DNA from: an uncultured delta proteobacterium
GTDB lineage: Bacteria; Desulfobacterota; Binatia; HRBIN30; BPIQ01
Length of the DNA stretch: 64,000 nucleotides
Assembly: GCA_963761335.1 (NCBI GenBank)
Contig: CAVXGR010000012.1
Location: 544,001 to 608,000, forward strand
Reading direction: 5' to 3'
Numbering within the stretch: position 1 is the stretch's first letter; the number at the start of each line of letters is the position of its first letter. A program made the position numbers and the translations under genes. A model generated the notes under the pieces. The model did not search any database. It had not been told where the DNA came from and saw only the letters and a list, made by a program, of their open reading frames with translations. Positions 1 through 64,000 of this stretch are shown one piece after another.

Positions 1-405
1 CGGGTTCCGGATCGGTGAACGCATGGTCCAGCGTGCGCTCGAGAGCGGCGCGATCGACGCGCGAGTCGAGCCCCTCTCGCGGCCACACCGCGGTCGGCCA
101 GGTGAGGTGAGGAGGATGCGGCCGCAGTGGCAGAAGAGCAGGGGGATCGACAGGCAGTGCTCCAAAGCGAGTCATCTTTCGACCATAAGTCGGTGACGGT
201 CGGCTGTGCAATAGCCGCTAGCGCCCACTCTTCTTGCCGAGCTCTCGAATTGGCTCGTGGACCCGCCTTTGGGCTTGGCTCGGCCGACTGCCCTGGATCC
301 GCTTCCTCAACCCATGCGATGAAGGGCGCAGAGCTTGTTTCCGGACGGATCGCGCAGATAGGCTCTCGGCCCGATGTCCGCAGGTGTTGCGTTCGGGGGT
401 GTTAG

Positions 406-591
406 TTAGGGACTTCGCATTCCCCCTAACACAGCCAACCCCTGGATCTCCGCGCCGCACTCCAGACAGAATTTCGCGTCCACCGGAAGCTCTGTCGCGC
501 AGCTACTGCAGCGCAGCGCCAACGCCTGCCCGCAGTGCAAGCAGAGCTTGGCCTTCTCCGGGTTCTCATGTCCGCAGCTCGAGCAGTCCAC
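406..591 (-). pseudogene. Orphan double zinc ribbon (N-terminus of an adenylate-cyclase-type protein), truncated
   Basis: Four CxxC pairs (CSSC, CLHC, CSSC, CLEC) with 'AKFC' spacing; the ORF stops right after a short G/T-rich repeat tract. Confidence 0.65.
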
Positions 592-696
592 CTTGGCACC
601 TTAGCCGACTCAAACCTTCGGTTGCGACCCCCGGGGAGTGTCTATTTCTCGAGGCACGCGATCCACCCCGCGATCGATGACCCGGTTCAGCCTCGG

Positions 697-765
697 CCCC
701 GCGGCCAGCCGCTGCGCGTAGCCCTCGGCGCCGATCTCGCAGTAGAGAGCGAGCGCTTCATCGAG
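697..765 (-). pseudogene. C-terminal remnant of a cyclase-AAA-TPR protein
   Basis: LDEALALYCEIGAEGYAQRLAAG resembles the usual last helix of this family; no intact upstream frame. Confidence 0.4.
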
Positions 766-910
766 GCCCGGGCAGGCGCTCTTGCGTGGGAATCTCGGCG
801 CCGATGCCAGCGCTGGTTCGAGAACCACGGCTGTAGAAAGTTGGCGAATTTGGGGAACCAAGGCTTCGCACGCGTGCGGCTCCCGTGCCGATCGTGCTAT
901 CCTCGGAAAC

Positions 911-1180
911 GTGCAAACGGTCGATGCGAAGATCCGTCTGGCACGCACCTACGTCTGGTGGCAAGCCCCCGAGATCACCTTGCGTGATCCGCACAAGCTG
1001 TTGTGTCAGGTCCTGCGCTACGGCCGCCCGGAGGACTACGTCGCGGCCGTCGAGCTCTGGGGGATCGAGGCCTTGCGCGCCGCGCTGCTCGCGGCGCGTC
1101 GGGGCGAAATCGACGCCAAGTCCACCCACTTCTGGAAGCTCTACCTCGGGGTCGCCGAGGACGTAGAGAGGTCGGCGTGA
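911..1180 (+). CDS. Small putative antitoxin partner of the AbiEii-family toxin (DUF6922-like)
   Basis: YVWW..P......LL.QVL.YG..ED pattern; stop overlaps the next start (GTGA 1177-1180); GTG 911 chosen as start. Confidence 0.65.
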   Translation: MQTVDAKIRLARTYVWWQAPEITLRDPHKLLCQVLRYGRPEDYVAAVELWGIEALRAALLAARRGEIDAKSTHFWKLYLGVAEDVERSA

Positions 1181-1827
1181 TCCGTATCGACACTCTGCCC
1201 GCGGCGCAACGGCGGTTCTGGGAACAGGATGCGCCGCAGCTTCCACCCCACTGGGTGCTCTACGGAGGGACGGGGATCGCCTTGCAACTGGGACACCGCA
1301 GCTCTGTCGACTTCGACTTCTTCTCGTCCGATCCGCTCGACCGGGCAGCCTTGCGGCGGAGCTGCGCTGCAGTGCGCGAGGCGAAAACGATTCAGGACGA
1401 ACCCGACACCCTGTCCGTCATCGCGGACATCCTTGGCGATCCAGTCAAAGTATCCTTCTTCGGCGGGATCGATTTCGGGCGGGTGGGTGACCCTGCCGCA
1501 GTCGGCGGGCGGCTCACCGCTTCGCTCCTGGACCTGTTCGGTACGAAGCTGGCCACGATCACCCAGCGCATCGAGAGCCGCGATTACATCGACATCGCGG
1601 CGCTGCTGCGCGCAGGTCTCGACATCAACCAGGGGGTGGGAGCACTCCTGGCCCTGTACGGGAACCAGGCCAGCGGTCTGCAGTCGGTAAAGACCATGGT
1701 GTGGTTTGGCGATGGCGACCTCGACCGCGCGCTGCCTGCCGACGTCAAGGAGGTACTCAGGCGTGCGGCAGCGCAATACGACGCACGGACCGGTCCCCTT
1801 CCAAAGAGGTCGCCGCGGCTCGACTGA
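1177..1827 (+). CDS. AbiEii/AbiGii-family nucleotidyltransferase toxin
   Basis: LYGGTGIALQLGHRSSVDFDFF motif, later K...R...RDYID; GTG start coupled to the upstream stop. Confidence 0.85.
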   Translation: MIRIDTLPAAQRRFWEQDAPQLPPHWVLYGGTGIALQLGHRSSVDFDFFSSDPLDRAALRRSCAAVREAKTIQDEPDTLSVIADILGDPVKVSFFGGIDFGRVGDPAAVGGRLTASLLDLFGTKLATITQRIESRDYIDIAALLRAGLDINQGVGALLALYGNQASGLQSVKTMVWFGDGDLDRALPADVKEVLRRAAAQYDARTGPLPKRSPRLD

Positions 1828-1874
1828 CCTCGGGATTCCGAAAAGATCGCCGCGAGTAGGAAGCTCATCTCCCT

Positions 1875-3060
1875 TTACACCTGCTCCATGGCCTTGGCCG
1901 CGCGAGCGGGTTCGCGTGCCTGCAGGAAGCGCAGGCGGGTTGCAGCGCGGCACCGCAGCCCATCTCGTGCGCGTCCATTTGCGGCACTCACTCCGCCAGC
2001 AGCGCGTCGATCTGCTGCACGCGCAACGGCGCACCCAAGGATGCCGAGGCGGTAGTAGGCCACCGCACGGGAATAGGGGCTGCCGATCCTCTCGGCGATC
2101 TCGACGGCTCGCTGGCATGGGCCCAGACCGCTCTCGACATCGCCGGCGAGGTCCGCCGCCGCGCCGAGCCAGGTCAGGGCCCAACCCTCGGTCTCCGTAT
2201 CGTCGTACCGTCGCGCCAGCTCGACGCCCTGCTCGATCTGCGCTCTCGCGGTCTCCAGGTTGCCGACGTGCATCGTGAGCTGTCCCAGCACGAACTGGCC
2301 CCACGCCGCGGCGCTGAGACCCCAAAGGGAGAAGCCCCATTCGGGGTGTGCGGGCGTCGGCTCGAGCAACGCCTCGGTGAGCTCGCGCGAGCGGGTCAAC
2401 TGCCCCGCACAGAAGAGCGGGTAGGCGCCTGTCCACGGAGCGAGCGCTCGCAGCTCCTCGTCCTCGGCTTGCAACAAAGGCGCCGGCCATCGAGGGCGTC
2501 GTCGCCGATCTTGCCGACGATCACCTCGCCCGAGTTGATCCCGATGCGCGCCGAGAAGTTGAGGCCGCGGCGCAGGCGCAGCTCCTTGGCGTAGGCGCGC
2601 AGCCCGTCGAGCAGGTGCAGGGCTGCGTGGCAGGCGCGGCGGGCATGGTCCTCGTGCGCAATCGGCGCGCCGAAGAGCGCCATGATGCCGTCGCCGGTGT
2701 ACTGGTTCACCGTGCCTTCGAACCGGTGTATGCCCTCGGCAAGAATCTGGAAGAAGCGGTCGAGGATCTGATGCCATTCCTCGGGATCGACCTGGCTGGC
2801 CAGCTCCATCGAGCCCTTCACATCGGCGAACAGGACAGTGACCTGCTTGCGTTCACCTTCGAGCGCGGACTTTGATTGCAGGATTTTGTCGGCGAGGTGT
2901 TTGGGAGTGTACCTGCGCGGACTCCGGGCGAGGTTGTTAGTGTTCGGTTGTCGGGTGTCAGGTCGGAAGAGCTGCGTCCACCACCAGGCAGAGCAGTGCC
3001 GCACTCGAGGCAGAACTTCGCGCGCTCGGGGTTCGTGTGGCCGCAACTGGCGCAGTTCAT
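1875..3060 (-). pseudogene. Zinc ribbon - class III cyclase - TPR protein, frameshifted and internally deleted
   Basis: ATG 3060 MNCASCGH..AKFCLECG; another frame carries YTPKHLA..GERKQVTVLFADVKGS..QYTGDG..NSGEVIVGKIGDD; near 2495 it jumps to TPR helices, with no AAA domain. Confidence 0.8.
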
Positions 3061-3467
3061 AGGAGCCTCACTTGCCCGGCCTGTCGCAGGGCGGCGTTTC
3101 GGCGCGCGTCGATCTCGGGGCGCGAGACGCCGATGCCGCGCTGAAACAGCTCCAGCGACACACGCGGCTCGACGCGGCGCGCTTCGTTGGCGGCCGCGCG
3201 CGCTTCCTCGATCCGACCGAGCGCGGCGGCGCTCATGGCGACGTAGCCGTAGCCCCAGACATACGCGGGGCGCAGTGCCACTAGCTAGCAGCTAGCAGCT
3301 AACCCCGTAACCCCCAGCCCCGTGATCTGAGCGCCGCACTGGGCGCAGAACTTGGACGCCGGCATGAGCTCGGCGCCGCAGCTCTCGCAGCGCGGCGCGA
3401 ACATCGCTCCGCACTCGGGGCAGAACTTGGCCCCTTCGGGAGGGGCGTGGCCGCAGGGCGTGCTCAC
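3057..3467 (-). pseudogene. Collapsed cyclase/TPR gene: double zinc ribbon (3285-3467) joined to a terminal TPR fragment (3057-3281)
   Basis: GTG 3467 overlaps the stop of the giant gene; AKFCPECG..RCESCG..SKFCAQCG; second piece ALGRIEEARAA..ALRQAG stops over the next ATG. Confidence 0.65.
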
Positions 3468-6400
3468 GCGGTTTCCTCCGCCGCGGCAGCGGCGCACAGC
3501 TCGTTGAAACGCGCCACGGCGCGCTCGGCGTCGTCGAGGTCGAAGACCTCGACGATAAAGATGCGGTCGCCGTCGGTTAGCCAGACGACGATGAAGACGT
3601 TCTCGAACGGACCGCCGCCGGCAACCGTCCCGAATTGCCGCGTGCGCGCGACGTGGCCGTGGCCGTTCCACGCCAACGTACAAAATGCCTCGACGTGCAT
3701 CTCGTCGGCGAGATCCGATAGCGCCCGCAGCGACTCGACCCATGCATCACGCCCGAACGTGCCCAGACCGAGGTTGCGGTGGTCGTGATACGCGAGGTCC
3801 GGAGCGAGCGATGCGCGCACAGTCTCCCAGTCCCCGAGCCCCGCGGCGCGGAACAAGGCGGCGATGGGAGCCTGGCCGCCGGCGGCGCCCTCGGCGGCGA
3901 CGAAGCGGGCGTGCGCCTCGTCGAACGCGGCCGGGCGGTCGTCGGGGTCGAAGAGGATGGCCCTCCGAAAGCGTCCTTCCTCATCGATCTCGAGGACCCG
4001 GATACGTTCGAACTCGAACGCACCGCCTTCCGGAGCTCCCGACCAGAAGATCTGGTCGATGGAGATCCGTTCGCCGAACGTGCCGATCAGCGGCGTCTCG
4101 ATGCGAACGCCCGGCAACGAGGTCGTGAACTCCGCCGAGGCGATCCACGTTTCGACGTCGCCCTTCACCAGGGCACGCTTGCCGCGATCCTCAAAGACGA
4201 AGTCGGCGCGGACAAGGCCCCGCACCCCCTCCCAATCGCGCGCGCCGACCGCCCGTGCCCACTGCGCGCGCGCCCGCGTCGCCGCGTTCGGCGGGATGCG
4301 CAGCGGATCCTCCTTCGCAGGGCTCCGGAGGACGAGTCCGGGGCTTGTCCGCCGAAGCTCGAAGAGCGAAGGCGGGCGCAGCTCCTCGAAGCGTGCCAAC
4401 GCCGTGTCGAGCGCGTCGATCTCGAAGAACTCCGCGCGGGTGGAGCGGCCGTTGCGGGCCAGTCCGAGCAAGAGATACTCGCTCTCGAAAGGGCCACCGT
4501 CGGGGACCGTCCCTTCCCGTCGAATCGTGACCACAAAGCCGTGGCGGTCGACCGCCGGCCAGGACCAGCCGACCTCGAGCCGCTGGTCCGGCGCCAGCTC
4601 CCAGAGCGCCACGTTGCTGTCGAGATAGGCATCCGCACCTTCGATGCGGCCGAGGCCTGCATGCCGATGATCTTCGATGACGACGTCATCGGCGTAGCGG
4701 GCGCGTAGCCGCGGCCGGTCGTGGCTGTTCCACGCGTCGGTGATCTCCGTCAGCAGCTCCACCCACGGCGCCGCGACGGGATCGATCGCCGCCCAGCGTG
4801 CCCACGCCTCGCGCTGCGCGGCGCGCATGTCGTCGGGGTCGAAGAAGATCAGCGCGGTGCAGAGCCCGGCCTCGTTCACCTCGTGCACCGCGAGGAACTC
4901 GACCTCGAAGCGGCCATCCGGCGGTCCGCCCGCCCACAGTATGCGTCCGATGGCGACGCGATCGCCCGCGGTGCCGACGATCGTACGGCGCTGGTGACGG
5001 GCGCCCGAAGCGAGGCGCTCGCGTGCCGAGGCGAGCATCAGATCCAGTCCGCCCGAGAGTCCGACGATCCGCCGGCGATCCTCCCACACGAAGTCCGGGG
5101 AGAAGTGCTCGCGCGCCGTGGCGAGCGCCTCCTTGGCGGCCTCGAGGTCAACCAGGTCGAACGCAGCCCAGGCGCGCTCCAGGAACACCGTCGCCGAGTT
5201 TGGCTTCGCGAGCGCCGCGAGCGGATCTCTCCCTACCCCTTCCCTCGCAGGGAAGGGGGCCGGGCGGTTAGGTTCCGCCGCAATCTCCTCGAAGCGCGCC
5301 CGCGCCCGATCGAAGTGGTGCGGGTCGTAGAAGTCGATGCGTACGACCTTGCCGTCGGGATCAACCTCCGACACGACGAGGAACGGGCTCTCGAAGGCAC
5401 CGCCGTCGCGCGTTCCCACCCACATGCTCGACATGATCGATCCCCGAGCGCAGGCCCGGATGTGATCTCCCCGTATGCGCGCGTCCGGGGACAGCGCCTC
5501 CATCGACCGCAGCGATTGGAGGAAGTCGGTGCGCCCGCGCAGGGTTCCCCAGCCCACCAATCGATGATCGTGACCGACGACGGCGGGCGAGTAGAGAGCC
5601 GCCACCGCGTCCCAATCGCGGCGCCCGGCCAGCGCGCTGTGATCGCGCATCCATGCCACGGTGGGAAATTGCGAGCCTTCGCCGGCCTCCCAGCGCGCCT
5701 CGATCTCGGCCCGGGCGGCTTCCTGGTCGTCGATCTCGTAGCGGTCGTAGGCGACGATCGCGCCGCGCTCGCCGGTCTCGATCAGGAGCAGCGAGTCGAT
5801 GGCGCTCGGGCCGACCGAATCATCCGCCATCTCCAGCGTAGAGCGCATCAGCGCCAGCCGCTCGCCGCGCGTGGCGAGGAGGTCGTTGGAAGCGCTGTTC
5901 GAGCGCATCTCGAGCAGCGGACGCGTGAACGCCAGGAATTCGTCGCGATCGAGATCGAGCTGCACCAAGCGCCGATGGTCGCGATAGAGCAGCGCCGTCG
6001 GATGGAGCGCGGCGAAGCGCTCCCCGTCGCGCTGTCGCCACACCGCGATCACCTCGCGCCAGGCGCGCGAGGCGGCGTTCTCGAAGTGCGGTTCCGCGCT
6101 GGTGGGAGCCGCTAGCTCGGCGAGGTGCGCCAGCGCGCCGTCGCGGTCCTCGATGTCGTAGGTGTCTGACCTCGCGCTCCTACCCTGGTCGTCCACTTCG
6201 AAGACGACGAACATCGGCTTCTCGAACGCGCCTCCGTCGGGCGCGGGCTCCGCCTCGCGGCCGGCCAACTCCGCGAAGCGCGCCAGCGCCTGGTCGAGCT
6301 GCTCCACCTCCCACACGTCGGCACACCGTCCCCGGCCGTCCGCATCCAGCTCGATGAGGACGAGCCATAGGTTCTCGAAAGCGCCGCCCGCGTGCGTGCC

Positions 6401-9400
6401 GTGCCAGGCGTACTCGAGTAGCACCGCGTCGGCGCAGGTGCGGACGTGATCGACGCGTTCCTGCGTGTCCGGCGCCAGCTCGATCTGGGCTTGCAGCGTA
6501 GAAACGACAGCCGCCGGGCCGTACAGCGTTCCCCAGCCGACCAGGCGGTGATTCTCCCCTACCAGTTCCGGCACGAAGAGCGTGGACATGGCGTTCCAGT
6601 CACGAGCGGCGAAGAAGCGCAGATAGTCCGCGAGCCACTTCGACGCGCGCGGGTGCGCCGCGGCCTCGCCGGCCTGCCAGCGCGCGTCGAGCTCTGCGCA
6701 GGCGGCGTCGAGGTCGCCGAGGTCCCAGCGCACGTACGCGACGATCCGGCCGCGCGCATCCACCTCCGTAAGGATCAGGAAGGCGATCTCGCTGGGGCCC
6801 ACGTCGGTATCCATGAACACAAAGGTGGAGCGGTTGAGGGCCAGCCGATCCCCGCGGGTCGCCAGCACCTGCGAGTCGCCGCGAAGGGTGCGCCCGTTCG
6901 CGACCTCGCGAGTGAACACAACGTATTGATCCCGGTCGAGCTCGAGCTGCACGACGCGCCGGCGGTCGGACATGCGGAAGTCCTGCGCGAACAACTGCTC
7001 GAAGCGCTGCCAATCATGAGCGACCATGCAGGCGATCACTGGACCAGCCGTCCCGGTCGCAGCGTTTGCAAAGCGCGACTGCGAATATGCAGCGGGAGCC
7101 GCCAGCTCCTCGAAGCGCGCCAGCGCCTCGGCTTCGCGGTCGGGTTCCCACAGCTCGGCCCGCGTCAAGAGCCCATCAGCTCCGAAGGCGAAGAGCACGA
7201 GGAGCAGATGATCGAAGAAGCCCCCGGTGGTTCGTTCGTTGCCGAAATAGGTCTGGCGAACGAGCAAGGTGTCAGGCTCGAGGGCGAGCACGTCGTCGTG
7301 GCGCACGGATCCGGTGGCCAGGTCGAGTTGGCCGCGCCACTGTCCGAGGAACTCGTCCGCCCCTCGCGCGCTCCAGAGTTGAAGACTCCGACGGTCGACG
7401 CATTCGATGAGCGGGGCCGTTGTGGCCGCCACGCGATCGGGGTCGATCGAGCCGTTCCACACCGCAATCGTGCCTGCCGTCGCCTCGGCACGGATGCGTT
7501 CGGGACCATCGGGCAGCAGCTCGGCGTAGCGCTCGTAGAGGCGCGCGATCGCCTCGCCGAGGTGGTCGGTGGCGAAGACCTCGGCGCGCCGGCAACGGCC
7601 GCTCGCGTCGACCTCGAAAAGCTGGATCGCTTCGTTCGCGTACGCGCCGACGTCGTAGCGAGCGCTGGTGGCCCCCGCTGCACCCGAGCGGCGCCGGACG
7701 AGAAGAAGGAACTCGCCGAGCGTCGCGAGCGGCTCGACCTGGTAGTACGGATCGCGCGAGCGGAACAGGCGCTGGAGGGATGCGGTGCACGCGTCGCGTC
7801 CGTACGTCGATCCCGTCGGATGGTCGATTTCCTGATGGTTCTCATGAAAGAGAGCCGCGATCGCTTCGAAGTCGCGCGTGGCCAGGGCAGCGTCGAAGGG
7901 GGCCTGCATCGCGGTCGCCGCGTTGGCGCGCACGCGGCGGCGGACGGAAAGCTTCGGCGCGGCGCTGGCGACGATCTCCTCGAAGCGGGCGAGCGCCTCG
8001 GCTTCGCGGTCGGAGTCGAACCACTCGGCGCGCGCCAGCCGTCCGTCGGCATCGGTGGCGAACAGCACGAGGAAGGGCCGCTCGTAGGCGCCGCCGCCGA
8101 GGCGCGCGGTGCCAGAGTGCATACGCTGGATGAGCAGGGCACCCGGCCGGAGCGCCAGGACGTCGTGCGTGCCTATGACGACGTCGGCGGCGACCTCCTG
8201 CAGGGCGCGATTGTGCGCCAGGAACGCGCCGTCACCGCGCAGCGACCACGTGCTCAGGTAACGGTGATCGACGGACTCGAAGTCGGGCGCGATCACCGTC
8301 GCGTATCCATCGACGTCGCTGGGCGCGGTCAACGTGACGCCGAACGAGCGCGCCGTGGCCGTGGCGCGCTCGCGCTCGGGACCGTCGGGTAGCAGCTCCG
8401 AGTGGCGTTCGTAGAGTCGCGCGAGGGCCTTACCGAGCTGGCGTTCGTCGAACATCTCGACCCGCGCCGCACGCGAGTCCGGTGTCGCCTCGATGAGAAC
8501 GCTCCACTCCACTTCGAGGGCGCCCGCCGGGATCTCGGCGCTCGGCGCGCTCCCCGCGGAGCCGATGTGTACGCGGGCCAGAGCCAGCGCATCGCCCAGC
8601 GTCGCCAACGGCTCGTGCCGAAACGTGAGCCCGAGCTGACGTGCGACGAGGCCTGTGAGACCGTCGATGATCTCTCGTTGGCCCTGCTCTGCGGCGTTGA
8701 AATGCTGCTCGAAGACCAGGTCCTCCGTGTAGAGCGCGCGGATCCCGCTTCCGTCGCCGGTGCGCATCGCGACGTCGAGCCGGCGCACCTGCTCCGTCGC
8801 GGCGTTGGGCCGCACACGGCGTGCGAGCGTCGCGGACGGCACGGGGAGAGCGGCGACGTGCGCCAGAGCCCCAGCCTCGCGAACGTCAGCACGTCCATCA
8901 TCGCGCAAGGCGCGCTCGGCCAACAGGGTGGCGCCCTTCGCTTCCCACAGCTCGATGGCACGACGCCCCTCGGCATCGGCCTCGGCGGCGCGCCCGGCGG
9001 CGCGCAGCGCCACGGCGAGCGCGACACGCGCGTCAGCGTGATCGAGCAGCGCGTCGGTGGCGGCCGCGATGGCGACCGCCGCCTTTGCCAGCTCGACAGC
9101 GGCCGCGTGCTCGCCGCGCTTCGCCATCGCCTCGGCGCGCACGCCGCGCCAGGCGATGGCGGCCTGGAGATCGTCGCCGGCGAGAGCCTCGCTCTCGTGC
9201 GAGATCGCCTCGGCCTCGGCGATGCGATCCTGCGCCAGCAGCGTGCGACCAAGCAGCGCGCCGGCGCGCGCCGCATCGATGCCCAGGCCGAGATCGCGCA
9301 GGCCCAGGTAGGCGCCGCGCAGCAGCCGCTCGGCGGTGGCGTCGTCGCCCTCCATCGCCGCGATGCGTCCGGCGAAGGCATCGGCCTCGAAGAGACGGTG

Positions 9401-12400
9401 CGCGATGCCGAGATCCTCGACCATCTTGCGCGACGAGGCGAGCATGCGCCGCGCCGCCTCGGTGCGACCGCGCAGCGCTTCGAGGACGCCCTGGCACGAT
9501 AGGGCGACCGACTCGACCGCGGGCGCGCCCTGGGTGATGCGCAGCACGCGCACGACGTCGAGGCAGCGGCCGCTGGCGCGCGTCACCGGGCTCGGACCCC
9601 AGAGCGCCGCGAGCGGCGCCCCGGCCAGCACCGCGTTGGCGCGGCGTCGGTCGCCGCCCCGCCGCGCCGCCGCCAGCGCCTGGTCGAGCGCCGCCTCGCA
9701 GGCGCCCACCTTGCCGAGCCGCGCCAGCGCCGTGGCGTGCACCGAGTGCGCCTTCGCCTCGCCGGCGGCATCGCCGAGCGCGGCCAGTTGCTGCGCCGCC
9801 GCCGCGACCGCGTCGGCGGCGGCCTGGAGGTCCTGCGGCGCGGTGAGCGCGGTGAGCTGGCCGGCGAAGCAGGTGTGCCAGGCCTGAAGACGGTCTCTGG
9901 TTTCTGGCTTCTGGCTTCTGGTTGGTGATTGCTGGTCGGGCTGGTCGCCGATGAACCGACCCAACTCATCAACGGCCTTCCCGGCGCGCCCCACGTCGCC
10001 CGCCGCCAGCAGCGCCTCGCACCAGTCGAGCGCGAGGTCGGCACGCGACGCATCGTCGACGTCGAGCCGGTCGATGGCGCGCCCGAGCAGGTCCGCCGCG
10101 ACGGGAAGATCGTCGCGCCCCAGCGCTCGGCGGCCGGCGGCGGCGAGATGTCGCGCGGCGCGCTCTCCCAAGGTGCGACCGGCAGAGTCGAGCGGGCCGA
10201 GCTCGCGCAGCAGCTGGTGCGCCTGCTCGAGATGCCAGCCGATGGTCTCGTCGTACTCGGCTTCGCCAGCGCGCGCCGCGACCCAATCGGCGAAGCGGGC
10301 GTGCAGCTCGGCGCGCGTGCCCTTGAGCAGGCGCCGATAGGCCGCGTCGCGGATCAACACGTGGTGGAAGCGCAGCATCGGCTCGCCGAGGAACCAGCCG
10401 CTGTCGGGCTCGATCAGCTCGCCGCGCCGCAGCGCCTCCAAGCGCGCGTCGAGCTCGGAGGCTTCGCCAACGGCTTCGGCCCGCAGGCTGGTGCCGTTGT
10501 GCGACAGCAGCGCGGCGACGGCGCTGCGCGAGAAGAGGCGGCCAACCACCGCGGCGCGCTCGAGCACGCTGCGCTCCTCGGGCCGCAGCCGCTCGATGCG
10601 CGCGGCGAGCAGCGCATGGATCGTCGGCGGCATCTCCATCGACGCCAACGCAAGGCCGGTGACCCAGCGGTCGCCTTCCTTGGTGAGTGCTCCCTCGTCG
10701 ACCAGCATGCGCACCAGCTCACCGACGAAGAGCGGGTTGCCCTCGCTGGTGGCCAGTACCTTGGCCGCCACAGCGGCGGGCAGATCGGCGGCGCCGATGA
10801 CATTGGCGGCGAGCCGCATTGCCGCGCCGGCGTCGAGGCCGGCGAGCGTGACGACATCGGCGACCAGCGGCCCGGGCGTCACCAGAGAGGAACGGACGTT
10901 GCGCAGCTCCGGACGCGCGCCGACCAGGAGGAGGAGCGGCACGCCGCCACCCCACTGTACCAGGTGCTCGACGAGATCGAGCAGCAAAGGCTCGGCCCAC
11001 TGCAGGTCGTCGATCACCAGCACTACGGGCGTTTGCTGCGCCAGCGCGGCTAGAAAACGGCGGATGACGAAGAAGGTTTCCTCGGGCGATGCGGGGGAAC
11101 CGGCGAGCAGGGCGGCGATGCCCGCGGCGATGCGGGTGCGATCAGATGCATCGGTGGGCAGCACGGCATCAATTGCGGCCCGCAAGACTTCCGTCTCCGA
11201 TCTCCCCTCCTTACCAAGGAGGGGGTTAGGGAGTAATCGATCCGCCGCAACAACCGCCCCTGACCCCTCCTTGATCGGGAGGGGAGCCCGTGCGCTCCCT
11301 TCCCTACTCAGCAGCTCCCCGAACGCCGCCGCCAAGGGCGCAAACGTCGCACCGCCCGCCGCATCGCAATGCGCCGTCAGCACGCTGACCGACTCACCCT
11401 GGCGGCCTATGAACTCTTCGATCAGCCGCGACTTCCCCAGGCCTGGCGAGCCGAGCAGCACGGCGACGCGGGCCGCGGGTGTGCTCACCGTCGCCTCGTA
11501 CACCGCGGTCATGCGCGCCAGCTCGTCTGCGCGGCCGACGAACGCCGTGGCGGCCGCGCCCGTCGGCCGCTCGAGCGACATCACGCGGTACGCCGTCACC
11601 GTCTCGGCGCGTCCCTTGAGGGCGAACACGCCCGCCTGCTCGAGCGTGACCGCATCCGCCACCAGCCGCCGCGTCGTCTGTCCGATCAGCACCTCGCCGT
11701 CGCGCGCTTCCTGCTGCAGACGCGCCGCGACGTTGAGCGGGTCGCCGATGCCCGCCGGATGCTCGTCGCTGACGACCACCTCGCCGGTGTTGACGGCAAC
11801 GCGCAGACCGATGGGCACGCTCAGCCACTGCTGTGTGCCGAGGAACTCGCGGAAGGCCTGTTGAATGCCGGCCGCGGCGCGCACCGCGCGCAGGGCGTCG
11901 TCCTCGGCGATCGTCGGAATGCCGAAGGCGCACAGGACGCCGTCGCCGAGCAACTGCACCACCGTGCCGCCCGCTGCTTCGACGGGGTCGCGCACGGCCT
12001 GGTAGTAGGCATCCATCACGCGGTTGACCGATTCGGGATCGAGCCGCTCCTGCAGCGCGGTCGAGCCCATCAGATCGGCAAAGATGATGCTGATCACCTT
12101 GCGCGTCTCCACCTGCCCGGTATGGCGGGCGGCACCCGTGTGCGCCGCTCCGTCGGCCGGCTGCGCCTGCGGGCGCGTATTGCGCTGGGGAGCGGAGGGC
12201 GTCGCCGCGACCGGCTCCGGCCTGGCCGGTCCCGCCCATACCAGCACGTTCTCCTCGCGCCGGGCGACGCGCTGCACGTCGACCAGCTCCTCGATCAGCT
12301 CGTCGAGCGCCTCGTCGTCGAGCTCGTACTGGCGGCGCAGCATGCGCAGCGACACGCGCCCGTTCTCTTCGAGGTGGCGGCGGACCTCGCGGACGACGTC

Positions 12401-12412
12401 GAGGAGCTTCAT
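3464..12412 (-). CDS. Giant 2982-aa protein: N-terminal helical/wHTH-like domain, class III nucleotide cyclase, STAND AAA ATPase, TPR region, ~12 SnoaL/NTF2-like repeats
   Basis: IFADLMGST / LLGDG / GDPLNVAARL (cyclase); GSPGLGKS, VLVIDDLQWAE, GNPLFV (STAND); repeated NAA..D(W/F)..DHR..G..ALARFEE units from ~8830 to the C-terminus. Confidence 0.92.
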   Translation of the reverse strand: MKLLDVVREVRRHLEENGRVSLRMLRRQYELDDEALDELIEELVDVQRVARREENVLVWAGPARPEPVAATPSAPQRNTRPQAQPADGAAHTGAARHTGQVETRKVISIIFADLMGSTALQERLDPESVNRVMDAYYQAVRDPVEAAGGTVVQLLGDGVLCAFGIPTIAEDDALRAVRAAAGIQQAFREFLGTQQWLSVPIGLRVAVNTGEVVVSDEHPAGIGDPLNVAARLQQEARDGEVLIGQTTRRLVADAVTLEQAGVFALKGRAETVTAYRVMSLERPTGAAATAFVGRADELARMTAVYEATVSTPAARVAVLLGSPGLGKSRLIEEFIGRQGESVSVLTAHCDAAGGATFAPLAAAFGELLSREGSARAPLPIKEGSGAVVAADRLLPNPLLGKEGRSETEVLRAAIDAVLPTDASDRTRIAAGIAALLAGSPASPEETFFVIRRFLAALAQQTPVVLVIDDLQWAEPLLLDLVEHLVQWGGGVPLLLLVGARPELRNVRSSLVTPGPLVADVVTLAGLDAGAAMRLAANVIGAADLPAAVAAKVLATSEGNPLFVGELVRMLVDEGALTKEGDRWVTGLALASMEMPPTIHALLAARIERLRPEERSVLERAAVVGRLFSRSAVAALLSHNGTSLRAEAVGEASELDARLEALRRGELIEPDSGWFLGEPMLRFHHVLIRDAAYRRLLKGTRAELHARFADWVAARAGEAEYDETIGWHLEQAHQLLRELGPLDSAGRTLGERAARHLAAAGRRALGRDDLPVAADLLGRAIDRLDVDDASRADLALDWCEALLAAGDVGRAGKAVDELGRFIGDQPDQQSPTRSQKPETRDRLQAWHTCFAGQLTALTAPQDLQAAADAVAAAAQQLAALGDAAGEAKAHSVHATALARLGKVGACEAALDQALAAARRGGDRRRANAVLAGAPLAALWGPSPVTRASGRCLDVVRVLRITQGAPAVESVALSCQGVLEALRGRTEAARRMLASSRKMVEDLGIAHRLFEADAFAGRIAAMEGDDATAERLLRGAYLGLRDLGLGIDAARAGALLGRTLLAQDRIAEAEAISHESEALAGDDLQAAIAWRGVRAEAMAKRGEHAAAVELAKAAVAIAAATDALLDHADARVALAVALRAAGRAAEADAEGRRAIELWEAKGATLLAERALRDDGRADVREAGALAHVAALPVPSATLARRVRPNAATEQVRRLDVAMRTGDGSGIRALYTEDLVFEQHFNAAEQGQREIIDGLTGLVARQLGLTFRHEPLATLGDALALARVHIGSAGSAPSAEIPAGALEVEWSVLIEATPDSRAARVEMFDERQLGKALARLYERHSELLPDGPERERATATARSFGVTLTAPSDVDGYATVIAPDFESVDHRYLSTWSLRGDGAFLAHNRALQEVAADVVIGTHDVLALRPGALLIQRMHSGTARLGGGAYERPFLVLFATDADGRLARAEWFDSDREAEALARFEEIVASAAPKLSVRRRVRANAATAMQAPFDAALATRDFEAIAALFHENHQEIDHPTGSTYGRDACTASLQRLFRSRDPYYQVEPLATLGEFLLLVRRRSGAAGATSARYDVGAYANEAIQLFEVDASGRCRRAEVFATDHLGEAIARLYERYAELLPDGPERIRAEATAGTIAVWNGSIDPDRVAATTAPLIECVDRRSLQLWSARGADEFLGQWRGQLDLATGSVRHDDVLALEPDTLLVRQTYFGNERTTGGFFDHLLLVLFAFGADGLLTRAELWEPDREAEALARFEELAAPAAYSQSRFANAATGTAGPVIACMVAHDWQRFEQLFAQDFRMSDRRRVVQLELDRDQYVVFTREVANGRTLRGDSQVLATRGDRLALNRSTFVFMDTDVGPSEIAFLILTEVDARGRIVAYVRWDLGDLDAACAELDARWQAGEAAAHPRASKWLADYLRFFAARDWNAMSTLFVPELVGENHRLVGWGTLYGPAAVVSTLQAQIELAPDTQERVDHVRTCADAVLLEYAWHGTHAGGAFENLWLVLIELDADGRGRCADVWEVEQLDQALARFAELAGREAEPAPDGGAFEKPMFVVFEVDDQGRSARSDTYDIEDRDGALAHLAELAAPTSAEPHFENAASRAWREVIAVWRQRDGERFAALHPTALLYRDHRRLVQLDLDRDEFLAFTRPLLEMRSNSASNDLLATRGERLALMRSTLEMADDSVGPSAIDSLLLIETGERGAIVAYDRYEIDDQEAARAEIEARWEAGEGSQFPTVAWMRDHSALAGRRDWDAVAALYSPAVVGHDHRLVGWGTLRGRTDFLQSLRSMEALSPDARIRGDHIRACARGSIMSSMWVGTRDGGAFESPFLVVSEVDPDGKVVRIDFYDPHHFDRARARFEEIAAEPNRPAPFPAREGVGRDPLAALAKPNSATVFLERAWAAFDLVDLEAAKEALATAREHFSPDFVWEDRRRIVGLSGGLDLMLASARERLASGARHQRRTIVGTAGDRVAIGRILWAGGPPDGRFEVEFLAVHEVNEAGLCTALIFFDPDDMRAAQREAWARWAAIDPVAAPWVELLTEITDAWNSHDRPRLRARYADDVVIEDHRHAGLGRIEGADAYLDSNVALWELAPDQRLEVGWSWPAVDRHGFVVTIRREGTVPDGGPFESEYLLLGLARNGRSTRAEFFEIDALDTALARFEELRPPSLFELRRTSPGLVLRSPAKEDPLRIPPNAATRARAQWARAVGARDWEGVRGLVRADFVFEDRGKRALVKGDVETWIASAEFTTSLPGVRIETPLIGTFGERISIDQIFWSGAPEGGAFEFERIRVLEIDEEGRFRRAILFDPDDRPAAFDEAHARFVAAEGAAGGQAPIAALFRAAGLGDWETVRASLAPDLAYHDHRNLGLGTFGRDAWVESLRALSDLADEMHVEAFCTLAWNGHGHVARTRQFGTVAGGGPFENVFIVVWLTDGDRIFIVEVFDLDDAERAVARFNELCAAAAAEETA

Positions 12413-12759
12413 CGCCGGTCAGCCGATGCGGTGAACCCGAGACGGGCCGCGTTGCCGAATGCGTGCCCGACGGGGCCGAGCATCGTGGGGTCTGGGCAAG
12501 ACCGCAGGACGGAAGGGACCTCCCACTCGCCGCCCTCGGTAAAAAGCCGGCTCGGCGCCGCGCTGGTCCAGGCGTCGAGCGTCACCGCACGCCGGGCTCC
12601 TCACCCAGCGGATTGCCGACCTTCCGGTCCTGCAATTCTCAAGCTCCTTCAACGCGACGGCTCTCACCGCGGCAAGGTAGCGTCGCACCGCGACCGGAGT
12701 CAACGCGCGGTCGGGGAGCTCCCTCGCGCCCGGCACTCACCCCGCCCAACGGACCGCGC

Positions 12760-12996
12760 AACATGGTTGTGACCGAGGCATCGGTGACGTCATAGACGTG
12801 CCGCGTCCATTCCATCTCCGCCTCGAGCGTCGGGACGATCTGCGTGATGCCACGTCCGCGCAGGTGCTCGATGCAGCGCGCAATCCAGTCCACATTTTGT
12901 TCGATGCAGCGCCCGGCGTTACAGAGCGCCGCAGCGTTGTGAGGGCCATTGACGATGAAGAAGTTGGGAAAGCCGTGTACAAGCATTCCGAGGTAC
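12760..12996 (-). pseudogene. Fragment of a Baeyer-Villiger (cyclohexanone-type) flavin monooxygenase
   Basis: YLGMLVHGFPNFFIVNGP..IEQNVDWIARCI..EAEMEW matches the BVMO C-terminal part; no N-terminal Rossmann motifs. Confidence 0.7.
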
Positions 12997-13567
12997 GCGA
13001 TACAAATCGAGACAAGCGTGGATCGCGAGTCGTCGGACTCCATTTGCGTCGACAGGCTGTGGCATCGCTACGATTGAAAAATAGTCGCTCATCGGAGGGC
13101 CCGTGAAGGTTCAGCAATGGATCGCGTGGTCGTAAGCCTGTACGGATTTTCCCCGCTTCGGAACTCTGCAGGCGCGTTCCATGACCGTGCCTGCGGTAGC
13201 AAAGGCAATCCTCGCATGCTCAGGATTCGTTTGGACAGCTGTCACCAACCTCGTCACCAATCTCGGACCAGGCTAACCTCTACATTCCTCGCTTTGGCTG
13301 GGATTGACTGTGTCCCAGTTGACGGAGACTGACCTCGGGGAGTTCCGGCGAAACCGCCCGATTTCACTTGTTCTGAGTTGGGGCGCTCTATAGGCGACCT
13401 CCGTGGCTTCACCGTTGGCTTTCGGACGCGGTTTCGGGCAAGGATGCCTGCCGCGAAAACCTTATAGCACTATGCACTCGGGGCGAGCTCAAAAGACGCG
13501 CCCCGACAACCCGACGGAGAGCGGAACCCATCAACCTACGGGAAACGTGGCGCCAAGAAGAGCCCCG

Positions 13568-14517
13568 ATGAGTTTTGTCGACAAGCTCCAACGGGCCCGC
13601 GAGGTCCTCGAACAACAAGGGCGCCTTTCCGTCCGCGCACTCGTCCGCGAGCTCGAGTTGCCCGCGGAGGAGGTCGGGGAGATCATCGAAGAGCTCGTCG
13701 ATGTTCAACAGGTGGCGGAGCGAGTCGGGTCGGTGCTGATCTGGCGTGGGGCGGGCGTCGGTGCCTCGCGACCGGAGCCCTCCGCCGAGCTCCGAACCCC
13801 GCGTCCTGCACCCGGCTCCGCCGCCGCCGCCAGCCACGGCGAAGCCCGCAAGGTGGTCACCATCCTGTTCGCCGACCTCGCGGGATCGACGGCGTTGCAC
13901 GAGCGTCTCGACCCCGAATCGGTGCGCGCCTTCATGGAGAGCTACTACCGCGCGATGCGCGCCGAGGTGGAAGCCCACGGTGGGGTCGTGGTGAAGCTTC
14001 TGGGAGACGGCGTCATGGCCGCCTTCGGCGTGCCGCAGGTCGCCGAAGACGACGCGCTGCGTGCTGCCCGCGCCGCGGTAGCGATGCAGCGGGCGTTCGA
14101 CCGCCTGTTCGAGATCGTCGGCAAGCCCGGTGACATCGGCTTGCGGATTGCGGTGAACACGGGCGAGGTCGTGGTCAGCGGCGACAACAGCGACGTGGTC
14201 GGCGACCCGGTCAACGTCGCGGCGCGCCTGCAGCAGGAAGCGGGCGTCGGTGAAGTCGTGGTCGGCGCGGCGACGCAGCGACTCGTCGGTACCCTGATCA
14301 CCTTGGAGCCGCTTTCTGGCGGCGCTGGCTGCGTCGACGCCGGTCGTGCTGGTGATCGACGATCTCCAATGGGCCGAGCCGTTGCTGCTCGATCTCGTCG
14401 AGCATCTGGTGCAGTGGGGCGGCAGTGTTCCGCTGCTGGTGCTCATCGGGGCGCGTCCGGAGCTGCGCGACGCGCGTGCGTCGCTGACTTCGCCGGGTGG
14501 CTTCGTGGCGGACGGAG
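13568..14517 (+). pseudogene. Divergent paralog of the giant cyclase-STAND gene, internally deleted and truncated by the transposase element
   Basis: Same N-terminal domain plus a full cyclase (FADLAGST, KLLGDG, DVVGDPVNVAARL); frame jump near 14308 directly into the Walker B region; ends at the inverted repeat. Confidence 0.8.
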
Positions 14518-15275
14518 TGGGGACGTAGTTTCATTTGTTTCACTTTTCACGGTTGTTTCGCTCAACGGCGGATCGGCGTGACTTCGTCCGCCGCGTCGCG
14601 GCGCTCGTGGACACGACGGGGACGCGGATCTATGCCTGGAGCCTCATGCCCAATCATGTCCACCTAGTTCTGGGCTCTGGGGCGGAGGGACTGTCGAGCT
14701 TCATGCGCCGGCTGCTTACCGGCTACGCGGTCAGCTTCAACCGGCGGCACCACCGCGTCGGGCACCTGCTGCAGAATCGGTTCAAGTCGGTGCTGGTTGA
14801 CGAGGAGCGATACTTCCTCGAACTCCTGCGCTACGTGCATCTGAATCCCGTGCGGGCGCGATTGGTCGGCGATGTGGCAGAGCTAGATGGCGGCTCCGTG
14901 GAGTGGGGACGTAGTTTCATTTGTTTCACTTTTCACGGTTGTTTCGCTCAACGGCGGATCGGCGTGACTTCATCCGCCGCGTCGCGGCGCTCGTGGACAC
15001 GACGGGGACGCGGATCTATGCCTGGAGCCTCATGCCCAATCATGTCCACCTAGTTCTGGGCTCTGGGGCGGAGGGACTGTCGAGCTTCATGCGCCGGCTG
15101 CTTACCGGCTACGCGGTCAGCTTCAACCGGCGGCACCACCGCGTCGGGCACCTGCTGCAGAATCGGTTCAAGTCGGTGCTGGTTGACGAGGAGCGATACT
15201 TCCTCGAACTCCTGCGCTACGTGCATCTGAATCCCGTGCGGGCGCGATTGGTCGGCGATGTGGCAGAGCTAGATG
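14514..15275 (+). repeat. 376-bp direct duplication (14514-14889 and 14900-15275)
   Basis: Near-identical copies 386 bp apart; one substitution noticed (acttcgtcc vs acttcatcc). Confidence 0.9.
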
Positions 15276-15925
15276 CGTACCCATGGACAGGACATGCGCG
15301 GCTCATGGGGCGGATCGACAATGGGTGGCAGGAAGCGGAGTTCGTCCTGCGGCAGTTCGCCCCCACGGTGACGGCGGCGCGGCAAGCATATCGCGCCTTC
15401 CTCGCAGAGGGCGTAGCGGCCCAGCCTCCGGAGCTGCTCGACACGGGCCTCGTTCATGCGGCGGACCGCTGGCAGATCAGCCCCAGCCTCCGCCGGGGCC
15501 GGGAGGAGTGGACGACCGCCGAGCGGGTATTGGGGACGGCGGAGTTCACCGAAGCGGTACGCGCCGAATTGGAACACGGCAGGCCGCTGCGGCCCGTGGT
15601 GACCACAGGAAATCCGCAGGAGGTCGTGCGCGAGCTTGCAGAGGCCCTCGCGCCTCACTGCGGGGTCTCACCGGCGGAGCTGCTCGCCGGCCGCGGTCGC
15701 CGCAAGGTCGTCGCTGCCCGCGCCGGCGTCAGCTACCTCGCTGTGCGACACGTGGGCCTGTCGTTGCGCGCCGTGGCCACCGCCTTTGGTGTTTCGCCGC
15801 CAACCATCCTGCGGGCAGTTCGCGTCGGTGCCCAATCCTTGCCCAACTTGGCGTTCGGCCGGAAGAGATCCTGCTACCATCTTCGCTTCGTCAGCAAAAA
15901 TGAAACAGATGAAACTACGTCCCCA
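14518..15925 (+). mobile_element. RAYT-like HUH (Y1) transposase element with 30-bp terminal inverted repeats; 5'-truncated, with a duplicated left end
   Basis: LMPNHVHL, YVHLNPVRA and YPW motifs, C-terminal HTH; IR 14518-14547 vs 15896-15925 match 28/30. Confidence 0.8.
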
Positions 15926-15946
15926 TCCCCCAGAGCGAGGACTTGA
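14921..15946 (+). pseudogene. REP-associated tyrosine transposase (Y1_Tnp plus DnaA-C-like HTH) lacking its normal N-terminus
   Basis: HUH motif and catalytic Tyr region present; the N-terminal MPR..HHV..RG segment is missing. Confidence 0.75.
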
Positions 15947-15960
15947 CGCAGCACTCAGAA

Positions 15961-15981
15961 TTGTACAGGGTTTCTGTACAA
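15961..15981. promoter_or_regulatory. Operator palindrome of the yefM-yoeB operon
   Basis: TTGTACAG-ggttt-CTGTACAA abutting the ATG; TGTACA is the known YefM operator core. Confidence 0.7.
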
Positions 15982-16271
15982 TGGCGATTCAAACGACATA
16001 TAGCCAAGCACGAGCTGGTCTGGCGAAGTTGTGCGACGCCGCGGCCAGGGACAATGAGGTCGTGATCATCACCCGCCGCGGTGCAGAGGACGTCGCGCTG
16101 GTGTCAGCCGCCGAGCTCCGTAGCCTGCGGGAGACGGCACATTTACTGCGGTCGCCGCACAACGCGGAACGTCTCCTGAGGGCGTTGGCCCGCGCGCGAA
16201 CACGGAAGGAACGACCGCAGTCCGTGCGGTCGCTGCGGCGCGAGGTCGGCCTTGAGCAAGAAGGGGGCTGA
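15981..16271 (+). CDS. yefM: Phd/YefM-family antitoxin
   Basis: TYSQARA.L..L......VIITRRG..VAL.S.....SL.ETAHLLRSP.NA.RL. Confidence 0.9.
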   Translation: MAIQTTYSQARAGLAKLCDAAARDNEVVIITRRGAEDVALVSAAELRSLRETAHLLRSPHNAERLLRALARARTRKERPQSVRSLRREVGLEQEGG

Positions 16272-16527
16272 GCGCGATGCCGTCTTCCAGCTCGAGTTCC
16301 GTGAAGACCTGCGGTACTGGGTTGAGACTGACCGCCGGGTGGCGTTGCGCATCCTCGATCTTGTCGAGGGCATCATGCGGGATCCATTTCGCGGTGTCGG
16401 AAAGCCGGAACCCCTTCGCCATCTCGCCCCCAATACATGGTCCCGCCGCGTCACCCAGGAACACCGCGTCGTCTATCTGGTCCGGGTCGATCGAATCGAC
16501 TTCCTACAAGCCCGCTACCATTACTGA
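16252..16527 (+). CDS. yoeB: Txe/YoeB-family mRNA interferase toxin
   Basis: EDLRYW, PFRGVGKPEPL, WSRRVTQEHRVVY and terminal RYHY. Confidence 0.92.
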   Translation: MSKKGAERDAVFQLEFREDLRYWVETDRRVALRILDLVEGIMRDPFRGVGKPEPLRHLAPNTWSRRVTQEHRVVYLVRVDRIDFLQARYHY

Positions 16528-16627
16528 ACATTGACCGAACAGGGCGAGACGCGGCATGCCATGTGAGCTCGCTGCTCCCGACCTCACCCGCCGCTAGGTA
16601 TGGAAGCGCTGGGGGCGGCGGCGTTTC

Positions 16628-16730
16628 GTAGGGGCGAGGCATTTCCCGTCAACCTGGCCGTGGCCCCCGAGGTCACGCACCCGTCGCTCTCGGCGCAACC
16701 CGCCGGCCGTGCTCGGAAATGCCTCGCCCT
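16628..16730. repeat. GTAG-type REP doublet
   Basis: GTAG followed by a 15-bp perfect IR, gggcgaggcatttcc (16632-16646) / ggaaatgcctcgccc (16715-16729). Confidence 0.65.
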
Positions 16731-17017
16731 CTTCCTGCACGGGGGCAGTCTAACTAATGGCTAAGGCCACACGGAGCCGTTGAACGAAAGGATTCTCACG
16801 CATCTTCAGACACTTGCCGAGGTCCGACCCCGATTCGGCCTGCCCCGATTCGTCCTGCCCACCCGGAGACGAAGCCGACGCACTCCCTTCTTGGCGCCTT
16901 GGCGCCTTTGCGTTTCTCCGTTCAAGCGGGCGCCGCCACTTGCGCCCGTACCTCATCAAAAGGGCCCAGGCGCGCCGCCTCTGTTGAAGTCTGACCATCC
17001 CGCAGGGCGCGTCAGAA

Positions 17018-17098
17018 TGCGAGAGGGGGGACTCGAACCCCCACGGTTGTCCCGCCAGATCCTAAGTCTGGTGCGTCTGCCAGTTCCGCCACTCTCGC
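17018..17098 (-). tRNA. tRNA-Leu (anticodon TAG), CCA not encoded
   Basis: GCGAGAG acceptor stem, TGGCGGAACTGGCAGACGC D arm, CCAGA-CTTAGGA-TCTGG anticodon arm, variable arm, GGTTCGAGTCC T loop. Confidence 0.97.
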
Positions 17099-17218
17099 CC
17101 GGGCGCAGATCTATCAAGCCCGGTGGCGGCGGCCAAGACGACGGCTGCCGGCGGCTCGCGCGGAGCGGCGCCCTCTCCGCCCGATCCGCTGCGGCCAGGA
17201 TGGCGGCGCTCCCCGGGG

Positions 17219-18898
17219 TCATGGAGCAAAGCGCAGAACGTAGAGCTTTGCCGGCGATAGCCACAGCCGCGGCCACGAGAAGACGCGCAGGACGCGGGCG
17301 CCGGCGAGCGGCGTGGTGCTGATCGCGTACGGCAGGCGCTCCTTCGAGTAGAGGAAGGGAACGTCCGGCGTCGGGAAACCCGGGGCGTACTCGTCGGCCT
17401 CGGCGTAGAGGCGAACACCGTTGAGGACGTAGCCCGCATCGATCTGCGCCGCCGGCACTCCCTGGCGACGCAGCCATGCCTCGGCCTCCCAGCTGGTGCG
17501 ACTGAGCGCGAAGTTCTCGCGCGTTCCCAGCACCGCGAGCGCCGCGAAGATTGCCAGGCCGGCGGCGAGCACGCGGCGGTTCACGCCGAGACGGGCGGCG
17601 CGCAGGCCCAGAAGCCACAGCACCGCCGGCACCAGAATCAGATAGTAGCGGTCCTGCCAGAGCCACAGCACCATGAGGAGCACCAACTGCGCCGCGGCGA
17701 ACAGCAACCACAGGGCATCCATGAGCGCCGCCGACCGGCGCCGAAGAAGCATCCACGTCTCCTGCGCAATCACCGTGAAGGAAAGCGCCGAGAGCAGCAG
17801 GGCGACAACGCGCAGCGCCTGACCCGCCGTCGAGAGCCGCGGCTCTCCCGGAAGCAGCACGCGGCTCATTCCCAGGCCGAGCGGCGACAGAACCTCACCG
17901 CGCCCGAAGGGGATGCCCTGCAGCGCCGCAGCCAGCACACAGAGGACGGCGGCGGCCGGCAAGGCGCGGCGCAGCGACTGGCGCCCCAAGGTCGCCAGCG
18001 CCAGCGGCGAAGCGAAGAAGGCCGTCGTCAGACCGAGATGGATGACGGCGCCCGAATAGACGAGCGGCGAGACATCGAGCAGGTAGCGGAGCCCTTGGGC
18101 GCGCACCGCGAGCCCCTCGGTGGGCGCTCGCACCCAGGCGATCCACGCCCACACGGCGGCAAAGCTCGCGACGACCCCGACCGCGAGCCCCAGGAGTCGC
18201 CGTCGCGAGACGCCGGGCGGACCGGCCACTGCCAGAGCGGCCAGCATGGCGAACGGCGCGGCAACCGCCAGCTCGCGCACCAGATACGCGGCCACCGCGA
18301 GCGAGAGCGCCGCCGCGGTCCAGCCCCAGCCGATCTGCGGGCGGCGAACACCGCGGTCGAAAAGCCAGAACGACAGGGAGAGCAGCCCGAGAAGCTGCAC
18401 ATCGGTCATGAAGGAGAGCGCCAGAGAGAAGAAGACCGGGTTGAAGGCAAGCACGGCGACGGCTGCCGCCGCCAGCCACGGCCTCTCCAGCCGGCGGCGG
18501 AGAAGATCGTACAGGGCGACAATGGCAACCGCGGCAAGCGCCAGCGTCGACATCCGCAGAGAAGCATTCGAGACGCCGTGCGGCAGGCTGAACAGCGCCC
18601 CCCAGAGGGTCTGCACGAGGTTGTAGCGGCACGAGAAATCGAGCACCTGAAAGCGTCCGCTCTCGAGCAGGCGGCGAACGCTGTAGGCATAGGCCCAGTC
18701 ATCGATCACCGGCACGTCGGTCAGCGGCGTGACCAGGGCGCAGGCGACGGCGAAGCCGAGCAGCACCAGGACGACCGGCAACACCTCCGCGGCGCTCCAG
18801 CGACTCGCCGCCCTACCGCACGCGCGGGCGCCGTCGCCGGCGGCGCCTGGCGCCTCCTGAGCCGCGGACCCCGCCGGCGAGGAGCCCGAGGAATGCAT
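17219..18898 (-). CDS. ArnT/PMT (GT-C) family membrane glycosyltransferase
   Basis: Many TM helices; DDWAY motif after the first TM; SFMTDV and RYY motifs; start uncertain. Confidence 0.75.
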   Translation of the reverse strand: MHSSGSSPAGSAAQEAPGAAGDGARACGRAASRWSAAEVLPVVLVLLGFAVACALVTPLTDVPVIDDWAYAYSVRRLLESGRFQVLDFSCRYNLVQTLWGALFSLPHGVSNASLRMSTLALAAVAIVALYDLLRRRLERPWLAAAAVAVLAFNPVFFSLALSFMTDVQLLGLLSLSFWLFDRGVRRPQIGWGWTAAALSLAVAAYLVRELAVAAPFAMLAALAVAGPPGVSRRRLLGLAVGVVASFAAVWAWIAWVRAPTEGLAVRAQGLRYLLDVSPLVYSGAVIHLGLTTAFFASPLALATLGRQSLRRALPAAAVLCVLAAALQGIPFGRGEVLSPLGLGMSRVLLPGEPRLSTAGQALRVVALLLSALSFTVIAQETWMLLRRRSAALMDALWLLFAAAQLVLLMVLWLWQDRYYLILVPAVLWLLGLRAARLGVNRRVLAAGLAIFAALAVLGTRENFALSRTSWEAEAWLRRQGVPAAQIDAGYVLNGVRLYAEADEYAPGFPTPDVPFLYSKERLPYAISTTPLAGARVLRVFSWPRLWLSPAKLYVLRFAP

Positions 18899-19194
18899 CG
18901 GCCGAGGCTTGCATTCCTCGGGACAAAGCTCAACGGGCGGCAATCCGTCCGGGACCCTCCCCCCGTCACCCCCTACGCAGACCCCGGGGAAGCGCCACTT
19001 TCGTGGCGGGAGTCAATTCTCGCTTTCCCCCGGCGGTGAAGCAGGAAAGTCGCGTGAGGTCGTCGGCACGCGGCGCGCAGGTCAGGATGCGGAGCGCGAT
19101 GACGCTGTGTAGCTCAGCCGACTGCGAATCGGTTCGAACCGACATCACCCTCTGGGAGGAAGCTCGAGCACCGTGATGAGGATCCGAACACCGC

Positions 19195-21486
19195 ATGTGG
19201 CCGAATGGGGTCTGCCGTCGCTTCGCGACCGTGCTGACCGTCGCTCTCGTGTGGGGATTGACCTCCCCCGCGCGCGCCGATGACTACCAGTGGACGATCA
19301 CCGGAAGTGTTTCGTCGCTGCGTCACGCCGAGCAGCTCTCCCCAGTGCCGGAGGACCAGCCGCTCGCCGTCACCATCGGTCTCGCCTGGCGGAATCAGGA
19401 TCGACTCGAGCAGATTCTCAACGAGATCACCGCGCCGCAGTCACCTCGCTATGAGCAATACCTGAGCGCCGAGGAGTTCGACGCCGACTTCGCACCCACG
19501 AGCGCCGAGGTCAGTGCGCTTGCCAGCTACCTGGAAGCGAACGGCCTGACGGTGACCGGCAGCAGCCCGGATCGCCTGCTCGTCGAGGCGGCGGGCTCCG
19601 CCGGCGCCATCGAGAAGGCCTTCGGCACCCGGCTCCTCTTCTACCGCCAGGGCGACGACTCGTTCATCGCGCCCGAATCCGACCCGGCGCTGCCGTCGGC
19701 GATCGGCCGGCGGGTGCTCAGCATCCAGGGCCTCGAAACCCGCACGCAGATGCGCTCACACATGGTGACTCTCTCACCCGGCTTGCAGCCGCACACCGCG
19801 GGGGTTCCCTACAAGCCAGGAAACATCGCCGTGGCATACGGGTTCTCCTCGGCATACGACAACGGCATTCGCGGCGACGACTCTCGCGCCGCCACCATCG
19901 CCGTGGTCACGGCACACGGCTTCGACAAGGCCGCGGCCGGGAGCTTCTGGAGGGCCTTCAATCTGGCGCGTCCGGCAGGCGGCCTGTCGGTGGTGTCCGT
20001 CGGCACGCCCGCTACGGAGACGAGCTTGGAGACGACGCTCGACGTCGAGTGGGCCGGGGCGATGGCGCCGGGCTCCCCGCTGGTCGTCTACCAGTCGGCG
20101 GATACCAGCATCGCCAGCTTCGTGGCGCTGTACGACCGCGCCGTCGCCGACAACCGCGCCGCCGTGATCACCACCAGCTGGGGCGCCTGCGAGGACTCCC
20201 TGCCCTCCGCCTATCTGGCCCAGGCGCACGCCATCTTTCAGAAAGCGACGGCGCTCGGCATCACGGTGCTGGCGGCTTCCGGGGACGCCGGCGCACACGA
20301 CTGCGGCCCGGGAATGGTCTCCGTGGACTTCCCGGCGAGCGATCCTCTGGTGACCGCGGTCGGCGGCACCTCGCTGCGACTGCTGCCGGACGGCAGCTAC
20401 GGCAGCGAGGACGCCTGGTCGGACAGCGGCGGCGGCATGAGCAGCTACTGGTCACAGCCGCTCTGGCAGTCCAGCGCCGAGGCTCGCCGCGGGCTCTCGG
20501 ACGTGGCGCTCAACGCCGATCCCGCCACCGGCTATTACACGTGGTTCGACGATCTCTGGTGGCAGGTGGGCGGCACCAGCGTCGCGGCGCCCATCTGGGC
20601 GGCCGCCATCGCGATGTCGAACCAGGCGCGCCAGACCGCCGGGTACCCGACGCTCGGCTTGGTGGCGCCGCGACTCTGTGAGCTGGCGCGCGCCGGCACC
20701 CCGGCGCTCCGCGACATCGTCCGCGGCGGCAACGGTGTCTACCAGGCCGCCGCGGGCTGGGACTACCTCACCGGATGGGGCACTCCGGACGTCGGCCTGC
20801 TCACCGAGGCCCTGGCGAGCGATCTGTCGCCCACCGGCGTCGACGGCGGCGCGGTGATCGCCACGACCATCCATTCGCCCGCGGGTACGCCCCCCGCTCC
20901 GGCCGGCCGCGTGTCGTTCTGCTCGCGCTGCGCCAACAGCGTCCTCGATCTGAAGCTCGCCCTGGACGCCGGAACCTACGACCTGATGATCGGCTCGCAG
21001 ATGATGAAGTCGTTCACCACCGCCACCTCCGGGATCACCATGCAGAGCATCGCCAACGTCGACGCCCGCGGCAAGCTGGTCACCGTGCGGCGCCGAGGCG
21101 ATGCCGACGCCATGCTCTCCGGAATGGTGCCCACGGCCAACGCGCCGCCGCAGAACGTGCAGATGCGTCTCCAGCCGGCAGAGGAAAGCGCCGCCTCGGG
21201 CTTCGCCCGCTACCGCAGCCGCGCCGGGCACTCGAGCTTCGAGGTGCGCGTCTACGGCTTACCCGCCACCGAGTATGCCCTCGCCGTCGGCCGCACCAAC
21301 GCCGGGACGTTCAGCGTGCAGAAACGCGGCTCGCGCACCATCGGCATCGCCCGCTTCAGCATCGGCAGCCGCAGCGGCGCCCCCCTCACCTTCGATCCGT
21401 CCTGCCAGACGATCATCGTCAGCCGGAAGGGCGTCATCTACTTGCAGATCCCGGTGTTTGCCGAGGACCCCAGTCGATGCGGCTAG
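19195..21486 (+). CDS. Secreted S53 (sedolisin/kumamolisin) peptidase with pro-domain and C-terminal extension
   Basis: Signal peptide; pro-kumamolisin domain; ETTLDVE, ASGDAG, GGTSVAAP and GWDYLTGWGTP motifs. Confidence 0.9.
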   Translation: MWPNGVCRRFATVLTVALVWGLTSPARADDYQWTITGSVSSLRHAEQLSPVPEDQPLAVTIGLAWRNQDRLEQILNEITAPQSPRYEQYLSAEEFDADFAPTSAEVSALASYLEANGLTVTGSSPDRLLVEAAGSAGAIEKAFGTRLLFYRQGDDSFIAPESDPALPSAIGRRVLSIQGLETRTQMRSHMVTLSPGLQPHTAGVPYKPGNIAVAYGFSSAYDNGIRGDDSRAATIAVVTAHGFDKAAAGSFWRAFNLARPAGGLSVVSVGTPATETSLETTLDVEWAGAMAPGSPLVVYQSADTSIASFVALYDRAVADNRAAVITTSWGACEDSLPSAYLAQAHAIFQKATALGITVLAASGDAGAHDCGPGMVSVDFPASDPLVTAVGGTSLRLLPDGSYGSEDAWSDSGGGMSSYWSQPLWQSSAEARRGLSDVALNADPATGYYTWFDDLWWQVGGTSVAAPIWAAAIAMSNQARQTAGYPTLGLVAPRLCELARAGTPALRDIVRGGNGVYQAAAGWDYLTGWGTPDVGLLTEALASDLSPTGVDGGAVIATTIHSPAGTPPAPAGRVSFCSRCANSVLDLKLALDAGTYDLMIGSQMMKSFTTATSGITMQSIANVDARGKLVTVRRRGDADAMLSGMVPTANAPPQNVQMRLQPAEESAASGFARYRSRAGHSSFEVRVYGLPATEYALAVGRTNAGTFSVQKRGSRTIGIARFSIGSRSGAPLTFDPSCQTIIVSRKGVIYLQIPVFAEDPSRCG

Positions 21487-21491
21487 GAGAC

Positions 21492-21540
21492 GGGGGTTGA
21501 GGTGTTGAGGTGTTGGGTGTTGGGTGTTGGGTGTGAGGGG
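21492..21540. repeat. Intergenic GGTGTTG(A) 7/8-mer tandem tract
   Basis: ggtgttga ggtgttg ggtgttg ggtgttg ggtgtga. Confidence 0.8.
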
Positions 21541-21546
21541 GGAACC

Positions 21547-22233
21547 ATGCAACTGACCGATGTCGCGCGCAACTACGACTGGGCGGCGCCGCGGTACGAC
21601 CGCTGGACCGATCTGGTCTTCGGCGGCCTTCTGCGCATCGAGAAGTATCGCGAGAAGACCATCGATCTGCTCGGGTCGCTGCACGGCGCCACCGTCCTCG
21701 ATATCGGCTGCGGGACCGGGAGGAACTTTCCCATCCTGGTTCCACGCCTCGGTGCCGGCGGACGAATCATCGGGCTCGACTACTCCGCGGGGATGCTGGC
21801 GCAGGCCCGCAGGCGGATTGAGACGCACGCATGGGGGAACGTGCATCTGCTTCGCGGCGACGCCGCCAGGTTCGGGGGCGTTCCCGAGAAGGTCGACGCC
21901 GTCGTCTCCATGTGGTGCCTCGGCATCGTCTACGATCTCGAGGCGGCGCTGCACCGCATCCTCGATGTTCTCCGGCCCGGAGGGCGCCTCGCCATCATGG
22001 ACTTCGCTCGGACCCGGCCCGACCGCGGGCTTCTCCATTGGCTCTACCCGTTCTACCGCTTTGCCCTCGTCGGCGCCGGGATCGATTCTCCCGAAGACAT
22101 GGACGATGCGGCGCTGCGGCGGCGCTGGGACGAGGGCCGGCGCTTCTTGCACCGCCGCCTCGATGCGGTGCACGAGGAGACGTACCTCTCCGGAGGCGGC
22201 CTGATCATCGCCGGCACCAAGCCGACCGGCTAG
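21547..22233 (+). CDS. Class I SAM-dependent methyltransferase
   Basis: VLDIGCGTG, GLDYSAGML and LRPGG motifs. Confidence 0.88.
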   Translation: MQLTDVARNYDWAAPRYDRWTDLVFGGLLRIEKYREKTIDLLGSLHGATVLDIGCGTGRNFPILVPRLGAGGRIIGLDYSAGMLAQARRRIETHAWGNVHLLRGDAARFGGVPEKVDAVVSMWCLGIVYDLEAALHRILDVLRPGGRLAIMDFARTRPDRGLLHWLYPFYRFALVGAGIDSPEDMDDAALRRRWDEGRRFLHRRLDAVHEETYLSGGGLIIAGTKPTG

Positions 22234-23678
22234 GATTGCCCGACGACCTCGAGCTGCAGCCTGCCGATCACGCCGATCATGGCGAGGTGGTCCTCGGGGC
22301 CGCCGGCCACGAACTTGACGTGGGTGACGTCGGCGGGAAACTGGCCGAAGACCGGGTCGACGGAGACCCAGCGGTCGAGCCACACCTCGTTCCAGGCGTG
22401 GTAGTAGAAGGCCCCGTTCAGATAGACCACGCCGGCCACGGCGCGCGCCGGCAGGCCCGCGGCGCGCGCCAGAGCCGCGAAGAGGACGGCGTGCTCGTTG
22501 CAATCCCCCTCGCCGCTGTCGAGCACCTGCAGGGCATTGGGCACGCTCACGGTCGGCACCTTGCGAAGCGTCTTGAAGACCCACCGCTCCAGCATCGCCG
22601 CCGCCTGCGCCGGCCGCGTCTCGCCGTGCAGGATCTGCGCCGCCAGGGCGCGAATGCGCGGGTGATCGCTCTGCAGCAACGGCGACGGCGAGATCTCCGC
22701 CCGCCACTGCGCTCCCCGATACGGGAGCGCGTACGACGTCTCCGCCGGAATGCTCTCGCGCACCAGCTCGAGCACCTGGCCGTCCCAGTGCTGGCGCTCG
22801 TCGGAGGGCACCTGCTGGGGGTCGACGCCGCTGACGCGCAGGCGCAGGCGCTGAAGCGAGCCGGGATCCTCGATCGGCTGCTGCACCGGGATCGCGGCCG
22901 AGGCCACCAGGTCCAACGCCGCCGCTCCCCAGTGAGCGGTGACCGCCTCCGCGGCCGTCTCCCGCTTGAGCACCAGCCCCATCGGACCTTCCTCGCGAAT
23001 CGCCCGGCCGTCATCGTCCACCCAGCTGCGCGAGGTGATGCCGGCGTACTGCTCCTCGAGGCGCCAGCCGGTGCGCCGCGGCTCGGTGTCCGGCACCGGC
23101 TCCTTCCGCACCACCGTGGTCACCACCCGCTGGTCCTTCATCATCGCCGGGTCGAAGACCAGCGACTCGTATCGCTTCCCGGGCTCCATCGGCCCGCGAA
23201 CCACCAGCTGCCGCACGCTGGCCGGAAGGTAGATCGGAGAGTCGAGATCCATCGAGGTGGTGGACTTCTCGCCGCCGATCTCGGTCTCCAGGAGAAAGGC
23301 GCGCCCGTCGCGGTGCGCCTCGGCGCGAAAGGTGGAGGGGCCGTTCTGCATCTCGAAGCGGACCCGCTCGAGGCTGTAATCGGCGGCGGTCTGCGCCGTC
23401 ATGTTGGTGCGCACCGTCTGCTGCGTCTCCATGACGTTGAGGCGCAAGAAGGAGCTCTCCTCGAAGTGGAAGCCGCCGCTGTCCGGCGAGATCGCCAGGT
23501 GCGCGTAGCCGATCTTCTCGCCGCCGTGATACAGACCCATCCACTCGTCGCCCGCGGCCGCTCCCGCCACCGGCGGCAGACGTTCGCCGCCGGCCCGGGG
23601 ACCGCGGTTGCGCTCTACCAGCACGGCCAGCAGCACGATCCAGACGACCACGATCCCCAGACGCAAGACTCTCTTCAT
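22230..23678 (-). CDS. Membrane-anchored transglutaminase-like domain protein
   Basis: GDCNEHA, HAWNEV and VDP catalytic triad motifs; N-terminal TM. Confidence 0.85.
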   Translation of the reverse strand: MKRVLRLGIVVVWIVLLAVLVERNRGPRAGGERLPPVAGAAAGDEWMGLYHGGEKIGYAHLAISPDSGGFHFEESSFLRLNVMETQQTVRTNMTAQTAADYSLERVRFEMQNGPSTFRAEAHRDGRAFLLETEIGGEKSTTSMDLDSPIYLPASVRQLVVRGPMEPGKRYESLVFDPAMMKDQRVVTTVVRKEPVPDTEPRRTGWRLEEQYAGITSRSWVDDDGRAIREEGPMGLVLKRETAAEAVTAHWGAAALDLVASAAIPVQQPIEDPGSLQRLRLRVSGVDPQQVPSDERQHWDGQVLELVRESIPAETSYALPYRGAQWRAEISPSPLLQSDHPRIRALAAQILHGETRPAQAAAMLERWVFKTLRKVPTVSVPNALQVLDSGEGDCNEHAVLFAALARAAGLPARAVAGVVYLNGAFYYHAWNEVWLDRWVSVDPVFGQFPADVTHVKFVAGGPEDHLAMIGVIGRLQLEVVGQS

Positions 23679-23723
23679 CACTTGCCCCTGCACCGGCGCT
23701 CCCGCTATCGTTTTTCACCCTCC

Positions 23724-24188
23724 ATGAAGCCTTCTCGTTTCGCCGCGGACGTCATGCTCGGACGCCTGGCCACCTGGCTGCGACTGATCGGACAGGACAC
23801 CGCATACGGCCCCCATCTTGCCGGAAGGACGCTGCTTCGACTAGCGCGCGCCGAGGGCCGCGAGATCCTGACCCGCAACACGGCTCTGATGCGGCGGGCC
23901 GACGTGCCGGCGCTGTACATCGAGAGCGACCACTTTCGCGAGCAGCTCCGCCAGGTGGTGCGCCACTACCACATCGACCCGTTCGCCGCCGCCTTCACCC
24001 GCTGCAGGCGCTGCAACGCCCTGCTCGAGCCGGTGCCGCGCCCGCAAGCCGCCGTCCGCGTCCCGCCCTACGTGGCGCAGACAGCCGGCGATTTCGTCCG
24101 CTGCCCCCGCTGCCGGCGCATCTACTGGCCCGGGACCCACCAGGAGCGCATGCGCGCTGAGCTGCGGGCCATGGAGCTCGCCTGCTGA
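23724..24188 (+). CDS. Mut7-C RNase (PIN-like, DUF82) domain protein
   Basis: DVMLGRLATWLRLIG.DT, FTRC..CN, CPRC.RIYW.GTH. Confidence 0.88.
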   Translation: MKPSRFAADVMLGRLATWLRLIGQDTAYGPHLAGRTLLRLARAEGREILTRNTALMRRADVPALYIESDHFREQLRQVVRHYHIDPFAAAFTRCRRCNALLEPVPRPQAAVRVPPYVAQTAGDFVRCPRCRRIYWPGTHQERMRAELRAMELAC

Positions 24189-24249
24189 GCCGACCGGCTT
24201 CCGCCCTGCTCTGGATTTCGGGGCATCGCGGCGATAGTATTTGCGGACC

Positions 24250-24534
24250 ATGGCGACCCCGACGATCGGCGACAGCGAGTTTGTCCTCGGCTGGTGCGCG
24301 GACTGCGAGAGGCGCGTGCTTCCCTACGTCGAGCTGGGGGAGGACGGCGCCGAGGTCTACCGCTGCCTGCACTGCGACTCGGCCACTCTCGAGGAGATGA
24401 GCGGCGCCAGCGCCGCCGAGATCGAGGAAGCGGGCTACGGCGTGGTCGAGGCGCGCGTCTGCGGCAACGGCGGCGGCTGCAGTAGCGGCTGCGGCAGCCG
24501 TGGCGAGAGAAACCCCAAGTCGCCGGAGCGATAG
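24250..24534 (+). CDS. Small Cys-rich putative zinc-binding protein
   Basis: CADC, CLHC and a CGNGGGCSSGC tail; host-like codon use. Confidence 0.6.
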   Translation: MATPTIGDSEFVLGWCADCERRVLPYVELGEDGAEVYRCLHCDSATLEEMSGASAAEIEEAGYGVVEARVCGNGGGCSSGCGSRGERNPKSPER

Positions 24535-24541
24535 AGATCCG

Positions 24542-24727
24542 ATGCCCAGCGAGAAAGCCAAGGAGAACAAGCTGCTGACCGCGGAGTGCACCGCCTGCGG
24601 CAAGACTGTCTCGGTCGAGGTGATGACCGGCACGCTCGTCGGCCGCGGCCCGCACCGGCACACCGTTCCGGTCTGCGACGAATGCCGCGTCAAGGGCTGG
24701 GAGCCGCCCGAGGCCGCGGCCAGCTGA
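24542..24727 (+). CDS. Small zinc-ribbon protein
   Basis: CTAC and CDEC pairs; starts 7 nt after the previous stop. Confidence 0.6.
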   Translation: MPSEKAKENKLLTAECTACGKTVSVEVMTGTLVGRGPHRHTVPVCDECRVKGWEPPEAAAS

Positions 24728-24762
24728 CGCCGCTTTGCCCACCAACCCGCCCATCCACCCTG

Positions 24763-24840
24763 CCAGGTTGTTGGGTTGTCAAGGTGTTGGTTGTTGGTGT
24801 GGAAGCGCCAGCAACCAACACCTTAACAACCTAACAACCT
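24763..24840. repeat. Inverted 7/8-mer repeat hairpin
   Basis: aggttgttgggttgtcaaggtgttggttgttgg arm paired with ccagcaaccaacaccttaacaacctaacaacct. Confidence 0.75.
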
Positions 24841-24921
24841 TCGCCTGTCGCGCCGGCGGCTCGAATTCTTCGGCAAAGCGGCGTCTCGCCGCTTCTACCT
24901 GCTTCGAAAATGTCTTGGGTG

Positions 24922-25068
24922 AGGGTCTGGCGGAGCCCCGGCGCTTGGCGTGGAGGCTTATCGCCCCGAAGGGTCTGGCGGAGCCCCGGCGCTTGGCGTG
25001 GAGGCTTATCGCCCCGGAGGGTCTGGCGGAGCCCCGGCGCTTGGCGTGGAGGCTTATCGCCCCGGAGG
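24922..25068. repeat. Three tandem 48-bp repeats
   Basis: Unit agggtctggcggagccccggcgcttggcgtggaggcttatcgccccg(a/g) at 24922, 24970 and 25018. Confidence 0.9.
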
Positions 25069-25319
25069 GGCGCAGGCATGTAGCCCCGGGTGTCAACCCG
25101 GGGACCGTGTTGGCCCAGATCAGCGCCCCGAAGGGGCGCAGGCGTGGAGGCCACGTGAATCACCTCGATGAGCTTCCCACGCACCCAGTGGTGATCATCG
25201 GCGTACGGGCGCGACATCGACGAAATTTGCCCGCGCCCCTGGCGGGGCGCCTATGACGGACCGTGCACTTTTCCCCGGGTTTCACCCGGGGCTACACGCC
25301 ACCGCCCCTCCGGGGCGAA
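25057..25319. repeat. Multi-hairpin REPIN/MITE-like element
   Basis: tcgccccggaggggcg and tgtagccccgggtgtcaacccgggg are mirrored by ccccgggtttcacccggggctaca and cgcccctccggggcga. Confidence 0.7.
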
Positions 25320-25462
25320 CTTCGCCCAGGCCAGAACTGCCAAATCTCTTCCCGGGTCAGAACCCCGGCCTCATTTTCATCGTCTGCTGGCGAGCCGCAA
25401 GGCTCATGAGGCACTGCTTTCTGGACCGCGCCCGCGGGTAGCGGTAGACTGGCCGCGGCTTC

Positions 25463-26614
25463 ATGGCGAATCAGCGGCGTCGGCGGCTCTGGCTCGGTGC
25501 GGCGGGCATCGGTATCGCACTCGTGCTCGGCGGGCTCGTCCTGTGGACGGCCGGGGCTCTGCGCCCCGAGCCGGAGACCCCAGGGGCAGCGGCCCGGGCG
25601 GCAGCCCATCCGCCCCCTGCCGCGGCGGCCGCAGCCAGGCCCTCGCCGGGGGCCGTTGCCGTGGCCACTGCGACCGCGGCTGGGAACACCGGCGGCGTCG
25701 AGAGCGCCGCGAAAGCCTTCGGGCGCGCCACGGCGGAGGACTACCGGCGCCGCGCCCGCTATCCGCACTCTTCGCAGCCGCTCGCCGAGGGCGAGGATCC
25801 GCTGCTGCGCGACCGCGAGGTGTCGCCGATCACCGCCGCCGGCGAGGGGGGCGCGGAGCCGACGCTCACCGTTTTCCCGGAGCAGGTGAGCTTCCAGTCG
25901 CCGGAGCCGGTGCGGCTGTTCGCCTATCTCTCGGCAAGCGGCGAGCGGCTGCCGGCCGGCGAGATCACCGCCGAGGTGCTCGATCAGAACCTCCAGCCAC
26001 TCGCCTCGCTCGTCTATCGCGACGACGGCGAAGAAGGAGACGCCACCGCCGGCGATCGTCTGTACAGCGCCCTCTTTCAACCCGGCGACCTGCTCGGCGA
26101 TCGGCTGAGCGCCTCCTTTATGGTGCGGGTACGCGCCACCACCGCCGGCGGCGAGCGCCGCGACGCCACCACCGGGTTCCTGTACGGGTCCCCCGACGCG
26201 GTGCTCAGCGGCCGCTTCCGCGACTCGCTCGACGGCGGCGACCTGCTCATCGGCGCCGAGGTCGAGGTGCGCGCCGCCGGCCGCTTCCACCTCGAGGCAT
26301 CGCTCTACGCGCCTGACGGGCGCCCGCTCGCCTGGGCGCAGAACGCCGCCGAGCTGTCTCCCGGCCGGCAATGGATATCGCTGCGCTACTACGGCCTGAT
26401 TCTGCACGAGCAGGGAATCGACGGCCCCTACCGCCTGCGCTTCGCGGCGCTGTCGACGACCACGCGCATGCCCAACGCCAAGAACGACTTGCTGGAGAGC
26501 TCCTTCCTCACCCAGCCGTACGCCGCCGCCGACTTCACCAGCACGCCCTTCGACGATCCCGGACTGCTCGACGCGGCGCGCCGCGTCGAGCGCGACACGG
26601 GGGGTGGCGGGTGA
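25463..26614 (+). CDS. Membrane-anchored exported protein with a choice-of-anchor-X-like motif
   Basis: N-terminal TM, Ala/Pro linker, YRDDGEEGDATAGDRLYSA motif. Confidence 0.65.
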   Translation: MANQRRRRLWLGAAGIGIALVLGGLVLWTAGALRPEPETPGAAARAAAHPPPAAAAAARPSPGAVAVATATAAGNTGGVESAAKAFGRATAEDYRRRARYPHSSQPLAEGEDPLLRDREVSPITAAGEGGAEPTLTVFPEQVSFQSPEPVRLFAYLSASGERLPAGEITAEVLDQNLQPLASLVYRDDGEEGDATAGDRLYSALFQPGDLLGDRLSASFMVRVRATTAGGERRDATTGFLYGSPDAVLSGRFRDSLDGGDLLIGAEVEVRAAGRFHLEASLYAPDGRPLAWAQNAAELSPGRQWISLRYYGLILHEQGIDGPYRLRFAALSTTTRMPNAKNDLLESSFLTQPYAAADFTSTPFDDPGLLDAARRVERDTGGGG

Positions 26615-26640
26615 GGAGAGAATGTCTTCGCGGCTCGCAG

Positions 26641-26688
26641 AGAAATGTAGAATGAAGAACCGGTGACCGGGGATGGAGAACCGGTCAA
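26641..26688. repeat. Single arm of the repeat family also found at 61846-61953
   Basis: aatgtagaatgaagaaccggtgaccggggatggagaaccgg matches the element upstream of lexA. Confidence 0.7.
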
Positions 26689-26701
26689 CAGGCTGAACCG
26701 G

Positions 26702-27211
26702 TCAACCCTCTGAGCCGGTGGCGTCGAGCTGGCGCAGGGCCTCGTAAAGGACGATGGAGACGGCGTTGGAGAGGTTGAGGCTGCGAACGTGCGGCGTGCG
26801 CATCGGAATCGCGTAGGTCGACTCCCGGTGAGCAACCAGCAGCGCCGGCGGCAGGCCACGCGTCTCGCCGCCGAAAACGAGCCAGTCGCCGGCTCGGTGC
26901 GCGACCGTGAGGTAGGAGCGCGGCCCCCTTGCCGAGTAGTAGAAGCAGCGCCGGCCCTCGAGCAGCGGCGCGAAGTCCTCCCAGCCGGGATAGATATGGG
27001 CGTCGACGTGCGGCCAGTAGTCGAGACCGGCGCGCTTCAGGTGCTTGTCGTCGATGCTGAAGCCGAGCGGTCCCACGAGGTGCAAGCGCGTGGCGGTGGC
27101 GGCGCAGAGGCGGGCGATGCTTCCCGTGTTGGGAGGGATCTCCGGCTGCACCAGAACCACGTGCAGCAGCGGCGCCTCAGTCGCGCCCGATCGGGTGGAC
27201 GACGCCTCCAC
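26702..27211 (-). CDS. trmL: tRNA (cytidine/uridine34-2'-O)-methyltransferase
   Basis: PEIPPNTG, LKRAGLDYW, FG.ET.GLP, RSLNLSN. Confidence 0.93.
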   Translation of the reverse strand: MEASSTRSGATEAPLLHVVLVQPEIPPNTGSIARLCAATATRLHLVGPLGFSIDDKHLKRAGLDYWPHVDAHIYPGWEDFAPLLEGRRCFYYSARGPRSYLTVAHRAGDWLVFGGETRGLPPALLVAHRESTYAIPMRTPHVRSLNLSNAVSIVLYEALRQLDATGSEG

Positions 27212-27638
27212 TGCGAATGCCGAAGCGGCCGGGGCGCTCCTCCTCGATGTACGGCGAGAGCTGATAGTACGCCGCCCGCAGGAAGCGCGCCCGCTCTCGA
27301 CCGCCCTTCACCCGGCCGTAGAGCACGTGGCCGTCGCCGATGTGCACGGTGTCGAGGGACAGTGGCTCCACCGTGCCGTCATTCAGCAGCACCTGAAAGC
27401 CGGAGTCCGGGTCGCCCTCGACCTGCACCACCACGTACGCGGTGTCCTCGACCTCGACCGGGGCGCGGTCGAAGCCGATCTCGATGCGATACGAGCCGTC
27501 CTCCTGGCGGACCAGGTTCTCGCTGAACAGGCGCGCAATCCGCTCGTTGGCGATCGGCTCGCCGTCGGCGTACCAGACGCCGTCGCGTCCGAAGCGGATC
27601 TTGCTGGAGCGGATCTCGTAGAAGCCGGCGCGCGGCAT
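27177..27638 (-). CDS. DUF1285-like protein
   Basis: I...G.WY..G..I...RI..LF and VEVEDT pattern. Confidence 0.65.
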   Translation of the reverse strand: MPRAGFYEIRSSKIRFGRDGVWYADGEPIANERIARLFSENLVRQEDGSYRIEIGFDRAPVEVEDTAYVVVQVEGDPDSGFQVLLNDGTVEPLSLDTVHIGDGHVLYGRVKGGRERARFLRAAYYQLSPYIEEERPGRFGIRSGGVVHPIGRD

Positions 27639-27651
27639 GGCTTGACGACTC

Positions 27652-28098
27652 CTATCTCTCGCGGCTGTCGAGCCAGATGGTCACTGGTCCGTCGTTGACG
27701 AGCTCGACCTGCATCTCGGCCCCGAAGCGCCCGGTCTCCACCTTCAGTCCCTTGCCGCGCAGACAGGCGGTGAAGTGCGAGTAGAGCTCCACCGCACGTG
27801 CGGCCGGCGCCGCCCGGTGGAAGGACGGGCGCCGGCCCTTGCGACTATCGGCGTGCAGGGTGAACTGGGAAACCGCCAGGACCTCGCCGCCGAGATCCCG
27901 CACCGAGGCGACCCAGGCGCCTTCCGGTCCGTCGAAGATGCGCAGCTCCGCCACCTTCGCCGCCAGCCACTCTGCATCTCGCGGTTCGTCATCCACCGCC
28001 ACGCCGAGGAAGATCACCAGACCGGCGCGTATGGCGCCGACGACCTGCTCGGCGACCACCACGCGGGCGTTGCGGACCCGCTGCAGAAGAGCACGCAT
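27652..28098 (-). CDS. dtd: D-aminoacyl-tRNA deacylase
   Basis: [26 protein letters not shown]. Confidence 0.95.
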
Positions 28099-28107
28099 GC
28101 GCGTCGA

Positions 28108-28308
28108 TCACTCCCAGTCGTCTTCCTCCTCCTCGTCTTCATCGTCGTCGTCGTCCTCGTCCCAGTCCTCGTCGTCGTCCCAATCCTCTTCGTCGTCGTC
28201 TCCCTCCTCCTCGTCGTCCTCTTCCCAGTCGTCGGGCTCGTCTTTGCGCAGGGCTTCCCGCCAATCCTTCATGCCAAGCTCCTTTTCCATTCGGTACCCA
28301 TCCAGCAT
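28108..28308 (-). CDS. Small, highly acidic protein
   Basis: GGGGAG RBS before ATG 28308; fills the gap between co-oriented genes; D/E/W-rich tail. Confidence 0.6.
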   Translation of the reverse strand: MLDGYRMEKELGMKDWREALRKDEPDDWEEDDEEEGDDDEEDWDDDEDWDEDDDDDEDEEEEDDWE

Positions 28309-28347
28309 CGCATCTCCCCCGTGCAGAATGTGCATTTGCAGCCTCCC

Positions 28348-28917
28348 CTACTTCTCGATGACGACGCGTGTGCCGACGTCCACCAGCGAGTAGAGATCCT
28401 CGATGTCCTTGTTCAGCAGCGAGATGCAGCCGCGCGTCCAGTTGTCGCCGCGGCGATTGACGGCGTCGTCGACGGTGCCGTGAATGCCGACCTGACCGCC
28501 GACGCCGGGATTGGTCGGCAGGAGACCGAACTCGCGGCTCCAGTCGTACAGGTGGACGTTCAACGGCGTCGGGTAGTCGAGCAACATGAACCGCGACCAG
28601 GCGCGGTGCGGATACTTCGCCAGGATGTGGTACTCGCCCTCGGGCGTGCGGTTGTCTCCCTCGTGCAGCTTGGCGCCGTAGGGATCGCCGCCGAGCACGA
28701 TCGGATAGCTCCGGATCGGCGTGGTGTCGTCGTAGACGGTCAGCCGCCGATCGAGCTTCTGCACCCGGATCCAACGACCGAGACGGGCCCCCTCGACCTC
28801 CCCCGCCTGCGGGACCTTGGGCGGCTCCACCACCGCCGGTGGCGGCTGCCGCAAAGCGCAGCCGGCGATCAGCGCCAGCGCCGCCGCCAGCCCGAGCGTC
28901 CCTCTTCGTGCGGTCAT
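28348..28917 (-). CDS. L,D-transpeptidase (YkuD) family lipoprotein
   Basis: Lipobox IAGC; EGDNRTPEG, GIHG and WTRGCI motifs. Confidence 0.9.
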   Translation of the reverse strand: MTARRGTLGLAAALALIAGCALRQPPPAVVEPPKVPQAGEVEGARLGRWIRVQKLDRRLTVYDDTTPIRSYPIVLGGDPYGAKLHEGDNRTPEGEYHILAKYPHRAWSRFMLLDYPTPLNVHLYDWSREFGLLPTNPGVGGQVGIHGTVDDAVNRRGDNWTRGCISLLNKDIEDLYSLVDVGTRVVIEK

Positions 28918-29054
28918 TTTCTCCCCCGTGCTTCTCACGCGCGGGCGGATTGTAACCGAACCGGCGCCGGAGTCTAGTCCGCGCGATGGGGGCTTCGCCC
29001 CCGCCGGGCACGGTGCCGCCGGCTTCCTTGACAATTCCCCGGGGGCTGTGAGAC

Positions 29055-29729
29055 TTGATCAGTCGATTGAATCAGTTGCTGAAGCCTTCTGACGTGGTGC
29101 GTTCGGTCGTACAGCAGGCGCGCGAGGCGCCCCACTCCACCAAGGCGCGGATTCTCGCCACCGCCGAGGAGGTCTTCGCCGCCCGCGGCTTCGACGGCGC
29201 CTCCACCCGCGAGATCGCGGCGCGCGCCGGCGTGAACATCTCCAGCCTGCATTACCACTGGGACTCGAAGGAGAGGCTCTACTTCGGCGTCTTCCAGAGC
29301 GTCTACCGGCGCATCGTCGAGCTGGTGCAGAGCGTCGACGACCCGCCCCCGAGCACCCCCGCCGCCGCGGTGATCGAGACGGCGATGGGGCGGCTCTTCG
29401 ATTTCTTCGACGACAACCCGAACATCCCCAAGCTCCTCCTGCGGCGGTTGCTCGAGGACGGCGAAACGCACGTCGAGATCGAACGCGACATCCTTGTGCC
29501 GGCGTGGCGGGTCTTCGAGAACGCCAGCCGCCGTTACCGCCAGCGCAGCGCCAGCGAACCCGACTCGACCCTGTTCATGCTGAGCGTTCACAGCGTCATG
29601 CTCGTCCTCCTGCTCGACAGCAAGGAGTTTCGCCGCCTGCTCGGGGGCAGCGTGCGCAGCGGCGAGACACGCCAGCGCAGCCGCGCCCACGTCATTCGCC
29701 TGGTCCAACGCCTGCTGGCCGCGGAGTGA
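29055..29729 (+). CDS. TetR/AcrR family transcriptional regulator
   Basis: RILATAEEVFA..GF.GASTREIA..AGVN...LHYHW..KE.LY; true start may be slightly downstream. Confidence 0.9.
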   Translation: MISRLNQLLKPSDVVRSVVQQAREAPHSTKARILATAEEVFAARGFDGASTREIAARAGVNISSLHYHWDSKERLYFGVFQSVYRRIVELVQSVDDPPPSTPAAAVIETAMGRLFDFFDDNPNIPKLLLRRLLEDGETHVEIERDILVPAWRVFENASRRYRQRSASEPDSTLFMLSVHSVMLVLLLDSKEFRRLLGGSVRSGETRQRSRAHVIRLVQRLLAAE

Positions 29730-29733
29730 CCAC

Positions 29734-30738
29734 ATGCGCGCCCTGATCACCGCCTCCTTTCACGCCGACGGGCTGGAACGCCTGCGCCGCCACATGGATG
29801 TCGTCCACGAAGACTGGCGAGAGACGAAGCACATCCACTTCGACGGCGTGCAGTTCGCCGAACGCATCCGCGCCGCCGGGGCCGAGGTGGTGATCGTCGA
29901 GGCCGACCTGCTGCGCGAGGAGGTCCTCGACACCTGTGCCCTGCGCCTGATCGGCTGCTGCCGTGGGGATCCGATCAACATCGCCCTGGAGCGGGCCACC
30001 GAGCTGAAGATCCCAGTGATCTTCGCGCCGGCGCGCAATGCCGACGCCGTCGCCGACCTGACCCTGGCCTTCATGCTGAGCCTGATCCGGCACGTCTATG
30101 AGGTGAACGCCGCCGTCAAGAGCGGCGCCATGCGCTTCGCCAGCACCCGTGATTACCTCGACGTGTACGGGCGCTACGGCGGCTTCGAGCTCGGCTCCGC
30201 CACCGTCGGCATCGTCGGCCTCGGGGCCATCGGCCAGCGGGTGGCGCGGCGAGCGCGCGCCTTCGGCGCGCCTGTCCTCGCCCACGACCCGGTGGCGAGC
30301 GACGCCGCCTTTGCGGAAGCGGGCGCCGAGCGCCGCGACCTCGACGCCATGCTGGCGGAGACCGACATCCTGACCATCCACTGTCCGGAGCTGCCCTCGA
30401 CGTTTCAGCTGATCGGCCGCCAGCAGCTGCAGCGGCTGAAGCCGGGGTCGTATCTGTTGAACCTGGCGCGCGCCTCGATCGTCGACGACGATGCCGCCTA
30501 CGAGGCCCTGAGCAGCGGTCATCTCGCCGGCGCCGCCTTCGACGTCTTTCGCGACGAGCCGCTGCAGCCCGAGAACCGCTTCGCGCGGCTGCCGAACGTG
30601 CTGGTCTCGCCGCACCTCGGCGGCGCCACCCGCGACGTCGTCCGCCATCAGACCGAGATGGTGGTCGACGGCATCGAGGCCTGGCTGCGCGGCGAGCGGC
30701 CGCGCCACCTCGCCAACCCCGACGTCGCCCTCGCATGA
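29734..30738 (+). CDS. D-isomer-specific 2-hydroxyacid dehydrogenase
   Basis: GIVGLGAIG, NLARA, DVF..EP, PHLGGAT. Confidence 0.9.
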   Translation: MRALITASFHADGLERLRRHMDVVHEDWRETKHIHFDGVQFAERIRAAGAEVVIVEADLLREEVLDTCALRLIGCCRGDPINIALERATELKIPVIFAPARNADAVADLTLAFMLSLIRHVYEVNAAVKSGAMRFASTRDYLDVYGRYGGFELGSATVGIVGLGAIGQRVARRARAFGAPVLAHDPVASDAAFAEAGAERRDLDAMLAETDILTIHCPELPSTFQLIGRQQLQRLKPGSYLLNLARASIVDDDAAYEALSSGHLAGAAFDVFRDEPLQPENRFARLPNVLVSPHLGGATRDVVRHQTEMVVDGIEAWLRGERPRHLANPDVALA

Positions 30739-32249
30739 GCCGGGATCGCCCCCTCTTTCTGGCGATCGACGCCGGCACCGGCGGCGGCAAATGCATGCTG
30801 CTGGATGCCGGCGGCCGCCGTCTCGCCGTTCACCGCCAGCCGTGGAGCTACCAGGTCTCCGTCAACCCGGAGATCCCCTTCGTCAAGGAGTTCGAGTTCA
30901 ACGGCCCCGAGTTCTGGGGCATCCTCTGCCGCTGCATCCGCGACGCCGTGCGCGAGGCCAACGTCGAGCCCGGCCGCATCGCCGGCATCGCCAGCACCAG
31001 TCAGCGGGAAGGATGCGTCTTCCTCGACGGCGCCGGGCGGGAGATCTACGCCGGGCCCAACCTGGACGCGCGCGGCTTCAACGAGGGCCTCGAGGTGATG
31101 GAGCGCCTGGGTCCGGCGCGCCTGTACGAGATCACCGGTCACTCGGCGCCCTTCATCTTTCCCATCGCCCGCTATCTCTGGCACCGCAAGCAGCAGCGCC
31201 CGCCGGTGGCGCGGCTGCTGATGATCAACGACTGGATCGCCTACCGGCTCACCGGCGCCTTCGCCGGCGAGCCGTCCAACGGCACCGAGTCGATGCTCTT
31301 CGACCTCCGCGCCCGCGCCTGGTCGGACGAGATCCTCGACCTGTTCGACATTCCCCGCGGCATCCTGCCGGCGATCCACGCCTCCGGGGCCCGCATCGGC
31401 GAGGTCTCGGCCGTGGCGGCGGCGGAGACCGGGCTGGCGCCGGGCACGCCGGTGTTCACCGGGGGCGCCGACACGCAGTGCTCGCTGCTGGGCGCCGGGG
31501 TCAGCGAGCCAGGTCAGGTGGGCGCCACACTGGGGACGACCACGCCGGTACAGATGGTCGTCGGTGCGCCGACGTTCGATCCGCGCGGCAATCTCTGGGC
31601 GGGATGCCACGTGCTGCCCGACCGCTGGGTCCTGGAGAGCAACGCCGGCGACACCGGCGACGCCTATCTCTGGATTCTCCGTCTGATCGGTGGCGATCAG
31701 AAGCCCGAGCGCCTGTTCCAGCTGGGCGAGGAGCTCGGCCGCGCCGAAACCGCGCCGCAGGTATTCTCGTTTCTCGGTCCCTCCATCTTCAACATGATGG
31801 ACATACGGCCGGACAAGCCCGGGGGCATCCTCTTCCACTTTCCGATGATGCACCACCGCCCCGATCACGCCGACCTGATGCGCTCGTTCCTCGACAGCAT
31901 CGGCTTCGCCATCCGCGCCAACTGCGAGCAGATCTCCGCGGTCACCGGCGTGCCGCCGACGTCGCTCACCTTGAGTGGCGGCCTGTCCCGCAGCGCCGCC
32001 CTGGTGCAGCGGGTGGCCAACATCGCCGGCATTCCCGTAGTCGTCGGCCGCGAGCCGGAGAGCGCCGCTCTCGGGTGCGCCGTGCTGGTGGCGGCGGGCG
32101 TGGGGACCTACGAGTCGATCGCCGCCGCGGCGCGCGGCATGGTGGCCGTGAGTGAGGTCCTACCCCACGCCGACGCCCACGACCGCTACGAGCCCCTCTA
32201 CGCCAAGTGGCGCGAGCTCTATCAACAGATGGAGCAGCTCTCCCTTTGA
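30735..32249 (+). CDS. FGGY-family carbohydrate kinase (LsrK-like)
   Basis: IDAGTG, STSQREG, N.DAR, GGADTQ, LSGG. Confidence 0.88.
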   Translation: MSRDRPLFLAIDAGTGGGKCMLLDAGGRRLAVHRQPWSYQVSVNPEIPFVKEFEFNGPEFWGILCRCIRDAVREANVEPGRIAGIASTSQREGCVFLDGAGREIYAGPNLDARGFNEGLEVMERLGPARLYEITGHSAPFIFPIARYLWHRKQQRPPVARLLMINDWIAYRLTGAFAGEPSNGTESMLFDLRARAWSDEILDLFDIPRGILPAIHASGARIGEVSAVAAAETGLAPGTPVFTGGADTQCSLLGAGVSEPGQVGATLGTTTPVQMVVGAPTFDPRGNLWAGCHVLPDRWVLESNAGDTGDAYLWILRLIGGDQKPERLFQLGEELGRAETAPQVFSFLGPSIFNMMDIRPDKPGGILFHFPMMHHRPDHADLMRSFLDSIGFAIRANCEQISAVTGVPPTSLTLSGGLSRSAALVQRVANIAGIPVVVGREPESAALGCAVLVAAGVGTYESIAAAARGMVAVSEVLPHADAHDRYEPLYAKWRELYQQMEQLSL

Positions 32250-32269
32250 GGCCTGGTGCTGCGGGGGCG

Positions 32270-32430
32270 CGGTGTTGAGGTGTTGGGGTGTTGGGGTGTT
32301 GGGGTGTTGGGTGTTGGTAAGAAGGGGTGAACTGACCTAACAACCTAACAACGTAGCAACCAACAACCCGCCCGCAGCCAACGGGCATCCCGTTGGGCAA
32401 AGCCACCCCAACACCCCAACAACTAACACC
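32270..32430. repeat. Intergenic 7/8-mer tandem and inverted repeats
   Basis: (gggtgttg)n arm, cctaacaa repeats and a complementary ccccaaca arm. Confidence 0.8.
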
Positions 32431-32488
32431 TCGCCCGCCGCCCGCCGCCCTCGACGCCTGAAGCGGGCTCCGCTATCATCCCCGATCG

Positions 32489-33307
32489 ATGTACCCGATT
32501 CTCTTCCATCTGGGGCCACTCACCATCTACAGCTACGGCGCCATGATGGCGCTGGCGTTTCTGAGCGCCGCCTTCCTCACCTCGAAGGAGCTGGAGCGGC
32601 ACGGCTATGACGGCGAGCTGGCCTCGTCGCTGGTCGTCTGGGCGGCGGTCGGAGGGCTGGCGGGGGCGCGGCTGTGGGCTGTCCTCGATGATTTCTCCAA
32701 CTTCCTGCGCAACCCCCTCCATTTCCTGTTCAGCGGCGCCGGCTTCGTCTTCTACGGCGGCCTGATCGGCGGCTTTCTGGCGGTCAGCTTCGCGATTTAT
32801 CGCTACGGTCTCCCCTGGCTCACCACGGTCGACTGCATCGCCCCGGGCCTCGCCCTGGCGCACGCCATCGGCCGCATCGGCTGCGAGCTCGCCGGCGACG
32901 GCGACTGGGGTCGCCCCAGCACCCTGCCGTGGGCCCACAGCTATCCGAACGCCATCATCGGCTGGAAGGAGTGGGCCGCATCGTCGGGGTACCCCCCCGA
33001 CATCCGCGTGCACCCGACGCCGATCTACGAGACCATCGCCTACACGGCGATCTTTCTGCTCCTCTGGCGGCTGCGCAAGCGCCCCTGGCCGGCGGGCTCG
33101 CTCTTCTGGCTCTACCTGGTGCTGGCGCCTGCCGCCCGCTTCCTCGTCGAGTTCGTGCGCATCAACCCGCGCGTCCTCCTCGGCCTGACCGAGGCGCAGC
33201 TGACCTCGCTGGCGCTCATGGCCGTGGGCGCGGTGATGTTGCTGATCAGCTTCCGCCGCGCCGAGGTCGAAGAGACGCCGGCGATGCCGCTCCGCGCCGC
33301 CAAGTGA
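32489..33307 (+). CDS. lgt: Prolipoprotein diacylglyceryl transferase
   Basis: FYGGLIGG, GRIGC, HPTPIYE, RFLVEFVR. Confidence 0.93.
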   Translation: MYPILFHLGPLTIYSYGAMMALAFLSAAFLTSKELERHGYDGELASSLVVWAAVGGLAGARLWAVLDDFSNFLRNPLHFLFSGAGFVFYGGLIGGFLAVSFAIYRYGLPWLTTVDCIAPGLALAHAIGRIGCELAGDGDWGRPSTLPWAHSYPNAIIGWKEWAASSGYPPDIRVHPTPIYETIAYTAIFLLLWRLRKRPWPAGSLFWLYLVLAPAARFLVEFVRINPRVLLGLTEAQLTSLALMAVGAVMLLISFRRAEVEETPAMPLRAAK

Positions 33308-33843
33308 TGCGCCGCTGGGGAATTCCGATCGCGGCCCTGGTGCTGCTCATGGCCGGGGCCTTCTGGTATCAGGAGCGCCTGAGCCGCTCGCGCGCCAGCT
33401 TTCCGGCGCCCGACTTCTCGGTCATCGACCTGCAGGGGAACCACCACCGGCTGAGCGAGTTTCGCGGCAAGGTGGTGCTGCTCAACATCTGGGCCACCTG
33501 GTGCGCTCCCTGCCGCCAGGAGATGCCGTCGATGGAGGTCCTGCAGCGCAAGTTCGAGGGCCGTGACTTCGTCATCCTCGCCGTCAGCCAGGACGAGGAC
33601 GGACGCAGCGCCGTGGAGCCCTTCGTCAAGGAGTTCGGACTGACCTTCCCGGTCATGCTCGATCCCCAGGGCGAGGTGGGACAGAAGTACGGCGTCACCG
33701 GGTACCCGGAGACCTTCCTGATCGACAAGAGCGGCACCGTGCAGCTTCGCCATATCGGCTTCGCGAACTGGGCCGACGAGCGCAATCAGAGCGAGATCCT
33801 GAAGCTCATCGGCGCACCTGCGGGCTCACCCGCGTCGACATGA
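33307..33843 (+). CDS. TlpA/ResA-family thiol-disulfide oxidoreductase
   Basis: N-terminal TM; WATWCAPC..EMP; GYPETF. Confidence 0.92.
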   Translation: MRRWGIPIAALVLLMAGAFWYQERLSRSRASFPAPDFSVIDLQGNHHRLSEFRGKVVLLNIWATWCAPCRQEMPSMEVLQRKFEGRDFVILAVSQDEDGRSAVEPFVKEFGLTFPVMLDPQGEVGQKYGVTGYPETFLIDKSGTVQLRHIGFANWADERNQSEILKLIGAPAGSPAST

Positions 33844-35129
33844 CTCCGGCGGTCGCCGGCCGGGTGACGCAGGTCCTGACCTTGTCGTTGCTGCTGGCGG
33901 CAGCGCTGCCGGCGACCGCCGCCGATCGGCGCAGCTATGCCGTCGACTACATCGTCGACGTCCCGGCGAATCACAAGACGCTGCACGTGCGCTGGGAGCT
34001 CGCCGGCGCCGAGGAGATTCGCAGCCTGGTGCTGCACGCGCCGCCCGAGCGCTTCTCCAAGTTTCGCGGCAGCGGCCGCGTCGAGGTCGAGGGCGACCGG
34101 GTGCGCTGGTCCCCGGGCGGCCCCTACGCACACCTCGAGTACGACGTGGGCGTCGACCATGCGCGCGGCAGCAAGGGCCGCTATGACAGCTACGCCGCCG
34201 ACGGCTGGATCCTGGCACGGGCGCGCGATCTCTTTCCGCGCACCGCCGTCGACTGGAGCGAGAGAAACGGCAGCGGCGCACCGCGCTCGCGCGCCCGCCT
34301 GATCTTCCATCTGCCCGCCGGCTGGACGAGCGCCACCGCCAATCCCAGCGCCGGCGAGAACGTCTACTCTATCCGCGACAGCGGCAAGGCCATCGATCGC
34401 GTGCGCGGCTGGATGGCGCTCGGCAAGCTGACGCAGAGCCACCAGGAGATCGACGGCATCATGGTGCGGGTCGCGCAGGCGCCGGGATCGAAGCTCGCCG
34501 CCGAGGATATCTTCGCCTTTCTCGGCGACACGCTGCCGCGGCTGCGACAAATCATCGGCAGGGGCCCGGAGGAGCTTCTCATCGCCACCGCCCCCGATCC
34601 CATGTGGCATGGCGGCCTCAGCGCGCAGAGCTCCCTCTTCCTCCACGGAGACCGGCCACTGCGCACTCCGGACAAGACCTCGCCCATTCTACATGAGCTC
34701 TTTCACGTGCTGCAGCCGTTCAGCGTCGGACAGGACGCCGACTGGATCGCCGAAGGCCTGGCGGAGTTCTACTCTCTCGAGCTGCAGCAGCGCGCCGGTC
34801 TGCTGAATGCCCGCGGCTTCACCCGCGGGCTGCGCGACTTCGCCCGCTTCGGCGCCTGGAACGTCGACCTGCGCAAGCAATCGGACAATGCCGCCACCAA
34901 CAACAGCGCACCGCTGGTGATGTACGCCCTCGATCAGCGCATCCAGCACGCCACCGCCGGCCAGAAGCGTCTCGACGACGTCGTCCACCTGCTCTGCGAG
35001 GAGGGCGGCAGCGTCGACACCGAGCGCTTCCGCCGCGCCGCCGCCAAGGTCGCCGGCAAGTCACTCACCCGCTTCTTCGAACGGCACGTCGCCCGGGGCG
35101 AGATGCCGAAGTGGGAGCGCGGGCACTAG
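33840..35129 (+). CDS. Secreted gluzincin-type (M61-like) metallopeptidase
   Basis: Signal peptide; HELFH followed by WIAEG. Confidence 0.7.
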   Translation: MTPAVAGRVTQVLTLSLLLAAALPATAADRRSYAVDYIVDVPANHKTLHVRWELAGAEEIRSLVLHAPPERFSKFRGSGRVEVEGDRVRWSPGGPYAHLEYDVGVDHARGSKGRYDSYAADGWILARARDLFPRTAVDWSERNGSGAPRSRARLIFHLPAGWTSATANPSAGENVYSIRDSGKAIDRVRGWMALGKLTQSHQEIDGIMVRVAQAPGSKLAAEDIFAFLGDTLPRLRQIIGRGPEELLIATAPDPMWHGGLSAQSSLFLHGDRPLRTPDKTSPILHELFHVLQPFSVGQDADWIAEGLAEFYSLELQQRAGLLNARGFTRGLRDFARFGAWNVDLRKQSDNAATNNSAPLVMYALDQRIQHATAGQKRLDDVVHLLCEEGGSVDTERFRRAAAKVAGKSLTRFFERHVARGEMPKWERGH

Positions 35130-35156
35130 GAGCTGCGGGAGCGCGGCCCGCCTGGA

Positions 35157-35558
35157 GGCGGCCTCGAAACCCAACTCCGCCGGCCCGCGGGCCGAGGTAG
35201 AAGCGGCGTCTCGCCGCTTCGGCAGCGCCGGGACGGCGCTTCTACTTTATCGAAGGACCCGGAATGTTTCCGACACCCTGAGATAAGGAGGACCCTCATC
35301 GTGGCGAAAAAGAAGATGGCACGCAGTTCAAGGCGGCAGCGCCGCAGTCGCCGACGGCGGCCTCGAAACCCAACTCCGCCGGCCCGCGGGCCGAGGTAGA
35401 AGCGGCGTCTCGCCGCTTCGGCAGCGCCGGGACGGCGCTTCTACCTTGCCGAAGGACCCGGAATGTTTCCGAGACCCTGAGATAAGGAGGACCCTCATCG
35501 TGGCGAAAAAGAAGATGGCACGCAGTTCAAGGCGGCAGCGCCGCAGTCGCCGACGGCG
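35157..35558. repeat. 199-bp tandem duplication, each copy containing a GTAG-type REP doublet
   Basis: Copies begin at 35157 and 35356 and differ at a few sites; REP doublets at 35197-35245 and 35396-35444. Confidence 0.9.
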
Positions 35559-36366
35559 CGGGGCTCTGCAAGGAGCGCGCTTTTTGCGTGCGCATCGCAT
35601 CTCTCAGCTCTGCGCGGTTGGTCCCCAAGGTTCGCAACGTTGGAAGCACGCCATGTTCGAGAAAATGCCGGGTGCTGATGCCGGCCCCCGAGCTTCGCAG
35701 CCGTTCCTGGTAGTCTGGAATGAGACCGTCTCCAGGCATCTTGAACTGCGAGAGCACAGTGGCGAGATCGGCGATCGTACCGGCCCGATCTTCCGCCAGC
35801 TCGAGCCCGACCATGGTGCGATAGAACCCGGCATGCGCCGCCTCATCCCTGCTCACGTAAGTGAAGATGGCTTCGAGCACCTGGTCACCTTCGCGATGGG
35901 CTTTGTCCTTCTGCTCTTTGTAGGCCAGGTAGGTTGCCGCTTCCTGGAGGGCGCCGTAGCACACCATTTCCCGGCGCGTCGGAAAGGGCAGGCTCCATGC
36001 CTTTGAGAACACCAGGTTTTCGAAGGCCGTAAACTCCGGCTCCGAGCGCAGGCCGGATCGCGTCAGATACTCCCGAAAGGCCAACCCATGCTTGGACTCT
36101 TCGTAGCTCCAGCATGCCTGAAACCATGCGGCGCCGAACACCGAGCGGGTGAGATTGACACCCCCGGCGCTGTAGTCGGGCAGGTACAGCTCCTCGGCAC
36201 AGAAGGTTTCGATGGCCAGCGCTTTCTGGTCGCAATTTTTTGATGGATCGAGCCTCTCCCAGGGGATGTCATTGAAAACGCTCCAGCGCCGCTTGTGCTC
36301 CGCGGTCTCGAAGAACTCGAGATAGGTGCGATACACCTTCTCGCGAAGGGCTGGCGAGGCGCTCAC
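35527..36366 (-). CDS. Acyl-ACP desaturase-like ferritin-fold di-iron protein
   Basis: EELYLPDY, W..EESKH, QEAAT, DEAAH, F.MPG; start uncertain. Confidence 0.82.
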   Translation of the reverse strand: MSASPALREKVYRTYLEFFETAEHKRRWSVFNDIPWERLDPSKNCDQKALAIETFCAEELYLPDYSAGGVNLTRSVFGAAWFQACWSYEESKHGLAFREYLTRSGLRSEPEFTAFENLVFSKAWSLPFPTRREMVCYGALQEAATYLAYKEQKDKAHREGDQVLEAIFTYVSRDEAAHAGFYRTMVGLELAEDRAGTIADLATVLSQFKMPGDGLIPDYQERLRSSGAGISTRHFLEHGVLPTLRTLGTNRAELRDAMRTQKARSLQSPAPSATAALPP

Positions 36367-36639
36367 CGCTGACCTACGTGCGCCGCGGCGGCGGAGCAAC
36401 ACCTTGGGTCGATGCCCCAATTGAGGTGAGAAACACTCCGAGGATGAAGAGGTCTTATAATAGTTCCTTTCTTAGCTCACCCTGGATTCTTACAGAGGCA
36501 GAGCCGCAGCCGAAAGATCGCACTTCTACGCGCGTAGTTCTACCTGCGGCCCTGGATAATTCCTGGGCCACAGCCGTGCCCGCACCAGTGCCCCTGCCCG
36601 TCCTTGGAGCGGGCGAGGAGAACGGGCGAAGCACGGTCA

Positions 36640-39462
36640 CTAGAAGATCGCCCCGATGGTGAAGTGCACGGCGCCGATCGACTCGCCGCTGCGGCGGTCG
36701 AGCTTGAAGCCGTACTCGAGGCTGATCGGACCGACCGGGGTGGCGTAGCGGAGTCCCAGCCCGGCGCTGCGGCGGAAGTCGTGGACGCTGATCGGGCCGT
36801 TCTGCAGGTAGAGGCCGCCGCCGTCGGCGAAGGTGACGCCGCTGAAGCCGAAGACCAACGGGAAGCGCAGCTCCGTGTTGACGTTCAGCGACAGGTCACC
36901 GCCGAGGGGCTCGCGCTCCGCGGGCCTGTTGCCCGGCGGCAGCGCGCCGCCGCCGACCGGGCCGATGCTGTTCTCGCTGAAGCCGCGCACCGTGGTGCGG
37001 CCGCCGAGGAAGAAGCGCTCGCGGATGGGCACCGTCAGCCGGCCGTCGAGCGGCCGTGCCCAGCCGGTGCGCAGCGAGTAGACGAAGGTCAGGTCGTCGA
37101 TCAGCGGAATGAACTGCGCGTGCTGGGTGGTGAGCTTGAGGAAGTCGACACCCGAGATCCCGGGGACCGTGTAGCGAAGCTTCACGGACTCGATGTAGCC
37201 CGTGGTCGGGTTGAACGGATCGTTGCGCCGGTCGAAGGTGAGCAGCGGCCCGAAGGTGATGGTGCGCAGAAAGCCCTGATCAGGGACGCGGCCGAGCACC
37301 AGGCGCGGGTCGGTGGCGACCTCGAGAGGCACGTCGAAGACGGTGCTCTGATCGAGCTGGAGCTCGCCGCCGACGGTGAGCGCCGGCAACAGCTCCCGCT
37401 GCAGCGAGGTGAGCAACGCCTGGCGCTCGATGCTGTAGCGCTGAATCTCGCGGACGCTCCGCTGCAGGATGAAGTTGCTCTGCGACACCCAGTCGCTGCC
37501 GAGCAAGCGCGGCTCGCGGAAGCCGAGGTTCGACAGATACTCGTCCGGGGTGAATCCGGTGGGCGAGAGGTTCATCTCGGCGCGCAGGCTGATCTTGCGC
37601 GCCGTGCCGAAGAGATTGTCGTAGCTCGCCTCGGTGAACAGGCGCAGCCCGAGCTCGGTGTTGTATCCGAACCCGTACTGGATGGATCCCGGCTCGCGCT
37701 CCTCGACGCGCACCGCGATCGGCGCCGGCTTGGCATCGGGAAGGGGCGGACCAACGTCCTCCACCGGTCGCACCGTCACCCGGCGGAACAGGCCGAGCTT
37801 GTAGACGTTCGCCTGCCCCTGCAGCAGACCCTCGGCGTTGTACGGATCGCCTTCCTTGAAGTCGAGCTCGCGCAGGATGATGCGGTCGAGGGTGAGCTGA
37901 TTGTTCTCGACGACCACCGGTCCGAGCTGCTTGTACTCCCCGGGCGCGGCGACGAAGTGCACCTTGGTCTCGACGATGCCCCCGGAGCGGACCTCGTCGA
38001 CGGTGTCATTCACCTCCGCGTCCGGGTAGCCGAGCCGCGCCAGAGCCAGGGTGAGCTGCGACGTGTCGTCCTCGACCGCCTGGGGGCTGTACGGCTCGCC
38101 GACCTGTGTCTTCAGCTTCGGAATCTCGAAACCCTGGGTGAAGTCGTCGAAGGTCAGGTCCTCGACGATGCTGCGCGGCCCCTCCTCGATGACGATGGTC
38201 AGGGTGATGGTGCCGTTCTCCTCGTCGAACTGGGTGCGGCTGTCGACCACCTGGGCCGACTGGAAGCCGAGGCGGCGATAGAGAAACCAGATGTTGCTCA
38301 GGTCCTCCCGCAGCGTGTCGTCGGCCAGTGCGCCGCTGCTGACGAGACCGTGCCAGCTGCGCGGCGCCGTCTGCATCACCTCGCGCAGGCGGCTGTCGGG
38401 AACCACGTCGTTTCCGGAGATGTCGATCTCGTCGATGAAGAACTGCTCTCCTTCGTCGACGTCGAGCTCGACAACCTCGGGGGTCTCGTCGTCGTTGATG
38501 ATGAGCTTGACGTCGGCGCGGTAGTAGCCGCGTTGCTGATAGGCGCGCTTGGCCTTCTGCGCCAGCGTTCGCCAGGTTCCGTCGGTGACGATCGGCCGGT
38601 TCTTCAGGTTGATCAGATCGAGGATGTCGCCCCGAGACATGGCGTGGTTGCCGCGGAAGACGAGCTCGTAGGGCGGCCCGGCGCGCACGTTCAGCACCAG
38701 CGTGCCCGAGCGGCTCCCGGCCGGCAGCTGCCAGTCGCTGTCCACGGCCGCCGTGTAGTAGTCCTTGTCGCGGTACATGGCGATGACGTTCTTGCGCGCC
38801 TGGCGCTCGGTATCGCGCTTGTACGGATCGCCGATGTCGACGCCGGTGGCGTCCCTGACCTCCTCGGCGGAGAAGACCGGCGTACCTTCGATGACGATCG
38901 CGCCGACCACCGTCGGCTCGTTTTCGCGGATGACGTAGGTGACGTTGACCTCGCGCCAGCCCTTGTCCCGGCGCTCGATGCGATAGTCGATCTGGGCGTC
39001 GAGATATCCGTCGCGGTGGTAGAGCTCGCGCAAGCGGTCGGCGGCCGCATGCAGTGTCTCGTCATCCGCCTCGCTTCCCACCGGCAGGCGCAGGCGCTTC
39101 AGCAGATTGGCCTTCCAGAAGTGGTCGTTCCCCTCGACGTCGACCGAGTTCACGAAGATCTTGCGCACCAGGTGGAAGACGACCTCAACGCCGCTCGGGT
39201 TGGGAATCACCTCGGGGTCGACGCTCGACCACAGGCCCTTGAGCTCGAGCAGGCGCACCGACTCCTGCAGATCCTGCGAGGTCAGCGGCTTCCCGACCTG
39301 CAGCGGCAGGAGCTCTCGCCGCAGAGAGCGCGGATCGATCCGCGCCGTGGCGTCGAAGCGGATGGCGGTGACCGGACGCCCCCACTGCTCGGCGGCATCC
39401 TGCGCATGTGCCGCCGCCACCAGGACGACGCACGCCAGGGCGACCGCGGAAGGCCGCCTCAC
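36640..39462 (-). CDS. Omp85 (BamA/TamA-type) outer-membrane assembly protein
   Basis: Signal peptide, several POTRA units (GN..., Y...GY), barrel with VRGF and a terminal Phe; GTG start overlaps the tamB stop. Confidence 0.9.
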   Translation of the reverse strand: MRRPSAVALACVVLVAAAHAQDAAEQWGRPVTAIRFDATARIDPRSLRRELLPLQVGKPLTSQDLQESVRLLELKGLWSSVDPEVIPNPSGVEVVFHLVRKIFVNSVDVEGNDHFWKANLLKRLRLPVGSEADDETLHAAADRLRELYHRDGYLDAQIDYRIERRDKGWREVNVTYVIRENEPTVVGAIVIEGTPVFSAEEVRDATGVDIGDPYKRDTERQARKNVIAMYRDKDYYTAAVDSDWQLPAGSRSGTLVLNVRAGPPYELVFRGNHAMSRGDILDLINLKNRPIVTDGTWRTLAQKAKRAYQQRGYYRADVKLIINDDETPEVVELDVDEGEQFFIDEIDISGNDVVPDSRLREVMQTAPRSWHGLVSSGALADDTLREDLSNIWFLYRRLGFQSAQVVDSRTQFDEENGTITLTIVIEEGPRSIVEDLTFDDFTQGFEIPKLKTQVGEPYSPQAVEDDTSQLTLALARLGYPDAEVNDTVDEVRSGGIVETKVHFVAAPGEYKQLGPVVVENNQLTLDRIILRELDFKEGDPYNAEGLLQGQANVYKLGLFRRVTVRPVEDVGPPLPDAKPAPIAVRVEEREPGSIQYGFGYNTELGLRLFTEASYDNLFGTARKISLRAEMNLSPTGFTPDEYLSNLGFREPRLLGSDWVSQSNFILQRSVREIQRYSIERQALLTSLQRELLPALTVGGELQLDQSTVFDVPLEVATDPRLVLGRVPDQGFLRTITFGPLLTFDRRNDPFNPTTGYIESVKLRYTVPGISGVDFLKLTTQHAQFIPLIDDLTFVYSLRTGWARPLDGRLTVPIRERFFLGGRTTVRGFSENSIGPVGGGALPPGNRPAEREPLGGDLSLNVNTELRFPLVFGFSGVTFADGGGLYLQNGPISVHDFRRSAGLGLRYATPVGPISLEYGFKLDRRSGESIGAVHFTIGAIF

Positions 39463-42400
39463 TTCACATCCCCCGGGCAGAGCCCCACCACCGAGAGGCA
39501 GGGAAGATGGCGGAAGCGGTGGCGGAACTTGATGTCGCCGCCGAAGGTGCCCGCCTGCGACTCGGTCTGGCTCTTCCACTGCCCCTGGACGGATATCGAC
39601 GGCGTCAGCTGGTACTCGAGGCCGGCGCTGTTGCGCGTCTCCGCACCGAACGTGCTTCCCACCGTGGCGCTCAGCTGCTCGGTGATGTCCTTGCCGATGG
39701 TCAGACGCGGCTCGAAGGAGCCGGTGGTCGGCGAGAAGGTGGGCTCGATCTGCAGCCGGTCCACCGGCAGCACCTGGGTGATGTCGCGGCTCAGCTGTCG
39801 GCCGTAGAGCGACGGCGCCAGAGAAAGGATGTCGGCGGCAGCGGCGCCGCCACCGGCGCGCTGCAGCTGGGCCGAGGTCTTGCCCAGAGTGAGCAGGGCG
39901 AAGACGTCGGTCTGCGTCAGGTTCGCGTCGTCAGAGCTGAGGACGACGCGAAAGTTCTGCATGGTGCCGACCACCTGCGCGGTGACGTCGTAATCCGTCT
40001 CCGCCGTCTGCACGGTGGCGGTGGCGGTGAAGTGCAGATCCGGGTTGATCTGCGGCTGGTTGTTGAAGTCGATCGTGCCCTCGATGAGCTCGAGCTGCTC
40101 GCGGCCGACGACCACCTGCCCGGAGAGCAGCTCGACGCGCCCGTCGAGCCGCGGCGCCGCGGCGGTGCCGAGAACCCGCAGGTCGACGCGGAACTCGGCG
40201 GTGGCTACCGGGGTGTCGACATAGACGCCATCGGTCGCCACCACGTGCAGGTTGAGACGGACGGTGGTGCCGCCCTTCTGCGTCGGCCGGCCGACCCGCT
40301 GCACCTGGCGGCGCAACGACGGCATCAGGTCCTGCAGGCCGATGTCGCGGCTGTAGACGGCGCTGAGAATGGTGATCTGCCCGTCCACGGTGAGGTTCGA
40401 CCAGCTCCCCGTGACCTTGCCGGTCCCGGAGAGCCGGTCCTCGAGATCTTCGAGAAAGCCGGTGCTGATATCGACGAACTGCCAGCTCAGATCCGGGCCG
40501 GTCGCCATGTCCACCCCGCCCTGCACCGAGAAGTCGCCGCCGCCGAGCTTGCCCTGGATGCCGGTGACCTCGATCTGGTTCTGGTGCAGCTGGAAGCTGC
40601 CGTTGGCGTCGGTCACGCCGAAGGGAAGCCCGAAGTCGATGGCGAGGTTCTGCAGGTTGCCGCCGCCGCTCAGCGACCAGGCGCCGCCGCTGCGGCGGAT
40701 GTTGGCGTCGACGTTGAGATGACCGCGGGCGGAGGTGATCACCTGGCCGGCGAGCTCGAGGATCGCCGCGTCGGTGTCGGCGGTAACGTTCACCTGCATC
40801 GGGCCGCCCAGCTCGACGTAGCCGCTCGCCTGCAGGCGGCCGAGAGCGCCGCCGAGCTGCAGAGAACCGATGTCGAAGCGGCCCTTGTGGCCGGTGATCA
40901 CCACGGGTTGCTGGGCGCTCAGCGCCAGGCCGGAGCGGCTGATCTCGAGCTGCGGCAGGCGCAGCTCCATGTCGAGGGAGGCGGTCGGCTCCGAGAGCCT
41001 GCCCTTGGCGGTGAGCGTTCCGCTGGTGCGGACGGCGAGATCGGCTTCGGGCGACAGGGCCGGACCGAGGTCGACGGTATCGAGGATGACTTCGAAGTCG
41101 TAGGGATAGCCGGCGGCGCTGCGCACCGTGCCGTCGGCGACGAGCTTCTGCGAGGGCGTGCCGATGTGCAGGCTCCAGCCCTGGGGCACCGACTGGGCCT
41201 TTGCGGTGACCTGGCCGATGTCGCGATTCTCGACCTTCACGTCCTGAAGGATTACCTGGGCCTCACCCGCGGGCTGGCGGAGGCTTCCGGTGATATTGGC
41301 CTGGACGACGGCGGTGCCCTCGAGGTTCTGCCCCATCTTCTGGATGAAGCCGAAGCCGTCGAGGGCCCAGGGCATCGACTGCGCCTGCAGCGACACCTGC
41401 TCGGTTCCGGTGCCATGCCCCTCGAGCGTGAGCGTCTCTCCCTCGCGGTGTTGGATCTGCGCGTCGACCTTCCAGCTCTTGCCGGTGACCTCCACGTCGG
41501 CGTGCACCGAGGAAAACCGCTCCGTGGCCAGCGCCAGCGGCTTGCCGTTCAGCTGGCCGCTGAGCTGCAGATTGCTCCATTCTCCCTGGGCGCTCGCCTG
41601 TGCGGTCAGCTCGCCCGACATGTACGGCAGGTCGAGACCCAGTCCGTTGGCCACCGTCCACATGGCCTCGAGGTCGACGTTCTGCACATCCACCTGCCAG
41701 GAGTTCTCCGCGCCGTTCTGCAGGGCGACGCGCCCGTTCACCGCCGCCCGCCCGCCCACGGCACGCACCTCGATCTGCTTGGCGACGAGATCTTTCTCCG
41801 TCGCCTCGAAGCCGCCGCTGACGGCGTCGATGCGCACCCCCTGAACCACCACGCCATTGGCGGCAATGTCGCCGCTGATCGCCGGCGAAGAAGTGGTGCC
41901 GCCGATGGCGGCGGTCAGACGCACGGAGCCACCCTGCAGGGTGGGCTCCAGGGGCCGGAGCACCGCGGTGTTGGGCACGGAGATCTCCACATGGCCGTCC
42001 AGAGACTGGTTCGCCCCGACCTGAACCTTCGCCTGGATCGCCTCCGCGCCGTTCAGCCGAACGCTGGCGTCGGCGCTGCCGCTGCCGCCGGCGAGGCTCG
42101 CCTCGGCGTGCGCCGCGACCTCGAGCCCGCTGCCCGCGTACGAGGCGCGGCGCACTCCCTGCAGAGCGGCATCGAAATTTCCCTGCTCGACGGCGAACGG
42201 CGAAATGGTGCCCGCCGCCGTCAGCTCGGCACTGCCGCTCCCCTCGAGATTGGCGACGCCGAGCCGCGGCCCGAGAGCGGCGAGGTCAATGCCGCTGACC
42301 TGGACCTTGGCGTCGAACGGATAGGCGCCCTCGATCGTCAGCGCCGCGTTCCCGGCGAGCTGCAGGCCCTCGCCGCGGACATCCAGGTCGGAGACCTGCA

Positions 42401-43310
42401 GATGCTTGTCGCCGTAGTCGAGATTGCCGGCGAGGAGGGTGCCGCGATAATCGTCGTAGCGCCAATCCCTGACGGCGACCTTCGCCTGCACCCGGGGCTC
42501 GAGGAGATCGCCGCGGAGCGTCCCGGAGACCGACAGCTGGCCGGCGACCGGGGCCTGCAGGCCGAGCAGATCGGCCACCTTGCCGAGGGCGACGTCGGCG
42601 TCGACGGCGTCCAGGTGCGGCGCCGTGGACTTGGCGTCGATCGAGCCGAGATCGCTGCGCAAGGTCAGCTTGTCGACGACCAGGCCCTTCTGATCGACGC
42701 CGCCCTGGAGGGCGAGCTTCTGGACGCGCACCTGGCGCGGCCCGAGAGAGACGTCGATGGCCTCGCTGTGCAGCTCCACGATGGCGCGCCCGGCCTGCGT
42801 CTGCGCCGTCAGCTCGGCTCCCGGCGCCTCGATGGTCATCGGCTCCTCTCCGGGCAGCACCACCTTCAGGTGGCCGACGTCGAAGGACGACACATCGATC
42901 GAGGGCAGCGGCAGGATCGACTCGATCCCCTCCTCCGGCTTCTCCTCCGGCTTCTGCTCCCCGGCCGGCCAGCGGGTCGCGTCGACGATCAGGTTGCCGA
43001 GGTGTCCGCTCACCACCGGCTGGCGGCGCGTCAGGCTCTCTCCGGCTCGAACCCTCAGATCGACGTCGGAGAGCTGCAGGCTGGGGCTCTCGGGCTTGCC
43101 GATGGTGAGCTGGTCGAGATGCGCCGTCGTCTGCAAGATGTCTAGATGGAGGCCGCGGATGGAGACGTCCTGATCGGTCGCCTGTGCCAGCACGCCCTCC
43201 AGGCGCTGGCGCCCGAGCTCGACCAACCACGGCAGACCCCAGAACCACGCGAGCACCACCAGGGCAGTGATCAGCAGCACCAGGCCGAGCAGAACTCGGC
43301 GCCAGGTCAC
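39459..43310 (-). CDS. tamB: Translocation and assembly module TamB-family protein
   Basis: N-terminal TM, long beta-taco repeats, C-terminal DUF490-like region; adjacent to the Omp85 gene. Confidence 0.85.
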   Translation of the reverse strand: MTWRRVLLGLVLLITALVVLAWFWGLPWLVELGRQRLEGVLAQATDQDVSIRGLHLDILQTTAHLDQLTIGKPESPSLQLSDVDLRVRAGESLTRRQPVVSGHLGNLIVDATRWPAGEQKPEEKPEEGIESILPLPSIDVSSFDVGHLKVVLPGEEPMTIEAPGAELTAQTQAGRAIVELHSEAIDVSLGPRQVRVQKLALQGGVDQKGLVVDKLTLRSDLGSIDAKSTAPHLDAVDADVALGKVADLLGLQAPVAGQLSVSGTLRGDLLEPRVQAKVAVRDWRYDDYRGTLLAGNLDYGDKHLQVSDLDVRGEGLQLAGNAALTIEGAYPFDAKVQVSGIDLAALGPRLGVANLEGSGSAELTAAGTISPFAVEQGNFDAALQGVRRASYAGSGLEVAAHAEASLAGGSGSADASVRLNGAEAIQAKVQVGANQSLDGHVEISVPNTAVLRPLEPTLQGGSVRLTAAIGGTTSSPAISGDIAANGVVVQGVRIDAVSGGFEATEKDLVAKQIEVRAVGGRAAVNGRVALQNGAENSWQVDVQNVDLEAMWTVANGLGLDLPYMSGELTAQASAQGEWSNLQLSGQLNGKPLALATERFSSVHADVEVTGKSWKVDAQIQHREGETLTLEGHGTGTEQVSLQAQSMPWALDGFGFIQKMGQNLEGTAVVQANITGSLRQPAGEAQVILQDVKVENRDIGQVTAKAQSVPQGWSLHIGTPSQKLVADGTVRSAAGYPYDFEVILDTVDLGPALSPEADLAVRTSGTLTAKGRLSEPTASLDMELRLPQLEISRSGLALSAQQPVVITGHKGRFDIGSLQLGGALGRLQASGYVELGGPMQVNVTADTDAAILELAGQVITSARGHLNVDANIRRSGGAWSLSGGGNLQNLAIDFGLPFGVTDANGSFQLHQNQIEVTGIQGKLGGGDFSVQGGVDMATGPDLSWQFVDISTGFLEDLEDRLSGTGKVTGSWSNLTVDGQITILSAVYSRDIGLQDLMPSLRRQVQRVGRPTQKGGTTVRLNLHVVATDGVYVDTPVATAEFRVDLRVLGTAAAPRLDGRVELLSGQVVVGREQLELIEGTIDFNNQPQINPDLHFTATATVQTAETDYDVTAQVVGTMQNFRVVLSSDDANLTQTDVFALLTLGKTSAQLQRAGGGAAAADILSLAPSLYGRQLSRDITQVLPVDRLQIEPTFSPTTGSFEPRLTIGKDITEQLSATVGSTFGAETRNSAGLEYQLTPSISVQGQWKSQTESQAGTFGGDIKFRHRFRHLPCLSVVGLCPGDVK

Positions 43311-43453
43311 CTGGGTTCTCCGACCCGCATGTCAGTTTCCCATGACCGAACGGAAAGGCACCCCCTAGTACTATCCGGCGGCATTGGATGTGTTAAGACG
43401 GCGAGATTGAAGAAAGCAACGGCGATGGCGTCAATGTCTTCGAAGTCCAACCC

Positions 43454-44830
43454 ATGAGACGACCGGCGACTCTCTGCTCACTGCTGGCGGTGGCTTCCGC
43501 CGCACTTCTCTGCGGGCCGCCGCCGGTGCGCGCGGTATCGCCGCCGGAGTCGTTCGCGCCGATCGTGCGCGCCGCCGGCCCGGCGGTGGCCTACATCTTC
43601 ACCACACAGGCACGGCGGATGCGGCGCTTCGGCATGCCCGGGGATCCGTTCGACGATTTCTTCCAGCGATTTTTCGGGGACGAGATGCCGCAGGTGCGCC
43701 CGCAGCAGAGCCTCGGCTCGGGATTCATCATCAGCGCCGACGGCTACATCGTCACCAACGCCCACGTGATCGCCGATGCCGTCAGCATCCGTGTCCGCCT
43801 GCACGACAAGCGGGAGTACGAGGCGGAGCTGGTGGGCAGCGACGCCAAGACCGACGTGGCCTTGATCAAGGTCGACGGCACCCACCTGCCGACGGTGAAG
43901 CTCGGCCACTCCGCCGGCCTCGAGATCGGCGACTGGGTACTCGCCATCGGCAATCCCTTCGGCCTCGAGCAGACGGTGACCGCGGGAATCGTCAGCGCCA
44001 AGGGGCGGGTCATCGGCGCCGGCCCATACGACGACTTCATCCAGACGGACGCGTCGATCAATCCCGGCAACTCGGGTGGACCGCTGCTCGACTCCGACGG
44101 CGAGGTCGTCGGCATCAACAGCGCCATCTTCAGCCGCAGCGGCGGCAACATCGGCATCGGCTTCGCCATCCCCATCGACTTGGCGCAGCACGTGATCGCC
44201 CAGCTCCGCGAGCACGGCCGCGTCATCCGCGGCTGGCTCGGGCTCGAGACGCAGGACATCACTCCCGAGCTGGCGCGCAGCTTCGGGCTGCCGCAGGCCA
44301 GCGGCGCGCTGGTGGTGCAGGTGGCTCCGGGGGGCCCGGCGGGCGAGGCCGGAATGCGGCGCGGCGACGTGGTCATCGCCTACGCCGGAAAGCCGGTCGC
44401 CGACAGCCGCGGGCTCCGCAGCCTGATTGCCGACGCTCCCATCGACGAGCAGGTCACCCTGCGCATCGTGCGCGACGGCCGCCAGTACTCGGTGCGCGCC
44501 AAGGTGTCCGGCATTCCGGGGGAGGCGGCGCGCCAGACGCGCCGCTCCGGTGAAGGCGGATGGGGCTTCGAGGTGTCGGAGCTGACGCCGCTGCTGGCAC
44601 GGCGCGCCGGCATACCGCCCGGTGTGCGCGGAGTCATGGTCACCGGGGTGACCGAGGGCGGCTCGGCGGCGGCGGCCGGCGTCGCCGAAGGCGACGTGAT
44701 CCGCGAGGTGAACCGCCGTGCGGTGACCTCCGTGGCGCAGCTGCAAGCCGCCGTGCGCCACACCGGCGAGCAGCTTCTCCTGCTCATTCAGCGGGGTCGA
44801 GGCGCCGGGTTTCTGCTGCTGCAGAGATAG
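43454..44830 (+). CDS. HtrA/DegP-DegQ serine protease with two PDZ domains
   Basis: TNAHV, TDVAL, QTDASINPGNSGGPL. Confidence 0.95.
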   Translation: MRRPATLCSLLAVASAALLCGPPPVRAVSPPESFAPIVRAAGPAVAYIFTTQARRMRRFGMPGDPFDDFFQRFFGDEMPQVRPQQSLGSGFIISADGYIVTNAHVIADAVSIRVRLHDKREYEAELVGSDAKTDVALIKVDGTHLPTVKLGHSAGLEIGDWVLAIGNPFGLEQTVTAGIVSAKGRVIGAGPYDDFIQTDASINPGNSGGPLLDSDGEVVGINSAIFSRSGGNIGIGFAIPIDLAQHVIAQLREHGRVIRGWLGLETQDITPELARSFGLPQASGALVVQVAPGGPAGEAGMRRGDVVIAYAGKPVADSRGLRSLIADAPIDEQVTLRIVRDGRQYSVRAKVSGIPGEAARQTRRSGEGGWGFEVSELTPLLARRAGIPPGVRGVMVTGVTEGGSAAAAGVAEGDVIREVNRRAVTSVAQLQAAVRHTGEQLLLLIQRGRGAGFLLLQR

Positions 44831-45049
44831 GTGCGGGCCCGCCGACGGGACCGGGACCCTTGACCCTTCGCCGGGGGAATATTAATTCGGCGCGGAGCAC
44901 TTCAGTCGCTGGCGACCTCACCGCCCCGCGTTGAGTGCCGCAGTGGAGGCACCATCGTCCAGGCACATCACATAGGAAGCGGTCAGGGGTCGGAAGAGCA
45001 AGCGGGCGGCAGCGGCGCTCCGCGGCGCCACCGCCGCTGGGTTTCGCTC

Positions 45050-46048
45050 ATGGTCGTCGTCGGCCTGGGCGTGCTGGTGCTGCTCTTCGTGCTCGCCGAC
45101 ACCCGCGCCCTGCTGCGCACCATCGAGCAGATCAATCCGTGGCTGCTGATCCTCCCGGTCCTGGCCACCTTGGGCAGCTATCTGGCGATGTCGAAGTCGT
45201 ACCAGGGAATCGCCCACGCCGCCGACTGCCCGTTTCCCTTCTGGGAGATGCTCAAGATCAGCTTCGTGGCCAACTCGATGAACTACATGGTGGCCACCGG
45301 CGGCCTCAGCGGCTTCGCCGCGCGCCTCTACTTCTTCACCCGCCGCGGCATTTCCGGGAGCACCGCGACCTCGATCTCGCTGGCCCAGGGGTTCATCACC
45401 AACGTCACGCTGCTGCTCTTCATTCTGATCGGCTTCGGCTACCTCATCGCCTCGGCGCGGCTCTCGCCGGCGGCGCTGGTGACCACTTCGATCCTCCTCG
45501 GGCTCTGCGTCGCCGCCACCATCATCTGCATCGTCTTCCTCTTCCGCCGGCGCCTGCGCCGTCGTGTCATCTTCGTCCTCTCGCAGACCGCCGACCGACT
45601 GCTGCACCGCTTCCTGCCGCGTTACAAGCCGGCGCGCACGCGCATCTGGCGCTTCCAGCGCAACTTGAACCTCGGCATCGACTTCCTGCTCGACCGCCGC
45701 ACGCACATGATCGCGCCGACCATCTGGATCCTGATCGACTGGCTACTGACCATGGGCATTCTCGAGTTCGCCTTCTTGTGTGTCGGCTACCCGATCTCCT
45801 TCAGCGTGCTGATCATCGGCTTCGCCCTCGGCCTGACGCTGTCCTTGATATCGATCATCCCCGCCGGCCTCGGTGTCATGGAGGGCTCGATGGCGGCGGT
45901 GTTCACCAGCCTCGACGTCCCCTTCGAGACGGCCGTGGTCGCCGTGCTGATCTTCCGCGTCGCCTTCCACGTCATCCCCCTGGTGACCAGCGTGTTCTTC
46001 TTCCACGGCCTCTTCGTCGAGGGCCGCGCCCACAGCGGCGAGGGCTGA
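45050..46048 (+). CDS. Lysylphosphatidylglycerol-synthase TM (UPF0104) flippase-like membrane protein
   Basis: Multiple TMs; PAGLGVME and LIFR motifs; start uncertain. Confidence 0.8.
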   Translation: MVVVGLGVLVLLFVLADTRALLRTIEQINPWLLILPVLATLGSYLAMSKSYQGIAHAADCPFPFWEMLKISFVANSMNYMVATGGLSGFAARLYFFTRRGISGSTATSISLAQGFITNVTLLLFILIGFGYLIASARLSPAALVTTSILLGLCVAATIICIVFLFRRRLRRRVIFVLSQTADRLLHRFLPRYKPARTRIWRFQRNLNLGIDFLLDRRTHMIAPTIWILIDWLLTMGILEFAFLCVGYPISFSVLIIGFALGLTLSLISIIPAGLGVMEGSMAAVFTSLDVPFETAVVAVLIFRVAFHVIPLVTSVFFFHGLFVEGRAHSGEG

Positions 46049-46063
46049 GGGGGCGAGGGTTTC

Positions 46064-46250
46064 GGGTGTTGAGGGGTGGGTGTTGAGGGGTGGGTGTTGA
46101 GGGGTTGCGGGGTTGGGGGGAATCGTGCTCGTGCTCGTAATCGCGGGATAACCCCCTCCGCCCCGCCGACGCGGCGGGACGCCGCGTCTACGCCGATCTG
46201 CTTCCCCGCTCGCCAACAGCCAACACCTCAATACCCAACACCTATCACCT
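46064..46250. repeat. Composite intergenic repeat: 7/8-mer arms, gtgctc hexamers and a REP hairpin
   Basis: gggtgttgaggggt repeats, gtgctcgtgctcgtaatcg, gacgcggcgggacgccgcgtctac. Confidence 0.7.
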
Positions 46251-46296
46251 TGACTTTTCACGAGAATCATTCAGACTGCGGGGCCAGCTGGGGTGG

Positions 46297-47562
46297 ATGA
46301 GGATGAGGATCGGCATGCGCAAGAGACTGGCGAGCTCGGCATTGGTCGTCGCGGTCGCCCTGCTGGTGCCGGCGCTGACCGTTGCGGCGGCGCCGGCGAC
46401 CCTGGGCAGGATCACCGCCAAGGCGGCGATCCTGATGAATCGGCACACCCATGAGGTGATCTGGCAGCGGAACGCCGATCTGCCGTTGCCGCCGGCGAGC
46501 ACCACCAAGGTGCTGACCACGCTCGTGGCCCTGCGCAGTGCCCACCTCGACGACGTTTTCACGGTGAGCGAGGAGGCGGCGCAAGCGCCGCCGTCCAAGG
46601 TGCATCTGCGGCCCGGATGGCGGCTGACGCTCGAGGACCTCGCCTACGCCATCCTGCTCAACTCCGCCAACGACGCCGCCGAGGTGGTGGCCGAGAACGT
46701 CGCCGGATCGATCCCGGCGTTCGCCCGCCGCATGATGCGTCAGGCGCGCCAGGTGGGCGCCGTGAACAGCTTCTTCGTCAACCCACACGGCCTTCCCGCC
46801 GCGGGCCACGTGTCCACCGCCCGCGACCTGGCGTTGATCTTCGACGAGGCGCTCCAGGAGCCCGAGTTTCGCAGGATCGTCTCGACCCAGCGCATGGTCA
46901 TCGAGCCGGAACGCGGATTGCGGCGACCGATCCGCCTGCACAATCACAACCGCCTGCTGGACCGCTACAAGGTGCCGGTGGTGGGCAAGACGGGATGGAC
47001 GATCGCCGCCAAGAAGTGCTTCGTCGGCGCCGCCCTGCCCGACACGGGGCCCGAGATCCTGGTCGCCGTTCTCGGCTCGAAGGATCTGTGGGGCGACGTG
47101 ACCAAGCTGCTGAACTACGGACTTTCCGGCGATCGTTTCCCCGAGCCGCCCGACCTGCAGATGGCGCAAGCAGACGCCGATGCGGTCCCCGAGCCGCCGC
47201 CGGTCGGCGCCGGAGACAGCGAGGAGCTCAGCCCGGCGCCGCCGCGGCGCGCGCACCGACACGCGCATCGGCCGGCGCTGCGGAGCGCTCCTGCGTCGCC
47301 GGCGTCAGAGAACGGCTCGCTGCAGAGCTACGCCGTGCAGCTGGCCACATTCGAGAGCCCCGATCGCGCCCGCGAGCTGGTCTCGGCGGCAGAGCGCAAG
47401 GGCTACAAGGCCCGCATCCGCCGCATCGCCCGCTCCAACCGCACCATGTACCGCGTCACCATGGGCGATTTCGCCAGTCACGGCGCCGCCCGTTCCGCTG
47501 CGGCGCGCATGCGCCACGAGTACGAAGACCTCCGCCCGCTGGTGGTCGCCCCCTCGACGTAA
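46297..47562 (+). CDS. D-alanyl-D-alanine carboxypeptidase (S11) with C-terminal SPOR domain
   Basis: ASTTK (SxxK), SAN (SxN), KTG; YAVQLATF..YRV SPOR motif. Confidence 0.92.
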   Translation: MRMRIGMRKRLASSALVVAVALLVPALTVAAAPATLGRITAKAAILMNRHTHEVIWQRNADLPLPPASTTKVLTTLVALRSAHLDDVFTVSEEAAQAPPSKVHLRPGWRLTLEDLAYAILLNSANDAAEVVAENVAGSIPAFARRMMRQARQVGAVNSFFVNPHGLPAAGHVSTARDLALIFDEALQEPEFRRIVSTQRMVIEPERGLRRPIRLHNHNRLLDRYKVPVVGKTGWTIAAKKCFVGAALPDTGPEILVAVLGSKDLWGDVTKLLNYGLSGDRFPEPPDLQMAQADADAVPEPPPVGAGDSEELSPAPPRRAHRHAHRPALRSAPASPASENGSLQSYAVQLATFESPDRARELVSAAERKGYKARIRRIARSNRTMYRVTMGDFASHGAARSAAARMRHEYEDLRPLVVAPST

Positions 47563-47619
47563 GCGCGGTCGGTGACTCGGTGACCGAGGAACCGAGCCAC
47601 TGAGACACAGTACCGCGCC

Positions 47620-48897
47620 TCACTCCACAGCGGCGCGGATGAGGTGAACGAGCTGGATGTTCTCGCTGTGTCCGGTCAGGCGCGCCGTGATGGCGCCGCG
47701 GATCGGGCGGCCGAGGAGATAGAAGTCGCCCATGATGTCGAGGATCTTGTGGCGCACGAACTCGTCGGGGAAACGCAGGGTGGTGTTCACCACCCGCTCG
47801 TCGTCGACGAGAATGCAGTTGTCGAGGCGGCCGCCGCTGGCGAGGCCGAGAGCGGCCATGGCCTTCATGTCGCGCAGGAAGCCGAAGGTGCGCGCCGGAG
47901 CGATCTGCTCGCGGAAGGACTCCGGTCCGTCGTAGTCGTAGCGCAGGCGCTGCTCGCCCACCGGCGGCGGATAGCGCAGCGTGTAATCGATGCTGAAGCC
48001 ATCGGCCGGATCGATGCGGATCATCTCCCCCGACTCCTCGCCGACGCACAGGGGCTCGCGGATGACGATCTCTTCCAGCGGCGCCACCTGCTCTTCGATG
48101 CCGGCGCTCTCGATCAGCTGGCAGAACTCAATCGCCGAGCCGTCCATGATCGGCACCTCGCCCTGCACCTTCACCAGCAGGTTGGTGATGCGGTAGGCGT
48201 GCAGAGTCGCCAGCAGGTGCTCGACGGTCTTGGCACTGACGCCGTTGCGGTGCAGTCCGGTGGCGTAGCCGGTCGAGTCGACGAAGTCGACGCGGGCGGG
48301 AACGGTGTCGGCGGCCGCCAGGCTGCCGAAGACGATGCCGCTGCCCGCAGGCATCGGCTGCAGGATCAGGCCGGTCTTCACCCCCGAGTGCAGCCCGTGA
48401 CCACTGGCGACGACGCTGCGCCGCAGCGTCTTCTCGCGAAGCGCGGGCAAGGCCACGGTGGAGCCGGGCGCCGCGCCGCCGCCCTCCGGAGCGGCGCAGC
48501 CGTCCTCGGCATCCTCGCCGCGCGTGTGCCGCCGGGCATGGTGCTCGAGGGCGCGGTTGACGATGCGCAGCAGGCCGTCGAGGGGAAACGGCTTCTCGAT
48601 GAAATCGAAGGCGCCGAGCTTGGTGGCGGTCACCGCGGTCTCGATGTTGCCGTGCCCGGAGATCATCACCACTTCCGGGCCGGCGTTCTCGGCCTTCAGC
48701 TCGCGCAGCAGCTGGATGCCGTCGAGCTCCGGCATCCAGATGTCGAGCAGAACCAGCTCGGGGTGCTCGCGGCGCACGATCTCGCGCGCCACCATCCCGT
48801 CCTCCGCCTCGATGACGCGCAGCCCCTCGTCGGCCAGCACACCCCGCAGGGAAGCGCGAATGTCGGCTTCGTCATCCACCACCAGAACCGTCGGCAT
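47620..48897 (-). CDS. lpxC: Response-regulator receiver fused to UDP-3-O-acyl-GlcNAc deacetylase (REC-LpxC)
   Basis: REC: VVDDE, LLDIWMP, MISGHG, EKPF. LpxC: G.GLHSG, TVEHLLA, DGSA, IAPARTFGF, EFVRHKILDIMGD, GH. Single uninterrupted frame. Confidence 0.93.
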   Translation of the reverse strand: MPTVLVVDDEADIRASLRGVLADEGLRVIEAEDGMVAREIVRREHPELVLLDIWMPELDGIQLLRELKAENAGPEVVMISGHGNIETAVTATKLGAFDFIEKPFPLDGLLRIVNRALEHHARRHTRGEDAEDGCAAPEGGGAAPGSTVALPALREKTLRRSVVASGHGLHSGVKTGLILQPMPAGSGIVFGSLAAADTVPARVDFVDSTGYATGLHRNGVSAKTVEHLLATLHAYRITNLLVKVQGEVPIMDGSAIEFCQLIESAGIEEQVAPLEEIVIREPLCVGEESGEMIRIDPADGFSIDYTLRYPPPVGEQRLRYDYDGPESFREQIAPARTFGFLRDMKAMAALGLASGGRLDNCILVDDERVVNTTLRFPDEFVRHKILDIMGDFYLLGRPIRGAITARLTGHSENIQLVHLIRAAVE

Positions 48898-48929
48898 TGG
48901 ATCTCCCTTCTGTCGCCGCTACGTCCGCG

Positions 48930-51176
48930 TCACGCGCGAATGGCGTGCAAGGCGTTCTCGCGACGCCGCAGCGGCAGCTCGATGATGAAGCGGCTGCCGC
49001 GCGGGGCGTTGTCGCGCACGCGGAGGTAGGCCTGGTGATCCGCAGCAATTGCGGAGACGATCGCCAGCCCCAGTCCGGTGCCATCCTTCTTCGTCGAAAC
49101 ATACGGCTCGAACAGCCGTCCCCTCACCTCCGGCGGAATGCCACAGCCGTTGTCGGCCACCTCGAGCTGTACCGTGCCGATGCGCTCCCGGTACGAGGTC
49201 GAGATCTCGATGCGCGGCCCGCCGTCCTCCCCGGCACCCTGGCACGCCGCCACGGCATTGTCGAGAAGGTTGATCACCGCCCGCTTGATCGCCTCCCGGT
49301 CGATCTCCACCAGGGGCAGATCCGGCTCCGGAGTGAAGATGAAGCCGATGTCGCGGTGCCCCTCGCGGAAGAGGACCAGCGCCTCGTCGATGACCGCGTT
49401 GAGATCGTGGGGCGCCATGTCCGCGGGCGGCAGCCGGGCGAAGCTGGCGAACTCGTTGACCAGGCGCTTGAGCCCCTCCACCTGGCGGATGATGGTGCGG
49501 GTGCACTCGTCGAGCACCGAGCCGTCGCTGCCGTTGAGGATGCTCGCATAGCGTCTGCGCAGGCGTTGCGCCGACAGCTGAATCGGGGTGAGAGGATTCT
49601 TGATCTCGTGGGCGATCCGCCGCGCCACCTCGCGCCAGGCCTCCATGCGCTCGACGCGCAGCATGTGACTGACGTCGTCGAAGAAGACCATGACACCGAG
49701 GCGTGCCCCGGCCTCGTCGCGCAGCACGGCGACGGTCACCAGAGCCGTGATGATGCGCTGACCGCCGCTGAGCTTCACCTGGCGTTCCACTTCGTCCTGC
49801 TCGCCGCGCGCCACCACGCCGATCATCTCGCCGACATCGCGCAGATCGTTGCGCGCCAAGAGGCTCTTCCAGTCGGCGCCGCGCGCGGCGCTTCCCTCGA
49901 CGCCCAGCATCTTCTCGGCGGCGCGGTTGATGGTGCTGATCTCTCCCCCCTGGCCGATGGAGACGACGCCGGCGGTGACGTTGGCGAGCACCGCCTCGAT
50001 ATAGCGGCGCCCATCCTCGAGCTCGCCGTGAATCTGCTTCAGCTCGGCGGTCATCTGATTGAACGAGATCACCACCGTGGCCAGCTCCTCGTCGGCCCCC
50101 GCCTCGATACGATGGTCCCAGTTGCCCTGGGCGACCTCGCGGGTGCCCTCGGAGAGCCGTTGCAGAGGCACGGTGATGCCCTTGGCGACGCGAAAGCCAA
50201 ACCAGGTGGCGGCAAAGATCACCACCAGGGTGATCAGCGTCAAGGTGAGGATGTAGCTGTTCTTCATCGGCTGCCGCAGCACGCCGAAGTGACGGAACTC
50301 CTGGTACGACTGGGCGATGTCGCGCGCCCGGCTGCTGACGCTCCGGCCGATGACATAGTCGACCAGAACGCTGCCCAGCAGCGCCCCGTCGGCGCCGCGC
50401 ACCGGCACCGCGGCGCGCACGATGTCGCTGCCCCCCGCCGGGTGGGTGACCACCATCTTCTCGCCCCGGTGCAGCTCGGCGAGCTCGTCGGCGGCGGGCG
50501 TGATGCGCAGGGCGCTCGTCTGCGGGTCCTCGGCGACGGCGACGATCTTGCCGTCGGGGGAGACGGCCTCGACGCGCGCCAGGTTGTAGGCGAGACAGGC
50601 GTTCTCGAGGCGGCGCTGCAGGGCCATGTGGTGCGGCTCGTTCCACAGCTGCGGCTCGGCGATGCCGTCGCCGATCTGCTCGCCGAAGTGAAGGGCGCTG
50701 TTGCCCGCCTGCTGATAGATGACCTGGGCGATGTCGAGGGCGCTGTTGAGGGCACTCTCGACGCGCACACTGAACCAGCTGTCGAAGGCGCGCGCCAGGA
50801 ACCCCTGCGAGACCATGAAAAGCAGGGTGGTGGGAATGAGAGTCAGGCCCACGAAGGCCACCACCAGCCGCGTGCGCAGGCGCGAGCCGAGGATTCCCCG
50901 CCGCCGCTCCAGCGCCAACTTGGCGAAGTTGCGGATGACCAGGAAGACGATGAGGACGAGGAGGATGAGATTGAGGTTGATGAGCAGGAAGAAGACGAGA
51001 TTGCCCGGCATCGAGCCGCTGTCGCCGAAACGCGGCATCCACGTCTCGACCACGGCAAAGAAGCCGAAGACGACGGCGGCCAGGAAGATCAGGAAGATCT
51101 CCCAGCGACGGCGGCGGCGCTCATCGGCCGGGATGCCGGGGGCCTCGCCGCTCAAGGTGAGTAGCCACCGCCACAT
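48930..51176 (-). CDS. ntrY: NtrY-like membrane sensor histidine kinase (TM, periplasmic, HAMP, PAS, HisKA, HATPase)
   Basis: AWREVARRIAHEIKNPLTPIQLSAQRL, DNGCG, FEPYVSTK..GTGLGL; NtrY-type N-terminus GSRLRTRLV...WF. Confidence 0.9.
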   Translation of the reverse strand: MWRWLLTLSGEAPGIPADERRRRRWEIFLIFLAAVVFGFFAVVETWMPRFGDSGSMPGNLVFFLLINLNLILLVLIVFLVIRNFAKLALERRRGILGSRLRTRLVVAFVGLTLIPTTLLFMVSQGFLARAFDSWFSVRVESALNSALDIAQVIYQQAGNSALHFGEQIGDGIAEPQLWNEPHHMALQRRLENACLAYNLARVEAVSPDGKIVAVAEDPQTSALRITPAADELAELHRGEKMVVTHPAGGSDIVRAAVPVRGADGALLGSVLVDYVIGRSVSSRARDIAQSYQEFRHFGVLRQPMKNSYILTLTLITLVVIFAATWFGFRVAKGITVPLQRLSEGTREVAQGNWDHRIEAGADEELATVVISFNQMTAELKQIHGELEDGRRYIEAVLANVTAGVVSIGQGGEISTINRAAEKMLGVEGSAARGADWKSLLARNDLRDVGEMIGVVARGEQDEVERQVKLSGGQRIITALVTVAVLRDEAGARLGVMVFFDDVSHMLRVERMEAWREVARRIAHEIKNPLTPIQLSAQRLRRRYASILNGSDGSVLDECTRTIIRQVEGLKRLVNEFASFARLPPADMAPHDLNAVIDEALVLFREGHRDIGFIFTPEPDLPLVEIDREAIKRAVINLLDNAVAACQGAGEDGGPRIEISTSYRERIGTVQLEVADNGCGIPPEVRGRLFEPYVSTKKDGTGLGLAIVSAIAADHQAYLRVRDNAPRGSRFIIELPLRRRENALHAIRA

Positions 51177-51201
51177 GAGTGCCCTATTCTACGGAAGCCG
51201 G

Positions 51202-51276
51202 TGGGGACAGGCAACTTTTCCCTCTCATGTCGCGTCGCGCCTGCTGACCTCGCGCCGGAAAAGTAGCCTGTCCCCA
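51202..51276. repeat. Short inverted-repeat element with TGGGGAC ends
   Basis: tggggacaggcaacttttcc / ggaaaagtagcctgtcccca, 19/20 match. Confidence 0.8.
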
Positions 51277-51283
51277 GCCGCGG

Positions 51284-52045
51284 TCAGGCCTGCGGGCGGC
51301 TGGGGAAGAGGCGTACCCGGCGCGCCGACGGCGGCGCCCCGCGCTCCATGGCCGCCACCATCTCGCGGGCGGCCTGGGCGGGGTCGCGCGCCTCGAGGAT
51401 GGAACGGCCGACCACCAGGTAATCGGCGCCGGCACGCACCGCCTCCTCGGGGGTCATGACGCGCTTCTGATCGTCGTGCTCCTCGGAGGATGGCCGCACT
51501 CCCGGGGTGACGATGACGAAGGGACGGCCGCACTCGCGGCGGATCTGGCGGACCTCCTTCGGCGAGGCGACGACGCCGTCCATCTCGGCCTCCTTGGCGA
51601 GCCGCGCCAGACGGACCACCTGGCTCTCCACCTTGCCCGATATGCCGACGCGTTTCAGGTCGGCGCGATTGAGGCTGGTCAGCACCGTCACCGCGAGGAT
51701 CTTCGGCCGGCGCAGGCCCTCGTTGCGGCAGACCTTGCGCACCTCGCTGACGGTGCGCTCCATCATCTCGAGGCTGCCGGAGGCGTGCACGTCGAACATG
51801 CGCACCCCGAGGCGGGCCGCCTCGACACCGGCCTTGGCGACGGTGCGCGGGATGTCGTGGAACTTGAGGTCGAGAAACACCTCGCCGCCGCGCTCGCGGA
51901 TGGTGCGCACGATGGCCGGTCCGCTGCGCAGGAAGAGCTGCTTGCCGACCTTGAACATGCCCACCTCGTTCATCAGCCGGGAGACGAAGCTCAGCGCCTC
52001 GCGCGGCGAGTCGACGTCGAGGGCGAAGATCAGGCGTGACCGCAT
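51284..52045 (-). CDS. pyrF: Orotidine-5'-phosphate decarboxylase
   Basis: FLDLKFHDIP.TV, VTVLTS, TPGVRP, DDQKR. Confidence 0.96.
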   Translation of the reverse strand: MRSRLIFALDVDSPREALSFVSRLMNEVGMFKVGKQLFLRSGPAIVRTIRERGGEVFLDLKFHDIPRTVAKAGVEAARLGVRMFDVHASGSLEMMERTVSEVRKVCRNEGLRRPKILAVTVLTSLNRADLKRVGISGKVESQVVRLARLAKEAEMDGVVASPKEVRQIRRECGRPFVIVTPGVRPSSEEHDDQKRVMTPEEAVRAGADYLVVGRSILEARDPAQAAREMVAAMERGAPPSARRVRLFPSRPQA

Positions 52046-52071
52046 GCCGCCGCGCCCGCTGAAAGGCCAGC

Positions 52072-53799
52072 TCAAGGGCGCTCCGTCGCCGCGGCGCGCA
52101 CCAGGGACACCGTCTGCTCGACGGCGTCGGCGAGCGCGATCTCGGTCGCCTTGGCCTGGCGCCGCGGCTTCCACTCGATGTTGCCGCGCTCCAGGGCCTT
52201 GGGCCCGACCGTCAGCCGCAGCGGTAGGCCGAGCAGATCGGCGTCCTTGAACTTGACCCCGGGGCGCTCCTCGCGATCGTCGAGGAGGACCTCGACCCCG
52301 GCGGCCTGGAGGTCCGCATAGAGCTTCTCCGCCACCGTCCGCTGCCGCTCGTCGGTCCAGCTCACCGGCAGCAGGTGCACGTGCGCGGGCGCCAGCGACA
52401 TCGGCCAGATGATGCCGCTGTCGTCGTGGTGCTGCTCGATGGCGGCGGCGGCGGTACGGGTGATGCCGATGCCGTAGCTGCCCATGATCATCGGCCGGGC
52501 CTCTCCGCTGGCGTCGAGGAAGGTGGCTCCCATGGGGACGCTGTACTTGGTGCCGAGATAGAAGATGTTTCCCACCTCGATCCCGCGGTGCTCCTCGAGC
52601 ACGCCGTCCTCGCACCGCGGGCACAGGTCGCCGGCGCGCGCCACGCGAAGATCGGCGAAATGCAGATCGGACAGATCGCGCTCCTGGTCGATGCCCACCA
52701 GATGATGATCCGCCTGGTTGGCGCCGCTGACGCCGCCGCGCAGGCCGCGCAGTCCGGCGTCGGCGAGCACCTGCACGTCGAGGCCGATGGGGCCGGCAAA
52801 GCCGACCGGGGCGCCGCTGGCGCGCTCGATGGCCGCCTCGTCGGCAAGCGCCACCCACTGCACCCCGAGAGCGTTCTTCAGCTTGATCTCGCTGAGCTGG
52901 TGATCGCCGCGCACCAGGGCGGCCACCGTGTCGCCGGCGTCGGTGACGTAGATGAGGGTCTTGATGAAGCGCTCGGGAGGCAGGCCGAGAAAGGACGACA
53001 CCTCCTCGATGGTGCGCTGCCCGGGCGTGTGCACCTTCTCGCGCCCGGCGGCGCTGCCGGGCGGCGCCGGCGCCGGCGCCGTGCGCGCCTCCGCCTTCTC
53101 GACGTTGGCGGCGTAGCTACAGCGGCTGCAGCTGACGATGGCGTCTTCACCGGAGGCCGCCAGCACCTGGAACTCGTGGGCGCGTGTGCCACCGATGGCG
53201 CCGGTGTCCGACTCCACCTGACGCGAGTCGAGGCCGCAGCGGCGGAAGATGCGCGCGTAGGTCTGCGCCATGTTCTGGTACTCGCGCTCGCAGTCCTCGG
53301 CGTCGACGTGGAAGGAGTAGGCGTCCTTCATGATGAACTCGCGACCGCGCATCAGGCCGAAGCGCGGCCGCACCTCGTCGCGGAACTTCACCTGGATCTG
53401 GTAGAGGTTGAGCGGCAGCTCGCGATAGGAGCGGATCTCGCGACGCACGATGTCGGTGACCACCTCCTCGTGCGTCGGCCCGAAGCAGAAGTCGCGATCG
53501 TGGCGGTCGCGGATGCGCAGGAGCTCTTTGCCGTACTTGTCCCAGCGGCCGCTCTCCTGCCAGAGCTCGGCCGGACAGACGGCCGGCATGAGGATCTCCT
53601 GCGAGCCGGCGCGGTCCATCTCCTCGCGGACGATGGACTCCACCTTGCGCACCACGCGCAGGCCCAGCGGCAGAAAATCGTAGATGCCGCGCGCCACTTG
53701 GCGGATCATGCCGGCGCGCAGCATGAGCTTGTGACTGACCACCTCGGCGTCCGAGGGATCCTCCTTCAGCGTCGGGATCAGTGTCTGGCGATAACGCAC
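52072..53799 (-). CDS. proS: Proline-tRNA ligase (with editing domain)
   Basis: GPTHEE, KFRDEVRPRFGLMRGREF.MKDAYSF, GSYGIG. Confidence 0.97.
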   Translation of the reverse strand: MRYRQTLIPTLKEDPSDAEVVSHKLMLRAGMIRQVARGIYDFLPLGLRVVRKVESIVREEMDRAGSQEILMPAVCPAELWQESGRWDKYGKELLRIRDRHDRDFCFGPTHEEVVTDIVRREIRSYRELPLNLYQIQVKFRDEVRPRFGLMRGREFIMKDAYSFHVDAEDCEREYQNMAQTYARIFRRCGLDSRQVESDTGAIGGTRAHEFQVLAASGEDAIVSCSRCSYAANVEKAEARTAPAPAPPGSAAGREKVHTPGQRTIEEVSSFLGLPPERFIKTLIYVTDAGDTVAALVRGDHQLSEIKLKNALGVQWVALADEAAIERASGAPVGFAGPIGLDVQVLADAGLRGLRGGVSGANQADHHLVGIDQERDLSDLHFADLRVARAGDLCPRCEDGVLEEHRGIEVGNIFYLGTKYSVPMGATFLDASGEARPMIMGSYGIGITRTAAAAIEQHHDDSGIIWPMSLAPAHVHLLPVSWTDERQRTVAEKLYADLQAAGVEVLLDDREERPGVKFKDADLLGLPLRLTVGPKALERGNIEWKPRRQAKATEIALADAVEQTVSLVRAAATERP

Positions 53800-53913
53800 G
53801 GCGGGGGAATCTCAGGGGCGGACCTTAGTGATTCGACTGGCCTGAATCAAGCTGGGACCGCCGCCAAGCTTGCGGCCAGCTTGGTTGCAGCCCTGCGCCG
53901 GCCCGCGGGCAAA

Positions 53914-53963
53914 GTAGAAGCGGCGTCTCGCCGCTTCCGAAAGCGCCGAGACGGCGCTTCTAC
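53914..53963. repeat. GTAG-type REP doublet
   Basis: gtagaagcggcgtctcgccgcttc..aagcgccgagacggcgcttctac, same family as 35197 and 24876. Confidence 0.8.
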
Positions 53964-54009
53964 GCCGCGCTCCCCCGGCGGAGGAGGCGCCGGCCCGGTG
54001 GCGCTCCCG

Positions 54010-54642
54010 TCAGGCGAGCGTCGCCACGTCGCGACCGGTGTGGCCGCTGTCGACGAAGCGCGGCGGATGGTAGCCGCTGCGGTCGTGCTCGACCACCACG
54101 ATGCCGGCGTTGCCGCTGGCCTGGGCACCGTCCCACGAATCGATGGCGTGGGCCCACAGCGCCAGCATGACGCCGCCGTGGCTGACCACGACGACGTCCC
54201 GCGCCGGGTGCGCCGCGGCGATGCGGCCGATCTCCGGGGCGACGCGATCGCGCACGTCCTCGAGCGACTCACCGCCGCGCGGGCGCCATTCCCAGCGGCG
54301 CGCCGGGTCGAAGCGCGGGTCCTTGCCGACGATCTCGTACGGCTGGCCGGCGAGCTCGCCGAGGTTCTGCTCGTGCAGCGGCTCGGCGATCTCGAGCGGC
54401 AGTGACAGCGCCGCGGCGATGATCTCCGCCGTCTCCCGAGCCCGCGCGTAGGGGCTACTGACGACGCCCACGGCGCGAAACTCGGCGGCGATGACGTGCG
54501 CCGCCCGGCGTGCCTGCTCGCGGCCGCGGGCGGTCAGGGGAACGACCGGGGAGTGGGTGAAGACGCGGTCGCGGTTACCCTCGCTCTCCCCGTGGCGCAC
54601 CAGGATCAAGCGGCCCCGCCGCGCCTCGTCGGTATCGGACAT
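54010..54642 (-). CDS. Histidine phosphatase (phosphoglycerate mutase-like) family protein
   Basis: RHGES, SSPY.RA.ET, GGES, SHGG. Confidence 0.9.
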   Translation of the reverse strand: MSDTDEARRGRLILVRHGESEGNRDRVFTHSPVVPLTARGREQARRAAHVIAAEFRAVGVVSSPYARARETAEIIAAALSLPLEIAEPLHEQNLGELAGQPYEIVGKDPRFDPARRWEWRPRGGESLEDVRDRVAPEIGRIAAAHPARDVVVVSHGGVMLALWAHAIDSWDGAQASGNAGIVVVEHDRSGYHPPRFVDSGHTGRDVATLA

Positions 54643-54905
54643 CCTGCTTTTAATCGCGTCATTTCCCGCCTCGCGCAAGGGGGAGAACGGTCCTTTTCGT
54701 GCTCGTGCTCGCAATCGTGATCGGGCTCGCGGAATCATCCGCCGCGTCGCGGCACGGCCCCCCAGCCTTCCCGACGCGGCGGGACGCCGCATCTACTCGT
54801 GCTTCGAGCGCGAGCGGGATCCCCACCCCGAGGCCCGCGCTTTTTCTTTGGGCGCGCATTTGGTATAGGAACGGTCCGTGGCTCGCTTCCGGGCCGCGGT
54901 TTTTT

Positions 54906-57303
<2,398 letters not shown>

Positions 57304-57342
57304 CGGCGCCTGCGGCGCCGCAGGCCGGCTCGTCCGTTGGCC

Positions 57343-58176
57343 ATGACCCGCAACACCCGCATCGTCTCCATTGCCGGCGTCGCCGTCGGCGGCGGCAATC
57401 CGCTCGCCTTCATCGGCGGGCCGTGCATCATCGAGAGCCGCGACAGCGCCCTGCGCCACGCCGAGGCCATGCGCCGCATCACCGCCAGCGCCGGCGTGCC
57501 GTTCATCTTCAAGTCGTCCTTCGACAAGGCGAACCGCACCTCGCGCAGCTCGTACCGCGGTCCCGGCATCGACGCCGGGCTGGCGATCCTCGCCGAGGTG
57601 CGCCGCGAGATCGGCGTGCCGGTGCTGACCGACGTCCACGAGGTGGCCCAGGTGGGCCCGGCGGCGGCGGTCGTCGACGTGCTGCAGACGCCCGCCTTCC
57701 TCTGCCGGCAGACGGACCTGCTCGAGGCGTGCGCCGCCAGCGGCAAGCCGGTGAACGTCAAGAAGGGACAGTTCCTGGCGCCCTGGGACATGGGGCCGGT
57801 GGTGGAGAAGATGGCCGCCGGGGGCAATCGCGCCCTGCTGGTGACCGAGCGCGGCGTCTCCTTCGGCTACAACAACCTGGTCACCGATCTGCGCGCCCTG
57901 CCGATTCTCGCCGAGATCGGCTATCCGGTGGTCTACGACGCCGGTCACAGCGTGCAGCTCCCCGGGGGGCAGGGATCGCGCTCCGGGGGACAGCGGCAGT
58001 TCATCCGGCCGCTGGCGCGCGCCGCCGTCGCCACCGGCGTCGACGCCGTTTTCCTCGAGGTGCACGAAGATCCGGACCGCGCTCTCAGCGACGGACCAAA
58101 CTCCTATCCGCTCGGCGAGCTGGCGCCGCTCCTCGGCGAGCTGAAGAGAGTCGATGAGCTCCTCCGCCAGCTCTGA
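57343..58176 (+). CDS. kdsA: KDO-8-phosphate synthase
   Basis: GPCIIES, KSSFDKANRTS, AFLCRQTDL, KKGQF, SDG. Confidence 0.97.
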   Translation: MTRNTRIVSIAGVAVGGGNPLAFIGGPCIIESRDSALRHAEAMRRITASAGVPFIFKSSFDKANRTSRSSYRGPGIDAGLAILAEVRREIGVPVLTDVHEVAQVGPAAAVVDVLQTPAFLCRQTDLLEACAASGKPVNVKKGQFLAPWDMGPVVEKMAAGGNRALLVTERGVSFGYNNLVTDLRALPILAEIGYPVVYDAGHSVQLPGGQGSRSGGQRQFIRPLARAAVATGVDAVFLEVHEDPDRALSDGPNSYPLGELAPLLGELKRVDELLRQL

Positions 58177-59218
58177 AGGCCGCCGCCGGCCGCGCCGCGC
58201 CCGGCAGCGGCCCGCCAAGCCGCGGCGGCCGGCGATGGCGCCGCCCGCCGGGAACGTCGAGGGCGATCTGGCGCGTGCCCGCCGCGTCCTGCGCATCGAA
58301 GCGGGCGCCATCCGCGAGCTGGCGCGGCGCCTCGACGACCGCTTCAGCCGCGCGGTCGACCTGCTGGTGCAGTGCCGCGGCAAGGTCGTGGTCACCGGCA
58401 TGGGAAAGTCCGGACAGATCTGCCGCAAGCTGGCCTCGACCTTTGCCAGCACCGGCACACCGGCCTTCTTCCTACACGCCGGCGAGGGCATGCACGGCGA
58501 CGCCGGCATGATCATGAAGGAGGACGTGGTGCTCGCCGTCTCCAACAGCGGCGAGACCGAGGTCGTACAGCTGCTGCCGCTGATCAAGCGCCTCGAGCTG
58601 CAGCTGATCGCGCTCACCGGGGTTCCCGCCTCCACCCTGGGGCGCGCCGCCGACGTCGTGCTCGACACCCGCGTCGCCGAGGAGGCCTGCCCTCTCGGTT
58701 TGGCGCCGACGGCGAGCACCACGGCGACGCTCGCCCTCGGCGACGCCTTGGCCGTGGCCGCCCTGGAGCGCCGCAACTTCAATGCCGACGACTTCGCGGT
58801 CCTGCACCGCGGCGGCAGCCTTGGCCGCCGCCTGCTCAAGGTCGACGAGGTCATCCACACCGGCGCCCAGCTGCCGCTGGTGGCGGCGGAGGCGCCGATC
58901 GAGGCGGTGCTGGCGGAGATGACGGAGAAGCGGCTGGGCATCACCGGGGTCACCGACGGCGACGGCGCTCTGGTGGGCGTGATCACCGACGGCGATCTGC
59001 GCCGCGGCCTGCAGAGCTCCGCGGACCTGCGCGGCCACTCGGCGCGGACGCTGATGACGACGCGCCCGAAGACCATCGAGGCCGGGGCCCTGGCCGAGCG
59101 GGCTCTGGCCACCATGGAGCGCCACAGCATCACCTCGCTCTTCGTCCTCGAGAGCAACGGGCAACGGCCGCTCGGCATCGTCCATCTTCACGACCTGCTG
59201 AAAGCCGGCGTCGTCTAG
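58154..59218 (+). CDS. kdsD: Arabinose-5-phosphate isomerase (KpsF/GutQ, SIS plus CBS)
   Basis: GMGKSG, STGTP, HGD, EACP..LAPT.ST, TDGDLRR. Confidence 0.93.
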   Translation: MSSSASSEGRRRPRRARQRPAKPRRPAMAPPAGNVEGDLARARRVLRIEAGAIRELARRLDDRFSRAVDLLVQCRGKVVVTGMGKSGQICRKLASTFASTGTPAFFLHAGEGMHGDAGMIMKEDVVLAVSNSGETEVVQLLPLIKRLELQLIALTGVPASTLGRAADVVLDTRVAEEACPLGLAPTASTTATLALGDALAVAALERRNFNADDFAVLHRGGSLGRRLLKVDEVIHTGAQLPLVAAEAPIEAVLAEMTEKRLGITGVTDGDGALVGVITDGDLRRGLQSSADLRGHSARTLMTTRPKTIEAGALAERALATMERHSITSLFVLESNGQRPLGIVHLHDLLKAGVV

Positions 59219-59228
59219 TCGGGGGCCG

Positions 59229-60245
59229 ATGTCGCTTCGCAGCTTCTACAAGAGCTCGCCGCGGCTGCGCCGCCTGTGGCGCTCGAGCAAGAATCAGCTC
59301 ACCTACTGGCCGGCGCGCGGCGCCATGGCGCTGGTCGCGGCGCTGCCTCTGTCCGCGGCGCTGCGCCTCGGCGAGGGCGTCGGGGCACTGATCTACTCGC
59401 TGCTGCCGTCGCTGCGCCGCCTCTCCGACGAGCACCTGCGGCTCGCCTTCGGCGACTCGCTGAGCCCAGCCGAGCGCCGGCGCATCGCCCGCGCCGCGGT
59501 GATGAACGCCGCCCGCTCCTTCTGTGAGATCGCCAAGTTCGATGCCATCGCGCCCCGCATCGACGACTACGTCGAGCTCGACGACCGCGCCGGCATCGAC
59601 GAGGTGCTCGGACGCGGCCAGGGCGGCATCGCGGTCACCGGACACATCGGCAACTGGGAGATCCTGGCCGCCTATTTCGGCATGAAGGGATTCAAGGTGT
59701 GCGCCATCGCCCGCCGCATGTACGAGGAGCGCCTGAACGCGATCCTGGTCGACTTTCGCGCCCGCCACGGCGTCGAGACCGTCCTGCGGGAGGACGCCTC
59801 CTCGCCGCGGCAGATCCTCGCGGCGCTCAAGAACCGCTACCTGCTGGCGATGCTGGTCGACCAGGACACCCACGCGCCGTCGGTGAGCGTCCCCTTCTTC
59901 GGCCGCCCGGCGCGAACGCCGGCGGCGCCGGCGACCCTGGCGCTGCGCCGGGGAACGCCGCTGGCTCCGGTATTCATCGAGCGGCGCGCCGGCGGGGGAT
60001 ACCGCATCACCGTGCACCCGATCCTCGAGATCCCCCGCAGCGGCGACCGCCTCGAGGACGTGCGCCGCCTCGCCACCGCCTACAACCAGGCCATCGAGCA
60101 GCACATTCGGCGCCGTCCCGAGGAGTGGGTCTGGTGGCACGAACGCTGGCGCCGCCCGCCCATTCCGCACCTTGATCTGGATGCCAAACTTCAATATTCA
60201 GCGAGCTTGGAGTCGCGCGAAAACGCCCTTGCCGCAGGGGAGTGA
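59229..60245 (+). CDS. Lipid A late acyltransferase (LpxL/HtrB family)
   Basis: HIGNWE, DQ, FFG, PEEWVWWHERW. Confidence 0.88.
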   Translation: MSLRSFYKSSPRLRRLWRSSKNQLTYWPARGAMALVAALPLSAALRLGEGVGALIYSLLPSLRRLSDEHLRLAFGDSLSPAERRRIARAAVMNAARSFCEIAKFDAIAPRIDDYVELDDRAGIDEVLGRGQGGIAVTGHIGNWEILAAYFGMKGFKVCAIARRMYEERLNAILVDFRARHGVETVLREDASSPRQILAALKNRYLLAMLVDQDTHAPSVSVPFFGRPARTPAAPATLALRRGTPLAPVFIERRAGGGYRITVHPILEIPRSGDRLEDVRRLATAYNQAIEQHIRRRPEEWVWWHERWRRPPIPHLDLDAKLQYSASLESRENALAAGE

Positions 60246-60302
60246 GAGAGGGAGGCGTTTCCGCGAACACCGGTGCCATCAGGCACCAAGGGAGCAATTG
60301 TC

Positions 60303-60881
60303 ATGGCGGCCGATCCGAGAATGATCCTGCTGATGAGCTATTATCGCGATGCGGAGATCCGCGGCGCCTCGCTCCTGCTGCGCCTGATCTCCCATCTCCC
60401 CGACGGCGAGTCGCAGACCAAGCTCTCGCTCCACCTCGCCGACGAGACCCGGCACGCGTGGCTGTGGACCAAGAGGATCAACGATCTCGGCGCCTCGCCG
60501 CTTCGCGTCGAGGACGGCTATCAGTCGCGCATCGGCCTGAAGACCATCCCGCGCTCCGTGGTCGACATCCTCGCCCTCACCGTGGTCGTCGAGCAGCGCT
60601 CGCTCGATCGCTACATCGAGCACGCCGCCCGGCCGAACATCGACCCCGAGACCCTGGCGGTGCTGCGCGAGGTCTCGCAGGACGAGAAGTGGCACATCGC
60701 CTGGATCAAGAACAAGATGTACGAGATCGCCGCCGCCGAGAGCGGCCCGGAAGCCGGTGCCCAGCGCGCCGACGCCGCCATCGCCAAGTACGCGGAGATC
60801 GATCGCCAGGTGTACGCCTCCCTGCTGGAGAAGGAGCGCCAGACCTTCGGCGGGCATCTGGCTCACGAGACGCCGTCCTGA
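60303..60881 (+). CDS. Ferritin-like di-iron domain protein
   Basis: AAGGGAG RBS; E..G, DETRH, VE, DEKWH ligand pattern. Confidence 0.8.
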   Translation: MAADPRMILLMSYYRDAEIRGASLLLRLISHLPDGESQTKLSLHLADETRHAWLWTKRINDLGASPLRVEDGYQSRIGLKTIPRSVVDILALTVVVEQRSLDRYIEHAARPNIDPETLAVLREVSQDEKWHIAWIKNKMYEIAAAESGPEAGAQRADAAIAKYAEIDRQVYASLLEKERQTFGGHLAHETPS

Positions 60882-61834
60882 ACTTCGCCGCCCCCGCAGC
60901 GCGCGACGCCGCCGGGCGCGCTGCAAGCCGCCGCGACAAGCTCGAGCTACTCGGATTTCGCCTGGCCCTGGGGGCCTTCCGCAGCCTGCCGCGCCGCACC
61001 GCTCTGCGTCTCGGGGCGCGGCTCGGCGAGATCGCCTGTCGGCTCGACGCCAAGGATCGCCGGGTCGCGCTCCTCAACCTGCGCATCGCCTTTCCAGAGC
61101 GCAGCGAGATCCAGCGCCGCGCCATCCTGAGCGCCAGCCTCCGCAACCTCGGACGCACCGCCGCCGAGATCTGCCACCTCGGCTCGCTCACCGCCGAGAC
61201 CCTGCCGCGCTACATTCGCTTCGCCGACCGCGAGCCCTGGGAACGCCTGCTGCGCGGCGCCGAGAGCACCGGCCTGCTGATCCTCACCGGGCACTTCGGC
61301 AACTGGGAGATGCTCGCCCATGCCCACGGCGTCCTCGGCCACCCGGTGAAACTCATATACCGCCCGATGCGCAACCCGCTGGTGGAAGCGGAGATCAGCC
61401 GCCTGCGCGGCGCCGCCGGAACCCGCGGCATTCCCAAGCGGGCGGCGGCCAAGGAGGCGATCCGCGCCATACGCAACAAGGAGATCGTCGTCATTCCGAT
61501 CGACCAGAACCAGAGCCTCGCCTTCGGCGGCTTCGTCGACTTCTTCGGCAAGCCGGCGTGCACGACCTTCGGTCTGGCCGGGCTGGCGCGCATCACCGGC
61601 GCCCCGGTGGTTCCGGCCTTCCTGGTGCGCGAGGGCGAGAGCGAGCGCCACCGGCTCGAGGTGCTGCCCCCGGTCGAGCTCATCGACAGCGGCGACCGCC
61701 GTGCCGACGCCATGGCCAACACGCAGCGCTACACGCGCATCTTCGAGGACATGGTGCGCCGCTTCCCCGAGCAGTGGATCTGGTTCCACAAGCGCTGGCG
61801 CACCCGCCCCCCCGGCGAGCCGCAGTTCTACTGA
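60878..61834 (+). CDS. Second lipid A late acyltransferase (LpxL/HtrB family); start codon unclear
   Basis: HFGNWE, DQN, FFG, PEQWIWFHKRW; CTG overlapping the ferritin stop taken as the start. Confidence 0.82.
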   Translation: MNFAAPAARDAAGRAASRRDKLELLGFRLALGAFRSLPRRTALRLGARLGEIACRLDAKDRRVALLNLRIAFPERSEIQRRAILSASLRNLGRTAAEICHLGSLTAETLPRYIRFADREPWERLLRGAESTGLLILTGHFGNWEMLAHAHGVLGHPVKLIYRPMRNPLVEAEISRLRGAAGTRGIPKRAAAKEAIRAIRNKEIVVIPIDQNQSLAFGGFVDFFGKPACTTFGLAGLARITGAPVVPAFLVREGESERHRLEVLPPVELIDSGDRRADAMANTQRYTRIFEDMVRRFPEQWIWFHKRWRTRPPGEPQFY

Positions 61835-61845
61835 AGCAGAGCGAT

Positions 61846-61953
61846 GAGAATGTAAAATGGAGAACCGGTGACCGGTGATGGAGAACTGGCAAACCGAGGT
61901 CTCATTGACCGGTTCTCCATCACCGGTCATCGGTTTTTCATTCTCCATTTCTC
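61846..61953. repeat. Long inverted repeat with 7-nt periodicity; possible terminator
   Basis: aatggagaaccggtgaccggtgatggagaac / gttctccatcaccggtcatcggtttttcatt. Confidence 0.75.
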
Positions 61954-61968
61954 CTTCATCTTCCCCGG

Positions 61969-61997
61969 TTGCACCTTCGCCACATGTTCGCTATAGG
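61969..61997 (+). promoter_or_regulatory. sigma70 promoter of lexA with a candidate LexA box
   Basis: TTGCAC-17 nt-TATAGG; the spacer contains CTTC-N7-GTTC. Confidence 0.6.
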
Positions 61998-62020
61998 ACT
62001 TGGGTCCCCCGGGAGGCGCC

Positions 62021-62641
62021 ATGTTTCTGACCAAACGCCAGAAGCAGCTCTACGATTACCTGTCCGAGTACATCACCGCCAACGGCTATGCGCCGACCTT
62101 TGAGGAGATCGGCCAGCATTTCGGGCTGTCCTCGCTGGCGACCATCCACAAGCACCTCACCAACCTCGAGCAGAAGGGCCTCATCCGGCGGCAGTGGAAC
62201 TTCAGCCGCGCCATCGAGCTGGTGCCGCAGCCGAAGAGTGCCGGCGCCGTCGAGCTGCCTCTTCTCGGCCAGGTCGCCGCCGGCCAGCCGATCGAGGCGA
62301 TCGAGACCGACGACACCATCGCCGTGCCCGATGACTTTGTGCGCGGCCAGCACACCTTCGTGCTGCGGGTGAAGGGATCCTCGATGATCGACGACGGCAT
62401 CTGGGACGGCGACTATATCATCGTCGAGGAGCGACAGGCGGCGGAGGACGGGGAGACGGCGGTGGTGCTGGTGAACGGCGAAGCGACCGTGAAGCGGCTC
62501 TATCGCGAGAAGGGCGGCCGCCTGCGGCTACAGCCGGCCAACGAGGCGATGGTCCCCATCGTGGTGCCCGCCAGAGACGTGAGCGTGCGCGGCGTGGTGG
62601 TGGCGGTGATGCGCAAGTACCGCGCCGGCCGCCACGCCTGA
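62021..62641 (+). CDS. lexA: SOS repressor LexA
   Basis: LT.RQ, PT..EI...G..S, VAAG.P cleavage site, GSSM and TVKR catalytic dyad. Confidence 0.96.
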   Translation: MFLTKRQKQLYDYLSEYITANGYAPTFEEIGQHFGLSSLATIHKHLTNLEQKGLIRRQWNFSRAIELVPQPKSAGAVELPLLGQVAAGQPIEAIETDDTIAVPDDFVRGQHTFVLRVKGSSMIDDGIWDGDYIIVEERQAAEDGETAVVLVNGEATVKRLYREKGGRLRLQPANEAMVPIVVPARDVSVRGVVVAVMRKYRAGRHA

Positions 62642-63780
62642 TGTTCTCGCTGTACGCCCACATTCCCTACTGCCGCACCATCTGCCCTTACTGCGACTTC
62701 AACGTGCACCCGGCCCGGCGCATGCCGGAGGACGCCTACGTCGAGGCGCTGGTGGGCGAGCTCGAGCACGCGGCGCGCCGGCCGCCGTGGAGCGGTGCGG
62801 CGGTGCAGAGCATTTACCTTGGCGGCGGCACTCCCTCCCTGTTTGCAGCGGCGTCGATCGAGCGCCTGCTCTCCGCCGTGCGCGGCGCCTTTCCGATCGA
62901 GGCGCCGGCGGAGATCACCCTGGAGGCAAACCCGGGGACGGTGGATCGGGAAAAGCTCGAGGCGCTGCGGGCCGCGGGGGTGACCCGCCTCAGCCTCGGG
63001 GCGCAATCGCTCTCCGCCAGGTCCCTCGAGCAGCTCGGACGCGATCACTCTCCCGAGGAGGTGCCCGAGGCGCTGGGGGCGGCGCGTCAGGCCGGATTCG
63101 GCGACGTCAACCTCGATCTGATCTTCGCCGTTCCCGGACAGACACCCGCCGACTGGGAGTGCGACCTCGAGGCGGCCTGCGCCCTTTCTCCGGACCACGT
63201 CTCGGCGTACAACCTGACCTTCGAGGAAGGAACGGCCTTCTACGCGCGGCGCTCGCGCGGCGCCCTGCATGCGGTCGGCGAAGAGGCGGAGGAGGAGATG
63301 TTCCGGCGGGCACAGGCGCGGCTCGCCGCCGCCGGCTACGAGCACTACGAGATCTCCAACTACGCGCGCCCCGGGCACCGCTCGCGGCACAACTCCAACT
63401 ACTGGAGAGGCGGCGAGTACCTGGGGATCGGCGCCGGGGCGCACTCCTTCGCCCGCCGCGGCTGGGGCGAGCGCTGGGCCAACGAACGGGATCCGCGCCG
63501 CTACATGGCGGCCATCGCCGCGGGCGGCGCGGCCACCGCCTTCTCGGAGGTGCTCAGCGAGCGACAGGCGATGGGCGAGCACGCCTTCCTCGGGCTGCGC
63601 CAGCGGGACGGCGTCGACGACGCCGCTTTTGTGGCGCGCTTCGGCGCCGCCTTCGCGGATCGCTTCCCGCAGGTGGCCGGGCTGTGCGAGGCAGGCCTCC
63701 TCGAACGGGCGCCCGGTGGCTGGCGGCTGACGCCGCGCGGCCTGATGCTGGCCGACGGCGTCTTCGCCGAGTTCGTGTGA
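62641..63780 (+). CDS. hemW: Radical SAM heme chaperone HemW (HemN-like)
   Basis: YAHIPYC...CPYCDFN, GGGTPS, YEISN, HN..YW. Confidence 0.9.
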   Translation: MFSLYAHIPYCRTICPYCDFNVHPARRMPEDAYVEALVGELEHAARRPPWSGAAVQSIYLGGGTPSLFAAASIERLLSAVRGAFPIEAPAEITLEANPGTVDREKLEALRAAGVTRLSLGAQSLSARSLEQLGRDHSPEEVPEALGAARQAGFGDVNLDLIFAVPGQTPADWECDLEAACALSPDHVSAYNLTFEEGTAFYARRSRGALHAVGEEAEEEMFRRAQARLAAAGYEHYEISNYARPGHRSRHNSNYWRGGEYLGIGAGAHSFARRGWGERWANERDPRRYMAAIAAGGAATAFSEVLSERQAMGEHAFLGLRQRDGVDDAAFVARFGAAFADRFPQVAGLCEAGLLERAPGGWRLTPRGLMLADGVFAEFV

Positions 63781-63783
63781 GGC

Positions 63784-63861
63784 AGGTTGTTAGGTTGTTG
63801 CGCTGTTCGTTGTTGGTTTCAGACCCTGATCTCACCTAACAACCCAACAACGCAACAACCT
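63784..63861. repeat. Inverted 7/8-mer repeat hairpin between convergent genes
   Basis: aggttgttaggttgttgcgctg / cctaacaacccaacaacgcaacaacct. Confidence 0.7.
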
Positions 63862-63912
63862 TCGGCTCGCGTTCGGCAAGCCCGCTTTCAACCCCCGGTC
63901 CGCCGCGGCGTC

Positions 63913-64000
63913 TCAGACGGCGATGCGGGCCGGCTGCTCGACGCGGGAGGCGGACTTCGCGGTGCCGCCGGCGGCGCGCTTCAGAGCCTCGGCCTGATCG
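63913..64000 (-). CDS. 3' end of an unidentified gene running in from beyond the window
   Basis: Open frame DQAEALKRAAGGTAKSASRVEQPARIAV-stop with host-like codons. Confidence 0.35.
   Translation of the reverse strand, partial: DQAEALKRAAGGTAKSASRVEQPARIAV

What the first reader, a model, noticed from the sequence alone, without database searches (positions are those of the whole stretch)
47620..51176. Two-component system whose output domain is LpxC: NtrY-like kinase plus receiver-LpxC fusion
Seen: directly downstream of an intact NtrY-like kinase, where ntrX normally lies, one ORF encodes an NtrX-type receiver (acidic DD, phospho-Asp in LLDIWMP, Ser, Lys in EKPF). A ~35-aa flexible linker then leads into a complete LpxC with its zinc and catalytic motifs (EH, HKILD, GH). 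There is no sigma54 AAA or HTH domain, no stop codon, and no well-spaced internal RBS. Known: LpxC catalyses the committed step of lipid A synthesis and is controlled in E. coli by FtsH/LapB/YejM proteolysis; NtrYX is linked to envelope control in several proteobacteria. Inference: a sensor kinase directly phospho-regulating LPS synthesis, a mechanism I do not know to be described. Kdo and lipid A acyltransferase genes lie within about 4-11 kb of the kinase.
Basis: partly seen in the sequence, partly recalled or inferred. Interest (0 to 1): 0.9.

Follow-up and report, generated by a model that had tools for sequence, protein, structure and literature searches.

The report
Phospho-receiver fused to LpxC enzyme
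In this bacterium and many uncultured relatives, the enzyme for the committed step of outer-membrane lipid A synthesis (LpxC) is joined to the phosphorylation switch of a signalling protein, which suggests that a membrane sensor controls the enzyme itself rather than its gene.

Summary
Window 47620-48897 (-) is one 425-aa ORF: an NtrX-type receiver plus a complete LpxC, 32 nt behind an intact ntrY. It is the genome's only LpxC and its only NtrX-type receiver.

It is no mis-join. Of 409 distinct fused proteins, 407 keep the phospho-Asp and 408-409 keep each catalytic residue. ntrY lies directly upstream in 48 of 48 genomes of this class.

A history can be read. Relatives with free lpxC often have a sigma54 site upstream (18 of 38) and lpxC ahead of ntrY. 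In Desulfovibrio a sigma54 regulator has lpxC as its only target (published). Long NtrX-LpxC fusions have a dead AAA+ domain (39 of 39). That domain was lost more than once (AU p=0.0006), and the sigma54 site is gone (0 of 81).

Best reading (0.7): NtrY sets the phosphorylation of LpxC's own receiver, so transcriptional control became post-translational. The effect on the enzyme and its sign are inferred, not shown.

Nine paper searches found no description. This scan has noted the same fusion before in other genomes.

The parts
51186..51214 (-). sigma70-type promoter-like site (TTGCCT-17-TAGAAT) ending 10 nt upstream of the kinase start
   Evidence: the only site found in 47400-51600, 0.1 expected in shuffles; a consensus match, not shown to function
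48930..51176 (-). NtrY-type membrane histidine kinase, 748 aa (NtrY_N, HAMP, PAS, HisKA with H523 and an E-x-x-N motif, HATPase)
   Evidence: single NtrY orthologue of the genome
48903..48909 (-). ribosome-binding-site-like AAGGGAG, 5 nt before the ATG of the fusion
47620..48897 (-). receiver-LpxC fusion gene, 425 aa
48559..48888 (-). NtrX-type receiver domain (residues 4-113; D8, D9, D52, S80, K102)
   Evidence: Pfam; best solved relatives 4d6x and 5m7n; conservation
48433..48510 (-). variable linker (about residues 130-155; disordered 132-149), where longer relatives carry AAA+ and HTH domains
47638..48432 (-). complete LpxC deacetylase domain (residues 156-420; E226 H227, H383 K384 D387, H410), no long C-terminal tail

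Best explanation
This is an NtrY/NtrX-type two-component system whose regulator has traded its transcription output for the enzyme it used to control. Shown: one polypeptide carries an intact phospho-receiver and the cell's only, intact LpxC; an intact NtrY is kept with it; no other NtrX-type receiver is found. Inferred history: a sigma54-dependent NtrX activated lpxC from an lpxC-ntrY-ntrX region; ntrX and lpxC fused once; the AAA+ domain decayed and was deleted more than once; the sigma54 promoter was lost. Inferred mechanism: NtrY senses an envelope signal and adds or removes phosphate on D52. This changes how the receiver packs on the LpxC domain and so sets the rate of lipid A synthesis without new transcription. 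Within this reading I put an intramolecular activity switch first. I think phosphorylation more likely raises flux (about 60:40), with NtrY acting largely as a phosphatase brake, by analogy with Desulfovibrio alaskensis and Caulobacter.
For: (1) Selection on both halves: among 409 distinct fused proteins D52 is kept in 407, K102 in 408, S/T80 in 407, H383/K384/D387/H410 in 409 and E226/H227 in 408, while the linker varies in length and sequence. (2) The kinase is kept: adjacent in 48 of 48 genomes of this class; one orthologue elsewhere in 32 of 32 further genomes, for most of which the fetched fusion region held no ntrY; no receiver within 1.5 kb downstream in 30 of 30 of those kinase loci; H-[ED]-x-[KR]-N-P in 102 of 102. 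(3) With a free-NtrX receiver as query, 35 of 39 confirmed fusion genomes give one hit, in the fusion, and 4 give none; 4 of 4 unfused controls give one hit. (4) Transcription output is dead: 39 of 39 long fusions lack GAFTGA, the Walker B glutamate and the arginine-finger motif, which all 6 free NtrX of lpxC-ntrY-ntrX regions keep. (5) A sigma54 -24/-12 site precedes 18 of 38 free lpxC genes (0.23 expected), 0 of 33 unlinked fusions and 0 of 48 ntrY genes heading a fusion. (6) One origin of the fusion (SH-aLRT 99 and 100); short forms are not one clade (AU p=0.0006), so the receiver was kept each time AAA+ was lost. (7) Published: lpxC is the single target of DVU2934 (PMC3333781, passages) and of Dde_3003, and is upregulated in the Dde_3000 kinase mutant (PMC4045070, passage); NtrY acts mainly as a phosphatase in Caulobacter (bioRxiv 2021.04.17.440287, passages). 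(8) AlphaFold gives pTM 0.87 for the short form against 0.45 for a long form. LpxC alone covers about 0.61 of the chain, so I infer a confidently placed receiver; no PAE or contacts were shown. (9) No YejM family match, no LapB-like motif hit and no long C-terminal tail, so the E. coli proteolysis route was not found.
Against: No biochemical or expression data exist here. Two of 409 fusions have lost the phospho-Asp (P0139 N, P0146 S), so some versions persist without it. ntrY is unlinked in 17 of 20 regions from other classes and 8 of 20 from the Nitrospinaceae-containing group. The long form gives no sign of packed domains, so the same contact may not explain the ancestral state. The trees are quick trees: starred branches in the concatenated tree force only one short/long change, the AU test used the simpler LG+G4 model and I had seen the trees first, and the LpxC-only tree roots inside the short forms. 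That DVU2931/DVU2934 are NtrY/NtrX orthologues is inferred from the paper's synteny remark; none of 9 kinase regions I fetched showed their HD-GYP neighbour. In Rhodobacter the effect of NtrYX on lpxC is indirect, and loss of the pair raises lpxC (PMC7240162, passages), which does not fit a simple activator sign. G321 carries a free lpxC as well as the fusion.
Confidence: 0.7

Rival explanations
1. The receiver is a real NtrY partner but does not change LpxC catalysis or stability. It only docks the enzyme on the membrane kinase (localisation or sequestration), as proposed for Ght in Neisseria.
For: LpxC localisation to the inner membrane by Ght is published (PMC12444477 section 10). No LapB-like protein was found here. 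The linker is long and variable.
Against: Docking alone would not need the full phospho-site in 407 of 409 proteins. Fusion-specific conserved residues in LpxC (G176 86 of 87 fused vs 3 of 82 free; K243 85 of 87 vs 4 of 82) hint at a dedicated surface, though shared ancestry could also explain them.
Confidence: 0.12
2. The fusion is a frozen accident that couples expression. The receiver is phosphorylated for another purpose (a phosphate sink, or signalling to a third protein) and LpxC works regardless.
For: Neighbouring genes fuse easily, and lpxC lies near ntrY in 15 of 38 free-lpxC genomes examined. LpxC also fuses with FabZ-type domains. Two fusions lack the Asp. One free LpxC sits inside the fused clade (P0185).
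Against: AAA+ and HTH were deleted more than once while the receiver stayed attached. Fission into two genes was not seen in the class sample: 148 of 150 listed matches lie in open frames of 419 aa or more, and the other two are at contig ends. The ancestral regulator's known target is lpxC itself.
Confidence: 0.15
3. Assembly artefact, lineage-specific deletion, or separate translation of LpxC from an internal start.
For: No RNA or protein data; one sampled genome (G133) has a stop inside the LpxC part.
Against: 120 of 120 best homologues carry both domains at 65-78% identity, the window's own protein included. A start with an SD-like motif precedes the receiver in 67 of 81 short forms but the LpxC domain in only 7 of 81.
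Confidence: 0.02

Closest known systems
Desulfovibrio lpxC-dedicated two-component system (DVU2931/DVU2934; Dde_3000/Dde_3003)
   Same: A sensor kinase and receiver protein whose single reported target is lpxC, with a sigma54 site upstream; loss of the kinase raises lpxC (PMC3333781, PMC4045070; passages).
   Different: There control is transcriptional through a sigma54 activator and LpxC is a free protein. Here AAA+, HTH and the sigma54 site are gone and the receiver is part of LpxC. Orthology to NtrY/NtrX is inferred, not tested.
NtrY/NtrX of Alphaproteobacteria (Brucella, Rhodobacter sphaeroides, Caulobacter) and Bordetella PlrSR
   Same: NtrY_N/HAMP/PAS kinase; receiver closest to 4d6x and 5m7n among solved structures; envelope-linked; lpxC and LPS rise in a Rhodobacter ntrYX mutant.
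   Different: NtrX there is a DNA-binding regulator with a large regulon, and its effect on lpxC in Rhodobacter is indirect. Here the output domain is the enzyme.
Enzyme-output response regulators (CheB, REC-GGDEF, REC-HD-GYP, RssB-like) - CheB mechanism recalled, not from a call
   Same: Receiver joined by a flexible linker to a catalytic domain that phosphorylation is expected to switch.
   Different: Their outputs are signalling enzymes. Here the output is an essential biosynthetic enzyme at the committed step of a pathway; my searches found no such LpxC fusion described.
Known LpxC regulators: FtsH/LapB/YejM proteolysis (E. coli), MurA activation (Pseudomonas), Ght (Neisseria), Lon (Alphaproteobacteria)
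   Same: Post-translational control of the same step (PMC12444477, section 10 and passages).
   Different: All act in trans and none uses phosphorylation. The review's main text has no occurrence of 'fused', 'fusion' or 'response regulator'.

Membership tests
LpxC (UDP-3-O-acyl-GlcNAc deacetylase) | Full-length match above the curated equivalog cut-off | tested here: met
   TIGR00325 253.8 > 187.25 bits, profile 2-274 of 297; PF03331 2-266 of 268
LpxC (UDP-3-O-acyl-GlcNAc deacetylase) | Zinc ligands and catalytic pair (EH, HKxLD, GH; roles recalled from E. coli E78/H79/H238/D242/H265) | tested here: met
   aligned to P. aeruginosa LpxC; kept in 408-409 of 409 fusions
LpxC (UDP-3-O-acyl-GlcNAc deacetylase) | LpxC fold | tested here: met
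   model matches 7k99 at rmsd 1.6 A over 276 columns
LpxC (UDP-3-O-acyl-GlcNAc deacetylase) | Deacetylase activity | not testable with these tools
   LpxA and LpxB are present above cut-off, so the pathway needs it; no assay
NtrY-type sensor kinase | NtrY_N + HAMP + PAS + HisKA + HATPase with intact H, N and G boxes | tested here: met
NtrX (REC-AAA+-HTH regulator) | NtrX-type receiver next to ntrY | tested here: met
NtrX (REC-AAA+-HTH regulator) | AAA+ (sigma54-interaction) domain | tested here: not met
   absent in the window protein; degenerate in 39 of 39 long relatives. NF051870 scores 131 against a cut-off of 600
NtrX (REC-AAA+-HTH regulator) | Fis-type HTH DNA-binding domain | tested here: not met
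   absent; remnants in 7 of 39 long relatives and in P0123
Enzyme-output response regulator (CheB-like logic) | Intact phospho-receiver on the same chain as a catalytic domain | tested here: met
Enzyme-output response regulator (CheB-like logic) | Receiver packs against the enzyme domain | tested here: inconclusive
   pTM 0.87 for the single chain suggests it; no contacts or PAE were available
Enzyme-output response regulator (CheB-like logic) | Phosphorylation changes enzyme output | not testable with these tools
   needs an assay
FtsH/LapB/YejM-regulated LpxC (E. coli type) | C-terminal degron tail, LapB and YejM present | tested here: not met
   most fused tails are 13-14 aa after GHxxN (153 of 240), against 35-52 aa in 20 of the 38 free LpxC with the motif; no PF11893 match; the only PF18073 match is an N-terminal zinc ribbon that I read as RadA-like. 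A divergent LapB could be missed

The most novel reading that the evidence does not exclude
LpxC, the gatekeeper of lipid A synthesis, is itself the response regulator of NtrY in Binatia, Syntrophorhabdaceae-like, Nitrospinota and related lineages: phosphorylation of D52 switches the deacetylase directly. The family records, step by step, a transcriptional circuit collapsing into allosteric control of its own target. It also implies that the unknown signal sensed by NtrY reports on LPS or outer-membrane status.
Probability: 0.55. Interest if true: 0.9.

Novelty: new variant of a known kind. Interest (0 to 1): 0.8.

Why it matters
How bacteria other than E. coli and Pseudomonas balance LPS synthesis is largely open (PMC12444477, section 10), and the signal sensed by NtrY-family kinases is unresolved. 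This system reduces both questions to two proteins with one measurable output, deacetylase rate, so they can be tested in vitro and in an E. coli laboratory strain. It would add phosphorylation to the known ways of controlling LpxC, an antibiotic target, and point to a regulatory surface away from the active site. It is also a clear natural series from sigma54-dependent transcription of a gene to fusion of the regulator with that gene's product. Where the databases name these proteins, it is as LpxC or as NtrX, which hides the fusion.

Tried and rejected
Split-chain complex prediction of receiver (1-128) with LpxC (150-425) gave no answer: score 0.01, mark 0.32, controls not folded; not used either way.

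Sequencing runs: no RNA holder listed. Contigs of four DNA runs covered the stretch only in short pieces, and none of the listed pieces bridges the linker; uninformative.

The enhancer-like motif TGT-N8-ACA was enriched only modestly before free lpxC (10 of 38, 2.6 expected); not relied on.

Orthology of the Desulfovibrio DVU2931/DVU2934 pair could not be shown from 9 fetched ntrY regions.

The AU test under the mixture model did not finish; the result reported is from LG+G4.

Literature: nine searches found no paper describing the fusion; I judged most hits from the listing only. Supplements of the PeerJ two-component census PMC4558063 held no LpxC term in 10 files. A response-regulator review that I tried by a recalled id is not held; most subscription papers and bioRxiv supplements are not searchable, so a mention in a census table cannot be excluded.

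Rejected: artefact, separate translation, and a transcription-factor role for the long forms. The nearby Kdo and acyltransferase genes were set aside as evidence.
Full report
Observation. Window 47620-48897 (-) is one ORF of 425 aa with a receiver (4-113) and a full LpxC (156-420) and no other Pfam domain. It passes the LpxC equivalog cut-off, keeps the zinc and catalytic motifs in alignment with P. aeruginosa LpxC, and its model matches solved LpxC at 1.6 A. The receiver has D8, D9, D52, S80 and K102, and its closest solved relatives are 4d6x and 5m7n (I recall both as Brucella NtrX). An intact NtrY-type kinase ends 32 nt upstream. A promoter-like sigma70 site precedes the kinase and an SD-like motif precedes the fusion's ATG, while the linker has none at a usable distance.

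Place in the genome. The genome is 99% complete and has one LpxC match, this one, with LpxA and LpxB elsewhere. Among 94 receiver-bearing ORFs, the fusion scores 166 bits against a profile built only from free NtrX receivers; the next scores 109. There is one NtrY. No YejM-family match, LapB-like motif hit or long C-terminal tail was found.

Spread. The 120 best homologues all carry both domains; named ones are mostly Candidatus Binatia. In a sample of 251 genomes of the class, 243 have LpxC. Of the 150 match rows shown (103 were not shown), 148 lie in open frames of 419 aa or more; the other two are cut by contig ends, and one genome (G133) has a stop inside LpxC. In all 48 class genomes where I held a complete fused ORF, ntrY lies directly upstream. 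In the wider phylum sample I fetched 20 regions picked for a long open frame; all 20 were fusions (14 short, 6 long; 13 families), 3 with ntrY adjacent. Most other genomes in that sample have a free LpxC. In the phylum of a record named Nitrospinaceae, 19 of 20 fetched regions held receiver-AAA+-LpxC (one was cut by a contig end), 12 with ntrY adjacent. A second short-form group includes proteins named Syntrophorhabdaceae.

Selection on the switch. Across 409 distinct fused proteins (241 short, 168 long; the proteins were not included) the phospho-Asp is kept in 407, the Lys in 408 and the Ser/Thr in 407; the LpxC residues in 408-409. The two exceptions are P0139 and P0146. All 32 further genomes searched for the kinase have exactly one NtrY orthologue; for 5 of them I had not fetched the fusion region. 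None of 30 such kinase loci has a receiver within 1.5 kb downstream, and the H-box with an E/D-x-x-N motif is present in 102 of 102 fusion genomes with a fetched kinase. With a free NtrX receiver as query at E<=1e-31, 35 of 39 confirmed fusion genomes gave one hit, in the fusion, and 4 gave none; one further genome (G029) gave one hit that I could not check; 4 of 4 unfused controls gave one hit each.

History. Free lpxC lies within 4 kb upstream of ntrY in 15 of 38 genomes examined; two of these were chosen after seeing the linkage, and short flanks make the count a lower bound. The full lpxC-ntrY-ntrX order was seen in 6 of the 20 extended regions and two more. A sigma54 -24/-12 site lies within 300 nt upstream of 18 of those 38 free lpxC genes (0.23 expected from shuffles), but of 0 of 33 unlinked fusions and 0 of 48 ntrY genes that head a fusion. 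Kin are not independent, so these counts describe a pattern and are not a test. Free NtrX of the six regions keeps GAFTGA or GSFTGA, Walker B DE and the arginine finger; 39 of 39 long fusions have lost all three. Intermediates exist: with HTH remnant (7 of 39), without HTH, and receiver-HTH-LpxC (P0123). Fused LpxC domains form one side of a branch against free ones (SH-aLRT 99; one free sequence, P0185, falls inside), also in a receiver-plus-LpxC tree (100). Short forms need 3-5 changes and are rejected as one clade (AU p=0.0006, LG+G4, 65 rows). Against this: starred branches of the concatenated tree force only one change, and the LpxC-only tree roots among short forms. I take long-first as likelier because the long form has NtrX's domain order; this is inference.

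Literature. In D. vulgaris the sigma54 regulator DVU2934 has lpxC as its single target, and in S. fumaroxidans lpxC lies directly upstream of the orthologous operon (PMC3333781, passages). [quoted passage not shown] In R. sphaeroides loss of NtrYX raises lpxC 8.8-fold and LPS twofold, but no NtrX site was found at lpxC (PMC7240162, passages). NtrY acts mainly as a phosphatase in Caulobacter (bioRxiv 2021.04.17.440287, passages), and periplasmic inhibition of phosphatase activity is reported for PlrS (PMC13001219, abstract). A 2025 review of lipid A regulation (PMC12444477; section 10 and passages) lists proteolysis, MurA, Ght, Lon and transcription; its main text does not contain 'fused' or 'fusion'. 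Passages of two more papers only repeat the DVU2934 link. Nine searches found no description of the fusion, within a library that lacks most subscription papers.

Mechanism. Shown: the parts, their integrity, their co-retention, and the loss of any transcription output. Inferred: NtrY adds and removes phosphate on D52, and this changes LpxC output. AlphaFold's pTM of 0.87 for the short form, against 0.45 for a long form and about 0.61 for LpxC's share of the chain, suggests that the receiver is placed on the enzyme; contacts were not available. Residues conserved in fused but not free LpxC (V163, G176, H233, Y235, K243) include three in strands of the N-terminal half and may mark the docking face; shared ancestry is an alternative. 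I give 0.7 to post-translational phospho-control (activity switch first, stability second), 0.12 to docking or localisation only, 0.15 to a passenger fusion and 0.02 to an artefact. Activation by phosphorylation is the likelier sign, about 60:40, by analogy only.

Comparison and verdict. The protein is a member of LpxC by every testable feature and is not an NtrX (no AAA+, no HTH), though it holds NtrX's receiver and gene position. It probably works like an enzyme-output response regulator; the defining step, a change of activity on phosphorylation, is untested. I rate it a new variant of a known kind: receiver-enzyme fusions and two-component control of lpxC are both known, and their union is not described in what I could search. 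Earlier agents of this scan reached the same reading on other genomes (8 listed from 55 look-alike windows). I had written my reading before looking, and I count theirs as no support. Interest 0.8.

Noticed in passing
G321 (L161, L175, L237, L255): One genome carries both a free lpxC with a sigma54 site ahead of ntrY (no ntrX behind it) and a divergent receiver-LpxC fusion on another contig; a possible transition state, transfer or binning mix.
   Followed up: partly
P0123: Receiver-HTH-LpxC protein (491 aa): AAA+ deleted, Fis-type HTH kept.
   Followed up: partly
P0185: A 290-aa LpxC without receiver that falls inside the fused clade; fission or a fragment.
   Followed up: no
L042: A 3-kb contig labelled Promethearchaeota archaeon carries a long NtrX-LpxC fusion that groups with a Desulfobacterota sequence; probably a mis-binned bacterial contig.
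   Followed up: partly
window 46297-47562 (+): D-Ala-D-Ala carboxypeptidase-like gene with an RlpA/SPOR-like C-terminus, convergent on the fusion; the same neighbour occurs in L015, L018, L023, L034, L036, L039-L041 and L052.
   Followed up: partly
window 51284-53799; L055, L071: proS and pyrF lie upstream of ntrY here; in L055 and L071 ORFs that read as proS and pyrF follow ntrY-ntrX, which suggests an old shared neighbourhood.
   Followed up: no
L223, L224, L225, L227, L239, L242, L244: Unlinked ntrY genes are often followed by an ORF that reads as smpB (recognised by eye).
   Followed up: no
G000:C16:215223 and C17:343991: Two genes pass the LpxA cut-off in this genome.
   Followed up: no
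window 60273-60881 (+) and 35527-36420 (-): Two ORFs with ferritin-like-looking E-x-x-H motifs and no NCBIfam match at 1e-12; the first sits between the two LpxL-like acyltransferases.
   Followed up: partly
window 36640-46048: An envelope cluster read by eye: TamA/TamB-like pair and DegP-like protease, plus a flippase-like (MprF-type) membrane protein.
   Followed up: no
L061: An apparent duplicate of ntrX with a kinase fragment 5 kb downstream of the first copy; possibly an assembly duplication.
   Followed up: no
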